Translations under genes and position numbers: made by a program
Source: an uncultured Peptoniphilus sp.
GTDB taxonomy: Bacteria; Bacillota; Clostridia; Tissierellales; Peptoniphilaceae
NCBI RefSeq assembly: GCF_946222045.1
Contig: NZ_CAMILN010000001.1
Location: forward strand, 46,892 to 110,891
Length of the DNA stretch: 64,000 nucleotides
Reading direction: 5' to 3'
The notes under the pieces: generated by a model
What the model was told of the DNA's origin: nothing
The model's database searches: none
Seen by the model: the letters and a program-made list of their open reading frames with translations, nothing else
Shown: one piece after another, positions 1 through 64,000 of the stretch
How positions within the stretch are numbered: position 1 is the stretch's first letter
How the letters are laid out: each line of letters begins with the position of its first letter

Positions 1-450
1 AGAATTACCCTTGCCGATGCAGTCCACTATGCCACAAATGACCTTGGAGCAGAAAAGATCATTGACCTTGCAACACTTACTGGTGCAGTTACAATTGCCC
101 TTGGAGAAGTTTACACAGGTGCAGTTACAAATAACGAAGAATTCTACAATGAAGTCCTTGAAGCAGGAAAATTATCTGGTGAAAAAATCTGGGCCTTCCC
201 TTATGATGAAGACTACAAGAAATTAAACAAGTCAGAAGTTGCTGACATCAAGAACACTTCAGGTAGACATGCAGGCACTGTTACAGCAGGACTATTTGTT
301 GGCGAGTTCGTAAAAGAAAATACGCCTTGGGTTCACCTAGACATAGCAGCAACAGGATACAGGGACAAGAAGTCAGGTTACCTTCCAAAGAATGCAACAG
401 GTATTCACGTTAAGACTTTAAATAACCTACTAGACCCAACAGATTGCTAA
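1..450 (+). CDS. pepA: Leucyl aminopeptidase, M17 family, C-terminal fragment (5' end outside window)
   Basis: Frame-1 ORF runs from the window edge to TAA at 448-450. Translation ...NTSGRHAGTVTAGLFVGEFVKENTPWVHLDIAATGY... matches the conserved C-terminal catalytic region of cytosol aminopeptidase. It is missing from the ORF track because it has no in-window start. Confidence 0.8.
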   Translation, partial: RITLADAVHYATNDLGAEKIIDLATLTGAVTIALGEVYTGAVTNNEEFYNEVLEAGKLSGEKIWAFPYDEDYKKLNKSEVADIKNTSGRHAGTVTAGLFVGEFVKENTPWVHLDIAATGYRDKKSGYLPKNATGIHVKTLNNLLDPTDC

Positions 451-465
451 GATTTTTAATCACAA

Positions 466-492
466 CCACTGGCTAAGGGCCGGTGGTTTTTT
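466..492 (+). terminator. Rho-independent terminator after pepA
   Basis: 7-bp GC-rich stem (CCACTGG...CCGGTGG) with a 7-nt loop, followed by TTTTTT. Confidence 0.7.
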
Positions 493-528
493 CAATTAAA
501 AAACTCACCTTATTTCTAAGATGAGTTC

Positions 529-1035
529 TCATAGATCTTCTATATTTATTTCACCGTGCAAGCTATAAATTTCCGGACCATTATTTTCTAATTTTCCCAT
601 ATTTTCCCTTATAGAATAAGTAAGATAAAATTTAAAGTGTTCTATACCTTTATAGTCTTTAGCTAATTCAAAATCTTCTGAAAGAATTTGATATTCATAA
701 AATTCTTTATTATTTTCATCTTCAAATAATCTAAAATTAATTTCATAATCTTTAGGGTCTTGGAATTTTATCTTATCATCTTTATCCAGTAATAATGTAA
801 AATAAAACTGGCTAATCAATTTTCTTCCATGAAAGTCGTTATCTTTACTAATGATTACATCTCTATAAAGGTCATTAGAATTTTTATTGATAATATTTGC
901 TTTTACTTCTTCACTCATAACATTGGAATTATTCTTATCATCTATTTTTTCATTATTAGTTTTATTTCTAAAGTATATTAACAATGATAAAGATAAAATA
1001 ATTATCAAAGCTATTCCTACTTTTTTTCGCATCAA
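529..1035 (-). CDS. Hypothetical membrane-anchored/exported protein (168 aa)
   Basis: ORF with N-terminal Lys-rich/hydrophobic signal-anchor (MMRKKVGIALIIILSLSLLIYF). No motif recognised. Confidence 0.45.
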   Translation of the reverse strand: MMRKKVGIALIIILSLSLLIYFRNKTNNEKIDDKNNSNVMSEEVKANIINKNSNDLYRDVIISKDNDFHGRKLISQFYFTLLLDKDDKIKFQDPKDYEINFRLFEDENNKEFYEYQILSEDFELAKDYKGIEHFKFYLTYSIRENMGKLENNGPEIYSLHGEINIEDL

Positions 1036-1126
1036 TAATACCTCCGCTAAAAATATCCAAATATTCCATTATGTTATCTAAATAAATTATATAAAACTTT
1101 TTTTCCTTGTCAAATTTATTATTTAT

Positions 1127-1167
1127 AAAAAGACTCTATCAGCTAAAAGTCCTGATAGAGTCTTTAA
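1127..1167. terminator. Bidirectional hairpin between hypothetical gene and hppA
   Basis: 12-bp perfect inverted repeat AGACTCTATCAG...CTGATAGAGTCT flanked by A-run and T-run. Confidence 0.45.
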
Positions 1168-1189
1168 AAAGTTAATATAGTTTGCAATA

Positions 1190-1228
1190 AAAAATCTGCT
1201 AGAGATTTCTCTCTAACAGATTTATTTT
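1190..1228 (-). terminator. Terminator of hppA
   Basis: Inverted repeat AAATCTG...CAGATTT followed on the minus strand by T-run, immediately after the hppA stop. Confidence 0.5.
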
Positions 1229-1229
1229 T

Positions 1230-3233
1230 TTATAGGAATAGTCCGCCGTATGCAACAAATAGTGGTGCGAATACAAGGGATACAACAGTTATAAGTTTAA
1301 TTAGAATATTAAGAGAAGGTCCTGATGTATCTTTGAATGGGTCACCAACTGTGTCTCCAGTTACAGCTGCCTTGTGAGCTTCTGAACCTTTACCACCGTG
1401 TGCTCCACCTTCGATGTATTTTTTAGCATTGTCCCAAGCTCCACCAGCGTTTGACATAAAGATTGCCATTAGTACACCAGTTACAAGAGCTCCTGCTTGA
1501 AGTCCGCCTAGGGCTTCTGTACCAAGTAGTAGACCTACTAGTACTGGAACAATTACAGCGATTAGTCCTGGTACGACCATTTGCTTAAGAGCAGCACCTG
1601 TTGAGATGTCAACACATCTTGCATAGTCAGGAGTTGCCTTACCTTCCATGATTCCAGGAATTTCTTTAAATTGTCTTCTAACTTCGTCGATCATTTCTGA
1701 TGCTGCGTTACCAACTGCTGACATAGTAAGTGCAGAGAAGGCAAATGGAAGCATACCACCAACGAATGTTGCAGCAATAACTTCTGGCTTAGAAATGTCA
1801 ATTCCCGTTAGGCCAGTTGCGTTAATGTAAGAAACGAAAAGTGCAAGGGCAGTAAGTGCTGCTGATCCAATTGCAAATCCCTTTCCTATAGCTGCTGTTG
1901 TATTACCAACAGAGTCAAGTGAGTCTGTGATTTCACGAACGTCTTCTGGTAGTTCACACATTTCTGCAATACCACCAGCGTTGTCTGCGATTGGTCCATA
2001 AGCGTCTACGGCAATTGTCATACCAGTTGTTGAAAGCATACCAACAGCTGCAAGAGAAATTCCGTAAAGTCCTACGATTGGGTCAGCGTTTCCGCCAGCT
2101 CCAAGGTAAGCTGCAATAATACCAATAGCAATGACAATGATTGGTCCAACTGTTGACATCATACCAACAGAAAGTCCAGAAATAATATTTGTTGAAGAAC
2201 CAGTTTCTGATTCTGCTCCAATTCTCTTAACTGGTGCATAATCTTCAGCTGTGTAATATTCTGTAAATTTAGAAATTATTAGACCAACTGCAATACCAAT
2301 AATTACTGGTGCAAAGGGTGCAAAACTTCCAAAGATGTAGTTTGATAAAAGTGCTGAAGCTATCATTGTAACGCCAGCTGCTACATATTCACCTGCGTTA
2401 AGAGCCTTTTGTGGGTTCTTGTCTCCCTTAACAAAGAAAGCAGCTACAATTGATGCTAAGATACCAACTGTTGCAACAAGAATACCAAATTTAACACCTT
2501 CTTCTCCATAAGCTACAACTCCAAGAGTAATAACTGAAAGAAGTGCTCCAACGTAAGATTCAAATAAGTCAGCTCCCATTCCAGCAACGTCACCAACGTT
2601 ATCTCCTACGTTATCAGCGATAACTGCAGGGTTTCTTGGGTCGTCTTCTGGGATACCAGCTTCAACTTTACCTACAAGGTCAGCTCCAACGTCTGCAGCC
2701 TTAGTGTAGATACCGCCACCAACTCTTGCGAAAAGTGCAATAGATGATGCTCCAAGTGAAAATCCTGTAATAATTTCAGTTTGTCCACCTGTTATGAAAT
2801 ATGCGCAAGTAATACCAATGATTCCTAGTCCAACAACGCACATTCCCATTACAACTCCACCTGAAAAGGCAACGTCAAGGGCTTTACCTAGGCCACCCTT
2901 CCATGCTGCGTTTGTTGTTCTAACGTTTGCTTTTGTAGCAACCTTCATACCAACATAACCAGCAGCTACTGAAAAGATAGCTCCTACTACGAAACAAATA
3001 GCAGTTGGGATTGATTTAAGTCCTACTGCCAAGATAATTGCAAGTACAATTACAAATACAACAAGAGCCTTATATTCTCTTGTTAAAAATGCCATGGCTC
3101 CTTCTGAAATGTAAGAAGAAATTTCTTTCATTCTTTCATTTCCGGCATCTTGTTTTGACACAAAGCTTACCTTGTAAGCAGCAAACAATAGTGCCAAAAC
3201 GCCGACTATAGGAGCTAGATATAAAATATCCAT
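1230..3233 (-). CDS. hppA: Membrane-bound K+-stimulated/Na+ or H+-translocating inorganic pyrophosphatase
   Basis: 667-aa polytopic membrane protein with the V-PPase signature [19 protein letters not shown]...[21 protein letters not shown]. Confidence 0.9.
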
Positions 3234-3255
3234 TCTAATCCTCCTTAAATTTTAA

Positions 3256-3480
3256 TTAAATTGCAGCTAATATAATAAGTGCAAGTGCAAAAACGATGCT
3301 TGAACCAATAACAATTCTGTTTTGGATATCTTTTTTACTAGAACCCTTGTGAGATCCCCACATGCTAGTTTCTTCGCCTTGCATAGTTCCTAGACCAGCT
3401 TGTTCTGATTCCATTTGTGCAACTACACTTATTACAATTATGCTCGCAATAATAATTATAATAGATAAAAAAGTTTGCAA
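3256..3480 (-). CDS. Small two-TM membrane protein (74 aa), directly upstream of and probably co-transcribed with hppA
   Basis: TTG start preceded by AGGGAGGT at 7-nt spacing. Two hydrophobic segments. Ends 22 nt before the hppA start. Confidence 0.35.
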   Translation of the reverse strand: MQTFLSIIIIIASIIVISVVAQMESEQAGLGTMQGEETSMWGSHKGSSKKDIQNRIVIGSSIVFALALIILAAI

Positions 3481-3570
3481 ACTTATACCTCCCTTAAATT
3501 TCTATAACATATAAATTCTAACACAGCAAGCCTTGCTAAGCAACGAATTTATAGGATATTTTGGCATTTT

Positions 3571-4161
3571 TTATAAGCAATCTTTCCTTTTTATGGCTTC
3601 TTCGATGTAATCTTCCCTCTCCTGCATTGCAAGAAGAGTTTTTTCTATTAATTCATCAAGTTCCCAACCCAGCTTTTCTGCTCCTCTTTTTATTACATCA
3701 CGAGAGCAACCTTCTGCGAACTTCTTGTCCTTAAATTTTTTCTTCACACTTTTTAGCTTCATATCCTTGGTGCTCTTTGATGGTCTCATTAGGGATGCTG
3801 CATAAATTAAACCTGTGAGTTCATCTGTTGAAAATAAAATCTTCTCCATGAAGAGTTCTGGTTCCACATCAGAACATATTCCAGACCCGTGGGCCATAAT
3901 GGCATGGATGAGTTCATCACTTCCACCTGCATCTCTTAAGATTTTTGGTGTATTCTTTAGATGTTCTTCAGGATATCTCTCATAGTCAACATCGTGGAGG
4001 AGTCCTGCCATCTTCCAAAAGTCTACATTGTCCTTGTCATACTCTTCTGCAAAGTATCCCATTACATTTTCAAGGGTCAAGGCATGTCTTATGTGAAAGG
4101 ATTCCTTGTTGTATTCTTTTAAAAGTTTTAATCCATCTTCTCTACTTATTCCACTCTTCAT
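3571..4161 (-). CDS. HD-domain phosphohydrolase (196 aa)
   Basis: Metal-binding H...HD motif (HIRHAL...LLHDVDY) typical of the HD superfamily. Confidence 0.6.
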   Translation of the reverse strand: MKSGISREDGLKLLKEYNKESFHIRHALTLENVMGYFAEEYDKDNVDFWKMAGLLHDVDYERYPEEHLKNTPKILRDAGGSDELIHAIMAHGSGICSDVEPELFMEKILFSTDELTGLIYAASLMRPSKSTKDMKLKSVKKKFKDKKFAEGCSRDVIKRGAEKLGWELDELIEKTLLAMQEREDYIEEAIKRKDCL

Positions 4162-4267
4162 AATCTCACTTCCTTTTGCCTAATTTTATCACAATAATTT
4201 TTGAATTTCACTTTTATCTACTTGTGTTATAATGAAGGTAAGAATGCAATGAACAATGGAGGTTTTT

Positions 4268-5287
4268 ATGAAAAAAAATGTTGGCATAATGGGCTTTGGT
4301 AGAATTGGTAGAGATGCTCTAAGGATCTGGGCCCTAAGAGACGATGTTAATTTTGAAGTTACTCACGTAGCTGTTAGAAATTTGGACAAAACTTTAAAAG
4401 AAAGAACTCACCTATTTAAATTCGACTCAATCTATAGAAAGTTCCCTGGTGAAATTGAGCTCACTGACGACGGAATGATTATCAATGGAAAGAAAGTTAC
4501 TTTCGTTGAATCAAAGACACCTGACAAGATGAACTGGAAAGACCTTGGTGTTGATGTTGTTATTGATTCATCTGGTGCCTTCAAGGACGAAGAACAAGCA
4601 AGAGGTCACCTTGAAAGTGGTGCAAAAAAAGTTGTCTTAACTTCTCCAGGCAAGGGCGACATGCTTACAGTTGTTATGGGAGTTAACGACGACAAGTACG
4701 ATCCAGAAAAACACGACATTATCTCTAACGCGTCTTGTACAACAAACTGTCTTGCTCCAGTGACTAAGGTTATCTTAGAAAACTTCGGAATCAAGAAGGG
4801 ACTTATGTCCACTGTTCACGCTTACACTAACGACCAAAACATCCACGACGGTGTTCACAAGAAGGACATGAGACGTGCAAGAATGGGAGCAGAAAATATC
4901 ATTCCAACTTCAACTGGTGCAGCTAAGGCTGTTGGAAAAGTTATTCCAGAAGTTGACGGAATCTTAACTGGCTTTGCCCTAAGAGTTCCTGTTCCAACTG
5001 GATCATTAGTTGACGTAACTTTTGAACTTGAAAAAGAAGCTACAGTTGAAGAAATCAACGCAGCTATCAAGAAGGCTTCTGAAAACGAATTAAAGGGTAT
5101 CCTTGCTTACTCAGAAGATGAACTTGTTTCTTCTGACATCATTGGCGACGAACACTCTTCTATTTTCGATTCACTTCTTACAACTGTTAACGGAAAAATG
5201 GTTAAACTTGTTTCATGGTATGACAACGAATGGGGTTACACAGAAAGAGTTATTGACCTAACAGAAAAAATTGTTGAATCTCTATAA
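4268..5287 (+). CDS. gap: Glyceraldehyde-3-phosphate dehydrogenase
   Basis: NAD-binding N-terminus MKKNVGIMGFGRIGR and catalytic motif SNASCTTNCLAP. ATG at 4268 preferred over the ORF-track start (4256) on N-terminal family shape. Extended -10 TGtTATAAT upstream. Confidence 0.92.
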   Translation: MKKNVGIMGFGRIGRDALRIWALRDDVNFEVTHVAVRNLDKTLKERTHLFKFDSIYRKFPGEIELTDDGMIINGKKVTFVESKTPDKMNWKDLGVDVVIDSSGAFKDEEQARGHLESGAKKVVLTSPGKGDMLTVVMGVNDDKYDPEKHDIISNASCTTNCLAPVTKVILENFGIKKGLMSTVHAYTNDQNIHDGVHKKDMRRARMGAENIIPTSTGAAKAVGKVIPEVDGILTGFALRVPVPTGSLVDVTFELEKEATVEEINAAIKKASENELKGILAYSEDELVSSDIIGDEHSSIFDSLLTTVNGKMVKLVSWYDNEWGYTERVIDLTEKIVESL

Positions 5288-5295
5288 GATTATTT

Positions 5296-5325
5296 AAGGC
5301 TTGCTTAGGCAGGCCTTTTTTGTTT
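5296..5325 (+). terminator. Terminator of gap
   Basis: 9-bp stem AAGGCTTGC/GCAGGCCTT with TTAG loop, followed by TTTTTTG. Confidence 0.7.
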
Positions 5326-5450
5326 GCCTAAGATTTTCTTATGGGTTATCATTGTTTTATAAATTAGCAGTAAATATTTTTAAGGACTTAAATAGAAGGT
5401 CTTAATGATCGATAAATATAAAATAAGTGGCGAGAAAATAAAAATAGAAG

Positions 5451-5484
5451 AAAAATTAAGACCAAGGTGTGCAAGCCTTGGTCT
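5451..5484 (-). terminator. Terminator of the metA-aspartokinase gene (bidirectional hairpin)
   Basis: 8-bp stem GACCAAGG/CCTTGGTC immediately downstream of the stop at 5488-5490. T-run on the minus strand. Confidence 0.6.
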
Positions 5485-5487
5485 TTT

Positions 5488-7284
5488 TTAATCCTTTATA
5501 ATTGTCCCATGATTATCTGGGTCATTTGTGTTTAAAATTTTTATAGTTATATTTTTCTTGGCAACGGGATTTATGGCATCTTCTTGATAAACTTGGGCTC
5601 CCTCCCCAATTATTTCCTTTAATTCCGTGTAGGAAAGCTTGTCAATAGTCTTGGCATCTGGGTCACTGTTGGGGTCTGATGTCATAATTCCATTTACGTC
5701 AGTCCAGTTCTCGTAGACTTTGGAGTCAAGGGCATAGGCAATTAGGCTGCCTGTATAATCGCTACCTCCCCTAGTGAAGGTCACAATATTTCCCTTCTCG
5801 TCGCTACCATAAAAGCCTGGAACAACTGCCTTTTTGTTTTCTCCAATGTGACTTTGGATGGCCCTCTTGGACTTTTCTATATCAACTTGTCCCCTTTCAT
5901 CAAAGATTATTAGGTCCTTGGCATCAATAAAGTCGTAGGTCAAGTATTTTGCAAGTAACTTGGCATTAAGGTATTCGCCCCTGGACACAATGAAGTCCTT
6001 GTCCCTGGACTCCTTTATCTCATCAAAAACAAATTTCAACTCATCATCCCAAAAGTCTTCAAGATCCAGGTCTTGAGCTATGGATAAAAATCTCTTTTTA
6101 ATTTTCTCTACTTGCTTGTCACGGCTTAGACTTTGGACTTCTAATTCCTCTTCAAGGGACTTGATAATCTCTCTGACCTCTTCAATCCTCAAATTTTTGT
6201 CAGAAAGAGAAATCAATTCGTCAGTAATCTTTGTGTCCTTTTTAAATCTTCTTCCCGGTGCAGAAACCACAATCACGTCCCTATCTTCCTTGGAAAAGAT
6301 AATTTTTTTCACCTTGGCAAATTGCCCTGCGTCCTTCAGGGAGCTGCCGCCAAATTTTGAAACTGACTTCCCCTCAATGCTATCAATGGCAAAGGGTGTT
6401 TCTTGGTAGACGCAGTAGTTGAGCCAGTTAGAGAAGAAGAGATTGCCTGCAGACCTCCACCTAATTTTTATGTCCTTCTTATGGTCGTTGTCCTCATAAT
6501 AATTTATTGGTGGACTGATTTTTTTGCCTTGAGAAAGATCCCTGATGTACTCATTGTGGAGGGTGTCTTTGTCATATTCCCAGTGGCCAAAATTAAAGAC
6601 AAAGCGGTTGTCCTTAGTTGTCACAAGGGAAACTCCAGTGTCAGGTCTTGCTGCAAGGACTTCAAGGTCTGAAAAGTCTTCAAAATCTTCAAGGTCAACG
6701 TAAGTGTGTCTTGATGTTGGGACCAAGAAGCTGTCATCAAATCCCTTGACAATCTTATTATCTTTTAGTTTGTCAAATTCAAAAACTCCAAAGATTTTCT
6801 CGTCGCTAAGCTTGTGCTCAATCTTGTAGTAGTGATATAGGGCCGCTTGGGCAGACCAACATATAAACATTGTGGAATAAACATTTTTCTTGGCAAATTC
6901 AAAAATTATCTTTAGTTCGTCCCAATATTTTATCTTTTCATAGGCAAGGGTTTCAATAGGGGCCCCAGTAATTATCATGGCGTCGTACTTATTGTTTTTT
7001 ATATCGTCATAAGTCTTGTAAAAAGACTTCAACCTCTTGGCATCGGAGTTATTTGGATTGTAGGACTCCATCCTCACAAGGTCAATGTTAATTTGTAGGG
7101 CAGTGTTTGAAAGCATCCTCAAGAGTTGAAGTTCAGTTTCTTCCTTCTTGGGCATCAAGTTTACAATAGCAATGCTAAGGGGTCTTATGTCCTGCTTAAT
7201 GGCAGAGGAGTCCCTCATTGTAAAAATATTTTCTCTCTCTAAAACTTCTTCAACAATTAAATCTCTAGGTATTATTAATGGCAT
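5488..7284 (-). CDS. metA: Fusion protein: homoserine O-acyltransferase (MetA) N-terminal domain + aspartokinase catalytic domain lacking ACT regulatory domains
   Basis: Start moved to ATG at 7284 (MPLIIPRDLIVEE), which has RBS AAAGAGGAG upstream. The ORF-track start at 7425 would read through the T-box leader. The N-terminal ~300 aa carry MetA motifs (AIVNLMPKK, ITGAPIE, CWSAQAALYHYY). The C-terminal ~300 aa carry amino-acid-kinase motifs (KFGGSSL, VVSAPG, FTRGGSDYTGS, TDVNGIMTSDPN). The protein ends where aspartokinases normally continue into ACT domains. Confidence 0.75.
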   Translation of the reverse strand: MPLIIPRDLIVEEVLERENIFTMRDSSAIKQDIRPLSIAIVNLMPKKEETELQLLRMLSNTALQINIDLVRMESYNPNNSDAKRLKSFYKTYDDIKNNKYDAMIITGAPIETLAYEKIKYWDELKIIFEFAKKNVYSTMFICWSAQAALYHYYKIEHKLSDEKIFGVFEFDKLKDNKIVKGFDDSFLVPTSRHTYVDLEDFEDFSDLEVLAARPDTGVSLVTTKDNRFVFNFGHWEYDKDTLHNEYIRDLSQGKKISPPINYYEDNDHKKDIKIRWRSAGNLFFSNWLNYCVYQETPFAIDSIEGKSVSKFGGSSLKDAGQFAKVKKIIFSKEDRDVIVVSAPGRRFKKDTKITDELISLSDKNLRIEEVREIIKSLEEELEVQSLSRDKQVEKIKKRFLSIAQDLDLEDFWDDELKFVFDEIKESRDKDFIVSRGEYLNAKLLAKYLTYDFIDAKDLIIFDERGQVDIEKSKRAIQSHIGENKKAVVPGFYGSDEKGNIVTFTRGGSDYTGSLIAYALDSKVYENWTDVNGIMTSDPNSDPDAKTIDKLSYTELKEIIGEGAQVYQEDAINPVAKKNITIKILNTNDPDNHGTIIKD

Positions 7285-7289
7285 TTTTA

Positions 7290-7576
7290 TTCTCCTCTTT
7301 TTTATTTGTACTTGAGGAAGGAAAACAATAAAAAAAGCTTCCATCCCTAAAGGACGAAAGCTATTTCGTGTTACCACCTTAATTCTCTTCCAACTCGCGA
7401 TGGAAGACTCTTCAAGTACTATCATACTCTATCGCTGTAACGGGCGCGCCCGTGCCTATCTAAATATCGATAGACCCTCAAGAAGGACCATGTTCTCCCA
7501 ATCTTCCTCTACTTCTCTCACCAAACGAAGCTCTCTTTAATCAGTCAAGAAGGATACTCTTCCTCTTATTGAGTTA
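7290..7576 (-). promoter_or_regulatory. T-box riboswitch leader of the metA-aspartokinase fusion; candidate specifier AUG (Met)
   Basis: Minus-strand RNA contains an AGAGA box, a distal stem-I hairpin, and the T-box core GAAUUAAGGUGGUAACACG (consensus AAUUAGGGUGGUACCGCG). An overlapping terminator GCUUUCGUCC...GGGAUGGAAGC + UUUUUUU follows, 5 nt before the RBS. AUG followed by a purine lies in the stem-I region (GAACAUGGUCC). Confidence 0.6.
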
Positions 7577-7585
7577 TTTTCCATT

Positions 7586-7614
7586 ATAATAGCACCAAAA
7601 AACCTTAATGTCAA
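7586..7614 (-). promoter_or_regulatory. Sigma-A-type promoter driving the metA T-box leader
   Basis: Minus strand TTGACA-17 nt-TATTAT. Confidence 0.5.
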
Positions 7615-7654
7615 TTGCAAAAACCTTGTGATTCTTTTAATTTTAACAAGCTTA

Positions 7655-7895
7655 TAGTTTTTTATGACTTAATAAATTATTAGGGTTTTTTTCTTATCTC
7701 TAAGTCAATTATTTTTTATGACCTTATAAATTTCTATCACTTAATATATTTTTATCACTTCATATTTCTTTATAACTTAAGATTTTCTCATTACTTCATA
7801 TATTTTTATCATTTCATAATTTCTTCTCAAGTCATAAAATCTTATCACTTTATATTTTTTTAAACTTATAAATATTTACAAGTTTCAAATTTTAC
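7655..7895. repeat. Array of ~11 degenerate 18-bp tandem repeats (core TTTTTATGACYT / TTTTATCACTT)
   Basis: Successive units read tttttatgacttaataaat, tttttatgaccttataaat, ttctatcacttaatatat, ttttatcacttcatattt, ctttataacttaagattt, tctcattacttcatatat, ttttatcatttcataatt... in non-coding DNA between citF and the metA leader. Confidence 0.6.
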
Positions 7896-7928
7896 GCAAA
7901 AAAGAGAGGCTCTTGCCTCCCTTTCATT
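7896..7928 (-). terminator. Terminator of citF / cit operon
   Basis: GC-rich hairpin GGGAGGC...GCCTCTC followed by TTTTTTG on the minus strand, just downstream of the citF stop. Confidence 0.55.
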
Positions 7929-7948
7929 AGTATGGTTATATTTTATTT

Positions 7949-9499
7949 TTAAGCTTCCTTCTTAATTACATCGATTATAGAACCATCTCTGTATTCTACA
8001 ACTGCAACTACTTCGTCAGAGAATTCAACTTCTTCAGGTTTACCTGTAAGTTTTTCTGCCATTTCTTGTAGTTCTTTGATGTTCTTAAGTTCAATTCCAG
8101 CTTTTTCGAATTTTTCGATTAAGTCTTTTCTCTTTGGATTTACAGCAATACCGTAGTCAGTACAAATTACGTCTACAGCTTCGCCTGGTGTACAAACTGT
8201 TGTAACCTTGTCTTTGACAATTGGGTTTCTTGATCTTACAAGTGGTGCAAGTATAAGTGACATTTCTGCACCAGGTGCTGTATCTTGGTGACCACCAACT
8301 GCTTGGTTAATAACTCCGTCTGATCTTGTCATTACGTTTACGTTGAAGTCAGTGTCAACTTCAAGAGCTCCAAGTAATACAAAGTCTAGAGTGTTAACTG
8401 CAGGTGTTGGGTTGTTAGGGTTTGCATAAGAAGATGCAGTTTGTTCAAAGTGTTTTTTGTTTTCACGGATTGATCTTACTGCGTCAAGGTCAAAGGATTG
8501 TGTATCATAGATACCGTCGATAAGACCTTCTTCAAGCATTGTCACCATATAGCCAGTGATTCCACCAAGGGCCATTGATGCCTTGATGTCATCCTTCTTC
8601 ATTTCTTCACGAAGAAGTTTTGCAACTGCAAGAGTTGAACCTGCTGCTCCAGTTTGGAATCTAAAGCCGTCCTTGTAAAGTCCAGAAGCCTTGATTGCCT
8701 TAACTGCGTTGTTGGCAATTAATAGGTCACGAGGGTTGTCGTTAAACCTAATTGATCCAGAAACAATTCCCTTTGGATCTCCAATTGCGTCAACTTCTAC
8801 AACATAGTCAACATACATCATGCCAATTGAAGCAGGAATATTTGGGAATGGTACAAGGTTGTCTGTAATTGCAACTACACAGTCAGCGTACTGTGCATCA
8901 ACAATTGCATAGCCAAGTGATCCACAAGCTGCCTTTCCTTCTCTACCATTTATGTTTCCATATTCATCACATGCTGGTGCTGCTAAAAAGGCAACGTCAA
9001 TGTGAAGTTCCCCATCTTCAATTGCTCTTGCACGTCCACCGTGAGAACGGATAATGCAAGGTTTTTTAAGGATCCCTTGTGAAATTTTTTCTCCAAGTTC
9101 TCCTCTTAGTCCAGATGATTGAATTCCAGTTATTACACCTTGTTCAATTAGTGGGATTAACTTGTCGTGACATGGTGAAAGTGATGATGGAGCAAGAGTT
9201 AGGTCCTTGATTCCCATATCAGCAATAACTTGCATTACCATATTTACAACATAGTCACCATTTCTTAGGTGGTGGTGGAAGGAAATTGTCATTCCGTCCT
9301 TAAGTCCACTCTTCTTAACAGCTTCTTCAATAGAGCCTAGAAGTTTTTTCTCGTCCCTATTTCCGTATCTAATTTTTGGAGAAGCCTTTCTTTCAGTTCT
9401 AAGATATTTGCCTTCGCCTTTGAAAGGAACAAGTTCGCCAATGCCTTCAAGGGATTCAGGGATATCTCTTCCTACTGCGTTTTTATTATAGTTCATCAA
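7949..9499 (-). CDS. citF: Citrate lyase alpha subunit (citrate CoA-transferase)
   Basis: 516-aa protein. The family call rests on its length and its position immediately after citD and citE in the cluster; I did not verify a CitF-specific motif. Confidence 0.88.
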   Translation of the reverse strand: MMNYNKNAVGRDIPESLEGIGELVPFKGEGKYLRTERKASPKIRYGNRDEKKLLGSIEEAVKKSGLKDGMTISFHHHLRNGDYVVNMVMQVIADMGIKDLTLAPSSLSPCHDKLIPLIEQGVITGIQSSGLRGELGEKISQGILKKPCIIRSHGGRARAIEDGELHIDVAFLAAPACDEYGNINGREGKAACGSLGYAIVDAQYADCVVAITDNLVPFPNIPASIGMMYVDYVVEVDAIGDPKGIVSGSIRFNDNPRDLLIANNAVKAIKASGLYKDGFRFQTGAAGSTLAVAKLLREEMKKDDIKASMALGGITGYMVTMLEEGLIDGIYDTQSFDLDAVRSIRENKKHFEQTASSYANPNNPTPAVNTLDFVLLGALEVDTDFNVNVMTRSDGVINQAVGGHQDTAPGAEMSLILAPLVRSRNPIVKDKVTTVCTPGEAVDVICTDYGIAVNPKRKDLIEKFEKAGIELKNIKELQEMAEKLTGKPEEVEFSDEVVAVVEYRDGSIIDVIKKEA

Positions 9500-10385
9500 T
9501 ATCCTCCTTCTTTAGCACTCCACTTGCAACTGCAAGGTCTAGAACTCTTTGTGCACCAGCTATAACTGGATAGTCAACCATCTTGCCGTCAACTGTAATA
9601 ACTCCAGATCCTTTTCTTTCAGCTTCCTTAGAACCTGCAATAATACGAAGTGATTTCGTAATATCTTTTTCAGTTGGTGTATAAACTTCATTTACAACTG
9701 CAATTTGTTTAGGGTGGATAACAGATTTACCATCAAATCCTAAGTCCTTAATAAATTGAACTTCTTCCCTAAAAGCATCCATGTCATCAAGGTTTGTGTT
9801 AACTGTATCGAAGCAAGCAATGCCTGCGTTTCTTGCAGCTAAAACAATTTGACTTCTTGCTGCAAAAAGTTCCCAACCATGAGATGACCTTTGAGTCTTT
9901 AGGTTAGTAACATAGTCAGCTGCTCCAAGGGCAATACCCATCATTCTTGGTGATGCCTTTGCAATGTCAACTGCGTTAATAACTCCAGTTGGAGATTCAA
10001 TAGCTGCCATCATTAGAGTTCTACCTTGGCATCCCATTTCTTCTTCAACTTCAGTTATGATTTCATCTACATCAATAACATCTTGTGCAGTTTCTGACTT
10101 TGGTAGTCTAATTACATCTACCCCAGCCTTAACAACTGCCTTAATATCTTCACGTCCATAAGGTGTATCAAGGGCGTTGATTCTTACAACAACTTCAGTA
10201 TCTCCGTAGTCTAAAGTTTTTAGTGCATTGTAAACTAAAAATCTTGCCGCGTCTTTTTGATTTATACTCGTAGCATCTTCAAGGTCGATCATAATTGAAT
10301 CAGGACCATAGATGTGAGCATCAGTGATGTTTGCAGGGTTGTTACCTGGAAGAAACATCATTGTTCTTCTTAATCTCTCTTTCAA
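9486..10385 (-). CDS. citE: Citrate lyase beta subunit (citryl-CoA lyase)
   Basis: HpcH/HpaI aldolase-citrate lyase fold (MFLPGNNP...DSIMIDLEDA). TTG start. Overlaps citF. Confidence 0.88.
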   Translation of the reverse strand: MKERLRRTMMFLPGNNPANITDAHIYGPDSIMIDLEDATSINQKDAARFLVYNALKTLDYGDTEVVVRINALDTPYGREDIKAVVKAGVDVIRLPKSETAQDVIDVDEIITEVEEEMGCQGRTLMMAAIESPTGVINAVDIAKASPRMMGIALGAADYVTNLKTQRSSHGWELFAARSQIVLAARNAGIACFDTVNTNLDDMDAFREEVQFIKDLGFDGKSVIHPKQIAVVNEVYTPTEKDITKSLRIIAGSKEAERKGSGVITVDGKMVDYPVIAGAQRVLDLAVASGVLKKEDIDEL

Positions 10386-10389
10386 AATA

Positions 10390-10671
10390 TCAGCTCCAAT
10401 TATATTCTGTGCTTTCAGCTGCTCTAAAACATGCTGCTGCTACTCTTGCTTTAATTGTGTAGTCCAAGGCACCCTTGTCTACTGCAGTAAGTTTCGCATT
10501 CTCTACATCTAATTCTTTTAAAGTTTCTCTTATAACTTTTTCAATTTGTTTACCAAATTGTTTCTTTACTGAACTTTCTAGTTCAATAGATATGCCTTCT
10601 CCATCGTCAACAGTGATTAAAATATCATTTGACTCAAGAGTTCCGGCCATAGCTTCTTTCTTTAGTTTCAA
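10390..10671 (-). CDS. citD: Citrate lyase gamma subunit (acyl carrier protein)
   Basis: AGTLESNDILITV prosthetic-group Ser motif. Start set at TTG 10671, where GGAGGG sits 6 nt upstream (MKLKKEAMAGTLES). The track ORF extends to 10704. Confidence 0.8.
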   Translation of the reverse strand: MKLKKEAMAGTLESNDILITVDDGEGISIELESSVKKQFGKQIEKVIRETLKELDVENAKLTAVDKGALDYTIKARVAAACFRAAESTEYNWS

Positions 10672-10687
10672 AAAAATCCCTCCTAGT

Positions 10688-11977
10688 CTACATGAGCGTT
10701 CCAAAGAGTATTGATCCTATAACAAGTATTATTCCTCCACCAAGTCTTGATGAAAGTTGTGCATAAGAAATTAAGTCCATTCTGTCAGCTGCTCCAAGAA
10801 CTGCCAAGTCACCAGATCCACCTCTGTTAGCCATACATAGGCCTGCTGTAACAGCAGAGTCAACAAAGAAGAAACCTACAAGGTGTCCAACAAGTCCTGA
10901 ACCAATAACAGCACCAACAATAATTAAGAATGACATAACAACATTACCAAAAGTGATAGCATCTCTAAGTTCAATTAAGTCAGTTTCAACACCAACACCA
11001 ACCATAATTAAGATTACAATGTTTTTTGTGAAGAAAGATTGAACTTCCTTTGCAGCTTGTCTAAGTGATCCTGGAACAAGTCCAAGTCCATTAGCAAGAG
11101 CAACAATAATAATCATAAAGGCAAATGGGTGAATTGGAACTGAAGGAACAAGTGGATCCCAAACCTTATCAGCTACAAGTCTACCTAATTGATAGAAAGT
11201 AAGACCCATTAAAATTGCTCCGGCGTAGTCCTTTAATTGTGTAGTAAACTTTTCTTCTTTTTGTTCAATTTCAGGAGCAGATCTCATAAGAGTTTTCTTA
11301 TCTCCTGTAAGTCCTGGTTTACTGCTTCCAAGTTTATTTAAAATACCACCAGCAATAATAGCAAAGATATTAGCAATTGTAAGAATTGAAATAGCAAAGC
11401 CATAGTAGTTTGCAGCTGCATCTCCTGTAACCCTTTCATAAATTTGACTTAGAGGAACAGCACCTGCACCATTACCTCCACCCATTACAGGAAGAACGTA
11501 TTTTAAAATAGTGTTAGCTGGTGAAACTCCAAAGAAAAGTCCACCAATAATACCAAGAATGGCAGCACCTAAAACTCCACCAAGAATTGCTGGAATATAT
11601 CCTGCAAAAGACTTGATCATTAGGTCTCTATTTAGTCCAAGAAGTGAACCAGAGATAAGCATAATGATGAAGAAGTTTAGTAGTCCCATTGGTTTTGAGT
11701 TAACAGATGAAATAAGTTCTACATATTCTTCTGGGATAACATTTAAATAAACTAAAACTGCTGAACCCAAGAAGGCAAGAACAAGTCCACCACCAACATA
11801 AGTGTTCCAAATTGGAATTCTCTCACCAATTTCATATAAAATAATACCTATTGCGAACATCAGTGCAACTCCGCCCGCTAAATCCTTAGACAAAACTCCC
11901 AAGTAAGTTGCTATAAAAACTATTATTGATAAAACCAATAACATTGGAAGATTAAGTCCAAAATATTTTTTCTTCAT
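10688..11977 (-). CDS. 2-hydroxycarboxylate transporter family (citrate:Na+ symporter CitS/CimH-like)
   Basis: 429-aa polytopic protein with 2-HCT family organisation, placed between citX and citDEF. Confidence 0.78.
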   Translation of the reverse strand: MKKKYFGLNLPMLLVLSIIVFIATYLGVLSKDLAGGVALMFAIGIILYEIGERIPIWNTYVGGGLVLAFLGSAVLVYLNVIPEEYVELISSVNSKPMGLLNFFIIMLISGSLLGLNRDLMIKSFAGYIPAILGGVLGAAILGIIGGLFFGVSPANTILKYVLPVMGGGNGAGAVPLSQIYERVTGDAAANYYGFAISILTIANIFAIIAGGILNKLGSSKPGLTGDKKTLMRSAPEIEQKEEKFTTQLKDYAGAILMGLTFYQLGRLVADKVWDPLVPSVPIHPFAFMIIIVALANGLGLVPGSLRQAAKEVQSFFTKNIVILIMVGVGVETDLIELRDAITFGNVVMSFLIIVGAVIGSGLVGHLVGFFFVDSAVTAGLCMANRGGSGDLAVLGAADRMDLISYAQLSSRLGGGIILVIGSILFGTLM

Positions 11978-12185
11978 AGAAAAAACCTCCTTTTTAACTA
12001 TAATACCCTAGAAAGGGCTTCTTATTCAAGATGCTAAAGGGCTGATTCTAGCAATCTTAGGCATATATAAAATTGTTATTATAACAAATTTAATTTGTAA
12101 CAAGACTTCTATCCAACTAATTAATTTGGTGCAAATAGGAAGTTTCTTACAATTTTCTTAGTAATTTATTACAAAAAAATAAGAG

Positions 12186-12226
12186 ATCTATCAATAAAAT
12201 CTCTTATTGAAAATTTGTAAAATTGT
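12186..12226 (-). terminator. Terminator after citX
   Basis: Inverted repeat AATAAGAGAT...ATCTCTTATT followed by a T-run on the minus strand. Implies citS-citDEF has its own promoter. Confidence 0.5.
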
Positions 12227-12236
12227 CATTATCTTT

Positions 12237-12773
12237 CTAAGACTTATGTGCCTGGTCTAAGTCTTCTCTAATAATCTCCCTAACCTTTTCTTCAAGTTCT
12301 CTTATATCGTGTCTTTCTTCCTTTATACAGGTCCTTGCTGTGTCGCCGCAAATTATGCACTTTCTCTCGGGAAGTCCCAAGGATGATCTTGAGATTTGTG
12401 AGAAGTCCTTGTCGTAGATATCAAGGTCTAAGAGCCTTCCTCCTATGGATGCTTCTTCTACTTCCATCATAAGTTTTTTTATTTCTCTTCCGTCGCCGTT
12501 TAGGACTCCTATATATTCCATGCCTGTGATTAAATTTTCGTAGTCTTCAAATAATATTTTTATTTTATTTTCTTCTAAAAGTTTTTTAATCTTTTCTATA
12601 TATTTCTTGTGAAAGTCCACAGCTTCTTTAAAGTTTTTGTCTTCGCCAGGAATGTTTAACATAAAGGAAAGGACTGGCGCCTCATATTTTTCTGTAAGAT
12701 CTTTTATCTTGTAGTATCTTTTTTCCTTGGCCTCGAGCATCCTGTTCATGGCAAGTATTTTAGAGTCTATCAT
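12237..12773 (-). CDS. citX: Holo-ACP synthase CitX (apo-citrate lyase phosphoribosyl-dephospho-CoA transferase)
   Basis: C-terminal GRLLDLDIYD...LPERKCIICGDTARTC matches the CitX conserved core. Confidence 0.72.
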   Translation of the reverse strand: MIDSKILAMNRMLEAKEKRYYKIKDLTEKYEAPVLSFMLNIPGEDKNFKEAVDFHKKYIEKIKKLLEENKIKILFEDYENLITGMEYIGVLNGDGREIKKLMMEVEEASIGGRLLDLDIYDKDFSQISRSSLGLPERKCIICGDTARTCIKEERHDIRELEEKVREIIREDLDQAHKS

Positions 12774-13752
12774 TTATTATCCTCTGTCCTTCTTCTGACT
12801 TTAGGGCCTTAACTGTGGCTTCTGGCAAAAATTTGTAGGCTTCTTCAAATTTTCTTTCTTTTAAAAGGGCCCTAACTTTTGAAGCAGAAATTATTTCATT
12901 ATCCAAGCTTGTCCTTGGAATTTCAACTACTTCAACTCCATATTCTGGCAAAATTCTTTCCATGGTTTCGTTGTAATTTTTTGTCACCACGTCCTTGTCC
13001 TCGCTACCCACAAACCTCTTTTTAATATTTAAGGCCTTAGCAAAGTATCTGCCAAATATTTTTGTATCAAGCTCTGAATAGGCCTTTAAGATAGTTTTTT
13101 CGTCCTTATAAAAATATGTTGGGAAGGTGTTTTTTGAAATTATATAGTCATTACCTTTATGAACAATGACGTCTTCAAAATTTTCAACCTCTTCCTTTAC
13201 AATCTTATACCTAAAGTCGTAAGGGAAGGTTGATCCATCTTCTTCAACCATAAAGATGTGCAAGAAATCAGTTTGCTTTCTCGCTTCGTTAATTAAATAG
13301 AGATGACCCTTGGTCATTGGGTTGGCATTTATTACAATGCCACCAGACTCCCTATCATCTTCGATATTTTTTAATAGCTTGTGGAGTTCCTCTATCTTGT
13401 TGTCTAAGAGGGCAACATCTTCTGTCTCTTCAACTTGGGAAAAACCAAAGTCTGTAAAGATTTTAATGTTTTTTGGTTTTGAAAAGATAAATAGGTGCTT
13501 GTTGCCAAGTTCATATTGGTGGTCAAGTAGCCTTGTGATTATTGCGTTGGTTATTCCCATGCCTTGGTAGGCCGGGTCAATGGCAAAGCATTTTAAGACT
13601 CTTCCTGCACAAGACCCTGTTCCAACAATTTTTTCGCCATCAAAGGCAGCAAGAGTGTAGTCCACGTCTCTCTCATAGTTTATATCAAAGTCTTCCAAGA
13701 ATTTTTCAATATTCTTTTTTTCAAATTTCATAACTTGTCTGTAATCAATCAA
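12760..13752 (-). CDS. citC: [Citrate (pro-3S)-lyase] ligase
   Basis: N-terminal GNAT-like domain plus cytidylyltransferase-like core NANPMTKGHLYLINEA. Confidence 0.82.
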   Translation of the reverse strand: MIDYRQVMKFEKKNIEKFLEDFDINYERDVDYTLAAFDGEKIVGTGSCAGRVLKCFAIDPAYQGMGITNAIITRLLDHQYELGNKHLFIFSKPKNIKIFTDFGFSQVEETEDVALLDNKIEELHKLLKNIEDDRESGGIVINANPMTKGHLYLINEARKQTDFLHIFMVEEDGSTFPYDFRYKIVKEEVENFEDVIVHKGNDYIISKNTFPTYFYKDEKTILKAYSELDTKIFGRYFAKALNIKKRFVGSEDKDVVTKNYNETMERILPEYGVEVVEIPRTSLDNEIISASKVRALLKERKFEEAYKFLPEATVKALKSEEGQRIINDRL

Positions 13753-14569
13753 TGTTAGCCTCCAAGAGATAGAAATACAAGGTTAAAATCAAAAAATCGG
13801 CACAGCCTCCGGGACTTAGGTTCCTTCTCTTGTATTCTTCATTTATTTTTTGGATTTCTCTCATTCCATTTTCTTTTTCGTACAATTTGTTTTCAAGGAC
13901 ATAGGTTGAAGTTTCCTTTAAAAATTCTAGACCTTCAAGTCCTCCTCTTTTGATTATGTTTGAATCCTCGATAAAAGACATGAAATAAAATAGGGTGCCA
14001 GTTAGGGCGTAGTCAAAGTTTGTTTCTTTCTCAGCTTCCTTTAAGAAGTCAAGTCCCATAAGGGCCTTCTTAAATCCTTCTTCGGCCTCTTCTCTTATCC
14101 CCTTTAGTCCGTATTTTTTGTAATTTTTTTCTCCATGAGTCTCGGCCTTTTCTGTTTTTAGTTCTTCACTTATGCCACGATTTAGGTAAGCCACCCTATC
14201 AATTATTTTTTCAAAAGAAAAATTTTCTCCCCTAATTTCTATTGCAGTTCCATAGACCATTAGTCCAAGAGAAAAAATAATTCCCTTGTGGGTATTAACT
14301 CCACCTGTTGCTTCTCTCATCTTGTCTTCATAGAACTTTCCATATTCTCTTAGTTCTAAGAAGTCTTCTCCCTTGGATTTTTCTCCAAGTTCGTAGGAAA
14401 TTTTGAAGTAGTCGTAGAGGACTAGGGATGATCTTAAAAAGTCCATGTAGTCCATGTCGTCGTGGGCGCCCACATCTATTAGGCTAACAAGTCCTGGCTT
14501 GGGACTCAAAGAAACTTCATAGATAAGAGCATAAGTTGCAAGTCTTGCGATTTTATCTGAATTTAACAT
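13745..14569 (-). CDS. citG: Triphosphoribosyl-dephospho-CoA synthase
   Basis: Called from its first position in the cit cluster and the conserved LSPKPGLVS... N-terminal region. Confidence 0.78.
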   Translation of the reverse strand: MLNSDKIARLATYALIYEVSLSPKPGLVSLIDVGAHDDMDYMDFLRSSLVLYDYFKISYELGEKSKGEDFLELREYGKFYEDKMREATGGVNTHKGIIFSLGLMVYGTAIEIRGENFSFEKIIDRVAYLNRGISEELKTEKAETHGEKNYKKYGLKGIREEAEEGFKKALMGLDFLKEAEKETNFDYALTGTLFYFMSFIEDSNIIKRGGLEGLEFLKETSTYVLENKLYEKENGMREIQKINEEYKRRNLSPGGCADFLILTLYFYLLEANID

Positions 14570-14675
14570 AATCCCTCCGCCTTAATTATAATAAATAAAA
14601 AAAAATTCATCTACTTTTTTATTTTTGTGTGAGGGACTTCATATTTTTGTCGCCTGTCTTTCCAAATTTAATATT

Positions 14676-14708
14676 AAAAAAGAGAGGTCAAGCCTCTCAA
14701 TTTTTCTT
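14676..14708. terminator. Bidirectional terminator between ilvA and citG
   Basis: GAGAGG...CCTCTC stem flanked by A-run and T-run. Confidence 0.6.
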
Positions 14709-14765
14709 AATTTTAAATTGTATAATTCTTTTAAATTAATTTTAAAGTTACAATCCTAAACCCCT

Positions 14766-15983
14766 TTAAAATTGGGCGTCATTATATCTTGCCTTATAGA
14801 TATAGGAATTTTGGTTTAGGGATGTTAGGATTTCATCCTGATGGTTCTTATCCTTGGTATCAATAACTACGCTGACAATCATGGAATCAATTGTGTCGCC
14901 AACTAGGTCGATGTTTTGATTAATCTTTACTATGTTTGCCCCTTGCTTTTCAAGAAGTGCTGACATATTGGAGATTTGTCCAGGTTGGTCATCTAATTTT
15001 ATCCTAAGTTCCATTCTCCTGTTAGTCTTGTAGAGTCCCTTTTCTATAACTTTTGAAACTCTTGTGACGTCTATGTTGCCACCAGAAAGAATGCAGCAAA
15101 CCTTCTTGCCCCTGTAGTTGAATTTCTTATACATAAGGGCTGCAACTGTAGATGCCGCTGCTCCTTCTGTGATGATTTTGTTGTCCTCAAGAAGGGTTAA
15201 GATCGCAGAAGAAATTTCTCCCTCAGTTACAAGAACTATGTCGTCCACATATTCCTTCACCATTTCATATGTAATCTCCCCTGGAGTTTTAACTGCAATT
15301 CCATCGGCAATTGTAGACCCACCTGTCACTGTTAGACGCTTGCCTTCTCTCACTGACTCATACATTGATGGAGAAATCTTTGTTTGGACTCCAATTATTT
15401 TTATGTCTGGATTTATAGACTTGGCTGCAAGGGCAACACCAGATATTAGTCCACCGCCCCCTATTGGCACAACTATTATGTCAAGGTCAGGAAGCTCTTC
15501 TAGGATTTCTAGTCCTACTGTTCCTTGGCCTGCAATAATTTTTTCATCGTCAAAGGGTGCAATGAAGGTGTAGCCTTCTTCTTCAGCTAATTTTTTGGCA
15601 TAGGCTGCTGCGTCATCAAAGGAGTCTTTCACTAGTTCAACTTCAGCCCCATAGTTTCTTGTGGCCTTGACCTTAGAAAGAGGTGCGTGATAAGGCATGC
15701 AGATAACAGACTTTATCCCCCTCTCACTTGCTGACTTGGCAACACCTTGGGCGTGGTTGCCTGCTGAACAAGCCACAACTCCCCTCTCTGCTTCCTCATC
15801 TGATAGAGTTGCAATTTTGTTGTAGGCTCCCCTTAGTTTAAAAGATCCTGTATCTTGTAAGACTTCAACCTTTAGGTAGATGTCTTCTCCAAGGTTTGGT
15901 GCATAAACTACAGGAGTTTCTTTTATGTGACCCTTTAGCCTTTCTCTGGCTTCATAAACTTCCTTCACGTCCATTTTACTCAC
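14766..15983 (-). CDS. ilvA: Threonine ammonia-lyase (threonine dehydratase), short form with one ACT-like domain
   Basis: PLP-lysine motif SFKLRGAYN, SAGNHAQGVA, glycine-rich GGGGLISG. Confidence 0.85.
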   Translation of the reverse strand: MSKMDVKEVYEARERLKGHIKETPVVYAPNLGEDIYLKVEVLQDTGSFKLRGAYNKIATLSDEEAERGVVACSAGNHAQGVAKSASERGIKSVICMPYHAPLSKVKATRNYGAEVELVKDSFDDAAAYAKKLAEEEGYTFIAPFDDEKIIAGQGTVGLEILEELPDLDIIVVPIGGGGLISGVALAAKSINPDIKIIGVQTKISPSMYESVREGKRLTVTGGSTIADGIAVKTPGEITYEMVKEYVDDIVLVTEGEISSAILTLLEDNKIITEGAAASTVAALMYKKFNYRGKKVCCILSGGNIDVTRVSKVIEKGLYKTNRRMELRIKLDDQPGQISNMSALLEKQGANIVKINQNIDLVGDTIDSMIVSVVIDTKDKNHQDEILTSLNQNSYIYKARYNDAQF

Positions 15984-16206
15984 CTTCTTTTTTATGATGG
16001 ACGATACTTACAAATTTATCTCCTTCTAAAATTTTTCTAACTCTCTTTTCAAAATCCATACGGCTCATCCAAACTACCCTGTCGCAGCCCAGGCATTTTA
16101 ATTTCATATCTGCACCCTTTCTTGCGATTTCCCACTTGTTTTCACCACATGGATGTCCCTTCTTTAGGGTAACTATATCGCCTAACTCATAGTAAAGCAT
16201 TATCAT
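15976..16206 (-). CDS. DUF951-family small protein
   Basis: GDIVTLKKGHPCGENKWEIARKGADMKLKCLGCDRVV matches the conserved DUF951 pattern as I recall it. Confidence 0.5.
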   Translation of the reverse strand: MIMLYYELGDIVTLKKGHPCGENKWEIARKGADMKLKCLGCDRVVWMSRMDFEKRVRKILEGDKFVSIVHHKKEGE

Positions 16207-17065
16207 CTTCTCCTTTTATAAATTTATTCCTAATCATTGGAGATTTTATACCTTCTCTTTGCATTATTTTTATAATCTCGGACCTAAGGGCATACTCAAG
16301 GTCATATTGTTGTCCCTGTCTTGTGTAATATACAAGAGTCATCTTGTAGGCATCCTTCCCATTTTCAGTAACTCCCCAAAAGTTTGGTCCCATGACCATG
16401 TCCTCGTGGTCTCTATACTTTTCTATTCCTTTTTTAATTTTTTCTTCTACAAAATCTGGGTCACAAGAATTATCTAGGTAAAATTCAATTTTTGTCCTTA
16501 TATTTGCCCTTTCTTTGTTTGAAATAATTGAAATGTTGCTGTTAGGAATGACGTGAAGAATCTTGTCAAAGTCACGGATTTTTGTGACCCTAAGCCCAAG
16601 GTCTTCCACAACTCCTTCGATATCACCAATTTCAATTAAGTCCCCAACAGAATATTGGTCTTCAAAAATTATAAAAAATCCATTGATAAAGTCCTTAACA
16701 AGACTTTGGGCACCAACACCTATTGCCAGTGAGAACACACCTAGAGTTGCTATAATTGGTGCAATAGAAATATTAAAGACACTCATAATTATTGTGATTC
16801 CAATAAATATTAGGATTACCTTAATGATACGTCTAATTAAATTTGTAACTGTAACTATCCTGTTGTAGGATCCCTTTTCCTTTATCTTATCTGAATTCAG
16901 TTGCCTTCCTATAAAGGAATCTATTAACTTTAAAATTATAAAAGTTCCTACAATTATAATGGCAACCACAAGTAGCCTTTCCCAAGACTCTAGTCCACCG
17001 AAGGTTGATCTCAGGGCCTGGTCTGCCTCACTTGCAACAGCGTCTGTATTTTTTTCTATGTTCAC
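16187..17065 (-). CDS. mscS: Small-conductance mechanosensitive channel (MscS family)
   Basis: Three TM segments followed by the conserved pore/beta-domain region GVGAQSLVKDFINGFFIIFEDQYSVGDLIEIGDIEGVVEDLGLRVTKIRDFD. Confidence 0.8.
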   Translation of the reverse strand: MNIEKNTDAVASEADQALRSTFGGLESWERLLVVAIIIVGTFIILKLIDSFIGRQLNSDKIKEKGSYNRIVTVTNLIRRIIKVILIFIGITIIMSVFNISIAPIIATLGVFSLAIGVGAQSLVKDFINGFFIIFEDQYSVGDLIEIGDIEGVVEDLGLRVTKIRDFDKILHVIPNSNISIISNKERANIRTKIEFYLDNSCDPDFVEEKIKKGIEKYRDHEDMVMGPNFWGVTENGKDAYKMTLVYYTRQGQQYDLEYALRSEIIKIMQREGIKSPMIRNKFIKGEDDNALL

Positions 17066-17067
17066 TT

Positions 17068-18147
17068 TTACACCTCTTTATAAGTTGTTTCAATTTTATT
17101 GTCATCTTCTCTTCCTGTATTTGTATTTACAACGGAGTAAAGACTTAGGTCCCCATTTCTCAAGGCCCCAATCAAAAGTCCGTTAATTTTAATTTTATCT
17201 AGGGAGTAGCCTAACCTTGTGTAAAACTCTCCAGAATTTCCAATTTCTCCACCAACATCACTTGGTCCATAGACATAAATTGATCCAGAAATATTTTCCA
17301 TCTTGTCCACATTGGCTGCAATTATTTTTTTCTTGCCTGCTTTTAGGATGTAATTATATTCTGTTATGATTCCTGAGTGAAGGAGGTAGGTCTTCTTGCC
17401 TTCCACCAGGATGTCAGAAATATTTGGGACCCTATCTTCATATATTGTGCCAGAATTCATAAACCTATAAATTGTCTTGTCTGTAAGGGCCAAGACTGAC
17501 CTCTTGTCCTTCTTTAGATACATGACAATTTCGTGGCTTAGGCTTTTAGAAGTTTTCTCTCCCTTGTTTAGATTATAAACAAGAGAAGTATAACCACTTG
17601 TCTCATTTTTTATTTCTGCAACAGAAAGATTTTTATCATCAACTACATCGTGAGTCAAAATTTGATTACCTGTCCTGTAAATCTCTGTAAGGGTTGAATC
17701 ATTGCCCATTAAATATAAAATTTCATTTTTCTCATCAACGACGTGAAAAATTATATTTGCATTTTCATAAGTGATGTTAAATATATTTCCCTTTACATCT
17801 GTGGTTGAGAGAAGCTCGCCCATCTCTGAATACATGTGAACCTTGCCAAGGTCTTTTTCATACAAGAAGGCGTAGTTATTGGCGAAGAAAGCCTCGATGT
17901 TTTCATCTTCCCTTTGAATCTTCTTCACAATGTTCCCTTCCCTGTCTGTTATATACAAAACTGGATCAGCCCACAAAAATACAGACTTAGATGCAAGGCT
18001 AAAGTCCTCAATAGGTTCATTAACACTTACTCCCTTAAGTCTTACTATGGTCCTGTCTTTAGAAAAGTTTTTATGGTTAAAATATATAAATCCTAAAAAT
18101 ATAAGTAATAAAACTAAAATTATTGCGTGATTTTTTTTAATTTTCAA
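17068..18147 (-). CDS. Hypothetical protein with N-terminal membrane anchor (359 aa)
   Basis: Signal-anchor MKIKKNHAIILVLLLIFLGFIYF then a predicted beta-rich extracytoplasmic domain. First gene of an apparent hyp-mscS-DUF951-ilvA operon. Confidence 0.5.
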   Translation of the reverse strand: MKIKKNHAIILVLLLIFLGFIYFNHKNFSKDRTIVRLKGVSVNEPIEDFSLASKSVFLWADPVLYITDREGNIVKKIQREDENIEAFFANNYAFLYEKDLGKVHMYSEMGELLSTTDVKGNIFNITYENANIIFHVVDEKNEILYLMGNDSTLTEIYRTGNQILTHDVVDDKNLSVAEIKNETSGYTSLVYNLNKGEKTSKSLSHEIVMYLKKDKRSVLALTDKTIYRFMNSGTIYEDRVPNISDILVEGKKTYLLHSGIITEYNYILKAGKKKIIAANVDKMENISGSIYVYGPSDVGGEIGNSGEFYTRLGYSLDKIKINGLLIGALRNGDLSLYSVVNTNTGREDDNKIETTYKEV

Positions 18148-18210
18148 AATACCACTCCCGATTTAATTATAACATTTATACTTTTAATTTTGCATTGAAA
18201 TGGCATAAAA

Positions 18211-18240
18211 AAAGGAGGGCTCACGCCCCCTTTTGAGTTT
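18211..18240 (-). terminator. Terminator of the EamA transporter gene
   Basis: GC hairpin GGGGGCGTGAGCCCTCC overlapping the stop codon, followed by TTTTTTT. Confidence 0.5.
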
Positions 18241-19150
18241 GTTTTTTGTTTAAGATAATTGCCCCCAAGAGGACAAAGATAAGTCCCAAGACAATATTTA
18301 TTGTCAGGTCTTCGCCAAGGACCAAGATGGATAAAATTGTCCCAAAGACTGGAATAAATAATTTGTAAATACCAAACTCACTTGCACTGTGGTTTTGAAG
18401 GACAAAGGTCCAAGTTGTGAAAGCTGTTGCCGATATAAAGGCACCATAAGACAACATTAAGAATAAAACGAAGTCGTAGTTTACAGCAGAAGTCTTTGTA
18501 AGCGCCCCAATAATTATAAGTGGCAGGGCCCCAAGGGAAAATTGCGAACCAGTGAGAAGAAATCCATTTAAATTCCTTCCGTACTTTCTTATTAGGACGC
18601 TGGAAAGGGCATTAACAGTTTGGGCAATTAAGACAAAACCTTCGCCAGTAAACTTAAAGTGGAAGCTTCCCTGTGAGTTTAAATTTGTTATAAGTAAGCC
18701 AGTTGAACCAACAAGTAGGGCTAGGACCTTCCTCATAGTAAGTTTCTCATCACTAATTAAGAGAACGGAAAATAAAACTGTGATAAAAGCATTTGACGAT
18801 TGTATAACTGCAGTAAGTGACCCCAAGGTGTTGGAGAGTCCAATATAGTAAAAACCATACTGCAAACAGGTCTGCAACAAACCAATGATTAAAATAAATT
18901 TAAAATTTACATTCTCCCTCTTTACTTCTTCCTTGTTGAAGAGAAAAAAGTATATGAAGGTCAAAAGTCCTCCCATGAAAAATCTTATGCCAGCAATATA
19001 AATTTTTCCACCAGGGTCGTCTGGCATGATATTGGCGTGGATGTAAGTCAGTTTAATAAGGGGAATGGCAGATCCCCAAAGTAACATTGCTAAAAGCGAA
19101 AAGACTATTGCCCATTTCTTTTCTTTTATAAGTTTCATTTCTCCCTCCAA
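18221..19150 (-). CDS. DMT superfamily (EamA-like) transporter
   Basis: 309-aa, ~10 TM, duplicated EamA-type halves. Confidence 0.7.
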   Translation of the reverse strand: MEGEMKLIKEKKWAIVFSLLAMLLWGSAIPLIKLTYIHANIMPDDPGGKIYIAGIRFFMGGLLTFIYFFLFNKEEVKRENVNFKFILIIGLLQTCLQYGFYYIGLSNTLGSLTAVIQSSNAFITVLFSVLLISDEKLTMRKVLALLVGSTGLLITNLNSQGSFHFKFTGEGFVLIAQTVNALSSVLIRKYGRNLNGFLLTGSQFSLGALPLIIIGALTKTSAVNYDFVLFLMLSYGAFISATAFTTWTFVLQNHSASEFGIYKLFIPVFGTILSILVLGEDLTINIVLGLIFVLLGAIILNKKQTQKGA

Positions 19151-19264
19151 TCTAGTTAGTTTTATATTTTATAAAAATAAATCTTCAATGTTTCGTAATC
19201 ATAAAAAATATTGTAAGTCACTAATAATTTTATAAACTCAAATCAAAAGCTTAAAATTTTATAT

Positions 19265-19295
19265 TAAAAAAGGAGGTCGCCCTCCTCTTCTATAT
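19265..19295 (-). terminator. Terminator of tkt
   Basis: GGAGG tcgc CCTCC hairpin between A-run and T-run. Confidence 0.6.
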
Positions 19296-19299
19296 TTTA

Positions 19300-21264
19300 T
19301 TAAAATTCTTGAATTTTTCTTCTAATGTTTTCTTTTGTGAAGCCAAATCTTTCAAATACTTCAGCGCCCTTTCCACTTGCACCAAAGGTATCGATGGAAA
19401 TTGACATTCCCTTCATGCCAATGTACTTGTGCCAGCCAAAGGATGATAGGGCTTCAATAGAGATCCTCTTGGTGATATTTGATGGAAGAATTTCTTCCTT
19501 GTAGTCAGAGGATTGGGCATCAAAAAGTTCCATAGAAGGCATTGAAACCACACGAACTCCCTTTAGTCCTTCTGCTGCTTCAAGGGCAAGAGAAACTTCT
19601 GAACCTGTAGCAATTACAATTTTTTCAAGTTCTCCCTCTTCCTTCTTAATTACGTAAGCACCCCTGTGAACCTCCCTTGAAGAGTTTTCAAGTTGTGGAA
19701 GATTTTGTCTTGATAGGGCAAGGACAAAAGGCGTGTTCTTTGAATTGAAGGCAAGGTTAAGTGAAGCTGCAGTTTCACGTCCGTCAGCAGGTCTTAATAC
19801 AACAATTCCTGGGATGGACCTTAGCATTGCAAGATGTTCAATTGGTTCATGAGTTGGCCCGTCTTCTCCAACTCCAATGGAGTCGTGAGTGAAGATGTAG
19901 ACATTTGGAATATTCATAAGGGCTGCAAGTCTAATTGTTGGCTTTAAGTAGTCACTGAAAACCAAGAAAGTTGACGCATAAGTCCTTAGACCTCCATGAA
20001 GAAGGATTCCATTAGTAATTGCACCCATGGCATTTTCACGAACACCAAAAGTTATGTTTCTTCCAAGTCTATCCTCAGCTGAAAAATATTCTTCTCCTTT
20101 TAGCATAGTCTTATTTGATGGTCCAAGGTCAGCTGATCCACCAAAGATGTGGATGTCGTCCTTGGCAATCTTATTTAAAACTTCGCCAGAGATGGCACGA
20201 GTTGCCATGTCCTTATCAAAGGAATCGTAGTAGGAATCTTCTAATAATTCCTTCTTTTCTAATTTAAAGGCAGCAAGATAGTCTTCATATTCTTTAGGAT
20301 ATTTCGCTGCGTATTCTTCTTCAATTTTTTTCTTTTCATTTACTTTTGCAGTATTTTCTTCAATTATTTTTTGGAAGTGAGCCTTCACATCTTCTGCAAT
20401 GTGAAAATCTTCATCAGGAAGTCCAAAGAATTCACGAGTTGACTTTCTGTCTTCCTTGCCTAGTGGCTCGCCGTGCGCCTTTGCAGAGTCTTCTCTTGGT
20501 GATCCATAGCCAATTTTAGTCTTAACTTCAATAAGGGCAGGCTTGTCAGATTTTTTTGCTTCTTCGATTGCTGCATTTATTTCATCTAAGTCATTTCCAT
20601 CTTCTACTACAAAAGTATCCCAGCCAAGAGCCTTGTACCTGTCACAAACATTTTCTGAGAAGGCAAGGTCAGTTGATCCTTCAATGGAAATTTTATTTGA
20701 ATCGTAAAGAACGATTAGTTTATCGAGTTTTAGTGTGCCAGCTAGTGAAGATGCTTCGTTAGAAATTCCTTCCATTAAACATCCATCCCCAACTAGGGCA
20801 TAAGTATAGTGGTCAACAAGTTTTAGGTCTTCCTTGTTATAGAGGGCAGCAAGTTTTTCTTCTGCAATAGCCATACCAACTGCCATGGCAATCCCTTGGC
20901 CAAGAGGTCCAGTAGTTGCTTCAACACCCCTAGTGTGACCGTACTCTGGGTGACCTGGTGTCCTAGAATCAAGTTGCCTAAAGTTTTTTAAATCATCAAG
21001 ACTTAGACCGTAGTCAAATAAGTAAAAAAGTGAATATAAAAGTGCAGATCCATGTCCTGCAGAAAGGACAAACCTATCCCTATTTTTCCAATCTAAATCC
21101 TTAGAATCTCTCACAAGATGATTCTTAAAAAGAGCATAGGCCATTGGTGCAGCACCAAGGGGTAGGCCTGGGTGACCTGAATTTGCATTTTCAATTTGAT
21201 CAACAGACAGCATTCTCAAAGTATTAACTGCTTTATTTTCGATATTCAAAATTCCTCTCCTCAC
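19300..21264 (-). CDS. tkt: Transketolase
   Basis: ThDP motif GHPGLPLGAAPMAY, GDGCLMEG, 654 aa. Confidence 0.92.
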   Translation of the reverse strand: MRRGILNIENKAVNTLRMLSVDQIENANSGHPGLPLGAAPMAYALFKNHLVRDSKDLDWKNRDRFVLSAGHGSALLYSLFYLFDYGLSLDDLKNFRQLDSRTPGHPEYGHTRGVEATTGPLGQGIAMAVGMAIAEEKLAALYNKEDLKLVDHYTYALVGDGCLMEGISNEASSLAGTLKLDKLIVLYDSNKISIEGSTDLAFSENVCDRYKALGWDTFVVEDGNDLDEINAAIEEAKKSDKPALIEVKTKIGYGSPREDSAKAHGEPLGKEDRKSTREFFGLPDEDFHIAEDVKAHFQKIIEENTAKVNEKKKIEEEYAAKYPKEYEDYLAAFKLEKKELLEDSYYDSFDKDMATRAISGEVLNKIAKDDIHIFGGSADLGPSNKTMLKGEEYFSAEDRLGRNITFGVRENAMGAITNGILLHGGLRTYASTFLVFSDYLKPTIRLAALMNIPNVYIFTHDSIGVGEDGPTHEPIEHLAMLRSIPGIVVLRPADGRETAASLNLAFNSKNTPFVLALSRQNLPQLENSSREVHRGAYVIKKEEGELEKIVIATGSEVSLALEAAEGLKGVRVVSMPSMELFDAQSSDYKEEILPSNITKRISIEALSSFGWHKYIGMKGMSISIDTFGASGKGAEVFERFGFTKENIRRKIQEF

Positions 21265-22040
21265 TCAACTGAATTTTTATCTCTCATTACCGCCAACAAA
21301 AACTTTGGCAAATCAATTTGCCTCTTAATCCTAGAAGGGTTTTTTATAAGCCTATAAAACCACTCAAGGCCTAGCTTAATAAAAATATCTGGGGCCCTGT
21401 TTGCCTTGCCAGATAAGATATCTAGGACTCCACCATTTCCAATTATAACCTTGGCATCTATTTCATCCTTCCAAGCGTCAATCCACTTTTCTTGACGAGG
21501 AAAACCAAAGCCAACAAAGACAATGTCAATGTCCTTGGAATTTATTTCTTCTATTATTTCTTCTTCTACACTAGACTTCTCACCGTCTAGCTTGGAATTG
21601 AAATAGCCATTGTGAAATCCTGCAACCTTAAGATTTTTATATTTTTCATTGACAGCTTCTGCTGCATCCCTTGCAACACCTTCCTTGCCACCTAAAAAAT
21701 ATAAGTTAAGACCCATCTCATCAGCAAGCTCAAGTAGCTTAATAGAGGTATCAAAACCTGTGACCCTTTCTTTTAAAGGCTTTTTCCTAAGTTTTGACGC
21801 ATGGATAAGGCCAATCCCGTCAGCCAGGATTAAATCCCCTGAGTTGACAAGCTTTCTAAGTTCCTCATCTCTCTTAGCTGCCATTACGATTTCAGTGTTT
21901 GGGGTGTAAATTTTTTTAAGCGAATCTCCCTTTAAGAAGTCCCTTAAAATATTCTCACACTCAGAATTATCAATGTTAAAAATTTCAACTCCAAAAATTT
22001 TTACTTTTTCCATAAATCTCTCCGTTAATAAGTTTATCAC
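21261..22040 (-). CDS. WecB/TagA/CpsF-family glycosyltransferase (N-acetylmannosaminyltransferase-like)
   Basis: Family core FLGGKEGVA...VGFGFPRQEKW. Overlaps the tkt start by 4 nt. Confidence 0.78.
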   Translation of the reverse strand: MINLLTERFMEKVKIFGVEIFNIDNSECENILRDFLKGDSLKKIYTPNTEIVMAAKRDEELRKLVNSGDLILADGIGLIHASKLRKKPLKERVTGFDTSIKLLELADEMGLNLYFLGGKEGVARDAAEAVNEKYKNLKVAGFHNGYFNSKLDGEKSSVEEEIIEEINSKDIDIVFVGFGFPRQEKWIDAWKDEIDAKVIIGNGGVLDILSGKANRAPDIFIKLGLEWFYRLIKNPSRIKRQIDLPKFLLAVMRDKNSVE

Positions 22041-22156
22041 ATAGAAAGAAGCATTTCTATATAGAAATATACCATGAAATTTAAAATTAAAATTACCTTA
22101 ATTAATAGTTTTTTATCTTGCCAATTAATTCTTAAAAATATTTTTTATAAATCCAC

Positions 22157-22190
22157 AAAAAAAGACTACCTCTTACGAGATAGTCAATAT
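22157..22190 (-). terminator. Terminator of mazF
   Basis: GACTATCTCG taa GAGGTAGTC hairpin followed by T7 on the minus strand. Confidence 0.6.
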
Positions 22191-22203
22191 GTATGTTGCT
22201 CAA

Positions 22204-22548
22204 TTACTTTATCGCCAAGCTAACTTTTATTGCTGCATCAATCTCTCCTATAACATCCTTGTCGAATCTACCGATTTTCTCTCTCAACCTTTTTTTGTCG
22301 ATTGTTCTCAATTGCTCGAGAAGAATTACAGAATTCTTGGGCAATGGAACATCTTTAGCTTTTACATTAACGTGGGTTGGTAACTTCGCCTTGTTAAGTT
22401 GAGATGTAATTGCAGCTATTATTATAGTAGGCGAATATTTGTTTCCAATGTCATTTTGAACAACAACTACGGGCCTTACTCCTCCCTGTTCTGACCCAAT
22501 AACTGGCGACAGGTCGGCATAGAATATGTCCCCTCTTCTTATCATCAT
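22204..22548 (-). CDS. mazF: Type II toxin, MazF/PemK (EndoA) family endoribonuclease
   Basis: [31 protein letters not shown]...TIIIAAITS is the canonical PemK/MazF N-terminus. RBS AAAGGTGA. Confidence 0.85.
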
Positions 22549-22669
22549 AACTTTTCACCTTTTAAGCCAAGAGAGAATTAAAAGATTGATCTATGAGCAA
22601 CCTTAATATCATTCTATCACAATTATTCTTGTTATTTTCATTTAGAATGCAATTATTTTTAAAAATTTA

Positions 22670-22939
22670 TTACAAGTACATTGGCATTACAAAATTTATT
22701 GCAATCATAATAAGTAAAGGAATGGTATATTTCCTTGTTTCCTTTAAATTATATTTTGTTCCCCCTGGTAGGTAGTGAACAATTGCCGGTGCAAAAACTA
22801 CTACAAACCAAAGAACTTGTGTATAGATTGGCCCTCTAAACCTGTGAAAAAATTCTGCCACTCCTGTGATTGCGAGATATGTATAAAAAAGATCAAGAGC
22901 AAATAAAATTATAAAAAGAATTTTTCTATTTTTAAACAT
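22670..22939 (-). CDS. Small membrane protein (89 aa, 3 TM)
   Basis: RBS AAAGGAG 5 nt before ATG. Hydrophobic throughout. Confidence 0.45.
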   Translation of the reverse strand: MFKNRKILFIILFALDLFYTYLAITGVAEFFHRFRGPIYTQVLWFVVVFAPAIVHYLPGGTKYNLKETRKYTIPLLIMIAINFVMPMYL

Positions 22940-22984
22940 AATAACTCCTTTAAGAAATAGCCCAAGAAAACTTAGGCTATTTCT

Positions 22985-23242
22985 TTACATTGACATTCTA
23001 ACCATTTCAAGGGTAAATAGACTTAAAACTGCTACATAAATACCCATGGCTATTTTGTATCCCTTGCTCCAATTATCCCTTTCTTTTTTTATCCTAATAA
23101 AATTTAGGACAAGAGCAAATAAACCAGGCAAAGCTACAATTATTGGATTTTTATGATCTTTGGCTAAATCAGACATTGTGATTAGGACAAAAATATTAAG
23201 TACTTGCCAAAAAGATCTAACATTAAATGGGTATAGTTGCAT
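22985..23242 (-). CDS. Small membrane protein (85 aa, 2 TM)
   Basis: RBS AAGGGGGAT 5 nt before ATG. Confidence 0.45.
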   Translation of the reverse strand: MQLYPFNVRSFWQVLNIFVLITMSDLAKDHKNPIIVALPGLFALVLNFIRIKKERDNWSKGYKIAMGIYVAVLSLFTLEMVRMSM

Positions 23243-23254
23243 ATTAAATCCCCC

Positions 23255-23464
23255 TTAATAGCTTTCAACATCTACAACATTATATATTTCCATATATCTT
23301 CCAACTATATGATTATATCTGCAGTACCCTTTATAATAAAATTTTAAACCATGGTTTTTCAAATAGGGTTCATTTTCACTTCTCGCAAAAATATTCATTG
23401 GAAAACTAACTATCAACATTCCAATTATAAGTAATAAACTTATAGCTTTCTTAAATTTTTTCAT
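23255..23464 (-). CDS. Small secreted Tyr-rich peptide precursor (69 aa)
   Basis: Signal peptide MKKFKKAISLLLIIGMLIVSFPMNIFA, then a 42-aa mature part with 8 Tyr. Weak RBS. Confidence 0.3.
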   Translation of the reverse strand: MKKFKKAISLLLIIGMLIVSFPMNIFARSENEPYLKNHGLKFYYKGYCRYNHIVGRYMEIYNVVDVESY

Positions 23465-23543
23465 GTAAATTACTACTTATAATTTGGATAACGTTATTAT
23501 GATTTCATAGTACTCCTTTATCTTAAAAAAATCAAATTAGTTT

Positions 23544-24731
23544 TTATTTTTCCATTAATTTGAAAACATTATCTAGACCTTCTATTAAGTCTCTCGCCCT
23601 TAGGCTAGTCTTTGAATTTTCATTTGCAAAAATGTCTCCTGAGAGTCCATGAATATAAACTCCAAGCCTTGCCGCATCATAAAGGTCATAATTTTTCATC
23701 ATGGCAGAGATTATCCCCGTCAAGACGTCTCCTGATCCTCCACTTGCCATACCAGAGTTGCCAGTCCTATTGGTGTAAGTTCTATCTCCATCTGTGACGA
23801 TTGTCTCATGACCCTTTAGAACTAGGATGACTTTATATTTTTTTACAAATTCTTCTGATACTGTCTTACGATTATTTTTAATTTCTTCTAAGCTTAGTCC
23901 AGTTAACCTTGCAAATTCTCCCTCATGGGGCGTTAAGATTGTTGTGGATTCTTGTCTTTCTCCTAATAAATTTAAATTTTTTGACAGGATATTTAAACCG
24001 TCAGCATCTATTAGAAGATTTTTTTCTATTTTTATTGTTCTCTTAAAGACTTCTTGGCCATAAGCCCCAAGTCCCATGCCCGGTCCCATGGCAAGGACAT
24101 CAAGACCTTCTAAGAATTTTTCCATTTCATCTAAATCATCAAAGGTCTTTGCTATGGGTTCAATGTATTTTATGGACATGATGTCAAAGATTTCTCTTGG
24201 GACGATGTTATAAACAAGTCCTGCACCAGATTTTAGGGCAGCATTTGATGATAAGTAAGAGGACCCTGTCATCCCCATGGACCCACCAAGGATTCCAATT
24301 TTCCCAAAGTCTCCCTTGTGGCCAAAGTCGTCTCTGTCTTTCCAAAGGGATTTAATTTCTTCATCTAAAATTATTTCATCTTCTAAATTCTTTTTCAATA
24401 AGTTTTCTCCATCAAGCTTTGCCACTGCCACTGCATAGTCCCTTTCATGGCTAATAGAAAGATCAAATTTCATATCAAAGACTTCTGCGTAAGGGGCATC
24501 TCCCTGGTATTTTATTTTTATATCTTTAAAAGAAATTTTTCCAAGTCCAGTTCCAAGAGCCTTAGCCACAGCTTCTTTGGCAACAAAGATCCCCCCTGCC
24601 CTTTCGTAGGGTTCCTTTCTTTTTTTTATTCTTTCAATCTCATCTTCTGTAAAAACTTTTGAAAGAAAATTTTCCTTTTCCTCCATTAGTTTCTTTATCC
24701 TAGAAATTTCTACTATATCTATACCAAGCAT
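23544..24731 (-). CDS. acpS: Fusion: holo-ACP synthase (AcpS) + ADP-dependent NAD(P)H-hydrate dehydratase (Nnr/YjeF C-terminal domain)
   Basis: Start moved to ATG 24731 (MLGIDIVEISRIKK, the canonical AcpS start). The track ORF start at 24881 would extend into the tyrS leader. C-terminal domain has the carbohydrate-kinase-like motif GGSGDVLTG and ILTPHEGE. Confidence 0.75.
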   Translation of the reverse strand: MLGIDIVEISRIKKLMEEKENFLSKVFTEDEIERIKKRKEPYERAGGIFVAKEAVAKALGTGLGKISFKDIKIKYQGDAPYAEVFDMKFDLSISHERDYAVAVAKLDGENLLKKNLEDEIILDEEIKSLWKDRDDFGHKGDFGKIGILGGSMGMTGSSYLSSNAALKSGAGLVYNIVPREIFDIMSIKYIEPIAKTFDDLDEMEKFLEGLDVLAMGPGMGLGAYGQEVFKRTIKIEKNLLIDADGLNILSKNLNLLGERQESTTILTPHEGEFARLTGLSLEEIKNNRKTVSEEFVKKYKVILVLKGHETIVTDGDRTYTNRTGNSGMASGGSGDVLTGIISAMMKNYDLYDAARLGVYIHGLSGDIFANENSKTSLRARDLIEGLDNVFKLMEK

Positions 24732-24741
24732 TTTATCACCA

Positions 24742-24770
24742 TTGACATTTATTTTATTTTCGATTATTAT
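24742..24770 (+). promoter_or_regulatory. Sigma-A-type promoter of the tyrS leader
   Basis: TTGACA-17 nt-TATTAT. Confidence 0.55.
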
Positions 24771-24777
24771 ATCATAA

Positions 24778-24928
24778 ATAGTATAAATATTTGACGTTGA
24801 AGATATACAGTAAGCGAAAGCTGAATTACAATATTGGAGTCTATTAATTTTTGAGGCCTCGGCGAAGAAAGGTGGTACCACGAATGCGTCCTTTCGTTCA
24901 CGGGGCCCTTTTTATTTTTTTGGAGGAA
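24778..24928 (+). promoter_or_regulatory. T-box riboswitch leader of tyrS
   Basis: T-box core AAGAAAGGTGGTACCACG at 24865-24882 embedded in the 5' arm of a terminator ending GGGGCCCTTTTTATTTTTTT, 4 nt before the tyrS RBS. UAC (Tyr) followed by A occurs twice in the upstream part. Confidence 0.6.
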
Positions 24929-24931
24929 TTT

Positions 24932-26158
24932 ATGGAAAATGTATACGATATTTTAAGCGAGAGAGGTTACTTAGACCAATGCACTTATGAAGATGAGCTA
25001 AGGGAAATGCTTGGCAAGGAATCAGTTCCTTTTTACGTTGGCTTTGATGCAACTGCTGACTCCCTAACTCTTGGTCACTTTATCCAAATTAGGGTTATGC
25101 AACACATGCAAAAGGCTGGCCACGTGCCTATAGCCCTACTTGGTGGCGGAACTACAACTATTGGTGACCCATCAGGCAAGTCTGACATGAGATCTCTTAT
25201 GGACAGGGAAACAATTGACTACAACGCAAGAAGATTTAAGGAACAAATTTCTACATTCTTAGATTTTTCTGACGGCAAGGGCTACATTGAAAACAACGCC
25301 GACTGGTTAACTAAGCTAAACTTCCTAGAATTTGTTAGAGAAATTGGTATCCACTTCTCTGTTAACAGGATGCTACAATTTGATTGCTACAAGAACAGGA
25401 TGGAAGAAGGACTTACTTTCTTCGAATTCTCTTACATGCTTATGCAATCCTACGACTACCTATACCTCTACAGGAAGTATGGCTGTAAGCTAGAAGTTGG
25501 TGGATCTGACCAATGGTCCAACATACTTGGTGGTTATGAGCTTGTAAGAAAGCTTGAAGGCGACAAGGTTTATGCCATGACTTTTAAACTTCTTACTACT
25601 GCAGCAGGAATCAAGATGGGTAAGACTATGGCTGGAGCAATTTGGCTTGACCCAGAAAAGACTACACCTTATGAAATGTTCCAATACCTAAGAAACTGTG
25701 ACGACAGAGATGTTATTAAGTTTATGAAGCTTCTTACTATGCTTCCACTTGATAAGATTGCTGAATACGAAAAATTAGAAGGGGCAGAAATCAATAAGGC
25801 TAAAGAAGTTCTTGCCTTTGAAGTTGTAAAGGATATTCACGGCGAAGAAGCTGCTAAGGCTGCTCTTGATGCATCCCACTCCCTATTTGGTGGCGACAAG
25901 GCATCAGAAGACATACCTTCAACTGAATTTGAAGCTGCAAAGTTTGACGAACCTGTGGGAATCTTAAACCTTATGACTGAGCTTGGACTTATTAAGACAA
26001 ACTCTGAAGGTAGGAGACTAATCCAACAAGGTGGAGTTAGCATTGACGACGAAAAAATAAATGACCCTAAACTTGAAATCACAAAAGATAGCTTCAAGGA
26101 TGGAGAAATTATTATTAGGAAGGGTAAAAAAGTTTACCACAAGGTTATTATAAAGTGA
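24932..26158 (+). CDS. tyrS: Tyrosine--tRNA ligase
   Basis: Start at ATG 24932 (RBS TGGAGGAATTT). Class-I motifs present: HIG-type GHFIQ and KMSKS-type KMGKT. Confidence 0.92.
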   Translation: MENVYDILSERGYLDQCTYEDELREMLGKESVPFYVGFDATADSLTLGHFIQIRVMQHMQKAGHVPIALLGGGTTTIGDPSGKSDMRSLMDRETIDYNARRFKEQISTFLDFSDGKGYIENNADWLTKLNFLEFVREIGIHFSVNRMLQFDCYKNRMEEGLTFFEFSYMLMQSYDYLYLYRKYGCKLEVGGSDQWSNILGGYELVRKLEGDKVYAMTFKLLTTAAGIKMGKTMAGAIWLDPEKTTPYEMFQYLRNCDDRDVIKFMKLLTMLPLDKIAEYEKLEGAEINKAKEVLAFEVVKDIHGEEAAKAALDASHSLFGGDKASEDIPSTEFEAAKFDEPVGILNLMTELGLIKTNSEGRRLIQQGGVSIDDEKINDPKLEITKDSFKDGEIIIRKGKKVYHKVIIK

Positions 26159-26165
26159 GGTTAAG

Positions 26166-27557
26166 ATGAATTTAGAACCAAAAAAAGTTTTTGATTATTT
26201 TGAAAAACTATCACAAATTCCAAGAGAATCTGGTAATGAAAAGGGAGTTTCTGACTTTTTAAAGAAGTTTGGAGAAGAAAAGGGCTACGAAGTTGTCCAA
26301 GATGACAGCCTAAATATTATTATGGAAGTGCCTGCAAGTGAAGGCATGGAAGATAAAGCTAAAGTTATCCTACAAGGTCACATGGACATGGTTTGTGAAA
26401 AGGGCAAGGACTCCAACCACAATTTTGAAACTGACCCAATTGAACTTATTGTTGATGGAGATTCTCTTCACGCCAATGACACAACTCTTGGAGCAGACAA
26501 CGGAATTGGTGTTGCCATGGCAATGGCTCTTGCAGAAGAAGAACACGGTCCATTAAAGATAATAGTAACAGTTTCAGAAGAAACGGACATGCACGGTGCC
26601 AAGGACCTTGATGCAAAACATCTAGATGGCAAGTACCTTATAAATATCGACTCAGAAGAAGAAGGTGTCCTAACAGTTTCATCTGCAGGTGGAAAACTTC
26701 TTAAATCTAGATTTGCCTTCCAAGAAGAAGATTATTCTGGCAAGGCCTTTGACCTTCACCTTCACGGCTTCCTAGGTGGCCACTCTGGTATGGAAATTGC
26801 CAACAATAGGGGCAACATGATCAAGGTTATGGCTGAAATTATAAATAAGCTTGATGGTGCAAAATTAATTGACATCAACTGTGGCACAAAACAAAATGCA
26901 ATCCCAAGAGAAGGCAGACTTTCTCTTGTGGCAGATGAAAAATCTCTTGAAGATGCAATAGCCTTTGTAAAAGATAAATTCAAAGACGTAGCAGGAGAAC
27001 TTATAATAGAATGTAAGGAAATTTCTCACGATGGAAAAGTTTTAAGTCAAGATGACACCGAAAAACTTGCAAACTACTTGTTAGAACTTCCAACTGGACC
27101 ACATACCTTCTTAAATGAAGAGAAAAAAGTTCTTGAATCATCATCAAACCTTGCAATAGCAAAAAAACTTGATGACGCAATTGAAGTTTTTGTTTCACTA
27201 AGGTTTGCATCCTCTTCACTTTCAGAAGAGTTTGGCAAAATTTACTTGGATATAGTTGAAAAATATGACTGCCAAGCAGAATTTATCAACCCTTATCCAG
27301 AATGGGAATACAGAAAAGAATCTGACTTTAGAGAAATTGTAAAGAAAATCTACAAAGATATTACAGGAAAAGAAATGGAAGAAGAATTCACACATGGTGG
27401 ACTTGAATGTGGTGTCTTCTATAAGAAAAATAAAGACCTAGACATTATCTCCATTGGACCAGACACTGTTGGAGCTCACACACAAAAGGAAACTCTTTCA
27501 ATTTCTTCAACTAAGAGAGTTTATGATCATCTTGTAAAAGTTTTAAAAGCTCTTTAA
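26166..27557 (+). CDS. pepD: Aminoacyl-histidine dipeptidase (M20 family)
   Basis: 463-aa, M20 metal-binding pattern (HMDMV, D..NG.G, EE). Assigned to the PepD family on overall shape. Confidence 0.8.
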   Translation: MNLEPKKVFDYFEKLSQIPRESGNEKGVSDFLKKFGEEKGYEVVQDDSLNIIMEVPASEGMEDKAKVILQGHMDMVCEKGKDSNHNFETDPIELIVDGDSLHANDTTLGADNGIGVAMAMALAEEEHGPLKIIVTVSEETDMHGAKDLDAKHLDGKYLINIDSEEEGVLTVSSAGGKLLKSRFAFQEEDYSGKAFDLHLHGFLGGHSGMEIANNRGNMIKVMAEIINKLDGAKLIDINCGTKQNAIPREGRLSLVADEKSLEDAIAFVKDKFKDVAGELIIECKEISHDGKVLSQDDTEKLANYLLELPTGPHTFLNEEKKVLESSSNLAIAKKLDDAIEVFVSLRFASSSLSEEFGKIYLDIVEKYDCQAEFINPYPEWEYRKESDFREIVKKIYKDITGKEMEEEFTHGGLECGVFYKKNKDLDIISIGPDTVGAHTQKETLSISSTKRVYDHLVKVLKAL

Positions 27558-27570
27558 TAAAATAAACTTA

Positions 27571-27597
27571 TGGCTGTCAAAGGGCAGCCATTTTTTC
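27571..27597 (+). terminator. Terminator of tyrS-pepD
   Basis: TGGCTG...CAGCCA hairpin followed by TTTTTT. Confidence 0.7.
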
Positions 27598-27707
27598 TTG
27601 CAAAAAAAGAAACCCCTAGAGGTTTCTCTATAAAAATTATTCTATTATTTATAAATTAATAAATTACATAAAATTTCCATATATATAATTTATCAATTAA
27701 TAAAGTA

Positions 27708-28145
27708 TCAAAGATTTTTAATTGCGATGACCTCGTTTTGATTTAGGATTAGCTGGTCAGTTAAGGCCTCAACAATAAGTAGACCCCTGCCATTGCACTT
27801 TTTTTCTCCACAGTCATACAAGGAGGTGTCGTGGTCAACGCCCCCTCCCTCATCTGAAACAATAATTTTTAAAAGATCATCTTTTAAAAGCAAATTCAAA
27901 GAAACCTTCTTGCTAAGGTCTTCTTGGTTACCATGGATCGCTCCATTTATTACAAGTTCATTTAAAATAACTTTTATATCAAATAATTTTTCTTGGTCGG
28001 CAATATAAGGATTTAAATCTCTCATGGCTGAATCCAAAAAACCCTTTATTAGAGATAAATCGCTATATACAGAACCATTAAATCTATATAAAGTATCCAT
28101 AATTCTCACTCCATCTATTAGAAAATTACCCATTACTTCTTTCAT
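27708..28145 (-). CDS. GHKL-type ATPase resembling anti-sigma factor Ser-protein kinases (RsbW/SpoIIAB family)
   Basis: N-box ELVINGAIHG, G1 SDEGGG, G2 GRGLLIVEAL. 145 aa. No STAS or sigma-factor partner nearby. Confidence 0.55.
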   Translation of the reverse strand: MKEVMGNFLIDGVRIMDTLYRFNGSVYSDLSLIKGFLDSAMRDLNPYIADQEKLFDIKVILNELVINGAIHGNQEDLSKKVSLNLLLKDDLLKIIVSDEGGGVDHDTSLYDCGEKKCNGRGLLIVEALTDQLILNQNEVIAIKNL

Positions 28146-28265
28146 TTAAACTTCAAAAATTATGAAGGTATTTAATTTTAAAATTTTACTGTATTATATT
28201 TAGCAATTTGTTATAATGTATTTGAGCTTGGAAAAAGCGTAAATTTTAATAGGAGGAAGATAAAT

Positions 28266-28427
28266 ATGAAAAAATATGAATGTACTCTTTGTGGATACAT
28301 CTATGATCCTGAAGTAGGCGACGAAGATAACGGCGTTAAGGCTGGTACTCCATTTGATAAGCTACCTGAAGATTGGGTTTGCCCTCTTTGTGGAGCAGAA
28401 AAATCAGATTTCGAACCTGTTGAATAA
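28266..28427 (+). CDS. rd: Rubredoxin (53 aa)
   Basis: Below the ORF-track length cutoff, found by eye. [21 protein letters not shown]...[20 protein letters not shown] carries two CxxCG knuckles. RBS TAGGAGGAAG. Confidence 0.85.
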
Positions 28428-28436
28428 TAATATTAA

Positions 28437-28462
28437 AGAAGGCTTAGGCCTTCTTTTTTTTG
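28437..28462 (+). terminator. Terminator of the rubredoxin gene
   Basis: GAAGGC ttag GCCTTC hairpin followed by T9. Confidence 0.7.
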
Positions 28463-28487
28463 TGTAGCTTTTTATAAATTTTAAATT

Positions 28488-28589
28488 TTATCCACAATTT
28501 TCATTTTTTATCTACATTTGTAGATTAATATCCACTTTTTTATAAATATCTATGAAATTTTTTCTCTAATTTCTTTTTATTTATCCACA
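28488..28589 (+). promoter_or_regulatory. Cluster of DnaA boxes in a convergent intergenic region
   Basis: Perfect TTATCCACA at 28488-28496 and 28581-28589. One-mismatch TTATCTACA at 28508-28516. Weaker copies tgtagatta (28518-28526, opposite orientation) and ATATCCACT (28528-28536). Confidence 0.5.
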
Positions 28590-28700
28590 ATTATATTATT
28601 TTTTAATTTTCAAATAAAAAAGACTCCGTAAAACGAAGTCTTTATCACACTTTGATGGGATTTTATAAAATTTTCCAGGAAAATCTTTTTAATTAATTTT

Positions 28701-29561
28701 TTAATTTTCTTCCAATATTTTTTTCCACTTGTCTAAACTTTCTAATTCTTCTTTTGAAAGTTCAGGGTATTTTGGATCCATTTCCTTTAAATTTTCTAAG
28801 ATAACTTCTGAGACAAGGTATCTTGAGAACCACTTTCTGTCAGCTGGCACAATGTACCAAGGAGCAATTTTGGTAGAAGTGTTAATGAGCATATCTTCAT
28901 AGGCCTTCATGTAATCATCAAAATACTTCCTCTCTGTTATGTCTGAAGATGCAAATTTCCAATTTTTTTCTGGCCTTTCAATTCTCTCCATAAGTCTTTC
29001 TTTTTGCTCTTCTTTAGAAACATGGAGGAAAAATTTTACAATTTTTATTCCATTATTTGAAATATACTCTTCAAAATTGTTTATTTCTTCAAATCTTTTT
29101 TCCCATATATCCTTAGTTACTAAGTTTTTTGGGAAGGGTTGATCTAGGACTAAATTGTGAACTCTTGATACAAGGACATCTTCATAATGACTCCTGTTAA
29201 ATATCCCAATCTCTCCACGAGGAGGTAGGTCTTTTGCTACCCTCCAAAGATAATCATGATCCAACTCATTTTCACTTGGCTTTTTAAAAGAAACAACTTT
29301 TGTACCCTGTGGATTTATTCCAGTCATTATATTTTTTATTAGAGAATCTTTGCCAGCAGCATCCATAGCTTGAAGAACAATTAAAAGCGATTGATTGTTT
29401 TCAGCATAAAGTTTTTCTTGATACTCACGCATTTTTATAATATTGGCAGGTATCAATTTATCTTTTACCTCATCTTTTTCAAGTTTTCCATTGTATGAAG
29501 TTGGAACCTCATATAAGTTTAGCTTTTTCTTTTCTTTAACTAAATATTTTTCAGTTTTCAT
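28701..29561 (-). CDS. ppk2: Polyphosphate kinase 2 family protein (polyphosphate:nucleotide phosphotransferase)
   Basis: Walker A AMDAAGKDS plus PPK2 motif FNRSHYEDVL, 286 aa. Confidence 0.8.
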   Translation of the reverse strand: MKTEKYLVKEKKKLNLYEVPTSYNGKLEKDEVKDKLIPANIIKMREYQEKLYAENNQSLLIVLQAMDAAGKDSLIKNIMTGINPQGTKVVSFKKPSENELDHDYLWRVAKDLPPRGEIGIFNRSHYEDVLVSRVHNLVLDQPFPKNLVTKDIWEKRFEEINNFEEYISNNGIKIVKFFLHVSKEEQKERLMERIERPEKNWKFASSDITERKYFDDYMKAYEDMLINTSTKIAPWYIVPADRKWFSRYLVSEVILENLKEMDPKYPELSKEELESLDKWKKILEEN

Positions 29562-30334
29562 TAAAATTTACCCACTTCCTTAGAAAATTTAATGGCTTCT
29601 TCCAGCATTTGAGTTGTTATTTGGTGGTAGGTCATGTCAAAAAGTTTAAAGCCCAAAAGTTTTTTGTCCTCATAAACTTTTTCAATTTCCTTGACAAAGG
29701 ACTCTTGGCCAGCTGGGTCTATTACATCATCATTTTTACCGTTGAAAAGAACAATAGGCCTATCCTTAAAGGCCTCTGGACTATCCATTGGGTCCATGTC
29801 TAGGAAAAATTCGTTAATCCTAAATTCTCTCTCGTCAATATTGTCCTTATTTTTAAGTTCATTAACACCACGCACAAGTTCTTCCCAATTGTTTATTCCG
29901 TTAAAGACAAAGGCCATCTTTAGGTCCTTCTTAAAGGCATAAAGGCCTCCAGCAGTAATGGCACCCATGGAGTGACCACCAACTGCGACTTCATTTCCTG
30001 GATAATTTTCTTCAATGTAGTTAAAGATAGAAGGAGCTTCCTCTATGTTGTGCATAATTACCTTTAAAATATATTTTCCTTCAACAGCCTCGTCTTCGTG
30101 GTCATTCTTTTCCACATTCCTCTCACCATGGTATCTGGCTTCTGGGAGGACGACCCTGTAGCCATAGGCTGCAAAAATATTTCCCCTAAAGATTTGACTT
30201 TCATTGTCTGATCCCCAACCGTGATAAAATACTAGGGTCTTATTTGTCTCTTCTTTCGGTTCAATTATCACTGCAGGGACTTTACCTATCATAACTTCTT
30301 TTATATCTGAATAGCTTGTTTTTAAATACTCCAT
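29561..30334 (-). CDS. Alpha/beta-fold hydrolase (serine esterase/peptidase-like)
   Basis: Nucleophile elbow GHSMGA. Stop overlaps the ppk2 start. Confidence 0.65.
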   Translation of the reverse strand: MEYLKTSYSDIKEVMIGKVPAVIIEPKEETNKTLVFYHGWGSDNESQIFRGNIFAAYGYRVVLPEARYHGERNVEKNDHEDEAVEGKYILKVIMHNIEEAPSIFNYIEENYPGNEVAVGGHSMGAITAGGLYAFKKDLKMAFVFNGINNWEELVRGVNELKNKDNIDEREFRINEFFLDMDPMDSPEAFKDRPIVLFNGKNDDVIDPAGQESFVKEIEKVYEDKKLLGFKLFDMTYHQITTQMLEEAIKFSKEVGKF

Positions 30335-30469
30335 AATTCACCTCTCTTCCATTATAGCAAAGAAAAGAAAAAGATTTTAGCAAGGTTTACTTTCTTTTAT
30401 TTTTAGTATTTATGGATTCTGTATTTTTTAATTTATAAATTTTGTGAATTGATAAACTCTTGCAAACTC

Positions 30470-30685
30470 TTAACTTTTTGTGACTTCTTATTTTCTTATG
30501 ACCTAGAAGTTTTTTATAGCTTTATATTTTTTTAAGACTTCTCATTTTAATATGACCTTAGAAATATTTGTGACTTCACAGTTTTTTATGAACTTGAAAA
30601 TTTTTATGATTTTACAAATTTTTATAATCTTATACTTTATTACAAAGTCAATTTTTTTATGAAAATTCAAAAAATTTGGACAAGA
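30470..30685. repeat. Second array of ~11 degenerate 18-bp tandem repeats, same family as 7655-7895
   Basis: Units ctttttgtgacttcttat, tttcttatgacctagaag, ttttttatagctttatat, ttttaagacttctcattt, taatatgaccttagaaat, atttgtgacttcacag, ttttttatgaacttgaaaa, tttttatgattttacaaa, tttttataatcttatact... Confidence 0.55.
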
Positions 30686-30712
30686 AAAAAGCAAGGAATA
30701 ATTTCCCTGCTT
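30683..30712 (-). terminator. Terminator of ung
   Basis: GCAGGGAAATTATTCCTTGC hairpin plus T-run on the minus strand. Confidence 0.5.
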
Positions 30713-30721
30713 AAATCTTTA

Positions 30722-31393
30722 TTATTTAATTTCCCAAGTTGGAGGTGTGACTCCATTTTCTTTTAAAAATTCATTGGCTCTTGAGAAGGGCCTTGATCCA
30801 AAAAATCCTCTCGATGCTGAAAGTGGTGATGGATGAACTCCTTCTATTATGAGGTGGTTGCCAGGTTTTATAAATTTCTTACGAGCCTTGGCATGATTGC
30901 CCCAGAGTATAAAAACTACTGGATCTTTCTTCTCGCTAATTTTTTCTATGACTGCGTTGGTGAAGATCTCCCATCCAATTTTTGAGTGGCTCATGGGTTG
31001 GTGAGCCCTAACTGTTAGGGTGGTGTTAAGAAGCATTATCCCCTGGTCTGCCCATGATTTTAAGTAACCTGTTTGTGGAATTTCTAAGCCTAAGTCAGAA
31101 TTTAGTTCCTTGTAAATATTTCTAAGTGAGGGTGGAATTGCCACACCTTCCTTGACAGAAAAGGCAAGTCCATGAGCCTGGCCCACATTGTGGTAGGGGT
31201 CCTGACCCAAAATCAAAACCTCTAGGTCCTTGTAAGAAGTGTAGTGAAAGGCATTAAAAATATCTTGAGCCTTTGGAAATATTTCATAATTTTTATATTC
31301 TTCAATTAAAAGTTTTCTAAGGTCCTTGTAGTAGTCCTTTTCAAACTCTTCTTCCAAAATGTCTTGCCAATCATTTTTTAAAATTTCTTTCAC
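30722..31393 (-). CDS. ung: Uracil-DNA glycosylase, family 1
   Basis: Motifs GQDPYHNVGQAHGLAFSV and HPSPLSA. Start reassigned to GTG 31393 (GGAGGT 6 nt upstream), which removes the 20-nt overlap with trkA implied by the track start. Confidence 0.88.
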   Translation of the reverse strand: MKEILKNDWQDILEEEFEKDYYKDLRKLLIEEYKNYEIFPKAQDIFNAFHYTSYKDLEVLILGQDPYHNVGQAHGLAFSVKEGVAIPPSLRNIYKELNSDLGLEIPQTGYLKSWADQGIMLLNTTLTVRAHQPMSHSKIGWEIFTNAVIEKISEKKDPVVFILWGNHAKARKKFIKPGNHLIIEGVHPSPLSASRGFFGSRPFSRANEFLKENGVTPPTWEIK

Positions 31394-31397
31394 AAAA

Positions 31398-32765
31398 TTA
31401 CCTCCTGAAGAAGTCAAAGATACTCTTCTTTAGACTTGGGTCGATTAGCTCTTCAAGTTCCTTCCTACTTTCATTAGTAGAGAAGATGACAAGCCTGTCG
31501 CCCTTTTCAATTTTTGTATTTCCCCTTGGGATAACTGCTGAGTTGTCGTACCTAATTATCCCACCAATAATAATTTCCTTGTGGAGATTGATTTCCGAAA
31601 GCTTCTTGCCAATGTAGACAAAGTCGTCTGGAATTTTTATTTCATAAACTTGGGCCTTGCCGCCAAACATATAGTTGATTGAAACCTTCATGTCAGTGTT
31701 TATTGCCTTGATGATTTCGTTGGCAACTATGACCTTGGGATCAATGATCCTATAAATTCCAAGACTCTCCAAGATTGTGTCGTAGTTATTGTCCTTTTGA
31801 ATGATAATATTTTTTGCAATCCCATGACTTCTTGCAAGTAGTCCAAGGACAATATTTAGTTCATCAGAGTCTGTCATAGATATAAATACGATCTCCTTAG
31901 AAATACCTTCTTCTTTAAAAATCTTGTCGTTCCTAAGTTTTTTATTAACTACAAAGGCCCTGCTTATATTTCTCCTATATTTTTCAAATTTTTCCTTGTC
32001 TGGTTCAAGAATTTTTAAATTTATATTTTCAAGATTTGAGATAATCCTGTTGAAGTTGTAATCTCCCGACGCAATTACAACCTCTCTCTCCTCTTCCTTT
32101 TCCTTGATTCCAAAGTGGGCATGCTTGAAATTTCTAATGTCAAAGGAAAGACCCATAAGGTAAATGTAGTCGCCAGACTTTAGGACAGTTTCTCCATCAG
32201 GTACAATTAAGTCCCCCTCTCTTAGGATGCCAACAACAAGGATTGTAGAAAGAGACCCAATGTCCTTTATCTTTTGATTTTCAAATTCCTCATCCATGTC
32301 AATGTAGTGGCCTGTGACTTCTATCTTGCCCTTGCCAAAGTAGTCTGCCTCATAATATTCCGTAGACCCAATTAACTTGGTCACAAGTTTTGCAGTTTCA
32401 AGGCTTAAATTAAATACATTCACAACATTTGGAAGAGAATTTTTTATAATTCCTATTTCAGAAATATTTTCCATTTCATCAAGACGAAGAATTATTTTTA
32501 CATCTAGTCCCTTAAAGATTGATGCCATTATTAGGTTAGTCTTGTCGCTATCTGTTGCTATAATGGCGTAGTCGTACTTATTAAGATCATGGTTAATAAC
32601 AAATTCTTCTTCCAAGACGTCTGCCCTTATTTTATTTACGCTATCTGTTATCTCTTCAAAGTTTTTTTCGTCCCTATCCACTAGATCAACTTCATATTTT
32701 TCAAGACTCAAGGCCTTGGCAATAGTTGAACCAACCTTTCCAGAACCTATAATTAAAATCTTCAT
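31398..32765 (-). CDS. trkA: Trk/Ktr K+ uptake regulatory protein with two RCK (NAD-binding) modules
   Basis: MKILIIGSGKVGSTIAKAL Rossmann start, repeated at mid-protein. 455 aa. Confidence 0.85.
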   Translation of the reverse strand: MKILIIGSGKVGSTIAKALSLEKYEVDLVDRDEKNFEEITDSVNKIRADVLEEEFVINHDLNKYDYAIIATDSDKTNLIMASIFKGLDVKIILRLDEMENISEIGIIKNSLPNVVNVFNLSLETAKLVTKLIGSTEYYEADYFGKGKIEVTGHYIDMDEEFENQKIKDIGSLSTILVVGILREGDLIVPDGETVLKSGDYIYLMGLSFDIRNFKHAHFGIKEKEEEREVVIASGDYNFNRIISNLENINLKILEPDKEKFEKYRRNISRAFVVNKKLRNDKIFKEEGISKEIVFISMTDSDELNIVLGLLARSHGIAKNIIIQKDNNYDTILESLGIYRIIDPKVIVANEIIKAINTDMKVSINYMFGGKAQVYEIKIPDDFVYIGKKLSEINLHKEIIIGGIIRYDNSAVIPRGNTKIEKGDRLVIFSTNESRKELEELIDPSLKKSIFDFFRR

Positions 32766-34219
32766 TATAACTTAATAATTTCCTTTCTATGTCTTCCTCT
32801 TGTAAAAAGTGCCATTATTGTAAAGAATTCAAGTCTACCTAAAAGCATTAGGACACTGAAGTAGAGTTTAAAAAAGTCGCTATAAAAATAGAAGTTTTTC
32901 GTAGGACCAATATCTCCAAAGCCTGGACCAACATTTGATAGGGTCGTAGCAACTGAAGAAAAACCTGTTATCACATCTACTCCAGAAAGTGTAACTAAAG
33001 CTGTCGATAAAACTGCTATCACAAAATAAGTCCCTAGATAGGCGTTAATACCTAGGACAACTTCATCTGACAAAGACTTCCCATCTGACATCACAGGAAG
33101 AACTGCCTTAGGGTGAGTAGCCTTCTTCATTTCTCTTTTTATTAATTTTAAGAGAATTGAAATCCTCACTATCTTTATCCCACCACCAGTGGAACCTGCA
33201 CAACCACCAAAGAGCATCAGGATTAACAAGATGAATTTTGAAAAACTTGGCCAAAGTTCATAATCTGCATTTGCAAAACCAGATGTAGAGGATATTGATG
33301 TTACTTGGAAAGCTGAGTCCCTAAAGGCCATGAAAAGTGATGGGTAACCCTTGGAATATAGGTCTAGGGTTATTAGGGTAATAGCTCCTATGATTATAGA
33401 AATCCAAAGTTTTAATTCATCATTTTGTAGAACTTCCTTAAACTTCTTTTTACTAAGAAGGGCATAAATTGCAAAGTTTGTGGAACTTAAAAACATAAAA
33501 ATTGCCAGGATAAAGTGAACTGAGTTCCCTTCATAGGACATAAAGGAGTCGTTGTAGGAAGAAAATCCACCAGTACCTAGGACACCAAAAGTGTGAACTA
33601 GGGAATCAAAGACAGACATGCCAGCAAACTTTAAGCAAATAAATAACATCAAGCTTAAAATTAGATAGATTATGTAGAGCCTCTTAGAGGATTGCGAAAT
33701 CCTTGACTCTATTTTTCCAGCAACTGGTCCTGGTGACTCTGCCTTAAAAATTTGAAAGGCTCCAACTCCTAGCTTGGGAAGAAGCCCTACAGTGAAGACC
33801 AAGATTCCCATACCACCTATCCAATGGGTGACAGACCTCCAAAGTATAATTGACCTTGGGAAGGACTCGATGCCTGATATAACTGAAGCTCCCGTAGTTG
33901 TAAAACCAGATACAATTTCAAAAAAGGAATCAACATAAGTCATACCTGCAGAAATCCAAAGTGGAAGAGCCCCCACAATAGAGACCAAAATCCATGATGC
34001 CGTAACCGTTAAGATTCCATCTCTTGGAGACAAGGAATTCTTTTTTATTTTTAAATTAATTAAAATTAATCCCAAAAAGACTGCTATAGCCATTGGGATT
34101 AAGAAGCCATAAGATGACCCATCTCTTTCAACTAAACTCATGATGAGAGATGGAGCCATAAAGGCAGTTTCTATTAATAAAATATAGCCTAATAATTTTG
34201 AAATAAGCTTATAGTTCAT
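32765..34219 (-). CDS. trkH: TrkH/KtrB-family K+ transporter membrane subunit
   Basis: 484-aa polytopic protein with repeated M-P-M pore loops (GFTTTGASV, GFANAD, GGCAGSTGGGIK). Confidence 0.85.
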   Translation of the reverse strand: MNYKLISKLLGYILLIETAFMAPSLIMSLVERDGSSYGFLIPMAIAVFLGLILINLKIKKNSLSPRDGILTVTASWILVSIVGALPLWISAGMTYVDSFFEIVSGFTTTGASVISGIESFPRSIILWRSVTHWIGGMGILVFTVGLLPKLGVGAFQIFKAESPGPVAGKIESRISQSSKRLYIIYLILSLMLFICLKFAGMSVFDSLVHTFGVLGTGGFSSYNDSFMSYEGNSVHFILAIFMFLSSTNFAIYALLSKKKFKEVLQNDELKLWISIIIGAITLITLDLYSKGYPSLFMAFRDSAFQVTSISSTSGFANADYELWPSFSKFILLILMLFGGCAGSTGGGIKIVRISILLKLIKREMKKATHPKAVLPVMSDGKSLSDEVVLGINAYLGTYFVIAVLSTALVTLSGVDVITGFSSVATTLSNVGPGFGDIGPTKNFYFYSDFFKLYFSVLMLLGRLEFFTIMALFTRGRHRKEIIKL

Positions 34220-35609
34220 CTTTCTTTCCTCTCTTCTTAATTGACTTAATTGCGTCCTTTAATTTCCCTTCAGAAGAGAAAATCTTTTGAACCCTTGGAG
34301 CAACTTCGTGCATGGAGAATAATATTATCCTGTCGCCTGATTCAAGAACTGTCTTACCATTAGGGACTATCATACTTTGGCCCCTAATTATGGAAACTAT
34401 AAGAGTTCCATCAGGTAGAGTCAAGTCTTCTAGCCTACTTCCACAAACTAAGTGACTTGTCCTTATTATTAGCTCAACACATTCAACTTGACCATTTAAA
34501 AGCAAGTGTAGGGCAAGGGAAGACTTTCCCCTGATTTCCTTTAGCATTTCTGCAGCTGTTATATAAGATGTGTTAAAGACTGCATCTATGTCCAGTTTGT
34601 CTAGGACCTTGTCGTAGTTAGTCCTAGAAATTTTGGCAACAGATTTAAAGATTCCACTTTGCTTTGCCACAAGACTCATAAGAAGGTTGGCCTCATCAAT
34701 ACCTGTTGCAGCCACAAAGGAGTCATAAGTGTGGACCATTTCCTCTTCAAGGATTGCTATGTCTGTCCCATCTCCATTTATAATGTTGGCTTCTGGAACC
34801 ATTTCTTTTAGCTCAAGACATCTTTCCTTTTTTATTTCCACAATAGTGACATCTACATTTTCTTTTAAGAGGAGCATGGCTAAATAAAGTCCAGTCTTTC
34901 CCCCACCAAGGATCATGGTACTCCTAAGAGACCTTGTCCTATTTACTCCTGTGTGGTCCTTGTCAAAGGCTTCAATGTTTTCAGACTTGCCTGCAAGGAT
35001 TATGACGTCATTTTTTTCAAGGACAGTACGTCCATTTGGGATAATTGCATCACCATTTCTTGATATAGCTGCAATAAGAAGGTGGTTGATGTTATCAATG
35101 TCCATGATTTTTTTGTTAATAAAGCTTGTATCATTTTCTATATTGAATTCAACAAGGGAAACTCTTCCACCAGCAACCTCATCAGAGTAAAGTTGGTACC
35201 TCTTCATTAAGTATTTAAAAATTGATCTTGCAGTTGCATTGTCTGGATTTATTATCTTATCAATTTCAAGTTCCTCTGATATAAAGTCAAGGTGTTTTCT
35301 GTATTCAGGGTCCCTAACCCTTGCAATGGCATACTTTGCCCCAAGTTTTTTGGATATTGTGCAAAGAATTACATTTGCCTCGTCATTTGTTGTAGTTGCA
35401 ACTACATAGTCAAAGAGAGAAATATCAAGCTCTTCCAAGACGCCAAAATCCAAAGCATTTGCACAAATACTAAAAACATCTAATGAATTGGATATGTTTT
35501 CTATTACATCTTCATTGTTGTCAACTACAGTCACTTCGCAGTCCTCATCTAGTAATGACGCTGCAAGTCTGTATCCTAGTTTTCCGACACCTACAACTAA
35601 AGCCTTCAT
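34209..35609 (-). CDS. trkA: Second TrkA-type protein with two RCK modules
   Basis: MKALVVGVGKLGYRLAASL and a second Rossmann start ILGGGKTGLYLA. 466 aa. Overlaps the trkH start. Confidence 0.85.
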   Translation of the reverse strand: MKALVVGVGKLGYRLAASLLDEDCEVTVVDNNEDVIENISNSLDVFSICANALDFGVLEELDISLFDYVVATTTNDEANVILCTISKKLGAKYAIARVRDPEYRKHLDFISEELEIDKIINPDNATARSIFKYLMKRYQLYSDEVAGGRVSLVEFNIENDTSFINKKIMDIDNINHLLIAAISRNGDAIIPNGRTVLEKNDVIILAGKSENIEAFDKDHTGVNRTRSLRSTMILGGGKTGLYLAMLLLKENVDVTIVEIKKERCLELKEMVPEANIINGDGTDIAILEEEMVHTYDSFVAATGIDEANLLMSLVAKQSGIFKSVAKISRTNYDKVLDKLDIDAVFNTSYITAAEMLKEIRGKSSLALHLLLNGQVECVELIIRTSHLVCGSRLEDLTLPDGTLIVSIIRGQSMIVPNGKTVLESGDRIILFSMHEVAPRVQKIFSSEGKLKDAIKSIKKRGKKDEL

Positions 35610-35618
35610 ATATTCCTC

Positions 35619-36767
35619 CTAAAAAATCGCATCAAGAGTTACATCAAACTCGTAATCTGGATAGATGGATTTTAATTTATCTCTTATCTCTTTTTTCAGA
35701 GCATCCTTTTCTTCTCTCGTCTTTACAGAATCGGCATTGTAATCAATGTCTATATAAATTTTCTTGCCCTCAAGGACAATGTCGTGGAAGGAGTAAATAT
35801 TTAGGGACTCCCTCACAATTTTTTTAAGGCTCTGAGAAACAGAGTTAATCATCTCATTGCTACTGCCCTCGGGGTCTGCGTGAATGATTAATTTTATCCC
35901 AAGTAAATCAGAGATTTCCCTCTCAACCTTGTCCACAATGTTGTGGGCCTCTTCTAAGGTCAAATTATAATCTAGGGCTGCATCAATTATCACAATCATA
36001 TTGTCTGGACCAAAGTCTGTCACCATCATGTTGTGAACATTGGATATGCCCTCGTAGTTAGAAACCTTGGACTTTATCTCGTGTTTAGTTTCGTCACTAA
36101 GTCCACGTCCAAGAATAATTGAAATAGTTTCGTATATTAGTGAAATAGCTGTGTATAAAATAAATAAGGCAACTATTAAACCAACATAACCATCTAATAT
36201 TTTTCCTGTGAACTTTTCTATTAATATAGAAATAATTACAACAGAAGTTATAAGTGTGTCGCTAAGTGAATCCTTCTCTTGGGCCTTCAAAGTTACAGAG
36301 TCAATTGCCCTTGCAACCTTTGAATAAAGAGAGGCCTGCCAAAATTTTATTGCCACAGTTACAATCAAAATCACAAGAGTGGATTTTGGATAAGAAATGG
36401 CGACTGGATGAAGGATTTTTCCCACAGAAGTTTTCAAAAATTGAAAACCAACGGAAAGTACAATACCAGAAACTACAAGAGAAATCAAATACTCAAGTCT
36501 CCCGTGTCCATAGGGGTGGTCTTTGTCTCTTGGTTTTGCAGCAAGTCTTATGCCCAAAATAGAAATAATAGAGCTGACACAGTCTGTAATATTATTTACT
36601 GCGTCAGATAAAATTGAAATTGAGCCAGTAAAGATATACAAGATAACTTTTAAGACAGCTGCAAGTATATTTGATATAAGTCCAAGAAGAGAAGTCTCTT
36701 TAGAAATTTTTGCCCTGTCATATCCATAGGCAGATTCTCCCCTCTTCAAAATAAGTTTTGCGAACAT
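35619..36767 (-). CDS. Cation diffusion facilitator (CDF) family divalent-metal efflux transporter
   Basis: Six TM plus C-terminal cytoplasmic domain. Motif SDAVNNITD...HPYGHGRLE. Confidence 0.8.
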   Translation of the reverse strand: MFAKLILKRGESAYGYDRAKISKETSLLGLISNILAAVLKVILYIFTGSISILSDAVNNITDCVSSIISILGIRLAAKPRDKDHPYGHGRLEYLISLVVSGIVLSVGFQFLKTSVGKILHPVAISYPKSTLVILIVTVAIKFWQASLYSKVARAIDSVTLKAQEKDSLSDTLITSVVIISILIEKFTGKILDGYVGLIVALFILYTAISLIYETISIILGRGLSDETKHEIKSKVSNYEGISNVHNMMVTDFGPDNMIVIIDAALDYNLTLEEAHNIVDKVEREISDLLGIKLIIHADPEGSSNEMINSVSQSLKKIVRESLNIYSFHDIVLEGKKIYIDIDYNADSVKTREEKDALKKEIRDKLKSIYPDYEFDVTLDAIF

Positions 36768-36959
36768 TAGTCCTCCAAAATTTATAATAATAAAAATAGG
36801 CTAAAAGCCCACTTACTTAGATTTCTTAATTTAAAACAATTATAACACTAGTATATTAGTAATAAAAGGAAAAGAACTTTCCTATATTCTGGGAAGTAAC
36901 TTAATAATTTCAAAATAAAAAATGCACCAGATTTACCTGGCACATTTTCTAATCTTATC

Positions 36960-37526
36960 TTAAATAAATTTTTTAAGTTGTGGAAGGAGTAGACCTTCTG
37001 CAACTTCTTCTGCCTTTTCCTTTGAAACTAGAATTTCAACTAGCTTAACCCCAAGTAGGATTGCAAGGGCTGGCCCCATAGCAGTTATTATGTTGTCTTC
37101 AACAACTACTGCTGTGTCTTGTGGGTCCTTAACCTTCAATCTATTTTCAACTCCTGGGTAGCAAGTGAATTTTCCGTCCTTTAAAAGACCTGCTGCATCA
37201 AGAACTTGTGGTCCTGCACAAATTGCTATTACTTTTCTCTCTTCATCATTAAAGACATTGGCAAACTCAAGAACTTTTTTGTCATTCATGAGATTTGTAG
37301 CACCAGGTTGACCTCCTGGAATGTACATTGCCTTATAGTCTTCGATGTTAATCTCATCAAAAGTCTTATCAGCAAGAACTGTCACACCGTGAGCTCCCTT
37401 AACTTCAAGTCTATCCTTAATAGAAACTGTATCAACCTTTAAGTCGGCTCTCCTAAGGACATCAACAATTGTTAAGGCTTCAATTTCTTCAAAACCTTCT
37501 GCCAAAAATACCAATAAATCTTTCAT
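36960..37526 (-). CDS. DJ-1/PfpI (ThiJ) family protein
   Basis: Nucleophile-elbow region VIAAICAGP and the 188-aa family fold. Confidence 0.75.
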   Translation of the reverse strand: MKDLLVFLAEGFEEIEALTIVDVLRRADLKVDTVSIKDRLEVKGAHGVTVLADKTFDEINIEDYKAMYIPGGQPGATNLMNDKKVLEFANVFNDEERKVIAICAGPQVLDAAGLLKDGKFTCYPGVENRLKVKDPQDTAVVVEDNIITAMGPALAILLGVKLVEILVSKEKAEEVAEGLLLPQLKKFI

Positions 37527-37535
37527 AATGACCTC

Positions 37536-38303
37536 CTATTTATTCATAATAGAATCAACTGCATTTATAATTGCAGACCTAAAACCATCCTTTTCTAAAG
37601 ATTTTACTCCCTTGATAGTCGTTCCACCAGGTGTTGTAACTTGGTCCTTTAGTTCACCTGGGTGAATACCAGACTCCCTAACCATTTTTGCTGATCCAGC
37701 AACTGCTTGAGATATAACCCTATAAGCCATATCCCTTTGCATTCCATAAGAAACTGCTGCGTCTGCTGCTGCTTCAATGTACATGTAGACATAGGCAGGC
37801 ATACAACCTGAAACTGCCTCATAAATTTTTATATTTTTTTCTTCTACGATTTCAGTTTCTCCAAAGTTGGACAAGATTTTTCTTATCTCTTTAACCTCTT
37901 CTTCTGAAATATTTTTGCCAGGGCAAATTCCTGTCATAGAATTTAAAATTTTTGCTGGTGTATTTGGAAGAGCCATCATAAGCTTTTTATTTGGAAGGCT
38001 TTTTTCAAGTTTCTCAAGGTCAAAGGCTGAAGTAATAGAAATAATGATTTGATCTTTTACTTCGTCTTTTATTGTTTCGATTACATCTTCATAGACATAG
38101 GGCTTAACTGCAAGGATAATTGCATCTGCACCCTTCACTACGTCTGCTTCTGAATCAACTACTCTTGCTGCTTCATTGCCCCTAAAGGCATCTCTCTTTT
38201 CTTCGCTCCTGTCGTAAAGAAAAGTTTCTATATTATTATCTAAAAGACCATGTGCCATGGCAGCACCCATGTTACCAAGGCCTATAATTCCCATTTTCAT
38301 CAC
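37536..38303 (-). CDS. proC: Pyrroline-5-carboxylate reductase
   Basis: GIIGLGNMGAAMA Rossmann start and C-terminal TPGGTTIKGV P5CR signature. Confidence 0.85.
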   Translation of the reverse strand: MMKMGIIGLGNMGAAMAHGLLDNNIETFLYDRSEEKRDAFRGNEAARVVDSEADVVKGADAIILAVKPYVYEDVIETIKDEVKDQIIISITSAFDLEKLEKSLPNKKLMMALPNTPAKILNSMTGICPGKNISEEEVKEIRKILSNFGETEIVEEKNIKIYEAVSGCMPAYVYMYIEAAADAAVSYGMQRDMAYRVISQAVAGSAKMVRESGIHPGELKDQVTTPGGTTIKGVKSLEKDGFRSAIINAVDSIMNK

Positions 38304-38378
38304 ATCACTCCTTAAGTAGATTATACACGAAATTACTTAAAAATTCATTTTTGTGCTATAATTTGATGAGGTGATTTA

Positions 38379-38939
38379 ATGAAAAAAATTTCTATCTCAA
38401 AGTTATTTTTGACTTTTTTTAAAATAAATGCCATAACCTTTGGTGGTGGCTATACAATTGTCCCTGTTATAAAGGACATCTTCGTATCAGACCTAAAACT
38501 CATTGAGGAAGACCAGATGATGGATATAGTTGCCATCTCCCAAGGTGGACCTGGGGCCATGGCAATTTCTTGCTCAGTCCTTACAGGTTACTATTTAAGA
38601 GGGCCTCTTGGAGCAATAACTTGTCTTGTTGCATCAGCTCTTCCATGTCTTATAATTTTGTCGATAATTTCGAACTTTTACCAAGAATTTAAGTCAAACT
38701 TTTTTATAAACGCAGCCCTAGAAGGCATCAGTGGAGTAATCTCTGCAGTATTATTTATAACAGTGGCTCGCATGGGAATTTCTTCTTACAAGAATAATCC
38801 ACGTTTTAGTGTAGTGATGATTATCCTAATCTTCCTAGTTGCCTTTTTCACAAGTATCAACACAGGTCTAATAATTTTATTCTGTGCTATCGCAGGAATT
38901 TCTTATTTTAGTGTCATTGAGAGGTACAAAAATGCTTGA
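38379..38939 (+). CDS. chrA: Chromate transporter family, short-form subunit 1
   Basis: FGGGYTIVP ChrA motif. 186 aa. Confidence 0.78.
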   Translation: MKKISISKLFLTFFKINAITFGGGYTIVPVIKDIFVSDLKLIEEDQMMDIVAISQGGPGAMAISCSVLTGYYLRGPLGAITCLVASALPCLIILSIISNFYQEFKSNFFINAALEGISGVISAVLFITVARMGISSYKNNPRFSVVMIILIFLVAFFTSINTGLIILFCAIAGISYFSVIERYKNA

Positions 38940-39489
38940 TTTATTTTTAATTTTCTTTAAAATCGGATGCTTAGCCTTTGGTGGCGGTTACGCAGTAATA
39001 CCCTTGATTTCAAAGTACGTTGTTGAAGAACACGCCTGGATCTCTACAAGAGAATTTATAGATTTGATTTCAATTTCACAAATGACTCCAGGACCAATTG
39101 CCATTAATTCAGCAACCTTTGTTGGACAAAATGTCAACGGACTCCTTGGCTCAATTATAGCAACAACAGGCCTAGTCCTTCCTCAGTTCATTCTTATGAT
39201 GATCCTTGGCTACTTCCTCTTTAGCAAGGGCAAAAAATTTAAAATCATGGACTACTCCTTACTTGGCATCAAGGCAGGAGTTGTGTCCCTCATCTTTATA
39301 ACAACCTTAAAACTCTTCCAGTCATCAGTCTTCCCTGATGGACTTAAGCTACAGGGCATGAGCCTAGCAGCCCTTATCTCCTTCGTCCTTGGCTTTGTCC
39401 TCTACATGAAAAAAGTGGACCTCTTTAAGCTCATAGGACTAGGGGCTGTGATTGGGATTGGAGTCAAGTACGCTTTGACTCTTATGTAA
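38932..39489 (+). CDS. chrA: Chromate transporter family, short-form subunit 2
   Basis: FGGGYAVIP motif. ATG 38932 overlaps the upstream stop (ATGCTTGA). Confidence 0.78.
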   Translation: MLDLFLIFFKIGCLAFGGGYAVIPLISKYVVEEHAWISTREFIDLISISQMTPGPIAINSATFVGQNVNGLLGSIIATTGLVLPQFILMMILGYFLFSKGKKFKIMDYSLLGIKAGVVSLIFITTLKLFQSSVFPDGLKLQGMSLAALISFVLGFVLYMKKVDLFKLIGLGAVIGIGVKYALTLM

Positions 39490-39494
39490 AATAG

Positions 39495-39525
39495 AACTCC
39501 TTGGACAAACCAAGGAGTTTTTCTT
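39495..39525 (+). terminator. Terminator of the chrA pair
   Basis: AACTCCTTGG...CCAAGGAGTT 10-bp stem followed by TTTTT. Confidence 0.7.
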
Positions 39526-39615
39526 TATTTCTCTGATAATTAATTTGCACTTTTACTGTTCATGCAATAAAATGACTTTAAACTGGTACATTTTTGTAGA
39601 AAGTTAGGTGATATT

Positions 39616-40851
39616 ATGAGAACAGGAAAATTTTCAGAACTAACAGGATTATCAAAAGATACAATTTATTACTATATAGATAGAGGATTAATTTATCCTG
39701 ATAAAGTAAATAATCGCTACTCTTTTAATAAAAAGAACTTAGAGAATGTTGAAATCATAAAACTTTATCAAGATATGGATTTTTCTATTGATGAGATTAT
39801 TTCAATAATATCATTATGGAATTGGTCTAATAACACTGAAGAAAATATAAAAAATGAGCATTTAAATAGACTGTTAAAAAAAGAGCGTGAAATTGAAAAC
39901 GATATATCAAAGTTAGTTAGAAAAAAAGAATTATTAATCGATGAAATAAATAGAATCGATTGTAAAAACGAAGAGAATTTTAATAATATAGAAATCGGAT
40001 TTCCTGTTAAAAATATAGAGGTGCTATCCTGTCCACGTTGTAATAATCAATTTAGTATAAATAACGCATCAATGAATTCAAAATACATATTTAATGCTGA
40101 CTTAGAATGTTCCTGTGGACATAAATTAAAGATTAAAAATGGGATAGTTGTAACTGGTAATAAATATAAATCTTTTTATGATAAACCCGATATTAACCGC
40201 GATTTATACTTAGACATGCCTTCTATATATTATAAATCATTAAATATAATAGGAAATGAAATTTCTAAGTATTTAAATAGTTTAGAACTAGAAAATAAAA
40301 TAATAATGGAAACTAATATTAATGGATTTTCATTTCTTTATAATAATTTAAAATGCTTTAAAAATAATTTTACCATTATTTTGATTGATAAATACGAAGA
40401 GGTTCTATTGAATTATAAAAACCAGTTATCAAAAGTTTTAGAGAATCCAAATATAGTTTTTATTGCTGATGATTCTTTAGAATACCCAATAAAAAAAGAA
40501 GTTGTTGATGTAGTTATTTCACTTTTCAGCGGAAATGAACATCAGCTTTATAAGAAGGATAATTACTTTGAAAATATTTATAAATACATAAAAAACAATG
40601 GAAGTATTGTTGGTGCATATCAATCTTATGAACCTAATTCTAAATCAATTAAAAATTTAAAAATAAAATATCCTGAATCATCTGAAAGACTATATCTTAA
40701 AAATATTTTTTTAGATAATTTAAATAAATTTTTTAAACAAACTAAATCTGTTGACTTAGAGAAAGTTAATGCTTACTCTAATAAACATTCTTTCGAATGC
40801 CACGAAAAAGGAGATCTTATGACTCACACAATTTTCAAAGGAATAAAATAA
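39616..40851 (+). CDS. MerR-family HTH regulator fused to an RlmA-like Zn-ribbon + degenerate methyltransferase-fold domain (411 aa)
   Basis: N-terminal MerR HTH (FSELTGLSKDTIYYYIDRGLIYPD) and a coiled-coil linker. Then CPRCNNQF...CSCGHKLKIKNGIV, resembling the Zn-ribbon of 23S rRNA m1G methyltransferase RlmA. A Rossmann-like region follows in which the glycine-rich SAM loop is replaced (IIMETNINGFS). Extremely AT-rich codon usage. Confidence 0.5.
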   Translation: MRTGKFSELTGLSKDTIYYYIDRGLIYPDKVNNRYSFNKKNLENVEIIKLYQDMDFSIDEIISIISLWNWSNNTEENIKNEHLNRLLKKEREIENDISKLVRKKELLIDEINRIDCKNEENFNNIEIGFPVKNIEVLSCPRCNNQFSINNASMNSKYIFNADLECSCGHKLKIKNGIVVTGNKYKSFYDKPDINRDLYLDMPSIYYKSLNIIGNEISKYLNSLELENKIIMETNINGFSFLYNNLKCFKNNFTIILIDKYEEVLLNYKNQLSKVLENPNIVFIADDSLEYPIKKEVVDVVISLFSGNEHQLYKKDNYFENIYKYIKNNGSIVGAYQSYEPNSKSIKNLKIKYPESSERLYLKNIFLDNLNKFFKQTKSVDLEKVNAYSNKHSFECHEKGDLMTHTIFKGIK

Positions 40852-41010
40852 TATTGAGTCAGCTCCATGTTATTTAAAATTTTTAGGAATTTTAATATTA
40901 TCTATTCTAAAATATCATTTTCAAATAAAATAATATTTTTATCTATTGACCTTGAGCCAAGCCTTTGATTTATAATTTTATTACATTACAAAAGCAAAGG
41001 AGGAAAAGTT

Positions 41011-42372
41011 TTGAAAACGATTTATAACTTAATGATTGGTTTTGCCAATTGGATTTGGGGATGGCCTATGCTGATTTTTTTAGCTGCTTCTGGTATTTAT
41101 CTAGGTATTCAAATCAGAGGAATTCAATTCACAAGATTTAAATATATAATGAAAAATACCATTGGGTCAATGAAAAAGTCCGGATCAGCAGGTGGTGTCT
41201 CAGGGTTTCAAGCTGTTTCTGCAGCTCTTGCAGCAACTTTAGGCACTGGCAATATCGTTGGTATCGGTATTGCAATAGCTTACGGTGGTCCAGGTGCTAT
41301 ATTCTGGATGTGGATGGTTGGATTAATTGCTATGGGAATAAAATTTTCTGAAGTTGTTGCTTCTGTAAAATTCAGGGAACGCCGTCCAGATGGGGAGTAT
41401 AGTGCTGGTCCTTATAACTACATTTCAAAAGGTATAAAGAGTCAATCACTCGCTAGATTTTTATCTATTGGATATGTAATAAGCTTAATAGTAGTTTTAC
41501 TAATTGCTGCTGGGGTCCATACAGGAGCAATCACCGATGCAATGGAACATATTCATGTATCCAGATTTATATCTACAACTATAGCAATTGTATTTGTAGT
41601 TTTTATAGTTTATGGCGGTGTAAGTAGAATTGTGAATTTTACTGAAAAACTAGTTCCAATAATGGCAACTATATACATAATAGCTTGTATTATTATGATT
41701 ATTATACATATAGATAATTTTATACCATCTCTATTGTCTATATTCAAATATGCTTTTACTGGCCACTCTGCTGTAGGTGGTTTTGCTGGATCTGCTGCTG
41801 CTATGACAATTCGTTGGGGAGTAGCAAGAGGAATGTATTCTAATGACTCAGGTAATGGAATTCAATCTATAGTGCACGGACAGGCCGACGTACAACATGC
41901 TGTAGAACAAGGAATTTGGGGCGTTTTTGAGGTTTTCTTTAGCACCATAGTAGTATGTACTTTCTCAGCTCTCGCCATTTTAAGTTCTGGTTCATGGACT
42001 AAATATGGTATAGAAGATTCGGGTGTATTAGCTCAACGAGCTTTTTCAGATTCACTCGGAACTTTTGGTACAGTGCTCATTACTTTAGCAATAGTTTTAT
42101 TTGCCTTTTCAACAGTGCTAAGCTTTGCTTTCTTTATAGAAAATCAGACTACAAGTTTATTTGGTAAAAAAGTAGGCAAATTTGTTCAACTAATATTCTT
42201 CATATTTATGGGAATTGGAGGAGTATTTGGTGTAGCTAAACTACTTCAAATTGCAGATTTCGGAAATGCTTTCATAATTTTAATTAATATGATAGCTGTA
42301 TTAATGTTAGGTAAGACTATAGGAAAAGAAACAAAAGAATTTTTTGATAAAATTGATAGAGGTGAATTATGA
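41011..42372 (+). CDS. Alanine/glycine:cation symporter (AGCS) family transporter
   Basis: TTG start with AAAGGAGGAAAAG RBS. AGCS-type N-terminal region WPMLIFLAASGIYLGIQIRGIQF and GTGNIVGIG motif. Confidence 0.8.
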   Translation: MKTIYNLMIGFANWIWGWPMLIFLAASGIYLGIQIRGIQFTRFKYIMKNTIGSMKKSGSAGGVSGFQAVSAALAATLGTGNIVGIGIAIAYGGPGAIFWMWMVGLIAMGIKFSEVVASVKFRERRPDGEYSAGPYNYISKGIKSQSLARFLSIGYVISLIVVLLIAAGVHTGAITDAMEHIHVSRFISTTIAIVFVVFIVYGGVSRIVNFTEKLVPIMATIYIIACIIMIIIHIDNFIPSLLSIFKYAFTGHSAVGGFAGSAAAMTIRWGVARGMYSNDSGNGIQSIVHGQADVQHAVEQGIWGVFEVFFSTIVVCTFSALAILSSGSWTKYGIEDSGVLAQRAFSDSLGTFGTVLITLAIVLFAFSTVLSFAFFIENQTTSLFGKKVGKFVQLIFFIFMGIGGVFGVAKLLQIADFGNAFIILINMIAVLMLGKTIGKETKEFFDKIDRGEL

Positions 42373-43109
42373 AACCGATAATAGGAATAACAACAAATTA
42401 TGTTGACGATGATAAATTTTTTATGGACTTAGGTCTTGGTGCTTTAGGACAATCTTATTCAGCAGTAGCAATAGATTATTTTAATGCAATCAAAGAAGCA
42501 GGTGGTATACCAATAATTATTGCTCCAACATATGATACCGATTATCTTGACTCAGTATTAAATCTTTGTAACGGAATTTTGATAACAGGGGGTAATGATG
42601 TAAATCCATTACTTTATAACAAAAACAATAACTCAAAAGTTGGAAGAGTTCTTAAAATTCGAGATAACTCAGATTTTTATTTAACTGAAAAATGTATAGA
42701 AAAAGATATTCCACTTCTAGGTATTTGTAGAGGTATACAAGTTTTAAATGTTGTTCAAGGTGGGACTTTATACAGACATATTGATACAAACAAGCTCTTG
42801 GATCATTCTGCTGTAAATAGTTATAAATCTATTATATCTCACTTTATAGATGTAGAAAAAGATTCATTTCTATATGAAGCGTTTAAAACAACTAGGATTG
42901 GAGTTAACTCTTTTCATCATCAAGGAATAGAGAAGCTTGGTGCGAATCTTAAGTCCATTGCCAAAAGTGAAGATGGGCTTTGCGAATCAGTCCAGATGGA
43001 AAATAAAAAATTCATTGTTGCTACACAGTTCCATCCTGAAATGATGTTTGAAGATGAAAAACTTTACTTAGAAATCTTTAAACTTTTTGTTAAAAAATGT
43101 AAAAACTAA
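42369..43109 (+). CDS. Class-I glutamine amidotransferase-like peptidase C26 (gamma-glutamyl-GABA hydrolase/PuuD-like)
   Basis: Catalytic Cys in GICRGIQVLN and His in FHPE. Translationally coupled to the AGCS gene. Confidence 0.72.
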   Translation: MKPIIGITTNYVDDDKFFMDLGLGALGQSYSAVAIDYFNAIKEAGGIPIIIAPTYDTDYLDSVLNLCNGILITGGNDVNPLLYNKNNNSKVGRVLKIRDNSDFYLTEKCIEKDIPLLGICRGIQVLNVVQGGTLYRHIDTNKLLDHSAVNSYKSIISHFIDVEKDSFLYEAFKTTRIGVNSFHHQGIEKLGANLKSIAKSEDGLCESVQMENKKFIVATQFHPEMMFEDEKLYLEIFKLFVKKCKN

Positions 43110-43114
43110 TTTAC

Positions 43115-43160
43115 TAAAAAACCTAACCTATTTAAATTTTAAATGGTTAGGTTTTTTCTT
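43115..43160. terminator. Bidirectional terminator between the C26 gene and relE
   Basis: Long imperfect hairpin AACCTAACCTATTTAAAT...ATTTAAATGGTTAGGTT flanked by A-run and T-run. Confidence 0.5.
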
Positions 43161-43396
43161 TTTATATTAAGTACTATTAACTTGTCGTCATCAATTTTTG
43201 CAAGGAGCCTATAGGCACCAATCCTATACCTCCAGATGCCTTTGAAGTTGCCAATTAGGGCCTTGCCATAAAATCTTGGATCCTGACAAGCAATGAGATT
43301 GCCTTCCATCCAATTTTTTATAAGTTTTTGGGATTGTCTATCAAGTTTTTTAAAGGACTTGTCAAACTTTTTAGTAGTTCTTACTTGGTAGGTCAT
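43139..43396 (-). CDS. relE: Type II toxin, RelE/ParE superfamily
   Basis: 85 aa, GIWRYRIGAYRLLAKIDDDKLIVLNIKRKN C-terminal core typical of RelE/ParE toxins. ATGA overlap with the upstream antitoxin. Confidence 0.8.
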   Translation of the reverse strand: MTYQVRTTKKFDKSFKKLDRQSQKLIKNWMEGNLIACQDPRFYGKALIGNFKGIWRYRIGAYRLLAKIDDDKLIVLNIKRKNLTI

Positions 43397-43617
43397 AGGT
43401 CAAGCTCTTTAAATAAATCTTCAATAGGTCTTGTTTCAACCTCGCCCCTAGCTTCTCTTTCAAGAAAGTCTTCAGCCACCTTCATGTCGAACTCATCTTC
43501 CAGCTTCTCTTCCATCAACCTCTTAAAAAGAGTAGAAAGAGGTTCCCCCATAAGATCAGCATAAGCAGTAAAGGCTCTCTCCTCTTCAGCGTTAAGTCTT
43601 ACAGATACAGTCTTCAT
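43393..43617 (-). CDS. relB: RHH-type antitoxin (RelB/DinJ/CopG-like)
   Basis: MKTVSVRLNAEEERAF ribbon-helix-helix N-terminus. Start at ATG 43617 with GAGGTGA 6 nt upstream; the track start 43665 is less likely. Confidence 0.65.
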   Translation of the reverse strand: MKTVSVRLNAEEERAFTAYADLMGEPLSTLFKRLMEEKLEDEFDMKVAEDFLEREARGEVETRPIEDLFKELDL

Positions 43618-43674
43618 ATCCATCACCTCTAAGGCAATTGTATTACATTGTGTTACATAAATCAATGAGGAGCT

Positions 43675-45654
43675 TTATTTTTCTAAAACTATTTTTGTAT
43701 AAATTTTTTCTGTGAATTTGTATATTACGAGATAAAAAATTATATAAATAAGAAATACAAAAATCATTGATTTAATAAATAATTTTGTATTCATAAGTCC
43801 TATTAGCATTAAAAATTTTTGCAAAACAGGAAGGGCAAAGGATGTGTGAATGAAACAGAAAACTATTGGCAAAAATAAAAGCCATGCCATTTGTTTTCTT
43901 ATAATTTTCTTACCATCAACTTCATCCAGTCCAAGCTTTCTTAAAATTTTAAATCTTTCTACGTCTTCATAGGCTTCTGTGAGAAATTTATAGTATATGG
44001 CAAGTCCCATTGTTATTAAAAATGCAAAGGAAAGAATTATGCCAACGAAAAATATTACTCCATAGTCACTTAAAAACTCCTCCTTTGTTTGCTGTCTGTC
44101 TATTATTGTGAGTTTTTGATTTAGATTTACTTTAATGTCCTCCATGTGTTCATTAAGTAAATTATTAAAGTCTTCTGGCAAGTTTCCCTTTATCAAACTT
44201 GTTACATTTGGTCTTACCTTAGAGGTGTTCCCTTTGTAATTTAGTTTCTCACAAATTTTATTTGCAGTTTCGTAATCTTTTGCTAATATTTTATTTTTTT
44301 CAAAAATTGTCTGCACACTTTCCAAGGGAATATCTATTGTTTCATTGGATACTTGCCTTGCACCGAATCCCAAATCCTTTATAAATTCCTCATTATTGTC
44401 TTCTTTAAAATAAATTAAATCCTTGCCTTTAAAGTCTAATTTGGTGTCAGGACTATAAATTATGTCCAGTGAAATTATGTCATTTTTTAAATTTGCACCA
44501 TTCAATTCTCCATTTTTCATTACCCTTAGCTTATTCTTGTCTCTAATAAGCGGAATGGACCATTCATAAGTTGTAGTGACCTCTCCCTCAACCTTATTGG
44601 CAGCTAATAAGCTCCTGATATTATCTCTATACTTATCTAAATTTTTTATACTTAATGACTCTGCATCAGTCTTTATGGCATAGGGTGCTGGAAATAATCT
44701 ATTAGTTACATCTCCTATGCCTGCATAGAGACTTATCCCTGATGTTAAAACTATTGTAAAAGCTGTGGATAGTATTGCAATATTTGCAAGAGATCTAGAA
44801 TTGTTATTTACTCTGTACAAAAGCCCTGACACAGATAGAAAATTTCCTTTCTTGTAATATAGGGCCTTATTGTTTTTTAATAGTTCAAGAAATAGAGTCA
44901 CTATGGTTGAAAAAGCAAAATAAGTTCCAATTATTACTAAAGTCGCCGCAATAAAAAATTTAAAAAAAGCTTGCACTGGATTTTTTGTAGTTAAACTTAT
45001 GGCATAGCCTCCTGCAATAAAAATTATTCCCAGCAAGGCAATTAATTTTGTAAATTTATTTTTCCTATCTCCTGCTTTGGATTCATTGACCAAAGCGATT
45101 GGAGAATAATTTCTCATCTTAATAATCTGAATTACAAATACAAAAATCAATATTGCAATAAATATTAAATCTACAATTGCTACAGCCAAAAAATTATTAA
45201 AAAATCCACCCTCAAAAATATTTATGGAATTATTTGTCAGCATCAAAAAAATTCCAAGAGATAATTTGTATAAAGCAAGGCTAAAAATACTTGCTGTTAG
45301 TATAGAAAAAATAATAATATAAATTATTTCCCAAAATAAAATTATTCTCAGATGTGTTTTTTCAAGTCCAAGTATTAAGTAAAGTCCTTGCTCCTTTAAC
45401 TTTCTCTTTTGAATAAAAGAATAGACAGAAGAAAGCATTATAAGCGAAAAAATTGATAAAACTATGACTCCATAAAATAGAATGATTTTCATTGATTCCG
45501 TTCCCTTTGCACCTGCAAGAGACTTATCTAAAACAAGGCTTAAGCAAATTGAGCTTAATACAATAAGAAAAATTATTGTTCCAATAAATGGCATAAAAAC
45601 TTTTTTATTTCTCTTAATTCCAGAAAGGGCAAGTCGTGAGTAAAGTGATTTCAT
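43675..45654 (-). CDS. BceB-type ABC transporter permease (FtsX-like, 10 TM with large extracellular domain)
   Basis: Start at ATG 45654 (MKSLYSRLALSGIKRNKK, RBS AAAGGAG). 4+large loop+4+2 TM arrangement typical of BceB/VraG. Confidence 0.8.
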   Translation of the reverse strand: MKSLYSRLALSGIKRNKKVFMPFIGTIIFLIVLSSICLSLVLDKSLAGAKGTESMKIILFYGVIVLSIFSLIMLSSVYSFIQKRKLKEQGLYLILGLEKTHLRIILFWEIIYIIIFSILTASIFSLALYKLSLGIFLMLTNNSINIFEGGFFNNFLAVAIVDLIFIAILIFVFVIQIIKMRNYSPIALVNESKAGDRKNKFTKLIALLGIIFIAGGYAISLTTKNPVQAFFKFFIAATLVIIGTYFAFSTIVTLFLELLKNNKALYYKKGNFLSVSGLLYRVNNNSRSLANIAILSTAFTIVLTSGISLYAGIGDVTNRLFPAPYAIKTDAESLSIKNLDKYRDNIRSLLAANKVEGEVTTTYEWSIPLIRDKNKLRVMKNGELNGANLKNDIISLDIIYSPDTKLDFKGKDLIYFKEDNNEEFIKDLGFGARQVSNETIDIPLESVQTIFEKNKILAKDYETANKICEKLNYKGNTSKVRPNVTSLIKGNLPEDFNNLLNEHMEDIKVNLNQKLTIIDRQQTKEEFLSDYGVIFFVGIILSFAFLITMGLAIYYKFLTEAYEDVERFKILRKLGLDEVDGKKIIRKQMAWLLFLPIVFCFIHTSFALPVLQKFLMLIGLMNTKLFIKSMIFVFLIYIIFYLVIYKFTEKIYTKIVLEK

Positions 45655-45658
45655 TTTC

Positions 45659-46405
45659 TCAACTCCTTTGTAACATCTGCATTGTGTCTGCAATCTTCTT
45701 TTGCATATCAAGGGAAGTCCTCTCGCCCCTATAGATTTGATGATAAATTTCTCCATCCTTTATAAATAAAACTCTCTTCGCCTCTGATGCAGCCATGATA
45801 GAATGAGTTACCATAAGTATAGTCTCCCTATCTTGGTTTAAGTCTTTAAAAACCTTTAAAAGTTCTCTTGTGCTATTGCTATCAAGAGCTCCCGTTGGTT
45901 CATCAGCAAGTAAAATTTTTGGGTCACTTATAAGTGCTCTCGCAATTGCAGTCCTCTGCTTTTGCCCTCCACTTATTTCGTAGGGATACTTATTTAATAG
46001 ATCCGATACATTTAACTTTTTTGCAGTTTTTAATAATTTTTCTTCCATAACAGAAATTTTTTCATCGGACAATACTAGGGGCAATAAAATATTTTCTTTA
46101 ACAGTGAAGTTATCAAGAAGATTAAAATCTTGAAAGACAAATCCCAAATTTTCTCTTCTAAACTTTGCCATTTTGCTGTCCTTTATTTCTTGTAAATCTT
46201 TGCCCATTAAAATTACTTTTCCAGAAGTTGGCCTGTCAAGTAAAGCCAAAATATTTAATAAAGTTGTCTTTCCACTTCCAGACTCTCCCATTATGGCAAT
46301 ATACTCTCCTGCTTCAACAGTAAAATTAATTGACTTTAGAGCCTCAAGGTCATTTTTCCCAAAGCGACTTCTGTATATCTTTTTTATATTTTGAACTTCT
46401 AACAT
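45659..46405 (-). CDS. BceA-type ABC transporter ATP-binding protein
   Basis: Walker A GESGSGKTT, signature ISGGQKQR, Walker B ILLADEPT. Confidence 0.88.
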   Translation of the reverse strand: MLEVQNIKKIYRSRFGKNDLEALKSINFTVEAGEYIAIMGESGSGKTTLLNILALLDRPTSGKVILMGKDLQEIKDSKMAKFRRENLGFVFQDFNLLDNFTVKENILLPLVLSDEKISVMEEKLLKTAKKLNVSDLLNKYPYEISGGQKQRTAIARALISDPKILLADEPTGALDSNSTRELLKVFKDLNQDRETILMVTHSIMAASEAKRVLFIKDGEIYHQIYRGERTSLDMQKKIADTMQMLQRS

Positions 46406-46429
46406 CTTCCATCTCTTTCATAAATACTC

Positions 46430-47689
46430 TTAATCATTAACAGCAATTGGCTTTGCATAATAAACAAAAATCATTGCGTCATATAAATCTTTAGGTACTT
46501 CCTTTACCCTATAAGACCTTGGCATGAATTTCATAAGTGGAGAATATCCCTCGCCTAGACTTACCATGTTGATTTCTTTATTTATAAGGTCAAAAGTTTC
46601 CCCATCTTTAACTTTTGTAAAATCTAAATAATATTTTCCCTTAAATTTTCTGGCACTGTAGGCTAAGGGATCAGCAGATACAAAGGCATGGTTTGACCTC
46701 TTATTATCTGGTCCAGCCTCATTTATGTTTACAATTCCCTTATAAAAGTCTGTGCCAATAATAAAATATTTTTCTCCAAATATTTTCTTTAAGTGAGAAC
46801 CCATTGGCTCATAAAATTTTCCACTTTTTGCGATGTGACCATTGTGTCCAGAGATTAAAAGCATCTTATTTCCCTTTGCCTTTTCAAAATCACTTATCCA
46901 CTTAACATTCTCAGCCATAAGCACATCTCTAACATTATTTACTTTTACATAATCATTAAAATCTAATTCGTAATACTTAACACTATCCAAGACATTTGTA
47001 AGAGCTCTTGAAATAAGCCTTGCAGAGTTAGAAGATAGGCTGTCGACATGAGCTTTTATTTCTAACAACAAATCTTTCTTATCTTTTATCTGTGAAATCT
47101 TAAATTTTTCATCCTTAATAAAAGAAAATTCTTTTTCCAAGTCTCTTTCTTGTAAAATATTATTTTCCTTGCAATAATCTAAAATTAACTCCATAGATTT
47201 TTCTGGATTTTGCATGTCAAATCCGTAAAAAGAAAGTTTGTCCTCATCCTTTGCTTTTTGATTGTAGTCAAACATATAATTTATAAGGTCATTCATGTTC
47301 TTTGTGTGATAAATATTAAAAGAAAAAACTCTTGAAATATTTTCATCTCTCTTGTTTCCGTGAATGTAATTATTGATTATCATTCCTTCGCCAAAATCAG
47401 CTTCAATGGCAAAGCTCTTTAAATTATTTTTTTCAACTAAGGTCTTTAAAACTTCTAACTTTAAATCTTGAAAATCAGAATTTCCGTGAGTCCCTTCCCC
47501 AAGTCCAACAACTTCTATATTGTCATCTAAATTTATTTGGCTTACACCTTTTCCATAGTCTTCTATATCTGAAATATTTTTCCTTGCGCTTAACTTTGGA
47601 AGGTTAATCCACAAAAAATCTCCAATCCCTATAAGAATAATAAGGGATACTAAAAAAATTAAAATTCCTTTGAATATTTTCTTTATCAT
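46430..47689 (-). CDS. Erythromycin-esterase (Ere) family protein with N-terminal signal/anchor (419 aa)
   Basis: VVGLGEGTHGNSDFQDLKLEVLKTLVEKNNLKSFAIEADFGEGMIINNYIHG closely follows the Ere family N-terminal block as I recall it from EreB (ALGENSH...FAFE...EGQIINNWIHG). N-terminal hydrophobic segment MIKKIFKGILIFLVSLIILIGIG. Confidence 0.6.
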   Translation of the reverse strand: MIKKIFKGILIFLVSLIILIGIGDFLWINLPKLSARKNISDIEDYGKGVSQINLDDNIEVVGLGEGTHGNSDFQDLKLEVLKTLVEKNNLKSFAIEADFGEGMIINNYIHGNKRDENISRVFSFNIYHTKNMNDLINYMFDYNQKAKDEDKLSFYGFDMQNPEKSMELILDYCKENNILQERDLEKEFSFIKDEKFKISQIKDKKDLLLEIKAHVDSLSSNSARLISRALTNVLDSVKYYELDFNDYVKVNNVRDVLMAENVKWISDFEKAKGNKMLLISGHNGHIAKSGKFYEPMGSHLKKIFGEKYFIIGTDFYKGIVNINEAGPDNKRSNHAFVSADPLAYSARKFKGKYYLDFTKVKDGETFDLINKEINMVSLGEGYSPLMKFMPRSYRVKEVPKDLYDAMIFVYYAKPIAVND

Positions 47690-47807
47690 TTTCTCACCTC
47701 TTACTACATTATAAATTGTATAAAAAAATAAATCCTTTTATTTACATAACAAATAGAGCTTTAATGTGACATTTTTGTAAGATATAAAAAAAAGAGTGCT
47801 AAACACT

Positions 47808-48773
47808 CTAATCCAAAATATTTTTTAAATTTATAAACATCTTTGTGCCAACCTTTTGCTCTGACTCACACCTCAATGTCACTCTTAAAGACTTCCCAAT
47901 ATTCTTTGAGAGATTTAGTCCCAGTCCCGTTGACTTTTTCTCCAACCTACCGTTGTAACCAGTGTATCCTGCATCAAAAATTCTCGGCAAATCTTCTGGC
48001 ATTATTCCAATTCCATTATCTTCAATTACAAGTTCATTTTTCTCTAAATAAATTGCAATCCTTCCATTATGCGTGTACTTGATTGCATTAGAAATAATTT
48101 GTTCTAATAAAAAAGAAAACCACTTGGCATCAGTTAAAATTATTTTCTTAGTTTCAAAAAAGTCTACCTTATTATTTTTTCCAATAAACTGAATCGAATA
48201 TTTCCTAATTACTCCCCTAATAATTTCATCCAAACTGTATTTGCTAAAGACATAGTCTGTGCTATCTGCATTCATCCTTGCATAGCCTAAAATATTTCCC
48301 ACATACTCTTCGATCTCAAAAATTTCTTTCTCGCAATCTATTTTGTTTATTTCATCTTTTTTGAGTAAAAGTTTTAATGCAAATATTGGGGATTTTATTT
48401 GATGAGTCCAAATAGTTAAGTAGTTTTTTACATCTGCTTTTTTCTTTTCTCCAATCTCTTTAACTCTTCTATTTTCTTCTACACTTTTATAAAGAGCCTT
48501 TGATAATGGAGACTCATAAAGTTCTAATATTTTTTCGTAGTCTTTTCTATTTAAGAGATCTATTTCTTTTCTGTAATTCTGATCCCTTATGGAGTAAAGA
48601 AAAATCATATAAATAAAAAATAAAAATAGATATAAAAAAGCTATGTAAGTTGACTTATCTCTATCAAATTCAAAAATTAAATAAGTTCCCAGGATATAAA
48701 AAAATATGAAAAGTCCAAGAATTAATGTGAACTTTTCTCTCTTTAAAAAACTTTTAATTGGCAGGTGGGACAT
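47808..48773 (-). CDS. BceS-type intramembrane-sensing histidine kinase
   Basis: Two TM with a ~9-aa external loop. H-box TIWTHQIKSP and the ATP-binding G-box sequence GLGLNLSKNIG. Confidence 0.8.
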   Translation of the reverse strand: MSHLPIKSFLKREKFTLILGLFIFFYILGTYLIFEFDRDKSTYIAFLYLFLFFIYMIFLYSIRDQNYRKEIDLLNRKDYEKILELYESPLSKALYKSVEENRRVKEIGEKKKADVKNYLTIWTHQIKSPIFALKLLLKKDEINKIDCEKEIFEIEEYVGNILGYARMNADSTDYVFSKYSLDEIIRGVIRKYSIQFIGKNNKVDFFETKKIILTDAKWFSFLLEQIISNAIKYTHNGRIAIYLEKNELVIEDNGIGIMPEDLPRIFDAGYTGYNGRLEKKSTGLGLNLSKNIGKSLRVTLRCESEQKVGTKMFINLKNILD

Positions 48774-49443
48774 AATACCCTACTCCTTTCTTAGTCTTTA
48801 TTAAGTCAAAAATATTTATATCTTCTAGCTTTTTTCTCAGACGCATTACATTTACTGTTAAGGTGTTGTCGTCAATATAAGAGTCAGTTTGCCAAATTTT
48901 ATCAATAATTTCATCTCTATTAACAACTTTACCTGGCTTTTCCAAGAGAATTTCTAAAATTTTAAATTCATTTTTCGTGAGTTCTATTTCTTTGTTTTCT
49001 CTTGATATAATCATCTTGTCGCAGTCAAGGCTTATGTCTTTATAAAAGATATTTCTTGTCTCAATATATTCGTAAGCTCTTCTAAGCAAGGCCCTTATTT
49101 TTATTTGTAATAGATCTAGTTCAAAGGGCTTAGTCAAATAATCATCTGCTCCAAGATCCATTGCCATTATCAAATTTAAATTTTCATCGGCAGCTGAAAT
49201 AAATAAAATTGGAACCTTAGAGTTTTTCCTAATAATTTTGCACCAATGATAGCCATTGTAAAAGGGAAGAGTCACATCCATTAAAACTAAATCAGGATGA
49301 AAGTTTTTAAATTCATCAAAAATATTTTGAAAGTCCTCTGCAATTTTTATCTCATAGTCCCAAAACTCCAGGTGTCTTTTAATTTCTTCTGCAATTACCT
49401 TGTCATCTTCTACTAAAAAAATCTTCCATTTTTTCTTTTCCAT
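48754..49443 (-). CDS. OmpR-family response regulator
   Basis: Receiver DD..D motif (FLVEDD...LVLMDVTLP) plus winged-helix C-terminus. Confidence 0.88.
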   Translation of the reverse strand: MEKKKWKIFLVEDDKVIAEEIKRHLEFWDYEIKIAEDFQNIFDEFKNFHPDLVLMDVTLPFYNGYHWCKIIRKNSKVPILFISAADENLNLIMAMDLGADDYLTKPFELDLLQIKIRALLRRAYEYIETRNIFYKDISLDCDKMIISRENKEIELTKNEFKILEILLEKPGKVVNRDEIIDKIWQTDSYIDDNTLTVNVMRLRKKLEDINIFDLIKTKKGVGYYVPPAN

Positions 49444-49502
49444 ATCTTAATAACCTACTCTTTTAACTAAATTTTACTTGACATCATTATATAAACAAAA
49501 GG

Positions 49503-49535
49503 CAAAAAAATAAAGACTCCCCTATGGAAGTCTTT
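49503..49535 (-). terminator. Terminator of pta
   Basis: AAAGACTTCC...GGGAGTCTTT hairpin with T-run on the minus strand. Confidence 0.55.
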
Positions 49536-49554
49536 AAGTCTATCTTATTATTTA

Positions 49555-50526
49555 TTAAAGAACTGCTTGTGCTGCTGTTATGATAGCTAGTGCGTAAGCT
49601 TCGTCTTCTACACAACCTCTTGAAAGGTCGTTCACTGGTGCATTAAGTCCTTGTAGGATTGGTCCAACTGCCTTAAATCCACCAAAGTATTGTGCAAGTT
49701 TGTAGCCAATGTTTCCTGCTTCGATACTTGGGAAGATAAATACATTTGCGTGACCTGCTACCTTTGATTCTGGTGCTTTTTTAGCTGCAACTCTTTCGAT
49801 GAAGGCTGCGTCAAATTGAAGTTCTCCATCAACTGCCATTTCTGGATTTCTTTCTGCTGCCATCTTAGCTGCGTCTGCTACCATTGTTACTCTTTCGTGA
49901 GAAGCTGATCCGTGAGATGAGAAGGAAAGCATTGCAACCTTTGGATCGATGCCAAATTGTTTTGCAGTTTCATTTGATACTACTGCTACTTCTGCTAGAC
50001 CTTCTGCGTCAAGGTCTGTGTTAATTGCACAGTCTGCCATTAGGTAAAGCTCGTCATCTCTTATCATAATGAAGGCACCTGAACATCTCTTGTATTCTGG
50101 TTTTGTCTTTATAATTTGAAGAGCTGGTCTTACTGTATCTGCAGTTGTGTGAGCTGCACCTGATACAAGTCCCTTAGCTTTTCCCATATATACAAGCATT
50201 GTTCCAAAGTAGTTGTTGTCTTTTAGGATATCAGCTGCTTGTTCTTCTGTAGCTTTTCCCTTTCTTCTTTCTACGAAAGCCTTGATCATTTCATCCTTTC
50301 CTTCGTAAGTTTCTGGATTAAGGATTTCTAGATCTCCAAGTTCAACGCCTTCTTTTTCTGCAAGAGCTTTTAGTTCTGCTTCGTCTCCAAGAACGATTGG
50401 CTTAATGTCTCCTTCGTCGTTAAGTCTAATTGCCGCTCTTAAGATTCTTCTGTCGTTTCCTTCTGGAAATACTATTTCTGGTTTTGATTCTCTAACTTTT
50501 ACTTTTAATTCTTCTATTAGTGCCAT
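49555..50526 (-). CDS. pta: Phosphate acetyltransferase (short form; Pta/Ptb family)
   Basis: 323 aa. N-terminus (EIVFPEGNDRRILRAA) and central region (AMLSFSSHGSAS) fit the short-form Pta family shape. Confidence 0.78.
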   Translation of the reverse strand: MALIEELKVKVRESKPEIVFPEGNDRRILRAAIRLNDEGDIKPIVLGDEAELKALAEKEGVELGDLEILNPETYEGKDEMIKAFVERRKGKATEEQAADILKDNNYFGTMLVYMGKAKGLVSGAAHTTADTVRPALQIIKTKPEYKRCSGAFIMIRDDELYLMADCAINTDLDAEGLAEVAVVSNETAKQFGIDPKVAMLSFSSHGSASHERVTMVADAAKMAAERNPEMAVDGELQFDAAFIERVAAKKAPESKVAGHANVFIFPSIEAGNIGYKLAQYFGGFKAVGPILQGLNAPVNDLSRGCVEDEAYALAIITAAQAVL

Positions 50527-50580
50527 AATTTCCCCCTAATTCTATTTACACATAACATTATATATCTTATGAAAAAAATT

Positions 50581-51555
50581 TTAAAGTGAATAAGCCTTAA
50601 AACTTACATCTTCTATTACTTTGTTAAGTCTAACTGAATCTGCAACGAGTTTCGCAAGATGGTGGTGGTCCATTGTGTGGACTCTTAAAACTTCTACACC
50701 CTTGTAGGCTGCAATAGTCGTAAGAGCTGCTGAAGCTTCGTCCCTGTTTTCGAAACCTTCTTCACTATTGCCGTCAGCATCAATATTGTTTTCACTTAAA
50801 ATATTTGTGATAAATCTCTTTCTTGAAACTCCAAGGAAGCTAAAGCATCCCATTTCTCTTAAGACATCAATTTTATCAATTAATTTTAAGTTTTCCTTTT
50901 TTGTAAGGGCAAAGCCAATGCCTGGGTCAAGCATAATTCTTTCTCTTGAAATTCCGTTTTTTTCTGCACGTTCAAGAGATTTCCCTAAATATTTTTTCAT
51001 GACTTCGACAACATCCATGTCTTCAAAGGATTTTAATTCTTCTTCAGTGAAGGCTCCTTCGCCCCCAAAAGGTGGAAAGTTGGCAGATGACTTGTGATTT
51101 GGCCTTGCAATCTTAGGGTTAAACATAAGAATTGCACCAACATCGCTCTTTCCCACAACTTCTGCCATTCTTGGGTCTCCCATAAAGCCTGTGATGTCAT
51201 TTACAAAGTCAACTCCTGCTTCAATTGCAGCTTCTGCAACATCTGCCTTCCATGTATCAATAGAAAGTGGCACGTCTGTCATTGTCTTCAATTCCTTTAT
51301 AACAGGAACAACCCTTTCTATTTCCTCTTGGATTTCAACATAGTGGGATCCTGGTCTAGTGGATTCACCACCAAGGTCGATCATGCCAGCACCAGCTCCT
51401 ATAAGTTCAAGAGCCCTCTTAATAGCCTTGTCCTTGCCATACCACTTACCCCCATCAGAGAAGGAGTCCGGTGTAACATTTACAATTCCACAAAGAATAG
51501 TTTCTCCGCCAGATTTTAAAACTTTATCCTTATATTTACAAACTAAATTCTCCAT
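50581..51555 (-). CDS. folP: Dihydropteroate synthase
   Basis: Pterin-binding motifs GIVNVTPDSFSDGG, DLGGESTRPG, NDITG. Confidence 0.8.
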   Translation of the reverse strand: MENLVCKYKDKVLKSGGETILCGIVNVTPDSFSDGGKWYGKDKAIKRALELIGAGAGMIDLGGESTRPGSHYVEIQEEIERVVPVIKELKTMTDVPLSIDTWKADVAEAAIEAGVDFVNDITGFMGDPRMAEVVGKSDVGAILMFNPKIARPNHKSSANFPPFGGEGAFTEEELKSFEDMDVVEVMKKYLGKSLERAEKNGISRERIMLDPGIGFALTKKENLKLIDKIDVLREMGCFSFLGVSRKRFITNILSENNIDADGNSEEGFENRDEASAALTTIAAYKGVEVLRVHTMDHHHLAKLVADSVRLNKVIEDVSFKAYSL

Positions 51556-51643
51556 AATTCACTCCAAATTTTATTTATTCCAATTATTTACTTACTAATC
51601 CATAAATATTTTATGACTTGTAGCTTCTTAAATCAAATAAATT

Positions 51644-52651
51644 TTACTTTGCGTAGTATAAAAGGACTCCGTCATCAGTCCACTCAAAGTCAGCCTTTCC
51701 TATTGCCCTTAGATGTTCAAGATGGGCATGGGCCTCTCCAGCTGCAAAAAACTTTTGAGTATTAGGGAATTCAGAAAAGTCTCTGGCCCTCATGTCCCAA
51801 GTCATGTTCATGGCAATATCTCTTACAGTGCACTTGCCCTTTTCCTTTAAAGTCTTGTAAGCTTCATCCACCCTGTGTTTATGATGGGCCTTCAATTCAT
51901 CAATCCTCTTTGGCACATCTTCGATAAGGGCCCTGTGAGAAGAATACAAGTGATCAATTGGTAAATCTCTTAACTTTTCAATATTTTTAAGATACCTTCC
52001 AAGACTGTCGCCCACTGTGAAGTTCCAAAAAGTTATATTTGGAGTGATGTCTCCCAAGAGGTGGTCGCCACAGAAAAGAATTTTTCTTTCTTCTTCATAA
52101 AGACCAACCATTCCAGGAGTGTGACCAGAAAAGTCCATTCCCTTAAAAGTAAAATCCCCAACCTTTAAAATATAATTTGGATTGAAGGACACATAGGGGA
52201 ACTCTGCCTTTGGCCTGTAAATAAAGCCAGCGTGCTCTTCGATTTTTAAATTATCTTCATCAAGGCCTTGGATGTGAGTAGTATCCATAACTTCCTTCCA
52301 TCTCTTTGAGTTAGCATCAGCCATAGAAGACATCATCCTGTAGTCAATATCCCCCATGTAAATATCAATGCCAAGCTCTTCATGAAACCATGAAGCAAGG
52401 CCAGTGTGGTCAGAGTGAAGGTGGGTCAAGAATAAAATTGTCTTGTCGTAGTCAACCTCCATGTCCTTCATAAAAGAAAGCATTTCATTTCTAATTTCTT
52501 CTGTGTTAAAGCCTGTGTCAACAATCATGGCCTCGCCCTTGGACTTAACCATATAGATGTTGATGCTCTTTAAGGGGTTGCCCTTAAGTGGAATAATCTT
52601 ACAATAAACGCCATCTGAAAGTTTTTTAATTTTTGACATATTACCTCCCAT
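51644..52651 (-). CDS. Metallo-beta-lactamase-fold hydrolase
   Basis: HLHSDHTG (HxHxDH) metal-binding motif. Confidence 0.7.
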   Translation of the reverse strand: MGGNMSKIKKLSDGVYCKIIPLKGNPLKSINIYMVKSKGEAMIVDTGFNTEEIRNEMLSFMKDMEVDYDKTILFLTHLHSDHTGLASWFHEELGIDIYMGDIDYRMMSSMADANSKRWKEVMDTTHIQGLDEDNLKIEEHAGFIYRPKAEFPYVSFNPNYILKVGDFTFKGMDFSGHTPGMVGLYEEERKILFCGDHLLGDITPNITFWNFTVGDSLGRYLKNIEKLRDLPIDHLYSSHRALIEDVPKRIDELKAHHKHRVDEAYKTLKEKGKCTVRDIAMNMTWDMRARDFSEFPNTQKFFAAGEAHAHLEHLRAIGKADFEWTDDGVLLYYAK

Positions 52652-52686
52652 TGCTCATTTCATGTATAATAAATACGAGGTGAAAC

Positions 52687-53103
52687 ATGAGCGATTTTTT
52701 ATTAAAACTATTTGAAGTTGAAAGCATTAATAAACTGCCTATAGATAGATTATACCCCATTGTGGAGGCTTTAGACCAGGACCAGAGGAAGCTCATAGCT
52801 TCTTCTTATGAACTTGACCTTGAAGGACTAAGTGAAAGAGAAGAAATAGATGCAATCCACGAAACCATCTTGTCAAAGTTTAAGGACACCCTACTTTCCT
52901 TTGATGAGAAGGAACACAAGTCTTTTTACGACTTCTACGAGGGAGCCGTAGACTATTCAGACGAGAACGTCTACGTCAACATGAAAAAATTCACAAGACT
53001 TGGACTGATGTATCTCTTCTTGTCTAAAAGCGGTGGCTACTTTAACTTTGTAATACCAGTGGAGTTAATAGAAGAGTATGAAAGACTACTAAAGTCTTCA
53101 TAA
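52687..53103 (+). CDS. Hypothetical acidic protein (138 aa)
   Basis: ORF with plausible context. No motif recognised. Confidence 0.4.
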   Translation: MSDFLLKLFEVESINKLPIDRLYPIVEALDQDQRKLIASSYELDLEGLSEREEIDAIHETILSKFKDTLLSFDEKEHKSFYDFYEGAVDYSDENVYVNMKKFTRLGLMYLFLSKSGGYFNFVIPVELIEEYERLLKSS

Positions 53104-53200
53104 GATGTTGTTATTTGGCAAATAAAACTAAGAATACAATTAAAAATGTATAAATACAAAAAGGAACTTGAATTATCTTAAGTCCCTTTCTATCTTTACG

Positions 53201-53232
53201 CAAAATAAAAAAGCCATTCACATGAATGACTT
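53201..53232 (-). terminator. Terminator of ssrA
   Basis: Short hairpin CATTC acat GAATG followed by TTTTTTATTTTG on the minus strand, right after the tmRNA 3' CCA. Confidence 0.55.
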
Positions 53233-53237
53233 TGCTT

Positions 53238-53581
53238 TGGTGGAGGCGGTGGGAGTCGAACCCACGTCCGAAGACCTCTTACAGAAAGATTCTCCGAGTG
53301 CAGACTCCTCTTTAGTTTTCCCCTGTATTACTAGAGTGTCAAACTCATACAGGGTATCGCCATAAACCCCCTCTGCTATGACGCATCACAGAGTTCGTTT
53401 GCCCGCTAATTTGAAACCCGGTTGCAGATCGCGGTGTCTGGCCGGATTGCTACCTAATTAGGCAGCTAGTGCGAAATTATTTTCGTCGTTTATTTTTTAA
53501 TAGACCATTTTTACGTTGTGTGATCCATCAACGACTCGCTACTTTAAGCTCAAAATCCCCGTCGAAACCATTTTCGCCCCC
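53238..53581 (-). ncRNA. ssrA: tmRNA (transfer-messenger RNA)
   Basis: Minus-strand RNA starts GGGGGCGAAAAUGGUUUCGACGGGG and ends GGACGUGGGUUCGACUCCCACCGCCUCCACCA, a tRNA-Ala-like acceptor/T-arm. Internal tag reading frame ...GAC GAA AAU AAU UUC GCA CUA GCU GCC UAA (…DENNFALAA*) is followed by UUAGG as in known tmRNAs. Confidence 0.9.
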
Positions 53582-53605
53582 ATATTTACTTAGACTAAAA
53601 TTATA

Positions 53606-54256
53606 CTAGATAGGCTGGTCTTTGTCAATTTTAGAGGGCCTTGGTCTCCTCTTCCTTCTCTTCTTCTTGGCAAATTTATATCTTAAAATCTTCTCCCAAA
53701 TAAGATAACCAATAAAAGATCCCAAGACATTTAAAATTAAATCGTCAATGTCCACTGACCTTCCAATAAAAAATTGGATGAATTCTACAAAAAAGGATGT
53801 GGCAATGGATAAACTTATAGTTTTTAATAATCTCCTAAACTTTGGAAAAATTTCTGGAACTAAAATTCCAAAGGGGATAAAAATTATTATATTCCCAAGT
53901 ATATTTGTAAGTGTGTGGGTAAAGCCTGAATATTTTATATAATTTTTCATAGTCCTAAAGGGAACTAGGTTAACTCCCCAGGCTCCTGATGATAATCTAT
54001 CTTTGAAATTGCCAACGAAGTCAAAGTTCTCGTTGGTCAAATTTATTCCAGAACCTGCTATGTAGGAGTTGGGCATAAAAAGCATTATTGCTAAAAAAAC
54101 CAGGTAGGCTGCAAAAAGGCTAAGCAAAAATTCTCTAAAGCCTGTGGAATTTTTCTTCCTGTGACTAAATAAGTTAACTCTTATAAGGGAAAAGCCTAGG
54201 AAAGTAATTATAAAGGCAGGTACTATTCTTACTGCAAAAAATAAAAATAATCTCAT
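53606..54256 (-). CDS. VanZ-family membrane protein
   Basis: 4-5 TM, VanZ-like core. Basic C-terminal tail KKKRRKRRPRPSK. Confidence 0.65.
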   Translation of the reverse strand: MRLFLFFAVRIVPAFIITFLGFSLIRVNLFSHRKKNSTGFREFLLSLFAAYLVFLAIMLFMPNSYIAGSGINLTNENFDFVGNFKDRLSSGAWGVNLVPFRTMKNYIKYSGFTHTLTNILGNIIIFIPFGILVPEIFPKFRRLLKTISLSIATSFFVEFIQFFIGRSVDIDDLILNVLGSFIGYLIWEKILRYKFAKKKRRKRRPRPSKIDKDQPI

Positions 54257-54891
54257 AAGTTTTTCAATTCTAATAATCTCTTTACAGAATTTTTATTTTC
54301 ACTAACAATTGTTGGCCAAGTGTCCTTGGAGTTCTCATCATAGATGCCAATAGTTTTAAGTCCTGCTCTCTTTCCTGTCCTTAGGGCAAGGTAGGAATCG
54401 TCAACTAAAAAGACATCTCCTGGCCTTTCTCCCAATTCTTCTGCAATTGATGTGTAAAATTTTTCTTCTGCTTTTAGGTGTCCCACTGAGTCAGCTGTGT
54501 AGAGACCGTCAATAAATTTATCTATCCCATATTTTTCTATAACTATGTTGGCGAAGTGGGCTGCAGTGGATGTTCCTACAACAACTTTCATCCCCTGGTC
54601 CTTAAAATATTCTAAAATTTCAAGACATCCTTCTTTAGTTTCAACCTTGTTTCTATAAAAATCTTCAACAGTCCTGCTAAAGTCTCCCATAAGTTCTTCA
54701 AAGCTTTCTTCTAATTTATAGTAATCTTTTAAGTATCTTAAGGATGCGTCCAAGTTCATTGTAGTCATCTTGTGCTGGACTTCATCTTCTATATCTATTC
54801 CCTTGGTCTTCATGAAGTCACGAGAAACACTTCTCCAATATTTCATAGAATCAACTAGGGTTCCATCTAAATCAAAAATAATAGCCTTCAT
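54253..54891 (-). CDS. HAD-superfamily hydrolase (beta-phosphoglucomutase-like subfamily IA)
   Basis: Motif I FDLDGTLVDS, motif III/IV region. Confidence 0.75.
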   Translation of the reverse strand: MKAIIFDLDGTLVDSMKYWRSVSRDFMKTKGIDIEDEVQHKMTTMNLDASLRYLKDYYKLEESFEELMGDFSRTVEDFYRNKVETKEGCLEILEYFKDQGMKVVVGTSTAAHFANIVIEKYGIDKFIDGLYTADSVGHLKAEEKFYTSIAEELGERPGDVFLVDDSYLALRTGKRAGLKTIGIYDENSKDTWPTIVSENKNSVKRLLELKNL

Positions 54892-54997
54892 CTTAGCTCC
54901 TTTCCCATAATACTATTATTTTAGTTGTATTTTTATTAGATTTCAAGTATAATGGCTTGGATGGCTTTTGAGATTTTAAATTTTTTGTAAAAAAGCT

Positions 54998-55025
54998 TTG
55001 ACAAATATTTTTTACATGCTATAAT
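54998..55025 (+). promoter_or_regulatory. Strong sigma-A-type promoter for tRNA-Pro
   Basis: TTGACA-16 nt-TATAAT ending ~50 nt upstream of the tRNA. Confidence 0.6.
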
Positions 55026-55076
55026 AGTATTTGTTCAAAAATAAAATACAAGTTTTCACTTATGTGAATCTGTCGT

Positions 55077-55153
55077 CGGGGTGTAGCGCAGTTTGGTAGC
55101 GCACGTGGTTTGGGACCATGGGGCCGGGGGTTCGAATCCTCTCACCCCGACCA
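55077..55153 (+). tRNA. tRNA-Pro (anticodon UGG)
   Basis: Cloverleaf: acceptor CGGGGTG/CACCCCG, D-arm GCGC-AGTTTGGTA-GCGC, anticodon arm CGTGG-TTTGGGA-CCATG, T-loop TTCGAAT, encoded CCA. Confidence 0.93.
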
Positions 55154-55163
55154 TTTTTTATCT

Positions 55164-55190
55164 GAAGGTTTATACCTTCTTTTTTTTTTG
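55164..55190 (+). terminator. Terminator after tRNA-Pro
   Basis: GAAGGT ttat ACCTTC hairpin followed by T10. Confidence 0.75.
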
Positions 55191-55325
55191 CAATTTTTAT
55201 GACTTAGCTTTTTCCTAAACAATCTCAACTTGTTGTAATTTATTTTTAGACTTATAATTGAAATAAGATTAATTATATGAGTTACTTTTTTAAGTATAAC
55301 TTACAGGACTTTTTAAGGAGGTCTT

Positions 55326-55646
55326 ATGAATTTTATATTAAGTGATAAGGCTCTGGCCTTTTTAAAAAAGAAAAATATAAGTAAAATTTTTGTAAATCCT
55401 GATGTGGACGTCAAGGCATCTTGCTGCTCTGTGGGCACTTTTGACTTTGACATTTCAACAAGGGATAATGGAGACACAAAAAGGTATAAAAAAGTAGAAG
55501 TCTCTAATATATCTATTTTTTATAACCCAACTATTGATCTCTACTTAAGGGATCTAGAGGACAAAGACATTATTATTTCTGCCATAGGTCTTGGATCTTT
55601 TAAAAAGTTATATGTGGAGAATGAGTTTAATTCTATTGAAATGTAA
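55326..55646 (+). CDS. Small protein with adjacent-cysteine motif SCCSVG (106 aa), function unknown
   Basis: RBS AAGGAGG. Vicinal Cys-Cys in a conserved-looking stretch KASCCSVGTFDFDI. Confidence 0.4.
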   Translation: MNFILSDKALAFLKKKNISKIFVNPDVDVKASCCSVGTFDFDISTRDNGDTKRYKKVEVSNISIFYNPTIDLYLRDLEDKDIIISAIGLGSFKKLYVENEFNSIEM

Positions 55647-55776
55647 TTTTGCAGAAAATTAAAGCTTATATAGTCATAAATAAATTTAACTTCCTAATAA
55701 TAAAATAATAAATCTATTTTTTATTTTCATCATTTTTATAAGTTTTGTAGACTTTAACTTTCGAATATTTAACTTT

Positions 55777-55803
55777 AGGTCCAATATAGTGGACCTTTTT
55801 TTA
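55777..55803 (+). terminator. Terminator of the 106-aa gene
   Basis: AGGTCCA atatag TGGACCT hairpin followed by T7. Confidence 0.75.
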
Positions 55804-55874
55804 ATTTAGTAAAAGTTTCTCATCTTATTTTTTCAAGAAAGGCTTAATAAGTCGCTATAAAATATCAACTTTCT

Positions 55875-55902
55875 TGTAATTGAGCCAGTCTTACCCTATA
55901 AT
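55875..55902 (+). promoter_or_regulatory. Promoter of cstA
   Basis: TTGTAA-16 nt-TATAAT. Confidence 0.5.
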
Positions 55903-55937
55903 CTTATTGGAAATAATGAAAGTAAAAGGAGGAATTT

Positions 55938-57392
55938 ATGTTACTATTTATTATTGGAATTATTATTTTATTTGTTGGTGGATTTTTCTATTCAAAATAT
56001 GTAGAAAAACAACTTAAACCAGACGATAGACCTACTCCAGCAGTATCAAAAGCTGACGGAGTTGACTATGTAGTGATGAGCGAAAAGAAAAACTGGCTTA
56101 TCAACCTACTTAATATTGCAGGAACTGGCCCTATACTTGGACCTATCCAAGGTATTCTTTTTGGACCTATTGCCTTCTTGGCAATCCCATTAGGTTGTGT
56201 CTTCGCAGGCGCAGTCCACGATTACATGACAGGCTTCATCTCCATGAGAAATGGCGGGTCTCAAGTGCCAAAGCTTGTTGGTAAGTATATTGGCGACGGC
56301 GTTCGTAAATTTTATAATATCGTTATTGCAATCCTACTTCTCTTAACTGGTGTAGTTTTCGTCTACACACCTGGAGATTTAATTGCCAATGACATTCTAA
56401 AGGTTGGTGTAGATTCTAATGTTATTTGGATTATCTACGCAGTGATCTTTGCCTACTACATCCTTTCAACTGTACTTCCTATTGACAAGCTAATTGGAAG
56501 AATATATCCATTATTTGGTGCCTTCTTAATTATCTCTGCCATTGGAGTATTTATTGGAATCTTTGTTAAGGGCTCTGGAGATCTTTCCTTTGCAAATTAC
56601 GGTCTACTTGCAGAACACCCACTTGGACAAAGATTTATCCCATCCTTCTTCATAACAGTTGCTTGTGGCATCCTATCAGGCTTCCACGGTTCACAAGTTA
56701 CTCTTGTGTCAAGAACTGTTAAGTCAGAAAAAGAAGCAAAGACAACTTTCTACTCAACTATGATTGCCGAAGGTTTTATCGCAATGGTTTGGGCAGCTGG
56801 TGCCATGGTAATCTTCTCAACAGGAAGAGCTCCACTTGATACAGCTGGAACCCTAATGGTTGGAGAAATTTCAAAATACTTCATGGGAGACATTGGGGGA
56901 CTACTTGCAGTTCTTGGAGTAATAGCACTACCTATCACTTCTGGTGACACTGCCTTTAGATCTTTAAGACTAATAATCTCTGAAGAGTTAAACATTGATC
57001 AAAGGTCTGGAGGAAAGAGAGCTGGCCTTGCAGCAGTTTTATTTATACCTGCAGCAGCAATTCTCTTCTTCGCTAAGTCAAACCCAAATGGCTTTAACAT
57101 GCTTTGGAGATACTTTGGATTCACAAACCAATTTGTAGCAATCTTCGCCCTAGCAGTTGCCACAATTTATCTTATTAACACTGGCAAAAATTATTTAATA
57201 ACTTTGATACCAGGAATCTTCTACACATTTATAGTTTTTGCATTTATTATAAGTGTAAAAAAACTTGGACTTGGCTTGCCATTTGTTATTGCCTATCCAG
57301 CAGCTGGAGTCCTAGCTATTGCTTACGCAATCTTTGTTGTTAAGACTGGTAAGAAAAATAAAACTAGGATCGAAACTACAAATATAGAATAA
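55938..57392 (+). CDS. cstA: Carbon starvation protein A family transporter (short form)
   Basis: N-terminal CstA block WLINLLNIAGTGPILGPIQGILFGPIAFLAIPLGCVFAGAVHDY. 484 aa. Confidence 0.8.
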   Translation: MLLFIIGIIILFVGGFFYSKYVEKQLKPDDRPTPAVSKADGVDYVVMSEKKNWLINLLNIAGTGPILGPIQGILFGPIAFLAIPLGCVFAGAVHDYMTGFISMRNGGSQVPKLVGKYIGDGVRKFYNIVIAILLLLTGVVFVYTPGDLIANDILKVGVDSNVIWIIYAVIFAYYILSTVLPIDKLIGRIYPLFGAFLIISAIGVFIGIFVKGSGDLSFANYGLLAEHPLGQRFIPSFFITVACGILSGFHGSQVTLVSRTVKSEKEAKTTFYSTMIAEGFIAMVWAAGAMVIFSTGRAPLDTAGTLMVGEISKYFMGDIGGLLAVLGVIALPITSGDTAFRSLRLIISEELNIDQRSGGKRAGLAAVLFIPAAAILFFAKSNPNGFNMLWRYFGFTNQFVAIFALAVATIYLINTGKNYLITLIPGIFYTFIVFAFIISVKKLGLGLPFVIAYPAAGVLAIAYAIFVVKTGKKNKTRIETTNIE

Positions 57393-57423
57393 ATTTAATT
57401 TAAAATTAGCTATAAAAAAGACC

Positions 57424-57466
57424 TGCAGAAATTAAATCTGCAGGTCTTTTTTTGAGGATTTATTTC
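57424..57466. terminator. Bidirectional terminator between cstA and phoA
   Basis: 11-bp perfect stem AGACCTGCAGA...TCTGCAGGTCT flanked by A6 and T8. Confidence 0.8.
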
Positions 57467-57497
57467 TATTATTTTATGAATAAGAAATTTAAGAAAT

Positions 57498-59114
57498 TTA
57501 TTTTACTAGGTCAAAGGCTGCTTGTGGTACATAGACAGCTCTTGTAGAATAAATTGTAAGTCCGCCAAGTTCTACCTTTTCACCATTTTTTATAGCATAG
57601 TTCTTTGAAACAGGGAAGATAATCTTATCAGATCCCTTAGTAACTATAGCTTCATAATCATTTGGTCCCTTTACATTAAATTCAACCTTAGCTCCCTTTT
57701 CTTCAAAGCCTTTTCTTATAGGTTGGTAAAGTTCTTCTGTCAACTTATCAAGATCAATGTCAAGGACATCTTCCACATATCTTCCAATTTCATAATTGTG
57801 AACTGTTCCAATAAGTCTTTCGGCATCCTTGGCAGTTGAGTAAGAATAAAGTCCTACATCTCCACCAACGTGACCTCCAGTAGTCCACGCAATATGGCTT
57901 CTTGCTGAGATAACTCTTCCCATTGCTGAGCCTGTGTCTTTTTCAGTCTTAATAAAGTTTAATTCATCTTCTGTAAGATCTTTTATGCCAAAGTGTTTTT
58001 CCATTACTTCACCAACATTGGACTTATCTTCCTTCACTTCTTCAGCAGCTTTTGTCACAGAGATTTTTGCAGATGAAATTATTTTTGTAAATTCATCAAG
58101 AGGAGCCTTATCGTAACCCTTAGTAATGTTTCTGTGGCCAAAAGTTATTCCACCAGTTCCATGGTCAGCAGCAATTAAAATTACTGTGTCGCCCTTTTCA
58201 TCAGCAAAGTCTTTTGCAACTTTTACTGCATCGTCAAAGGCCTTGATTTCGTGTATAAGAGCAACTGGGTCATTGGCATGAGCAGCCCAGTCAACTTCAG
58301 AACCTTCAACCATTAGGAAAAATCCCTTGTCATTTGTTGAAAGAACTTCTAGAGCCTTGTCAGTCATTTCTGCAAGAGAAGGTTTTGTAGTCTTGTCCCT
58401 ATCTATTTCATAAGGGAAGGACTTGTCTTCAAAAAGTCCCCAAAGTTTGTTGCCCTTTGATCCTTCTAGACCTTCCTTAGTAGTCACATAATCGTAACCC
58501 CTTGTCTTTATTTCAGAAATAAGATCTTCCTTGTCCTTTCTAGTTTCTTTACTTAAATAAGTGCTACCAGCACCTAGGACAAGGTCCATGTCTTGGTAAA
58601 CTTGTTGTTCGCCAAGGTCTTCGTAGTTATTTCTGTCAGGATTGTGGGCAGAAAAGTCAGCTGGAGTTGCGTGTTGGATATTTGATGTGGACACAATACC
58701 AGTGGATCTTCCACTTCTCTTTGCACCTTCAAGGACGTTGGCTATGGGTTGTTTAGCCCTTTCCTTGTCAAAGTTAGAAAATCCTGGCATGCCGTCTTTA
58801 GATGGATAAGATCCAACAAAGGGTGATTCTGACTTTATGCCAGTTGCCATGGCTGTTGCTGCTGGAGCAGAGTCGGCCATAGGTGTGTTGGCGTTGTTAG
58901 TCCTAACAAGGCCTGTTGCCATATCGTCCATGACAAACTTCTTGTCCTTAGTCATCCATCTTGCAGTTGTAAGTGCTTCTACACTCATCCCATCTGGGAT
59001 CATAACAATTACATTTTTTGCACTACCATAATCTTTCTCTTGGGCAAATACAAGAGAAGGTGCCAAAGTCACTAGGGCAAGTGAAATTGACAAAGCTTTT
59101 TTTAATTTGTTCAT
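57498..59114 (-). CDS. phoA: Alkaline phosphatase, secreted
   Basis: Signal peptide and active-site VMIPDGMS (DGMS/DSA-type Ser) region. 538 aa. Confidence 0.8.
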   Translation of the reverse strand: MNKLKKALSISLALVTLAPSLVFAQEKDYGSAKNVIVMIPDGMSVEALTTARWMTKDKKFVMDDMATGLVRTNNANTPMADSAPAATAMATGIKSESPFVGSYPSKDGMPGFSNFDKERAKQPIANVLEGAKRSGRSTGIVSTSNIQHATPADFSAHNPDRNNYEDLGEQQVYQDMDLVLGAGSTYLSKETRKDKEDLISEIKTRGYDYVTTKEGLEGSKGNKLWGLFEDKSFPYEIDRDKTTKPSLAEMTDKALEVLSTNDKGFFLMVEGSEVDWAAHANDPVALIHEIKAFDDAVKVAKDFADEKGDTVILIAADHGTGGITFGHRNITKGYDKAPLDEFTKIISSAKISVTKAAEEVKEDKSNVGEVMEKHFGIKDLTEDELNFIKTEKDTGSAMGRVISARSHIAWTTGGHVGGDVGLYSYSTAKDAERLIGTVHNYEIGRYVEDVLDIDLDKLTEELYQPIRKGFEEKGAKVEFNVKGPNDYEAIVTKGSDKIIFPVSKNYAIKNGEKVELGGLTIYSTRAVYVPQAAFDLVK

Positions 59115-59261
59115 ACTTTCCTCCTAAGATTTATTACCTATAATCTAACAGAGGATTGTAAATGAAATATAAATAGTAAGTAAAAAATTTTTTAAATTTT
59201 TAAAGCAAGAGGTTTTTAATTTTATTTGGAAAATAATTTTTAGCTTACATCTCAAAATTGG

Positions 59262-59289
59262 CAATAGAAAAGGACGCCTAAGCGCCCTC
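59262..59289 (-). terminator. Terminator of hpf
   Basis: GGGCGC ttag GCGTCC hairpin (one G·U) followed by TTTTCTATT. Confidence 0.45.
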
Positions 59290-59312
59290 AAATTTTATAT
59301 TATTAAATTAGT

Positions 59313-59840
59313 TTAAACTTCGATTTTACCGTAGTTTCCATCTTTTCTCTTGTAGACAATAGAAACTCCATCAGTATCTGCATCTAAGAAAACAAAGAAA
59401 TTGTGGTTTAGAAGATCCATTTGTAGGATTGCTTCTTCTTCGTCCATTGGGTTAAGTTCGAAGTTCTTTCTCTTTACAATTTTGTGTTCTGGCTCTTCCT
59501 TTGGTGGTTCTTTATCAAAAAGTTCGTCAAATCTAATTGTTTCGTTGTTTTGATATCTTCTCTTTAATTTAGTCTTGTGTTTTCTAATTTGTCTAGCAAG
59601 TGCATCCACAGCGTTGTCCATTGAAGAGTACATGTCGTCTGTAGTTTCTTCTGCCCTAATAATTGTCTTTGGTAAAAATATTGTAGCTTCAACAGTTTGT
59701 TCATCTTTTATCGTAGAGAAAACAAGCCTTGTTTCAACTTCCTCAGAAAAATATTTATCTAGCCTGGAGAATTTTTTTTCTGCAATTTCCTTCAAAGATT
59801 CTGTAAGTTCAATGTTTTTTCCAACAAAGTTCAATAACAT
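59313..59840 (-). CDS. hpf: Ribosome hibernation promoting factor, long form
   Basis: Start at ATG 59840 (MLLNFVGKNIELT; AAGGAGA 9 nt upstream) rather than the GTG at 59849. C-terminal dimerisation domain present (178 aa class). Confidence 0.85.
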   Translation of the reverse strand: MLLNFVGKNIELTESLKEIAEKKFSRLDKYFSEEVETRLVFSTIKDEQTVEATIFLPKTIIRAEETTDDMYSSMDNAVDALARQIRKHKTKLKRRYQNNETIRFDELFDKEPPKEEPEHKIVKRKNFELNPMDEEEAILQMDLLNHNFFVFLDADTDGVSIVYKRKDGNYGKIEV

Positions 59841-60011
59841 AAATGTCACTCTCCTTTTTTCTTTACTTAATATTTACCCAAGAATTTACAAATATATCAT
59901 TTTATTTAATTAACATTATAAACCCATGAAATGTACATTTAAAACTATTCTTGATATAATTAGCATAAATAAATGTAAGAATAATTTTGATATTTTTAAG
60001 GTTGTGATCTT

Positions 60012-60920
60012 ATGGCAATAAAAAATAAAATCGACTATAAGTATAGGATTGGGATGCGTACCTTTAAGACAGCCCTTGCAGTTGTCATTGGCCTCTACAT
60101 CTCCTACCTCTTGGACCTAGACTCAGCAATATTTGTATCCATAGCTGCAGTCTCAACAATGAAACCCTCGATGTCCGAATCACTCCAAGACTTTAAGAAG
60201 AGGATTTTTACCTGCGTATTTGGAGTAATGGTGGGATACCTCTTTTCTAAAGTATCTGTAAATGAATACCTGGAGCCCCTAATAGCAGGCCTTGGCATCC
60301 TCCTTACAATTTACATCTTAGTTGTTTTTAAAATGAAGAACATGACCCAGCTTTCTTGCATAGTCTTTGTGGCAAGTTTTTGCTCCAACTCAGATAAATT
60401 TTACTACGCAACAAACCGTATCATTGGTACCCTTATTGGAATTTTTGTTGGCGTCTTGGTAAATTATTTTATCTCATCTCCCAATGTTTGGGAAGATTTT
60501 ATAAGGGCTGCCAGTAGCTGCTACAGGTCTAGCAACCTTGTCATAAGGCAAGTCCTTTCAGGAGAAAAAGTGGACTTAAGTGAATTTAATAAAAATCTAG
60601 CAAGTACCACAAAACTCTACAAACTTTTGGAGAAGGAAGCCGACACTCCCTTCCAATACAAGTACAACAAAATCTCTCGCGAGAAAAAAATTATGTCCCT
60701 CATAGAAAGCATATCAGTTAGGCTTGAAGTGGTGGAGAATATGGATATACACAAATTTAGCCAGGAGGTCTCTCAAGAAGCCCTAAAAAGATACGACCTA
60801 GAAGAAGAGCCCACACAAGACTTAGGTGTGGAAGACAGGGTCTACAACTATCACATTGAATATATTTTAAAATACATGGACCAACTTAATGAAGAAATAG
60901 AAAACATAAGGGTGAAATAA
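60012..60920 (+). CDS. Aromatic acid exporter (ArAE/FUSC-like) family membrane protein
   Basis: N-terminal RIGMRTFKTALAVVIGLYIS pattern typical of YgaE-like ArAE proteins. 302 aa. Confidence 0.65.
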   Translation: MAIKNKIDYKYRIGMRTFKTALAVVIGLYISYLLDLDSAIFVSIAAVSTMKPSMSESLQDFKKRIFTCVFGVMVGYLFSKVSVNEYLEPLIAGLGILLTIYILVVFKMKNMTQLSCIVFVASFCSNSDKFYYATNRIIGTLIGIFVGVLVNYFISSPNVWEDFIRAASSCYRSSNLVIRQVLSGEKVDLSEFNKNLASTTKLYKLLEKEADTPFQYKYNKISREKKIMSLIESISVRLEVVENMDIHKFSQEVSQEALKRYDLEEEPTQDLGVEDRVYNYHIEYILKYMDQLNEEIENIRVK

Positions 60921-62635
60921 TGAAAGATGACAAAAAAGAAATTTATGAAATAGGTAAAAAAGTAATATACCAATCAACAATAGGTTTTGAAAATCTTATT
61001 AAAAAAGCGGAATTTGATCTACTAAGAGAAAATTCCTACCTAATGAAAAGACCCCAAGATAACATATCTGCCTTTATCCTCTTGGACTTCAAGGAGTTTT
61101 ATTATTATTCTAAGGATGTCTTGAGAAATATTTTGACTTCACTAGATCTTGAAGACCCTATGATAGAAAATATGGAAGAACTTTTAAGAGATTCCTATGT
61201 TTCCCTCTTCAAGATAGAAAAAAAAGATGGATACTATCTTTTTTATGATTATCTCTTAGATGAATATATAGAAGTTGAACTAGATGATGATATAGAATAT
61301 TCTTCCTCAACCAAGGGATTAATAAGGGTCTTTGGTAAAGATGAGAGGAAAATGGTCCTCCAAGTTCTTCAAATGATTTCTAACAAGGATTTCTTAACTT
61401 ATAAAAACAATGTGGATAATTTAATCAACCACATGAGACAGGAGTTTGGACCCTTTGAATTAAATAAGGACTTTCTAAAGTCTGACCTCTTAAACCTCTT
61501 GACAGTCTACGAGGTAACTTTTGAAAACCCAAGAGAAGAATCAGAAGACTTTGATGACTATGCTTTCTCTGAATTTGCAGAGCTCTTGGAATCCTTCGAT
61601 CCAGAGGACTTAGAGATTGCACAAAACTTAGACCTTTACAAAAAAATACTACCTGGAGCCAAGGACGAAGCTATTATGGGCTTCATAGTAAGACTATTCT
61701 CAAAAATTTACTTTAAGGTCCTTGCTGATAAAAACAAAAGATTTGACGACTACAAGCTTGACTACAAGGAAATTTTTAAAAGCTTATCAAAATCTGGCGA
61801 ATTTTTAAGTAAGGATGAGCTAGTAATGTCTCTGGACTATTTAATTACTTTCTACTCCAAACTTGCAGGACTTGGAAGAGATGTTGGAAAGATAATAACT
61901 GACCTTATAGAAATCCAAGAAAATATTTTTTACTATCTTGACCTTTTGAAAAATAACCAAGCTGGTTTATTTTATGAAGACAAAATCTTGGAAATCTTAA
62001 TGGCAAATGAAGAAGACCTTGAGGCTAATGATTTTATAGAATACTTTGACTTCTTTATTGAGTTTTTGGACATGAATTATGTTGGTGTCCTAAAGTCTGG
62101 AGACCTCTCTCCTGCCATGCTAAGAGACTTTGCTGAGTCGATAAATCTTAGACCAACAAGAGAAGTGATGACTTACAAGAACAAGCACTTCCCCCTAATA
62201 GAACTTTACTTTAATTTTTTAAAGAAGAAGCATCTTATCCATATAGATCAAAAAGAATATGGAAGGCAAGACATTTATATTACAGATATAGCCGAAGACT
62301 ACCTAGCCTTTGACGAGGTTACAAAACTTGCAATTTGGGTTGAAACCCTAACTAATAAGGACTTTTTGAAAGATTCCTTTGGCAAGGATTATGAAAAGTA
62401 TAAGGACTTCGTCACAAATCTTATAAAGGACTTAAGCGAAGGCAAGCTTGTAAACTTATATGAATTTAAATTTAAAGACTTCGAGCTTTCTCTAATAGAG
62501 GTCTTAAAGGACCTTGGCATCCTAAAAGATGATTTTACAGATTTAACAATTACAAAATTTGGAAGAGATATCTACGACTATTACAAGACTGAAGAAGCAA
62601 ACTCTGACAATGTAATAGAAGTGGACTTCAAATAA
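60920..62635 (+). CDS. Large acidic hypothetical protein (571 aa), translationally coupled to the ArAE gene
   Basis: ATGA start/stop overlap at 60920. Rich in E/D/K/L/Y/F. No motif recognised. Confidence 0.5.
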   Translation: MKDDKKEIYEIGKKVIYQSTIGFENLIKKAEFDLLRENSYLMKRPQDNISAFILLDFKEFYYYSKDVLRNILTSLDLEDPMIENMEELLRDSYVSLFKIEKKDGYYLFYDYLLDEYIEVELDDDIEYSSSTKGLIRVFGKDERKMVLQVLQMISNKDFLTYKNNVDNLINHMRQEFGPFELNKDFLKSDLLNLLTVYEVTFENPREESEDFDDYAFSEFAELLESFDPEDLEIAQNLDLYKKILPGAKDEAIMGFIVRLFSKIYFKVLADKNKRFDDYKLDYKEIFKSLSKSGEFLSKDELVMSLDYLITFYSKLAGLGRDVGKIITDLIEIQENIFYYLDLLKNNQAGLFYEDKILEILMANEEDLEANDFIEYFDFFIEFLDMNYVGVLKSGDLSPAMLRDFAESINLRPTREVMTYKNKHFPLIELYFNFLKKKHLIHIDQKEYGRQDIYITDIAEDYLAFDEVTKLAIWVETLTNKDFLKDSFGKDYEKYKDFVTNLIKDLSEGKLVNLYEFKFKDFELSLIEVLKDLGILKDDFTDLTITKFGRDIYDYYKTEEANSDNVIEVDFK

Positions 62636-62645
62636 AAATTTAAAT

Positions 62646-62710
62646 AGTGAGTGAACTAAGGACTAAATCCAAAGCTGGATTTCTTTTTAGATCACTCGCT
62701 ATTTTTTTAT
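62646..62710 (+). terminator. Compound terminator after the 571-aa gene
   Basis: Inner hairpin AAATCCA aagc TGGATTT + CTTTTT, nested in outer AGTGAGTGA...TCACTCGCT + ATTTTTTTAT. Confidence 0.5.
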
Positions 62711-62905
62711 TACAGCTTGAATTCGAGTCAACAGGTAAATTTTACACATAGTCAAACAAAATATTTTTTATATCCTGCTAAAGCCTTACAAAGAAAAAGT
62801 TTTAAAAAGTTCAAGAAAACCTTTTTCTTTGCTATTACTGTGATATAATAAGCCGAAAGGCTAGTTGTTTGATAAACTTTTATATTTTTTAAAGGAGGAA
62901 TAATA

Positions 62906-64000
62906 ATGGAAAGTAAAAAGTTTAACTCGAAGGACATCTTAATGTTCATATTATACGCACTCTTTGGCATATTCATGTTCTTCGTACCTGTACAAATTGG
63001 AGATACTAACACCATCCCCATTGACCACTTGACAAACTTTGTTAAGAAGATTCCAAATTATAATTTAATATTTGGTGTATTTATGGTTGTAGCTGGTATA
63101 GCTTACGCTATAAAATCAAAATCTTGGGAAAAAAGTAAACTTCACATGGTTTTCTTCGTATTAAAATTAGCTGCCCTTGTATTCTTATTTATGTTCGTGA
63201 CAAAAAAGGGACCTGCTAGGATTTTTGACGGCGATATGCTACCACTTATTTGGAACGGAATCATGGTATCTGTAACAACAATTGTGCCAATTGGTTCAGT
63301 TTTCCTTGCCTTCTTGACAGGCTTTGGACTTATGGAATTTATTGGAGTCTTCATGGAACCAGTAATGAGACCAGTATTTAAAACACCTGGTAGGTCAGCA
63401 GTTGATGCTGTTGCATCCTTCGTTGGCTCATATTCATTAGCACTTTTAATTACAAATAGGGTTTACATGGAAGACACTTACACTAAGAAAGAAGCATCAA
63501 TTATAGCAACAGGTTTCTCAACAGTTTCTGCTACATTTATGATTATCGTAGCAAAAACTCTTGACCTTATGGATCATTGGCTAGCTTACTTTTGGATTAC
63601 ACTTTTTGTTACTTTCTTAGTAACAGCAATCACAGCAAGGATCTTCCCACTAAGCAAGAAGCCACAAGAATATTATTCTGGAAAAGAATATATACCAGAA
63701 GCAAAGAAAAAAGTCACTTTCTCAGATGCACTTAATACAGGTATGGAAGCCTATAAAAACGCTGACTCTTTAGGAAAAGTTATAAAAGACAACTTCATCG
63801 ATGGTTTTAAAATGGCACTTAACATTGCCCCATCTCTTCTTGGAGTTGGTATGATTGGACTTTTACTTGCAGAGTACACTCCAATCTTTGACATCATAGG
63901 CTACATCTTCTATCCATTCACACTAATAACAAGGGTAGAAGAACCACTTATGGTTGCACAAGCACTGGGAATGAGTATTGCAGAAATGCTTCTTCCAGCA
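62906..64000 (+). CDS. YjiH/nucleoside-recognition (Gate)-domain membrane protein, 3' end outside window
   Basis: Not in the ORF track because no stop is reached. ATG 62906 with AAAGGAGGAATAATA upstream. Open frame to 64000 encodes a polytopic protein (…GIMVSVTTIVPIGSVFLAFLTGFGLMEFIGVFMEPVMRPVFKTPGRSAVDAVASFVGSYSLALLITN…) typical of the YjiH/SpmA-like family. Extended -10 TGATATAAT at 62841-62849. Confidence 0.7.
   Translation, partial: MESKKFNSKDILMFILYALFGIFMFFVPVQIGDTNTIPIDHLTNFVKKIPNYNLIFGVFMVVAGIAYAIKSKSWEKSKLHMVFFVLKLAALVFLFMFVTKKGPARIFDGDMLPLIWNGIMVSVTTIVPIGSVFLAFLTGFGLMEFIGVFMEPVMRPVFKTPGRSAVDAVASFVGSYSLALLITNRVYMEDTYTKKEASIIATGFSTVSATFMIIVAKTLDLMDHWLAYFWITLFVTFLVTAITARIFPLSKKPQEYYSGKEYIPEAKKKVTFSDALNTGMEAYKNADSLGKVIKDNFIDGFKMALNIAPSLLGVGMIGLLLAEYTPIFDIIGYIFYPFTLITRVEEPLMVAQALGMSIAEMLLPA

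Follow-up and report, generated by a model that had tools for sequence, protein, structure and literature searches.

A MetA-aspartokinase fusion without ACT domains downstream of a T-box leader in an uncultured Peptoniphilus sp.

Background

Aspartokinase (AK) is the textbook allosteric entry to lysine, threonine, and methionine synthesis, and the ACT domain is the textbook regulatory module. E. coli ThrA and MetL each join an AK isozyme to an enzyme that acts further down one branch of the aspartate pathway, not in the next step, namely homoserine dehydrogenase (step 3), and MetL is a methionine-branch isozyme controlled through expression and not through end-product inhibition. The class I AK of C. 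acetobutylicum (3TVI, PRK09034) contains a catalytic domain (residues 1-282) and two ACT domains, which bind lysine and mediate dimerisation (PMC4142519). B. cereus has a free-standing MetA of about 300 aa (2GHR/2VDJ). Met T-box regulons place an AUG-specifier attenuator on methionine genes, as in the met genes of Lactobacillales and in S. aureus metICFE-mdh, for whose leader a preference for initiator tRNA was reported (PMC3771891). A full-text search of an open-access library returned no relevant paper on a MetA-aspartokinase fusion.

The locus described here was found in a 64-kb window (the whole stretch of DNA that was analysed). Its architecture is not unique to the window and is related to the known bifunctional aspartokinases and Met T-box regulons. 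Compared with ThrA and MetL, the partner of the kinase is MetA (step 4), the domains stand in the opposite order, with the kinase at the C-terminus, and ThrA/MetL-type profiles matched the kinase part only; no homoserine dehydrogenase domain (NAD_binding_3, Homoserine_dh) was found in the 598-aa protein on Pfam, and the resemblance is functional only. A T-box RNA takes the place that the MetJ repressor has for MetL. Catalytic motifs and fold of the kinase half are shared with 3TVI, but both ACT domains are absent and MetA is attached N-terminally. The Cys-His-Glu catalytic residues and Glu111 are shared with B. cereus MetA, which lacks the 299 further kinase residues present here. Unlike in the known Met T-box regulons, the regulated product includes an aspartokinase.

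Gene and domain architecture

Open reading frame analysis showed a minus-strand gene (5488-7284) coding for a single protein of 598 aa, or 599 codons with the stop (5488-5490), which directly follows the kinase domain. The maximal ORF was 5488..7425 (645 aa), and the real start is ATG 7284; a ribosome-binding site read directly from the sequence, AGGAG (7292..7296, minus strand), precedes it by 7 nt. One uninterrupted 599-codon ORF joining MetA to an aspartokinase had been claimed in the first-pass annotation; HTS and AA_kinase were both matched in it, and all of the quoted motifs were recovered in the translation (AIVNLMPKK and CWSAQAALYHYY in the MetA half; KFGGSSL, VVSAPG, RGGSDYTGS, and TDVNGIMTSDPN in the kinase half). 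That annotation did not give the strand. A bidirectional terminator hairpin (5458..5485) closes the monocistronic unit, and the neighbour beyond the gene end is a convergent GAPDH gene (4256-5287, plus strand). No metY, hom, or asd was found in the 64-kb window, in which the fusion gene is solitary.

The MetA-type homoserine O-acyltransferase domain covers residues 1-299 (6388..7284, minus strand; Pfam HTS residues 2-298). All 298 positions of the HTS profile (PF04204) were matched (397 bits, cut-off 27, E 5e-119), and the N-terminal half was collinear over the full length with B. cereus MetA (2GHR/2VDJ) at about 50% identity, in agreement with the complete acyltransferase proposed earlier. 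The catalytic residues expected of MetA (Cys142-His235-Glu237 in E. coli numbering, plus Lys47) were all present, and Lys47, Glu111, Cys142, His234, and Glu236 were invariant in the MetA half of 105 aligned fusions. Residue 111 is Glu within GAPIETL, the same as in B. cereus acetyl-MetA, and Gly in the aligned E. coli protein; Glu111 is the residue reported to set acetyl-CoA specificity in MetA. The top NCBIfam match of this half was MetA_acetyl (410 bits, below the exception-model cut-off of 460.5), and the partner gene in relatives codes for O-acetylhomoserine sulfhydrylase (TIGR01326, 620 bits). From Glu111, the MetA_acetyl match, and this partner, the domain is predicted to be acetyl-CoA specific.

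A linker of 8 residues (300-307; 6364..6387, minus strand) fills the gap between the Pfam envelopes and coincides with a pLDDT dip to 61-74. The aspartokinase catalytic domain follows at residues 308-598 (5491..6363, minus strand; Pfam AA_kinase residues 308-585), with AA_kinase (PF00696) at 129 bits against a cut-off of 24.9 (E 2.5e-37). The KFGG(S/T)S, SRGE, RGGSD, and WTDV(x)G motifs and the aspartate- and ATP-binding residues aligned to 3TVI, 2HMF, and 2J0W, which upheld the earlier assignment of this half; the closest solved relative was 3TVI, of which residues 6-276 aligned (E 1.5e-60). Lys310, Ser341, Glu437, Arg505-Gly-Gly-Ser-Asp509, and Thr528-Asp529 were invariant across the 105 fusions, and the invariance of phosphate- and aspartate-binding residues at 42-60% sequence identity indicates that the active site is under purifying selection. 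The equivalent of E. coli AKIII Lys257 is Gln here, and is likewise not Lys in the solved C. acetobutylicum AK. A helical insertion of about 20 residues (around residues 370-400) was seen in the Peptoniphilus group and in protein P0121.

No Pfam ACT family matched the 598-aa protein even at E<=1, and the protein ends 2 residues past the equivalent of C. acetobutylicum AK residue 276. PRK09034 was matched at positions 2-288 of 454 with motifs free of gaps, and its score (263 bits against a cut-off of 434), like the NCBIfam aspartokinase scores in general, is low because the ACT third of the profile is missing; by the ACT search (E<=1) and PRK09034 alike, the protein was not a full-length aspartokinase equivalog with two C-terminal ACT domains. 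An AlphaFold2 model built on the 105-sequence alignment (pLDDT 90, compared to 32 in a single-sequence run) matched MetA and AK catalytic folds only, with TM 0.92-0.97 to solved MetA structures; the orientation of the domains is undefined in it (pTM 0.54, linker pLDDT 61-74). The lack of ACT domains claimed earlier was thus found at both levels. An ACT-like fold in the C-terminal tail, for which structure prediction had been suggested as a check, was rejected, as the alignment of the catalytic domain leaves only 2 residues behind it and the model ends with the last strand of that domain.

Promoter, T-box leader and terminator

Upstream of the gene, a sigma-A-type promoter (7586..7614, minus strand) was found with TTGACA, a 17-nt spacer, and an extended -10 TGnTATTAT (11/12 matches, TG present), and the predicted transcript start, 7578, falls exactly where the T-box model begins. 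The T-box leader (7347..7578, minus strand), comprising Stem I with the specifier loop, Stem III, and the antiterminator, scored 94.2 bits on Rfam RF00230 against a gathering score of 93 (E 1e-20), with the model fully covered (1-219); the core GAAUUAAGGUGGUAACACG quoted earlier was present. The Rfam structure line placed the specifier codon AUG at 7489..7491 (minus strand) in the 3' side (8 nt) of the specifier loop, GAA-C-AUG-G, where it is followed by a purine (G), as T-box criteria require; the AAGGUGGUAACACG core and an overlapping terminator were also present. GAA-N-AUG-G was unchanged in 6/6 homologous leaders, the base before AUG being C or G. Homologous leaders lie upstream of the orthologous gene or operon in L004, L086, L087, L092, and L093.

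The T-box core and antiterminator (AAUUAAGGUGGUAACACG...UUUCGUCCUU; 7347..7383, minus strand, Rfam model positions 183-219) contains a UGGU bulge that, by the established T-box mechanism, would pair with the tRNA 3' ACCA end. A terminator search located an intrinsic terminator (7326..7362, minus strand; hairpin 7362..7336) with a 12-bp stem, a 3-nt loop, and a U7 tract, and its 5' arm overlaps the 3' arm of the antiterminator (MFE -20.5 kcal/mol, z = -2.4). Promoter, T-box leader, overlapping terminator, and AUG specifier had all been proposed from the sequence and were recovered here, the covariance model placing a Met codon in the specifier loop. Elongator and initiator tRNA-Met are not distinguishable from an AUG specifier.

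Distribution, genomic context and fusion types

The architecture HTS plus AA_kinase without ACT, for which a database search was proposed in the first-pass annotation, belongs to a large family across Tissierellia that is already in public databases. Fusions with both domains and a length of exactly 598 aa make up over 100 independent clusters at the 90% identity level (85-96% identity), from isolates as well as metagenomes. Hundreds of orthologues of 580-610 aa occur in Peptoniphilus, Anaerosphaera, Natronincola, and other Tissierellia, and these (47-64% identity) all end 2-12 residues past the GT(I/L/E)(I/V) end of the catalytic domain. Stand-alone ACT-less AKs (256-283 aa) are present within the same subfamily. 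The contig scan with the fusion alignment gave no Peptoniphilus among the matches listed, which were nearly all plain MetA, with fusions in L006 and L007 only.

The gene lies in an operon metY-fusion-hom-asd in L089 and L093, metY-fusion-hom in L091, and metY-fusion in L087, L088, and L092; the hom genes of these operons are likewise ACT-less. Operons carrying asd and hom contained no second kinase gene. For the metY-fusion-hom-asd operon to cover the whole route between aspartate and homocysteine, the fused domain has to be the aspartokinase, which supports that identity. No ACT-only or beta-subunit ORF adjoined the fusion in eight ACT-less lineages (9 loci, window included), lineages being sampled individually by homologue-encoding contigs and not as a species-level census.

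MetA-AK-ACT fusions of 750-770 aa form a separate type, common in Anaerovoracaceae and Mogibacterium. These uncharacterised proteins (Anaerovoracaceae, Mogibacterium, 'Eubacterium') share the catalytic domains and their order with the present fusion at 42-45% identity, but keep the ACT region (PF22468) that is absent here. A Met T-box or SAM riboswitch precedes the gene or operon in 7/8 ACT-less lineages compared to 0/4 ACT-containing lineages, a sample of 12 lineages in which kinship was ignored. No known RNA element was credible upstream of the remaining ACT-less fusion (L091, a third fusion type), even at E<=5, and no known RNA element assignable to them, Met T-box and SAM riboswitch included, was found upstream of the ACT-containing fusions (4 lineages) at E<=0.01 to 0.5. 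Within this small sample RNA control tracks ACT loss, which supports the earlier suggestion that control was transferred from allostery to RNA. ACT-less, ACT-containing, and P0123-type fusions fell into separate clades in both domain trees (neighbour-joining, midpoint-rooted distance trees without support values), which is suggestive of MetA-AK fusions having arisen independently, more than once.

Proposed function and alternative explanations

The gene probably encodes a bifunctional methionine-pathway enzyme in which an ACT-less AK isozyme and an acetylating MetA are set at transcription by a tRNA-Met T-box. Judged from the metY-fusion-hom-asd operons of relatives, the kinase half is most likely a methionine-dedicated isozyme, which would liken it to MetL as a methionine-branch isozyme controlled through expression. 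By the conserved residues of both halves, the MetA domain would acetylate homoserine, the first committed step of methionine synthesis, and the kinase would phosphorylate aspartate, step one of the aspartate pathway. Since Asd and Hom act between these non-consecutive reactions, the fusion would ensure co-expression and a fixed stoichiometry, and possibly aid assembly, rather than channel a substrate, a role comparable to that of ThrA and MetL. A kinase without ACT domains would escape inhibition by lysine, threonine, or SAM through the usual site, and the protein is expected to be insensitive to such feedback.

Supply would instead be set by transcription. By default, the transcript from the sigma-A promoter would end at the hairpin that lies 50 nt upstream of the start codon. 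Once uncharged tRNA-Met builds up, base pairing of its CAU anticodon to the AUG specifier, together with stabilisation of the antiterminator by the free tRNA 3' end, would let the gene be read through; the leader is accordingly predicted to respond to tRNA-Met. The fusion is probably not the sole aspartokinase of the organism: a reconstruction of P. harei contained two LysC-role genes and Asd, with predicted lysine auxotrophy and threonine and methionine prototrophy (PMC9026213 supplement).

The 598-aa frame could in principle be an artefact, either a frameshift or misassembly of adjacent metA and lysC or a premature stop removing ACT. This has a negligible chance of being true, as the more than 100 clusters, independent of one another and drawn from isolates as well as metagenomes, share this frame, the more distant orthologues end at nearly the same point, and the stop is followed by a terminator and then the convergent GAPDH gene, which leaves no downstream ACT-coding sequence; a sequencing error between the halves, named beforehand as grounds for refutation, is ruled out by this conservation. 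It is very unlikely that the C-terminal domain is no working aspartokinase, that is, a degenerate MetA appendage or an amino-acid-kinase-fold enzyme with another substrate. The PRK09034 score under the curated cut-off, the replaced Lys257 equivalent, and annotation pipelines that call the protein MetA only would all fit such a domain, but the low score is due to the absent ACT third, the gap-free motifs and invariant active-site residues persist across sequences only 42-60% identical, and the asd/hom operons have no other kinase.

Homologues of MetA form dimers, and methionine together with SAM inhibits the E. coli enzyme. The kinase could then still be allosteric through another module, with MetA supplying the dimer interface and transmitting methionine/SAM or homoserine-derived signals, or with an ACT-bearing subunit acting in trans. 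In class I aspartokinases the ACT domains provide the dimer interface (PMC4142519), which something must replace; the separate clades of the fusion types suggest that physical linkage itself was selected, and the second AK-role gene of P. harei also points this way. We nevertheless regard this explanation as rather improbable, because the model gave no confident inter-domain interface, no ACT-only ORF adjoined the fusion in the ACT-less lineages sampled, and the stand-alone ACT-less AKs indicate a catalytic domain apparently viable without MetA.

A wider reading, which is possible but less likely than not, is that MetA-AK fusion is recurrent, with at least two or three origins, that the ACT-less route is governed by RNA, and that MetA acts as an oligomerisation and possibly regulatory scaffold. 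The AK and Hom of the route from aspartate to homocysteine would then have shed their allosteric domains, with RNA sensors of tRNA-Met charging or SAM governing alone. If true, this would be a natural feedback-insensitive aspartokinase with flux control that is purely transcriptional.

Implications for annotation and use

This large uncharacterised family appears to have dropped ACT, joined the kinase to the methionine-committing enzyme, and put tRNA- or SAM-sensing RNA in charge, and would show cleanly, in a natural setting, how regulation can pass from protein allostery to RNA. Feedback-insensitive aspartokinases and the adjacent ACT-less homoserine dehydrogenases could be useful for amino-acid production strains. 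The fusion protein is named only "homoserine O-succinyltransferase" in databases, a name that probably gives the wrong acyl donor and does not mention the kinase. Because it misleads, automated metabolic reconstructions of Tissierellia sampled from skin, wounds, and gut, Peptoniphilus among them, may misjudge their aspartokinase content and their ability to make methionine.

The ACT-containing sister architecture was absent from the first-pass annotation. Near these fusions, the T-box of a neighbouring TrpB-like gene was observed, and L006 contained a long hairpin.

Domain composition of the fusion protein

The longest ORF at the fusion locus was 5488..7425 on the minus strand, with the functional start at the ATG at 7284, seven bases past AGGAG, giving a protein of 598 aa. 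The first-pass annotation had described a complete MetA joined in one ORF to an aspartokinase (AK) catalytic domain without ACT domains, and this was borne out: Pfam assigned residues 2-298 to a complete HTS (MetA) domain (E 5e-119) and residues 308-585 to AA_kinase (E 2.5e-37), the ACT families produced no match even at E<=1, and the protein stopped at the end of the catalytic domain. In NCBIfam, the first half matched MetA_acetyl best and the second half aspartate kinase PRK09034, the latter match scoring below the equivalog cut-off because only profile positions 2-288 of 454 were covered. The alignment of the MetA half with B. cereus MetA (2GHR/2VDJ) was full-length. The kinase half aligned to residues 6-276 of the C. 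acetobutylicum aspartokinase 3TVI, whose catalytic domain (residues 1-282) is followed by two lysine-binding, dimer-forming ACT domains (PMC4142519); the fusion ended two residues beyond the aligned end at residue 276.

Structure prediction on a 105-sequence alignment (pLDDT 90) gave two well-folded domains joined by a linker of low confidence around residue 300, with the final strand at 594-596; the pTM of 0.54 leaves the mutual domain orientation undefined. Foldseek matched the model only to MetA structures (target TM 0.92-0.97) and to the catalytic part of aspartokinases, and an ACT-like fold hidden in the C-terminal tail was therefore excluded.

Catalytic residues

The MetA half carried Lys47, Cys142, His234, and Glu236, invariant in 105 fusion proteins, the last three being the counterparts in the alignment of the catalytic Cys142/His235/Glu237 of E. 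coli. The residue at position 111 of MetA reportedly selects acetyl-CoA (work of Zubieta et al.); it was Glu in the fusion (GAPIETL), as in the acetyl-MetA of B. cereus (GAPVETL) and unlike the succinyl-MetA of E. coli, which has Gly (GAPLGLV). In the kinase half, Lys310, Ser341, Glu437, Arg505-Asp509, and Thr528-Asp529 corresponded to Lys8, Ser39, Glu119, Arg198-Asp202, and Thr221-Asp222 of E. coli AKIII and showed no variation across the fusion family. The counterpart of AKIII Lys257 was Gln, a subfamily trait since this position is non-Lys in 3TVI as well. What the analysis establishes is the anatomy of the fusion system; its MetA and AK activities, feedback insensitivity, and tRNA response we infer.

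T-box leader and transcription unit

The Rfam T-box model matched the leader over its full length at 7347..7578 on the minus strand (94.2 bits, gathering score 93), the sole T-box within the 64-kb window. The sigma-A promoter described for the 5' UTR was found at 7614..7586 (minus strand) as an extended -10 promoter, TTGACA-17-TGnTATTAT, which sets the predicted transcript start at the first position of the T-box model. The Rfam structure line assigned eight bases, GAACAUGG, to the 3' side of the specifier loop, parsed as the S-turn GAA, a single spacer base, AUG, and a conserved purine ahead of helix closure. AUG, at 7491-7489 (minus strand), had been named as the plausible specifier. GAA-N-AUG-G was invariant in six aligned T-box leaders and the base ahead of AUG was C or G; since AUG is kept where its preceding base varies, the methionine specifier is conserved. 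The T-box core AAGGUGGUAACACG...UUUCGUCCUU makes up the antiterminator. A terminator hairpin of 12 bp with a U7 tract (7362..7326, minus strand) uses the antiterminator's 3' arm as its own 5' arm, the overlap that the annotation had pointed out. This layout is that of standard transcription attenuation.

With a second hairpin at the gene end (5458-5485), a convergent GAPDH gene, and a citrate lyase operon upstream, the fusion unit is monocistronic. The interval that separates the end of citF (7949) from the fusion-gene promoter contained a tandem array (7695-7880) of an AT-rich 18-bp unit, approximately TTTTTATCACTTNATATN, in about ten copies; in related Peptoniphilus loci the interval is occupied instead by a 988-aa LRR/Cu_amine_oxidN1 gene and a DUF6608 gene.

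Distribution and phylogeny of the fusions

A search of 5.8 billion proteins with the window fusion returned more than 100 clusters of exactly 598 aa (85-96% identity), every one with both domains, from Peptoniphilus harei, grossensis, senegalensis, and relatives; where a source gave a name, it was 'homoserine O-succinyltransferase' or 'O-acetyl/O-succinyltransferase family protein' and nothing more. An exhaustive search of 1.84 billion 50%-identity representatives yielded just a few clusters of full-length fusions: an ACT-less type (P0121, 601 aa), a shorter type (P0123, 540 aa), and P0122 (755 aa), which has an ACT domain by Pfam. With P0121 as query, ACT-less fusions of 580-610 aa, 47-64% identical to the window protein, were found in P. 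asaccharolyticus, P. obesi, Peptoniphilus oral taxon 375, Anaerosphaera, Natronincola, and many other Tissierellia, all terminating 2-12 residues past the catalytic domain. The P0122 query showed a MetA-AK-ACT type of 750-770 aa to be common in Anaerovoracaceae, Mogibacterium, and 'Eubacterium' MAGs.

Neighbour-joining trees, one per domain and without support values, placed the ACT-less fusions, the ACT-containing fusions, and P0123 in clades of their own with stand-alone MetA or AK proteins between them, which hints at independent fusion events. Stand-alone AK catalytic domains without ACT (256-283 aa) were P0133 (L090, 249-1082), P0226, P0244, and P0247. The P0133 gene, on a contig of just 1.5 kb, has its own RBS and a terminator-like hairpin upstream; the protein nested within the ACT-less fusion clade of the AK tree and may be a fission product. 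Relatives also had MetA-homoserine dehydrogenase fusions (669 and 698 aa), a MetA-MatE fusion (581 aa, possibly a merged gene call), and a HAD hydrolase-AK-ACT fusion (645 aa), in the set of representatives P0129, P0154, P0137, and P0182.

No description of a MetA-aspartokinase fusion was found in a full-text search of open-access literature, and the sequences have long been in public databases, incompletely named. Each component, like the regulatory device, is of a known kind; what is new is their combination, the ACT-less state, and the association with RNA control.

Gene neighbourhoods and predicted RNA control

Among the sampled loci of relatives, the ACT-less fusion stood in the order metY-fusion-hom-asd in L089 and L093 (followed in L093 by metK), metY-fusion-hom in L091 (P0123 type), and metY-fusion in Anaerosphaera (L087), Natronincola (L088), and Peptoniphilus oral taxon 375 (L092). 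It stood alone in P. asaccharolyticus (L086) and the Peptoniphilus AGMB00490 group (L004/L005), like in the window. NCBIfam identified metY as O-acetylhomoserine sulfhydrylase (TIGR01326, 620 bits) and hom and asd as homoserine dehydrogenase and aspartate-semialdehyde dehydrogenase. The metY-fusion-hom-asd operons contain all steps from aspartate to homocysteine if the fused kinase is counted, and lack step one without it. This is the strongest indirect evidence that the fused domain would be a working, methionine-dedicated aspartokinase. The adjoining hom proteins (L089 6935-7915, L093 5809-6786, L091 4915-5961; 325-348 aa) matched only positions 2-321 of 430 of PRK06349 and had no detectable ACT domain. 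Loss of the regulatory domain thus extends to the second enzyme of the pathway that is classically under feedback control.

Rfam (E<=0.001) detected two kinds of element ahead of the ACT-less fusion gene or its operon: the window, L086, L087, L092, and L093 had a T-box, whereas L088 and L089 had a SAM-I riboswitch; the L004 leader was homologous to the T-box leaders by alignment only, and L091 gave nothing credible even at E<=5. No T-box or SAM element was detected upstream of the ACT-containing fusions of L001, L002/L003, L006, and L007 at E<=0.01 to 0.5, the T-boxes present in such loci belonging to an adjoining TrpB-like gene. The tally, 7/8 ACT-less versus 0/4 ACT-containing lineages in a small sample uncorrected for phylogeny, fits the earlier proposal that control moved to RNA in fusions lacking the ACT domains.

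In L093, a SAM-I riboswitch (8543-8635) precedes metK directly downstream of the T-box-controlled operon, placing tRNA-Met and SAM sensing in one locus. The ACT-containing fusion was repeatedly followed by a convergent gene for a 461-aa TrpB-like PLP enzyme (PRK12391; L001 14940-16619, L002 12430-14161, L007 4848-6496), whose own T-box leader scored 55-78 bits, under the Rfam gathering score. Directly upstream of the L006 fusion gene was a long hairpin (2332-2440) with weak matches on both strands to several miRNA-precursor models and to no known riboswitch.

Predicted metabolic role

E. coli has the aspartokinase isozymes ThrA, MetL, and LysC, of which the methionine isozyme MetL is controlled by expression, not feedback inhibition; the isozyme logic would be alike here, and MetL is also a fusion. 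Under methionine sufficiency, charged tRNA-Met would be unable to stabilise the antiterminator and transcription would end at 7336-7362. When uncharged tRNA-Met rises, it would pair with AUG and the UGGU bulge, and the antiterminator would form. Synthesis of the bifunctional enzyme would follow, so that more flux enters the aspartate pathway and more homoserine is committed to methionine, with the kinase under no lysine or threonine veto. Because the fused reactions are non-consecutive (steps 1 and 4 of the route), channelling of an intermediate is excluded; the fusion probably pays off through coupled expression and perhaps through assembly, since class I aspartokinases dimerise via an ACT interface that is missing here. 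A published subsystem reconstruction predicted lysine auxotrophy together with threonine and methionine prototrophy for P. harei ACS-146-V-Sch2b, with one Asd and two LysC-role genes listed (PMC9026213, Tables S2 and S5); taken at face value, the fusion would be one of two aspartokinase isozymes.

The window also contained an ordinary tmRNA gene (53238-53581, minus strand; tag peptide DENNFALAA) and an ordinary tRNA-Pro(UGG) gene (55077-55153, plus strand).

Follow-up and report, generated by a model that had tools for sequence, protein, structure and literature searches.

The 18-bp tandem repeats that lie upstream of the hydrolase-ppk2 operon of an uncultured Peptoniphilus belong to a family of tandem arrays (A1-A5) with a degenerate 18-bp unit, which is dispersed and lineage-restricted within the Peptoniphilus harei/vaginalis group. 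The descriptive part of this finding is secure: the arrays are inserted beside terminators, in the spacers between a terminator and a promoter. The family is real and previously undescribed, a literature search having found no description of these repeats, and it combines hints of function and an association with leader-controlled promoters with a credible neutral alternative. The reading preferred here, with a probability of roughly 0.4, is that the arrays are binding sites for a sequence-specific protein that would coat the DNA cooperatively and serve as an insulator or as an upstream modulator.

The window, that is, the whole stretch of 64,000 nucleotides that was analysed, comes from an organism of the P. 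harei group. Its hydrolase is 96% identical to the protein of P. harei NCTC13076, and proteins identical to it are present on contigs from human skin metagenomes. The array upstream of the hydrolase gene and its surroundings consist of the following features.

30438-30689, plus strand: array A2, about 14 slots of 18 bp, with 11 clear units by position-weight matrix (PWM) and two or three degenerate in-register slots
30689-30712, minus strand: intrinsic terminator of ung, AAGCAGGGAAATTATTCCTTGCTT followed by a T-run; A2 abuts the T-tract
30722-31417, minus strand: ung (UDG)
30351-30359, minus strand: extended -10 element TGcTATAAT of the hydrolase-ppk2 promoter, read from the sequence, about 80 bp from the proximal end of A2
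28701-30334, minus strand: downstream operon, with the alpha/beta hydrolase gene (29561-30334) and PPK2 (28701-29561), by Pfam

The first-pass annotation had described about 11 copies at 30470-30685, upstream of the hydrolase and PPK2 genes and downstream of ung. The array is indeed there, with 11 clear units, and is slightly longer than described, reaching from about 30438 to 30689 with its 14 or so slots. The gene context is confirmed by protein families, which give the minus-strand order TrkH, TrkA, ung, A2, alpha/beta hydrolase and PPK2. The units run head to tail with a strict 18-bp period, for which Tandem Repeats Finder gives a period of 18 and a higher order of 36 bp. The self-identity of the array is 0.60 at a lag of 18 versus 0.33 at other lags (z of about 6). 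On the plus strand the unit of both A2 and A1 reads aTTTTTATGACTTtATAa, corresponding to AAGTCATAAAAA on the sense strand of the downstream gene. It is AT-rich and stop-rich in every frame, with a single chance open reading frame of 50 aa; the A+T content of the arrays is 75-83%, and most units contain a run of five or six T.

Further features of the window were recorded alongside. The spacer towards which a rubredoxin gene and PPK2 converge holds a cluster of DnaA boxes (28480-28600). The cluster comprises two of the three perfect TTATCCACA boxes of the whole window, one box with a single mismatch and further near-matches within about 100 bp. This cluster is not an oriC, because there is no GC-skew switch. 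A tmRNA gene is located at 53238-53581 (minus strand, 168 bits) and a tRNA gene at 55077-55150 (plus strand).

Within the 64-kb window, 18-bp periodicity stands out only at A2 and at 7692-7853, which lies inside the second array, A1 (self-identity of 0.68 versus 0.37). Degenerate patterns spanning three units match only inside A1 and A2 in the window and give no match in 100 shuffles. The A1 locus is composed as follows.

7640-7889, plus strand: array A1, of the same family and in the same orientation as A2, about 14 slots with 12 clear units and a 54-bp (3-unit) higher-order repeat
7898-7922, minus strand: intrinsic terminator of citF, read from the sequence, with a detected hairpin; A1 begins about 8 bp past its T-tract
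7586-7614, minus strand: promoter of the metA-aspartokinase gene, TTGACA-17-TGcTATTAT, 11 of 12 matches and with the TG; 26-44 bp from the proximal end of A1
7347-7578, minus strand: T-box leader of the metA-aspartokinase fusion gene (Rfam RF00230, 94.2 bits)

Citrate lyase genes, the last of which is citF, precede A1, and the metA-aspartokinase fusion gene (HTS-AA_kinase) follows it. Both arrays start 0-15 bp from the T-tract of the intrinsic terminator of the upstream gene, and both occupy promoter-proximal intergenic spacers, in agreement with the location claimed for them earlier. At the same locus, the mechanically called 645-aa open reading frame at 5488-7425 overlaps the T-box leader; the true start of metA-aspartokinase is the ATG at 7284, which has AGGAG in front of it and gives a protein of 598 aa. 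In two other lineages (L283 and L302), this gene has other neighbours, namely a PALP gene on its upstream side and PPK2 on its downstream side, and in L283 a DnaA box precedes its promoter.

The first-pass annotation also held that the two arrays form one repeat family rather than a chance resemblance, and proposed an alignment of their units. This alignment bears the claim out. Units of A1 and A2 have 10-14 of 18 bases in common, much as units of one array do among themselves (about 10.5-11 of 18), and this similarity is far above the AT-rich background. The units are about 60% alike, equally within and between arrays. When A1 and A2 were compared for collinearity, as expected of copies of a whole element, no register stood out. 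The similarity of units is also flat with distance, adjacent units being no closer to each other than distant ones. Such a lack of decay fits units that are held near a consensus. The best-kept positions of this consensus are A10, T13, A17 and T2-T6.

Extension past the window and into related genomes revealed three more arrays, listed here with the leader RNAs found near two of them.

L288:20840-21110: array A3, about 14 slots, in P. harei, upstream of a CIRCE-controlled cbpA/dnaJ-like gene
L294:19134-19270, also in L295 and L298: array A4, 7-8 units with a 36-bp higher order, directly after a terminator
L294:19432-19601, plus strand: lysine riboswitch
L298:12023-12185: array A5, 9-10 units, in P. 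vaginalis, abutting a terminator and upstream of a SAM-riboswitch-led gene
L298:11840-11926, minus strand: SAM riboswitch

A scan with a periodic PWM of five units covered 570 kb of Peptoniphilus loci, many of them redundant. It returned the five clear arrays A1-A5, two weak matches and one unrelated metagenome repeat, and no arrays in loci of the P. senegalensis, P. gorbachii or AGMB00490 type. In public collections, what the first two degenerate 3-unit patterns matched were repeats in giant viruses and AT-rich phages, perfect ones of 9 or 18 bp that are probably coding. After A15 and A17 had been added to the pattern, those matches were gone and one viral match was left. The refined pattern gave 12 loci in a metagenome scan, the real one being L281 only, an orthologue of A1.

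The five arrays share a general placement. They are composed of 7-14 units, spanning about 130-250 bp, with A1, A2 and A3 nearly equal in length at about 14 slots. All lie between co-directional genes, 3' of a terminator and 5' of a promoter. The arrays occupy untranscribed spacer; the distance to the T-tract of the terminator is usually 0-20 bp, and the distance to the promoter ranges from 26 to 100 bp. For example, A4 lies about 100 bp upstream of the promoter that serves the lysine riboswitch and the gene of an amino-acid-binding protein. Read in the direction of the downstream gene, the units of A1 and A2 have the form AAGTCATAAAAA, and those of A3-A5 run the other way. The genes downstream are functionally unrelated and include hydrolase/PPK2, metA-aspartokinase, cbpA-clpB, an amino-acid transporter and a 100-aa protein.

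At three of the five loci, the array is located upstream of a promoter for the leader RNA of an aspartate-family amino-acid gene. These T-box, lysine and SAM leaders are the only cis-regulatory leaders that Rfam detects in the window, L288, L294 and L298. The association of leaders and arrays has a Fisher p of about 0.002 (three of three leaders versus two of about 31 other promoter spacers), a rough and post-hoc value.

The surroundings of A3 and A5 show several features of their own. The gene 3' of A3 (L288:21372-22004) encodes a DnaJ-type protein without the zinc finger, whose homologues are publicly named 'curved DNA-binding protein' (CbpA type), and its promoter carries a CIRCE-like operator (TTAGCAGACTACTTGCAAGAGTGCTAA). 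The 5' region of this cbpA/dnaJ-like gene contains nine or ten copies of the hexanucleotide GGAAAT in L294 (13334-13393) and about three GAAAC(G) repeats in P. harei (L288:21231-21246), possibly a variable simple repeat. A module of about 80 nt that ends in an intrinsic terminator (L288:20679-20757, minus strand) is conserved in L294:12053-12150 and L298:12185-12290 and may represent a small RNA; its Rfam matches to sroB (E = 0.014) and Ref84 (E = 0.27) are weak and below threshold. In the interval between CNNM and the cbpA/dnaJ-like gene (L288:20530-21372), two genes are lost in P. harei, one for a 100-aa protein with a SAM riboswitch as its leader and one for a Peptidase_C26 (GATase), both of which relatives keep (L294:11354-13510, L298:11354-13602); A3 and an array remnant lie at the borders of the deletion.

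The presence of the arrays varies between relatives. A2 is found in P. harei NCTC13076 (L007) and in a gut metagenome-assembled genome (MAG; L008) with the same slots and only point changes, apart from a proximal deletion of 19 bp in L008; the slots are identical in the window, L001-L005 and L007. A2 is absent in L009-L012. In P. genitalis, P. vaginalis, another MAG and P. timonensis, the layout of ung, terminator, promoter and hydrolase is kept, with about 60 bp in place of the array. Orthologues of A1 occur in L018, L281, L288 and L289, with an unchanged number of units. A1 is missing in a sister lineage (L284 and L285) that shares the citF-metA synteny and has a metA-aspartokinase 87% identical; at this empty site, the terminator and the -35 element are about 55 bp apart. 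The absence of A1 and A2 from the same spacers in sister lineages therefore identifies them as insertions specific to the lineage of the window. A5 is absent from its site in L294, L296 and L297, and P. harei has only a partly deleted remnant of 3-4 units (L288:20560-20625), where two adjoining genes are lost. The empty sites contain no convincing unit, as their PWM scores of at most 10.9 correspond to background. No convincing conserved termini, inverted repeats or target duplications were found at filled and empty sites; the only feature there is the last unit of A5, which merges into a pre-existing A-run.

These empty sites bear directly on the proposal that the array regulates the hydrolase-ppk2 operon. 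In this scenario, A2 would be an operator array specific to that operon, as A1 would be to metA, and the protein that binds them would regulate those genes. The promoter-proximal location of the arrays speaks for it, as does the position of three of the five in front of genes controlled by Met, SAM or Lys leaders. However, orthologous promoters of sister species are entirely devoid of the array, and the -10 element TGcTATAAT is invariant across all relatives, array-plus or array-minus, as the ung terminator is retained in relatives without A2. The genes downstream of A1-A5 are functionally unrelated, and single-unit sites at other promoters of the window, the possible members of a wider regulon, are not above background. 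The CodY box (AATTTTCWGAAAATT) is not enriched either, with 19 matches in the window versus 19.9 expected and two borderline matches at the array edge. The link to this operon drawn in the first-pass annotation is thus not upheld: the empty sites and the unrelated loci, occupied in either orientation and at variable distance, suggest a dispersed insertion-type element, and an operon-specific operator is very unlikely.

The number of units is constant between strains that are 4-6% diverged, and only the presence or absence of the whole array varies. Two independent MEGAHIT contigs from skin metagenomes, L006 and L290, end inside A2 (window position 30553) and A1 (7676), respectively, which suggests that the arrays break assemblies, through their repeats or through strain variation.

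A hint of function comes from the distribution of substitutions. Between strains, A2 diverges by 8.6%, compared with 12-22% at the 4-fold sites of the flanking genes. When A1 and A2 are pooled, and with the set of conserved positions defined on the window arrays, which are one side of this strain comparison, 8 of 220 sites are substituted at the ten best-conserved positions and 26 of 176 at the other eight (Fisher p = 1e-4, or 2e-4 for A/T sites only). Change at the variable positions is close to neutral in rate, and at the conserved ones substitutions are 4-5 times rarer, at about a quarter of the neutral rate. The register is strict. Of 43 steps between successive PWM-positive units, 33 measure 18 bp exactly and another five measure 36 or 54 bp; the 18-bp frame is almost free of indels at about 40% divergence between units. 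This pattern hints at functional constraint on the units. The substitution bias could also stem from gene conversion between units or from position-specific mutability; conversion could mimic it because it alters only those positions at which units differ.

The claim that the arrays are functional elements consequently stands in part. The substitution bias speaks for it, but the argument that two arrays of one family must be functional is not sufficient, because a selfish or neutral dispersed repeat gives the same picture. Such a repeat would be a minisatellite, whose AT-rich unit is seeded at terminators, expands by slippage or unequal exchange and is tolerated only in untranscribed spacers. 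This explanation is the main rival, somewhat less probable than protein binding. It accommodates the presence/absence differences among close relatives at three sites, the remnant beside the lost genes, the range of 7-14 units in both orientations and the variable distance to promoters, and no known motif, RNA family or protein partner was found. The higher-order blocks of 36 and 54 bp, from which it follows that the arrays grew by block duplication, also suit such a repeat. It accounts less well for the rarity of substitutions at 10 of the 18 positions, which holds when only A/T sites are counted, and for a register that has hardly admitted an indel. Furthermore, the number of units is stable across strains, unlike that of typical variable-number repeats, neighbouring units are no more similar than distant ones, and A1, A2 and A3 have almost the same length.

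The protein-binding reading is favoured on four grounds: constraint is specific to certain positions, the register is strict, the arrays do not depend on orientation, and their location is at the DNA level. The arrays grew in place by duplication of blocks of two or three units, after which the number of units stayed fixed and point changes fell mainly on eight of the 18 positions. According to the proposal, the constrained positions (T2-T6, A7, T8, A10, T13, A15 and A17), together with the nearly indel-free register, would mark each unit as a binding site. A sequence-specific DNA-binding protein would then coat the array cooperatively. One unit of 18 bp covers 1.7 turns of the helix, so neighbouring sites would wind around the DNA as a spiral. 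Coated in this way, the array may work on the DNA itself, ahead of the promoter: it could insulate a regulated promoter from the upstream terminator or form a roadblock between the two, or it could be an upstream modulator. The orientation, which differs between A1 and A2 on the one hand and A3-A5 on the other, would be tolerated by a site that works at the DNA level. Several observations count against the binding of a protein. No DNA-binding gene adjoins A1 or A2 by protein families, the distance to the promoter varies from array to array, and the dyad symmetry of the unit (TAT.A-NN-T.ATA) is weak and only suggestive by eye. In addition, sister lineages manage without arrays at the same promoters, so any function of the array is dispensable. 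The survey behind the family is also small, at about 100 kb of non-redundant genome.

An effect of the DNA itself has to be considered next to that of a bound protein. In such a case, curved or easily melted T/A tracts would boost the downstream promoter, as an extended UP element or as phased A-tracts, and no dedicated protein would be involved. The A+T content of the arrays, the T5-6 run in most units and the location upstream of promoters are what this explanation predicts. The phasing of the tracts is not: its resultant is 0.6-0.72 at 18 bp versus 0.13-0.61 at 10-11 bp, the latter inconsistent between arrays, and since the tracts are phased at 18 bp rather than at the helical repeat, classical curvature is not expected. 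In A3, only six tracts of at least four bases occur in about 14 units. The arrays stop 26-100 bp from the -35 region and not at -40 to -60, and the best-conserved positions A10, T13 and A17 lie outside the tracts. An intrinsic DNA-structure element is therefore unlikely. Promoter-like hexamers inside the arrays are not convincing either, with three in A2 against 2.6 expected and seven in A1 against 3.1.

Many-copy short tandem direct repeats also resemble iterons and parC-type sites, which raises the question whether the arrays are left over from a site at which a plasmid or phage was replicated or partitioned, such as iterons or a centromere-like array, or whether they encode the antitoxin RNA of a type III toxin-antitoxin system. 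The 36-bp higher order of A2 and A4 is compatible with such an origin, and one toxIN locus is listed for P. harei (PMC3401426). However, the genes next to the arrays (ung, the hydrolase gene, PPK2, citF and metA-aspartokinase) include none of the rep, par or ToxN-like type, and no similarity to plasmids or phages emerges: blastn of A2 returned one 53-bp chance match (to a cyanobacterial plasmid) in 72,556 plasmids and none in 50,697 phages. A1 and A2 contain no DnaA box (TTATCCACA). Type III antitoxins (ToxI, CptI and TenpI) are composed of 1.9-5.6 repeats of 31-62 nt, followed by a terminator and then by the ToxN-type toxin gene (PMC3401426). The Peptoniphilus arrays have 7-14 copies of 18 nt, the terminator is upstream of the array rather than between array and gene, and the genes downstream are those of the hydrolase and metA, so a type III antitoxin was rejected. 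An RNA element in general was rejected as well. Rfam covariance models gave no match on the array (the best E was 1.7 or worse, far below the gathering scores), and neither strand folds better than its shuffles (z-scores of -0.22 and +0.27). Taken as a whole, a plasmid, phage or antitoxin origin is most improbable.

A bolder extension of the protein-binding reading can be formulated, and it is improbable as a whole. The arrays might be loading platforms for an undescribed DNA-binding protein of the Peptoniphilaceae, which would polymerise along the 18-bp sites. The resulting coat would form a transcriptional and topological insulator just past intrinsic terminators, shielding promoters controlled by leader RNAs or operators (T-box, SAM and lysine riboswitches, CIRCE) from read-through, and the arrays would spread to new terminators by an undescribed targeted mechanism.

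Skin, wound and genital microbiomes commonly contain Gram-positive anaerobic cocci such as Peptoniphilus, whose genetics is hardly studied. Conserved unit positions and a strict register in a dispersed cis-element would point to an unknown DNA-binding factor or a new form of promoter insulation; if the arrays are neutral, they would be a clean bacterial case of satellite-like DNA limited to terminator-promoter spacers. The arrays also mark recent genome change, in the form of insertions and of gene loss beside them, and they tell closely related lineages apart and coincide with contig ends in metagenome assemblies.

Among known repeats, MIRU of mycobacteria have units of 40-100 bp with small overlapping ORFs and are classic variable-number loci, and STAR of Staphylococcus aureus are GC-rich 14-mers about 40 bp apart. 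The likeness to both consists in short tandem units that code for nothing themselves and recur at numerous intergenic loci within a single lineage, between co-directional genes; here, one unit family occupies five such loci (A1-A5) in the roughly 100 kb of non-redundant P. harei-group sequence. The Peptoniphilus unit differs in being 18 bp long, AT-rich and constrained at specific positions, in arrays that abut terminators and that, unlike MIRU, do not vary in copy number among the strains compared. The BOX element of Streptococcus pneumoniae is modular, with boxA, a boxB repeated n times and boxC, and has a predicted RNA fold. It is likewise a dispersed intergenic element of a Gram-positive coccus, with a tandemly repeated module near promoters and terminators and insertion polymorphism between strains, whereas the Peptoniphilus arrays have no terminal modules (no flanking modules are common to three arrays) and no fold (z of about 0).

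A second group of counterparts comprises arrays that work through a bound protein or through DNA shape. The heptad arrays of the omega protein of inc18 plasmids, ParR-parC, TubR-tubC and iterons are operator or centromere arrays to which small dimeric repressors bind cooperatively, and they lie next to the gene of their own binding protein, on plasmids or phages. They offer a model for array action, as they consist of many contiguous short repeats upstream of promoters, with strict spacing and tolerance of either orientation, and contiguous direct repeats of fixed spacing are also what is found here. The Peptoniphilus arrays, in contrast, are chromosomal, sit at unrelated housekeeping loci with no such gene nearby and no similarity to plasmids or phages, and have a period of 18 bp rather than 7-12 or 20-22 bp. 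The curved DNA with phased A-tracts in front of Gram-positive promoters, as at Clostridium perfringens plc, is comparable in that DNA rich in A/T tracts precedes a promoter of an AT-rich Firmicute, but the tracts of the Peptoniphilus arrays recur every 18 bp and not every 10.5 bp or so, in 7-14 copies instead of about three, and at a variable distance from the -35 element. None of these named families is matched in its defining features, as far as these were compared. By analogy, the closest kinds would be the interspersed minisatellites (MIRU, STAR and BOX) in terms of distribution, and the cooperative operator and centromere arrays in terms of presumed action.

Follow-up and report, generated by a model that had tools for sequence, protein, structure and literature searches.

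A predicted membrane-anchored Ere-family hydrolase encoded within a Bce-type peptide-antibiotic module of an uncultured Peptoniphilus sp.

The window analysed here is a 64,000-nt stretch of DNA from an uncultured Peptoniphilus sp. (assembly GCF_946222045.1, contig NZ_CAMILN010000001.1, positions 46,892-110,891, forward strand). Its minus strand carries, in this order, genes for a BceR-like response regulator, a BceS-like kinase, a 419-aa protein of family PF05139 (ere), a BceA-like ATPase and a BceB-like permease, and all five open reading frames were confirmed at the coordinates in Table 1. The start of bceB was taken as M35 (45654) because homologues are called at 659 aa. A gap of 24 nt separates ere from bceA, the bceB start lies 4 nt beyond the bceA stop, and no terminator was found between ere and bceA or between bceA and bceB.

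Table 1. Genes and putative regulatory features of the locus, in window coordinates
Feature	Position	Strand	Basis or remark
Terminator-like hairpin 3' of the preceding pta gene; bounds the unit upstream	49511..49536	-	11-bp stem, then T-run
bceR-like OmpR-family response regulator, 229 aa	48754..49443	-	Response_reg + Trans_reg_C
bceS-like intramembrane-sensing histidine kinase, 321 aa	47808..48773	-	HATPase_c; 20-nt overlap with bceR
Intrinsic terminator-like hairpin and T-run, directly 3' of the bceS stop	47783..47809	-	Folding dG -8.5 kcal/mol
Bce-type response-regulator box TTACAAAAATGTCA, inverted repeat	47767..47780	-	Consensus match and conservation
Downstream TGTAA half-site, possible secondary regulator site, ~20 nt past the main box	47742..47746	-	Read from sequence
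Candidate -10 hexamer TATAAT of the ere-bceAB promoter	47708..47713	-	Read from sequence
Predicted Ere-family (PF05139) hydrolase, 419 aa	46430..47689	-	Profile match, fold, catalytic residues
bceA-like ABC ATPase, 248 aa	45659..46405	-	ABC_tran 1.6e-37
bceB-like permease, 659 aa from M35	43675..45654	-	ORF extends to 45756

The best PDB match of the response regulator by sequence was NsrR (5DCL/5DCM, 6e-56, 40% identity). By hydropathy, the kinase has two transmembrane (TM) helices (residues 15-33 and 44-62) joined by a loop of ~10 aa and no sensor domain; its sole PDB match below 1e-10 was BceS (8g3a, 1e-26), and its best NCBIfam match was SapS, with a score of 181 bits that fell short of the SapS cut-off. 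Ten TM helices were likewise predicted for the permease, with an extracellular loop of ~225 aa between TM7 and TM8 (about residues 308-532). Its only PDB matches by sequence were PsdB (8e-26) and BceB (2e-16), and its match to Pfam FtsX was weak (22.7 bits, just below the cut-off of 25.5). A BceB-type permease with an adjacent BceA, an intramembrane-sensing kinase and an OmpR-type regulator with a matching box identify the locus as a Bce-type module, as a first-pass annotation of this DNA had proposed. The nearest characterised relatives of the module are the Psd and Nsr systems, which handle lantibiotics.

The hairpin directly behind bceS (z = -3.5) has equivalents with changed stem bases in three other loci (L010, L011 and L016). 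Downstream of it lies the box TTACAAAAATGTCA, which fits the published consensus AnnTTACnAnnnnGTnAG save for its final base (PMC10858260) and is the only exact match within the 64 kb, where 0.46 matches would be expected even at one mismatch. Eleven other loci keep the box ahead of their transporter operon: it precedes ere where ere comes first (eight loci) and bceA where ere follows bceB (three loci). The TGTAA half-site, found at a similar distance in six other loci, may be a secondary regulator site, and the TATAAT recurs at the equivalent position in L010, L011 and L016. The candidate ere promoter has a poor -35, as expected if it depends on an activator; a generic promoter scan was uninformative (31 sites found against 31.4 expected). 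Since the terminator after bceS is followed by the regulator box and TATAAT, and a gap of just 24 nt leads into bceA, ere would head an inducible ere-bceA-bceB operon. These signals are best explained by two transcription units, a bceRS unit with its own promoter and terminator and an ere-bceA-bceB unit, such that ere would be co-transcribed with bceAB and not with bceRS in what is otherwise the normal Bce layout. The first-pass description of ere as lying inside a single unit would therefore hold on the bceAB side, where the genes adjoin, and fail on the bceS side, where the terminator and candidate promoter intervene.

The 419-aa protein matched PF05139 with E = 2.7e-42 (146 bits against a cut-off of 26.4), residues 85-409 aligning to profile positions 1-355 of 358. 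It has one N-terminal TM helix by hydropathy (about residues 5-27), and its AF2 model (pLDDT 89) adopts the two-lobe Ere fold; the catalytic domain is accordingly predicted to be two-lobed and extracytoplasmic, anchored at the outer face of the membrane. The model was closer to BcR135/136 (TM-scores 0.70-0.74, Foldseek E 1e-22) than to EreC (~0.61, 3e-15), and so was the sequence (E ~1e-32 at ~20% identity, against 5e-7). E65, H68, E96, R254 and H282 correspond to EreC E47, H50, E78, R261 and H289 and are invariant in 87/87 relatives, 84 of which share the N-terminal anchor; two of the remaining three (L026 and L055) carry a lipoprotein signal peptide instead. Judged from sequence and model, the enzyme looks active and outward-facing, and the Ere-family assignment and N-terminal anchor proposed at first pass are borne out, the catalytic His/Glu residues being intact. 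Scores against the NCBIfam models for EreB (68 bits) and EreD (40 bits) fell far below their cut-offs of 750 and 800. A D-x-x-W-x-x-x-P motif in or beside the TM anchor is conserved across the main Bce-linked clade; it also occurs without Bce genes (L005, L018 and L019) and is missing from Bce-linked L026, L055 and L084, and it marks one clade, not Bce linkage.

Linkage of ere to Bce genes recurs beyond this window. In a census of 80 species-representative loci of Ere-like genes, each covering ±9 kb, a high-scoring BceB-type permease was present at 10, and at every one of these it belonged to the same operon-like array as ere and shared its orientation; approximately 55 loci had no Bce or two-component neighbour. 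Linked genes were found in Peptoniphilus, Anaerococcus, Peptostreptococcus, Streptococcus, Acetatifactor and other Clostridia, in five gene orders (RS-ere-AB, RS-AB-ere, ere-AB-RS, AB-ere-RS and AB-ere), and they fall in at least three separate Ere clades. Near-identical ere genes also occur at the same site without bceRS and bceAB (L008 and L009), and as cargo of a mobilisable relaxase/serine-recombinase element, in a copy that retains the first 30 nt of bceA. Stand-alone copies are intact and under purifying selection (dN/dS 0.09-0.15), and from these patterns ere behaves like a self-sufficient resistance gene. Because it persists after the loss of bceRS and bceAB, its function would need no transporter and could be unrelated to one. 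The notion that the enzyme belongs to the module is thus borne out by its recurrent linkage and tempered by the near-identical copies found alone and on a mobile element.

The first-pass annotation took canonical Bce/Psd/Vra modules to consist only of a two-component system and an ABC pair, but a Bce-type module with a built-in membrane-anchored inactivating enzyme is already known in nsr-nsrFP-nsrRK of S. agalactiae (PMC5786555). In three streptococci (S. varani, S. ovis and S. henryi), Ere heads an operon orthologous to nsrFP-nsrRK, replacing the NSR protease. Comparison of S. varani ere-A-B-R-S with S. agalactiae nsr-nsrF-nsrP-nsrR-nsrK gave identities of 86% (A), 45% (B), 72% (R) and 52% (S), values comparable to those for the S. 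ratti and S. gallolyticus operons, which lack an enzyme gene. Response regulators of the three species share 71-73% identity with NsrR, and that of the window, at 40%, stands at paralogue level. NSR and Ere showed no similarity in a sequence comparison, Ere belonging to PF05139 and not S41, and each is anchored by an N-terminal TM helix. The occurrence of Ere in the slot of the streptococcal nisin-cutting protease suggests that the window enzyme is probably an unrecognised antibiotic-inactivating enzyme.

We therefore favour, with moderate confidence, a Bce/Psd/Nsr-type module in which BceR activates ere-bceA-bceB and an Ere enzyme at the outer face inactivates a cell-wall peptide antibiotic. 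A cell-wall-active peptide antibiotic would load BceAB, upon which BceS would phosphorylate BceR; BceR would then bind the TTACAAAAATGTCA box and switch on the transporter and the Ere-fold enzyme together, making ere-bceAB inducible by antibiotics. The transporter would detach the drug from its lipid II-cycle target, and the tethered enzyme would hydrolyse and inactivate the antibiotic so released. NSR has this role in the nsr operon, and hydrolytic inactivation is the most likely function of the Ere enzyme. The combination of sensing, efflux and inactivation envisaged at first pass fits the context, but the term 'efflux' no longer matches the current view of BceAB-type transporters, in which they work by target protection (PMC7038271). 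The substrate could be a lantibiotic or a different peptide that binds lipid II/UPP; lipodepsipeptides closed by a lactone, of the ramoplanin/enduracidin type, are further candidates. At first pass an ester- or lactone-containing (depsi)peptide or macrolide was suggested as a possible target. Psd, Nsr and Bce transporters usually act on lantibiotics and bacitracin, which lack ester bonds, and the Ere-family enzymes characterised so far are esterases; the favoured mechanism would thus imply either peptide-bond hydrolysis new to the family or a depsipeptide substrate.

An esterase could instead remodel the envelope, stripping ester-linked groups from peptidoglycan, teichoic acids, polysaccharide or aminoacyl-phosphatidylglycerol and so altering antibiotic binding within a Bce-controlled stress response. 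We consider this unlikely, although the Bce-like GraRS and ApsRS also control surface-modifying dlt and mprF (PMC11009047, PMC10858260), the Ere homologue ybfO of B. subtilis is a member of the sigma-W envelope-stress regulon (PMC4105308), BcR135/136, the nearest relatives of known structure, are general esterases labelled 'succinoglycan biosynthesis' proteins, and the enzyme is predicted to be tethered at the membrane surface. Removal of D-alanyl or lysyl esters would raise sensitivity to cationic peptides, a housekeeping-type enzyme is an improbable sole cargo for a mobilisable element, and in the orthologous operons Ere fills the slot of a drug-degrading protease. Mobilisation of ere alone, like a classical resistance gene, together with its PF05139 membership and full Ere catalytic set, would also suit a genuine macrolide or macrolactone esterase, either merely beside the Bce module or wired into it. 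This is quite unlikely given the low EreB and EreD scores, a structure and sequence much nearer BcR135/136 than EreC, and control through the regulator box of a sensing system for cell-wall peptide antibiotics. EreA-D are known as cytoplasmic enzymes, unlike the predicted extracytoplasmic catalytic domain here. BcR136, moreover, has no macrolide esterase activity (PMC6109786).

The protein is very unlikely to be an accessory or signalling subunit that lacks catalytic activity and tunes sensing by the BceAB-BceS complex, like GraX or VraH. Accessory proteins of Bce modules are common and poorly understood (PMC11009047), and conservation of the anchor motif in the main Bce-linked clade is consistent with such a role; however, the catalytic residues are invariant among all relatives, the motif follows clade and not linkage, and purifying selection maintains ere at loci that lack bceRS and bceAB. 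An adjacency due to chance or synteny alone, without functional meaning, is disfavoured as highly improbable. Most Ere-like genes of the wider family do not lie beside Bce genes and ere can stand alone, yet the arrangement is unlikely to be chance because all ten high-scoring BceB matches within ±9 kb sit directly in the array, in one orientation with ere, and the linkage extends over five orders, several genera and at least three Ere clades with short gaps and a shared box.

The module resembles B. subtilis BceRS-BceAB and PsdRS-PsdAB in its 10-TM permease with a TM7-TM8 ectodomain, its intramembrane-sensing kinase and OmpR-type regulator, the terminator between two-component and transporter genes, and the inverted-repeat regulator box upstream of the transporter operon. 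These canonical systems have four genes, whereas the window adds a fifth, an enzyme gene heading the putative inducible operon. EreA/B/C/D share its Pfam family, two-lobe fold and all five EreC catalytic residues, but the window protein is predicted to be membrane-anchored, extracytoplasmic and controlled by a peptide-antibiotic sensor. BcR135/BcR136 of B. cereus (PDB 2RAD/3B55, 2QGM), general esterases and its closest solved structures, are ~20% identical and have no reported Bce context. Extra genes occur in other Bce-type modules, YxeA/YsaD being accessory proteins of this kind. GraX is counted among them (PMC11009047), and so is VraH, which appears in the reference list of PMC5786555. All are small or regulatory and, unlike the window enzyme, are without a hydrolase active site. 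As the first-pass annotation supposed, no publication or database entry describing Ere within a Bce module was found; a Bce module with a membrane-anchored inactivating enzyme is already known (nsr), and it is the Ere fold in that role for which we found no prior description. The nsr operon shares with the window a BceAB-type transporter, a BceRS-type system and a single-TM extracellular enzyme encoded first in the transporter operon. The two enzymes differ, NSR being an S41 serine protease and the window enzyme having an Ere fold with a His/Glu-activated water, and the window module is a more distant relative with the order RS-ere-AB. The Ere-fold enzyme would represent an alternative to the NSR protease in the enzyme slot of Bce-type modules, and one that has also moved by itself onto a mobile element.

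The five same-strand ORFs listed for this module by the first-pass annotation were recovered exactly, and Pfam assigned them to an OmpR-type response regulator (bceR), a histidine kinase (bceS), a PF05139 'erythromycin esterase' protein (ere), an ABC ATPase (bceA) and an FtsX-type permease (bceB). The proposal that the 419-aa middle product is an Ere-family protein was borne out by HMM search, with a nearly full-length match (E = 2.7e-42, 146 bits). Hydropathy identified two TM helices ~10 residues apart in the kinase, 10 in the permease with a TM7–TM8 loop of ~225 residues, and a single N-terminal helix in the Ere-like protein. Against all PDB sequences, PsdB and BceB were the sole matches to the permease and BceS to the kinase, and NsrR (5DCL/5DCM) was the best match to the regulator. 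The permease ORF as called overlaps bceA by ~100 nt; a start at M35, 4 nt past the bceA stop codon, gives a 659-aa product, as gene callers give for near-identical loci. Homologues of 93–95% identity occur in Peptoniphilus harei, which has the full module, and relatives. GC content is 0.30–0.31 between about 40 and 50 kb in the window against 0.34–0.38 in the flanks, and DNA comparison with related Peptoniphilus loci found a symporter-bearing segment there missing or replaced in every one, so that the module sits in a variable island (39527–49500). The DUF6290 antitoxin/ParE toxin pair beyond bceB has no predicted terminator separating it from the permease gene; a same-family pair is inserted between bceB and bceR in a Bce operon of Streptococcus suis (toxin 41% and antitoxin 28% identical to the window pair), and P. 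genitalis retains a DUF6290/ParE pair with bceAB gone.

The view that the enzyme forms one unit with the Bce genes held in part: ere heads a putative ere-bceAB unit, with a 24-nt gap to bceA and no terminator predicted by scanning between ere and the end of bceB, but bceRS is split off by a 118-nt spacer with a hairpin, a regulator box and a TATAAT element. One hairpin with T-run lies 3' of the upstream pta gene, bceR and bceS overlap by 20 nt, and a second hairpin with T-run stands directly past the bceS stop codon. Next comes the box, TTACAAAAATGTCA, an inverted repeat of the kind found upstream of transporter operons under Bce-type response regulators; this is its sole exact match in 64 kb, 0.46 matches being expected with one mismatch allowed. 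With its flanks (ATCTTACAAAAATGTCAC) it agrees at all specified positions but the last with AnnTTACnAnnnnGTnAG, the published consensus for promoters under Bce-like regulators (PMC10858260). A generic sigma-70 promoter scan performed at chance level (31 sites vs 31.4 expected), and our promoter reading therefore rests on the conserved box, −10 element and terminator. Together with the short gaps, these signals point to the standard Bce layout, in which bceRS forms one unit and the transporter genes another that is induced separately; the module would depart from it in having ere at the head of the latter. Both co-transcription and induction are inferred from sequence. A second box-like site, TAACATAAATGTCA, fell within chance expectation; it sits within the beginning of an hpf-like ORF, with a membrane-protein ORF following 164 nt downstream.

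Features of the module and of the comparison loci (L-numbers; bare coordinates refer to the window; R, S, A and B denote bceR, bceS, bceA and bceB or orthologues)
Feature	Location	Strand	Remark
MerR-like/methyltransferase fusion, sodium:alanine-type symporter, glutamine amidotransferase	39527-43139
DUF6290/ParE pair	43139-43665	-	9-50 nt past bceB
bceR, bceS, ere, bceA, bceB	49443-43675	-
bceB start M35	45654
Hairpin past bceS	47809-47783		dG -8.5 kcal/mol, z = -3.5
Box	47780-47767
TGTAA half-site	between box and ere		read from sequence
TATAAT	47713-47708	-	read from sequence
GAGGTG ribosome-binding site	before ere		read from sequence
Second box-like site	59835-59848	+	1 mismatch
302-aa membrane-protein ORF	60012-60920
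RS-ere-AB	P. faecalis, P. ovalis, P. senegalensis		same order as window
RS-AB-ere	Peptostreptococcus porci, Anaerococcus hydrogenalis, Acetatifactor MAG
ere-AB-RS	Streptococcus ovis, S. henryi
AB-ere-RS	L055
AB-ere	L026
Two small ORFs, 33-42 aa, one predicted TM helix each (e.g. MSNLDFYSFLTILSLIIIGLISLSVWYWSGRRP...)	L001:6756-6987; L004, L014, L015		120-290 nt upstream of ere in L004, L014, L015
ere at same chromosomal site, P. genitalis and P. gorbachii	L008:3860-5260; L009:8955-10262		vs window 49486/47732 and 46416/43665
Lone ere on mobilisable element	L091:4442-6900, also L092; L007:300-1800		13-bp repeats at 4881, 6361 in L091
Duplicated segment on element	L091:4442-4855 and 6437-6900
S. 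suis DUF6290/ParE pair	L097:6562-7057
Walker-A region, Butyrivibrio MAG	L013:8780-9000
Y-family polymerase gene and small ORF	L002:2154-4070; L003:212-2128; L095:8704-10469
Split permease, A. hydrogenalis	L017:7009-8998
Split kinase, P. harei-like metagenome contig	L089:3916-4883
ere of Oscillospiraceae and Blautia	~9000-10200 of each locus		L020, L027, L030, L037, L048, L064, L070, L072

The linkage recurs beyond the window. In a census of 80 loci, obtained by scanning one genome per GTDB species and annotated by tblastn and iterated profiles, a high-scoring BceB-type permease lay within ±9 kb of ere in 10 loci, and permease and ere formed one co-oriented array in all 10; further metagenome and isolate contigs added ere-AB-RS in S. 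varani, one RS...AB-ere and one ere-AB. Most Bce-linked Ere proteins fell into one clade of a neighbour-joining tree, the ancestor of which was probably Bce-linked, with L026/L055 and L084 in separate clades. The box precedes the first gene of the array, whether this is ere (L010, L011, L016, L013) or bceA (L002, L012, L084), and in four streptococcal-type loci it lies 320–380 nt upstream of ere with two small TM-peptide ORFs between, which had no Pfam match and were not found in the S. agalactiae nsr leader.

Sequence just upstream of the box in a Butyrivibrio MAG translates as an ABC ATPase Walker-A region (…LKQGTVTALVGESGS) and looks like a rearrangement scar; ere, a response regulator and a histidine kinase follow before the contig ends. 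One Ere-bearing module has a gene for a Y-family DNA polymerase (IMS domain), with a small ORF downstream of it, lying between bceS and bceA; in the module of S. chenjunshii such a pair directly follows bceS. Oscillospiraceae and Blautia have Ere proteins of a distinct clade, their ere genes being followed within 33–273 nt by genes for an OmpR-type regulator and a ~445-aa kinase, with a tyrosine integrase adjoining in L030; the kinase has HAMP and HisKA domains and is not of Bce type, making this another compact 'Ere plus sensor' unit.

ere also persists alone. DNA comparison showed that P. genitalis and P. gorbachii keep ere and the window's flanking synteny and lack window 49485–47733 (bceRS, terminator and box) and the bceAB segment; in P. 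genitalis, ere now comes directly after the pta terminator and has a TATAAT of its own. About 29 nt at the upstream junction resemble both the bceR and the ere promoter regions, suggesting that ere may have come under the constitutive bceR promoter through the deletion. Since P. genitalis and P. gorbachii have different Bce-bearing neighbours in the tree, the Bce genes may have been lost twice, or the loss may have spread through recombination.

A 91%-identical ere copy, in a 90%-identity cluster of 193 sequences, is cargo of a mobilisable element encoding a MobA/MobL relaxase, DUF3801, a replication-organiser protein and a large serine recombinase, and the same ere-bearing segment occurs in a scaffold of Anaerococcus lactolyticus ATCC 51172. 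In a base-level alignment, the captured DNA begins at the ere ribosome-binding site, spans the ere-bceA spacer and ends ~30 nt into bceA, a remnant indicating that this ere was cut out of a Bce module. The gene is flanked by a 13-bp direct repeat, AACCATAATAACA, outside which lies a duplicated segment of ~400 nt with a 57-aa ORF (copies 91–100% identical), and a hairpin stands 3' of the bceA remnant; this arrangement suggests a cassette-like insertion. Stand-alone copies are all intact, with pairwise dN/dS of 0.09–0.15, values that mix time alone with time in the module and so show only that lone copies do not decay. Their integrity argues that the enzyme must be useful without the transporter, by analogy with NSR, the nisin-cutting S41 protease, for which Khosa et al. 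reportedly found this in 2013. The BceB-type permease of A. hydrogenalis is split into two ORFs and the kinase of a P. harei-like contig into 62 and 266 aa, both with ere intact, which hints at readier decay of Bce genes than of ere. In the plasmid collection, tblastn returned only relatives at ≤32% identity, none with Bce context.

The anticipated Ere catalytic His/Glu residues and Ere fold were both upheld. Among 16 homologues (42–75% identity), G-L-G-E-x-x-H-G, E96/D98, R254-D255, G-H-N-G-H and G-E-G-Y were invariant. EreC residues E47, H50, E78, R261 and H289, identified as catalytic by mutagenesis and structure work (PMC7979712), correspond in a profile alignment to E65, H68, E96, R254 and H282, invariant in 87/87 aligned relatives. 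The AlphaFold2 model (pLDDT 89, pTM 0.87) comprises a helix (2–35) followed by a two-lobe domain, for which Foldseek ranked the Bacillus cereus esterases BcR135/136 first (TM-scores 0.70–0.74) and EreC next (0.61–0.63). BcR136 is an esterase on p-nitrophenyl butyrate without macrolide esterase activity (PMC6109786). Scores against the curated NCBIfam models were far below cut-off (EreB 68 bits vs 750; EreD 40 bits vs 800), and the protein is thus predicted, from residues and model, to be a catalytically competent Ere-fold member outside the macrolide esterases. An N-terminal hydrophobic anchor was present in 84 of the 87 relatives, and of the three without it, L026 and L055 carry lipoprotein signal peptides, so the whole subfamily is predicted to work outside the cytoplasmic membrane. 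The anchor motif D24/W27/P31, considered as a BceB/BceS contact, was dropped, as it follows one clade and not Bce linkage.

An enzyme built into a Bce-type operon is already known from nsr-nsrFP-nsrRK of S. agalactiae, which encodes a nisin-cutting, single-TM-anchored S41 protease (PMC5786555). Regulators of three streptococcal Ere loci are 71–73% identical to NsrR, and gene by gene the nsr and S. varani Ere loci share 86% (A), 45% (B), 72% (R) and 52% (S) identity; identities in this range hold also for S. ratti and S. gallolyticus, whose A-B-R-S operons carry no enzyme gene. Only operons of this enzyme-free A-B-R-S type emerged from the permeases closest to that of S. varani, the nsr operon being found via NsrR, and the Bce operons of S. 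chenjunshii and S. suis have no enzyme gene. Orthologous A, B, R and S genes with a varying 5' gene therefore indicate one module carrying an S41 protease, an Ere-fold hydrolase or nothing at its 5' end. NSR and the Ere-like protein have no sequence similarity, but both bear an N-terminal membrane anchor, and occupation of the NSR slot is the strongest argument for regarding the Ere-like protein as a putative functional analogue of NSR.

In the best-supported reading, which we hold with modest confidence, BceR would induce ere together with the transporter unit, the transporter would sense the antibiotic and detach it from its lipid target, in keeping with target protection by BceAB-type transporters (PMC7038271), and the outward-facing Ere-fold hydrolase would inactivate the antibiotic so sensed and detached. 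The regulator box, NSR slot and outward-facing anchor narrow the substrate search to cell-wall-active peptide antibiotics, a directly testable question. An esterase acting outside the membrane to remodel the cell surface appears unlikely. A true macrolactone esterase is slightly less probable again, the protein being predicted to lie outside that group. With its catalytic residues invariant among relatives, a non-catalytic accessory role seems improbable, and chance juxtaposition, beside ten co-oriented arrays, the least probable of all.

Psd and Nsr, relatives of the module, handle lantibiotics, which have no ester bond; under the antibiotic-inactivation reading, the Ere fold would therefore either cut a peptide bond here or act on a lactone-closed lipid II binder, ramoplanin and enduracidin being candidates. 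The Tiki/TraB/Ere superfamily at large includes proteases, and PsdRS-AB responds to enduracidin. Structures of non-macrolide Ere-family members have been solved since 2007, and to our knowledge their natural substrate is not known.

The suspicion that this architecture had not been named was sustained: none of PADLOC's models covers the Ere-like protein or BceB, and the module's other proteins drew generic domain matches only. The Ere-like protein is likewise missed by NCBI's curated resistance-gene models for EreB and EreD, and AMR annotation now labels it only 'erythromycin esterase family protein'. A literature search over 8 million full texts, in which subscription journals were thinly covered, found no description of Ere-family proteins linked to Bce modules, reviews listing the two terms separately. 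Neither a 2025 survey of the BceAB family nor a 2024 review of Bce modules mentions esterases or hydrolases, the latter calling accessory proteins 'largely unexplored' (PMC11009047). We tentatively propose, as a serious possibility short of probable, that the Ere clade linked to Bce genes forms a new class of enzymes inactivating peptide antibiotics outside the cell. These Ere-fold hydrolases would cleave a drug of lantibiotic, bacitracin-like or lipodepsipeptide type and could replace the NSR protease, or be replaced by it, in Nsr/Bce operons; their gene would already be passing between Peptoniphilus and Anaerococcus by itself, carried on a mobilisable element and unseen by resistance-gene databases. 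If so, Bce-type operons would have an exchangeable 'inactivating enzyme' slot, and skin, wound and urogenital anaerobes a mobile resistance determinant; an enzyme inactivating such a drug would be a second, unrelated enzymatic solution beside NSR. The concept of a transporter, two-component system and tethered inactivating enzyme is known from nsr; novelty lies, as far as can be told, in the enzyme family, its distribution over genera, a slot open to exchange and the gene's move onto a mobile element.
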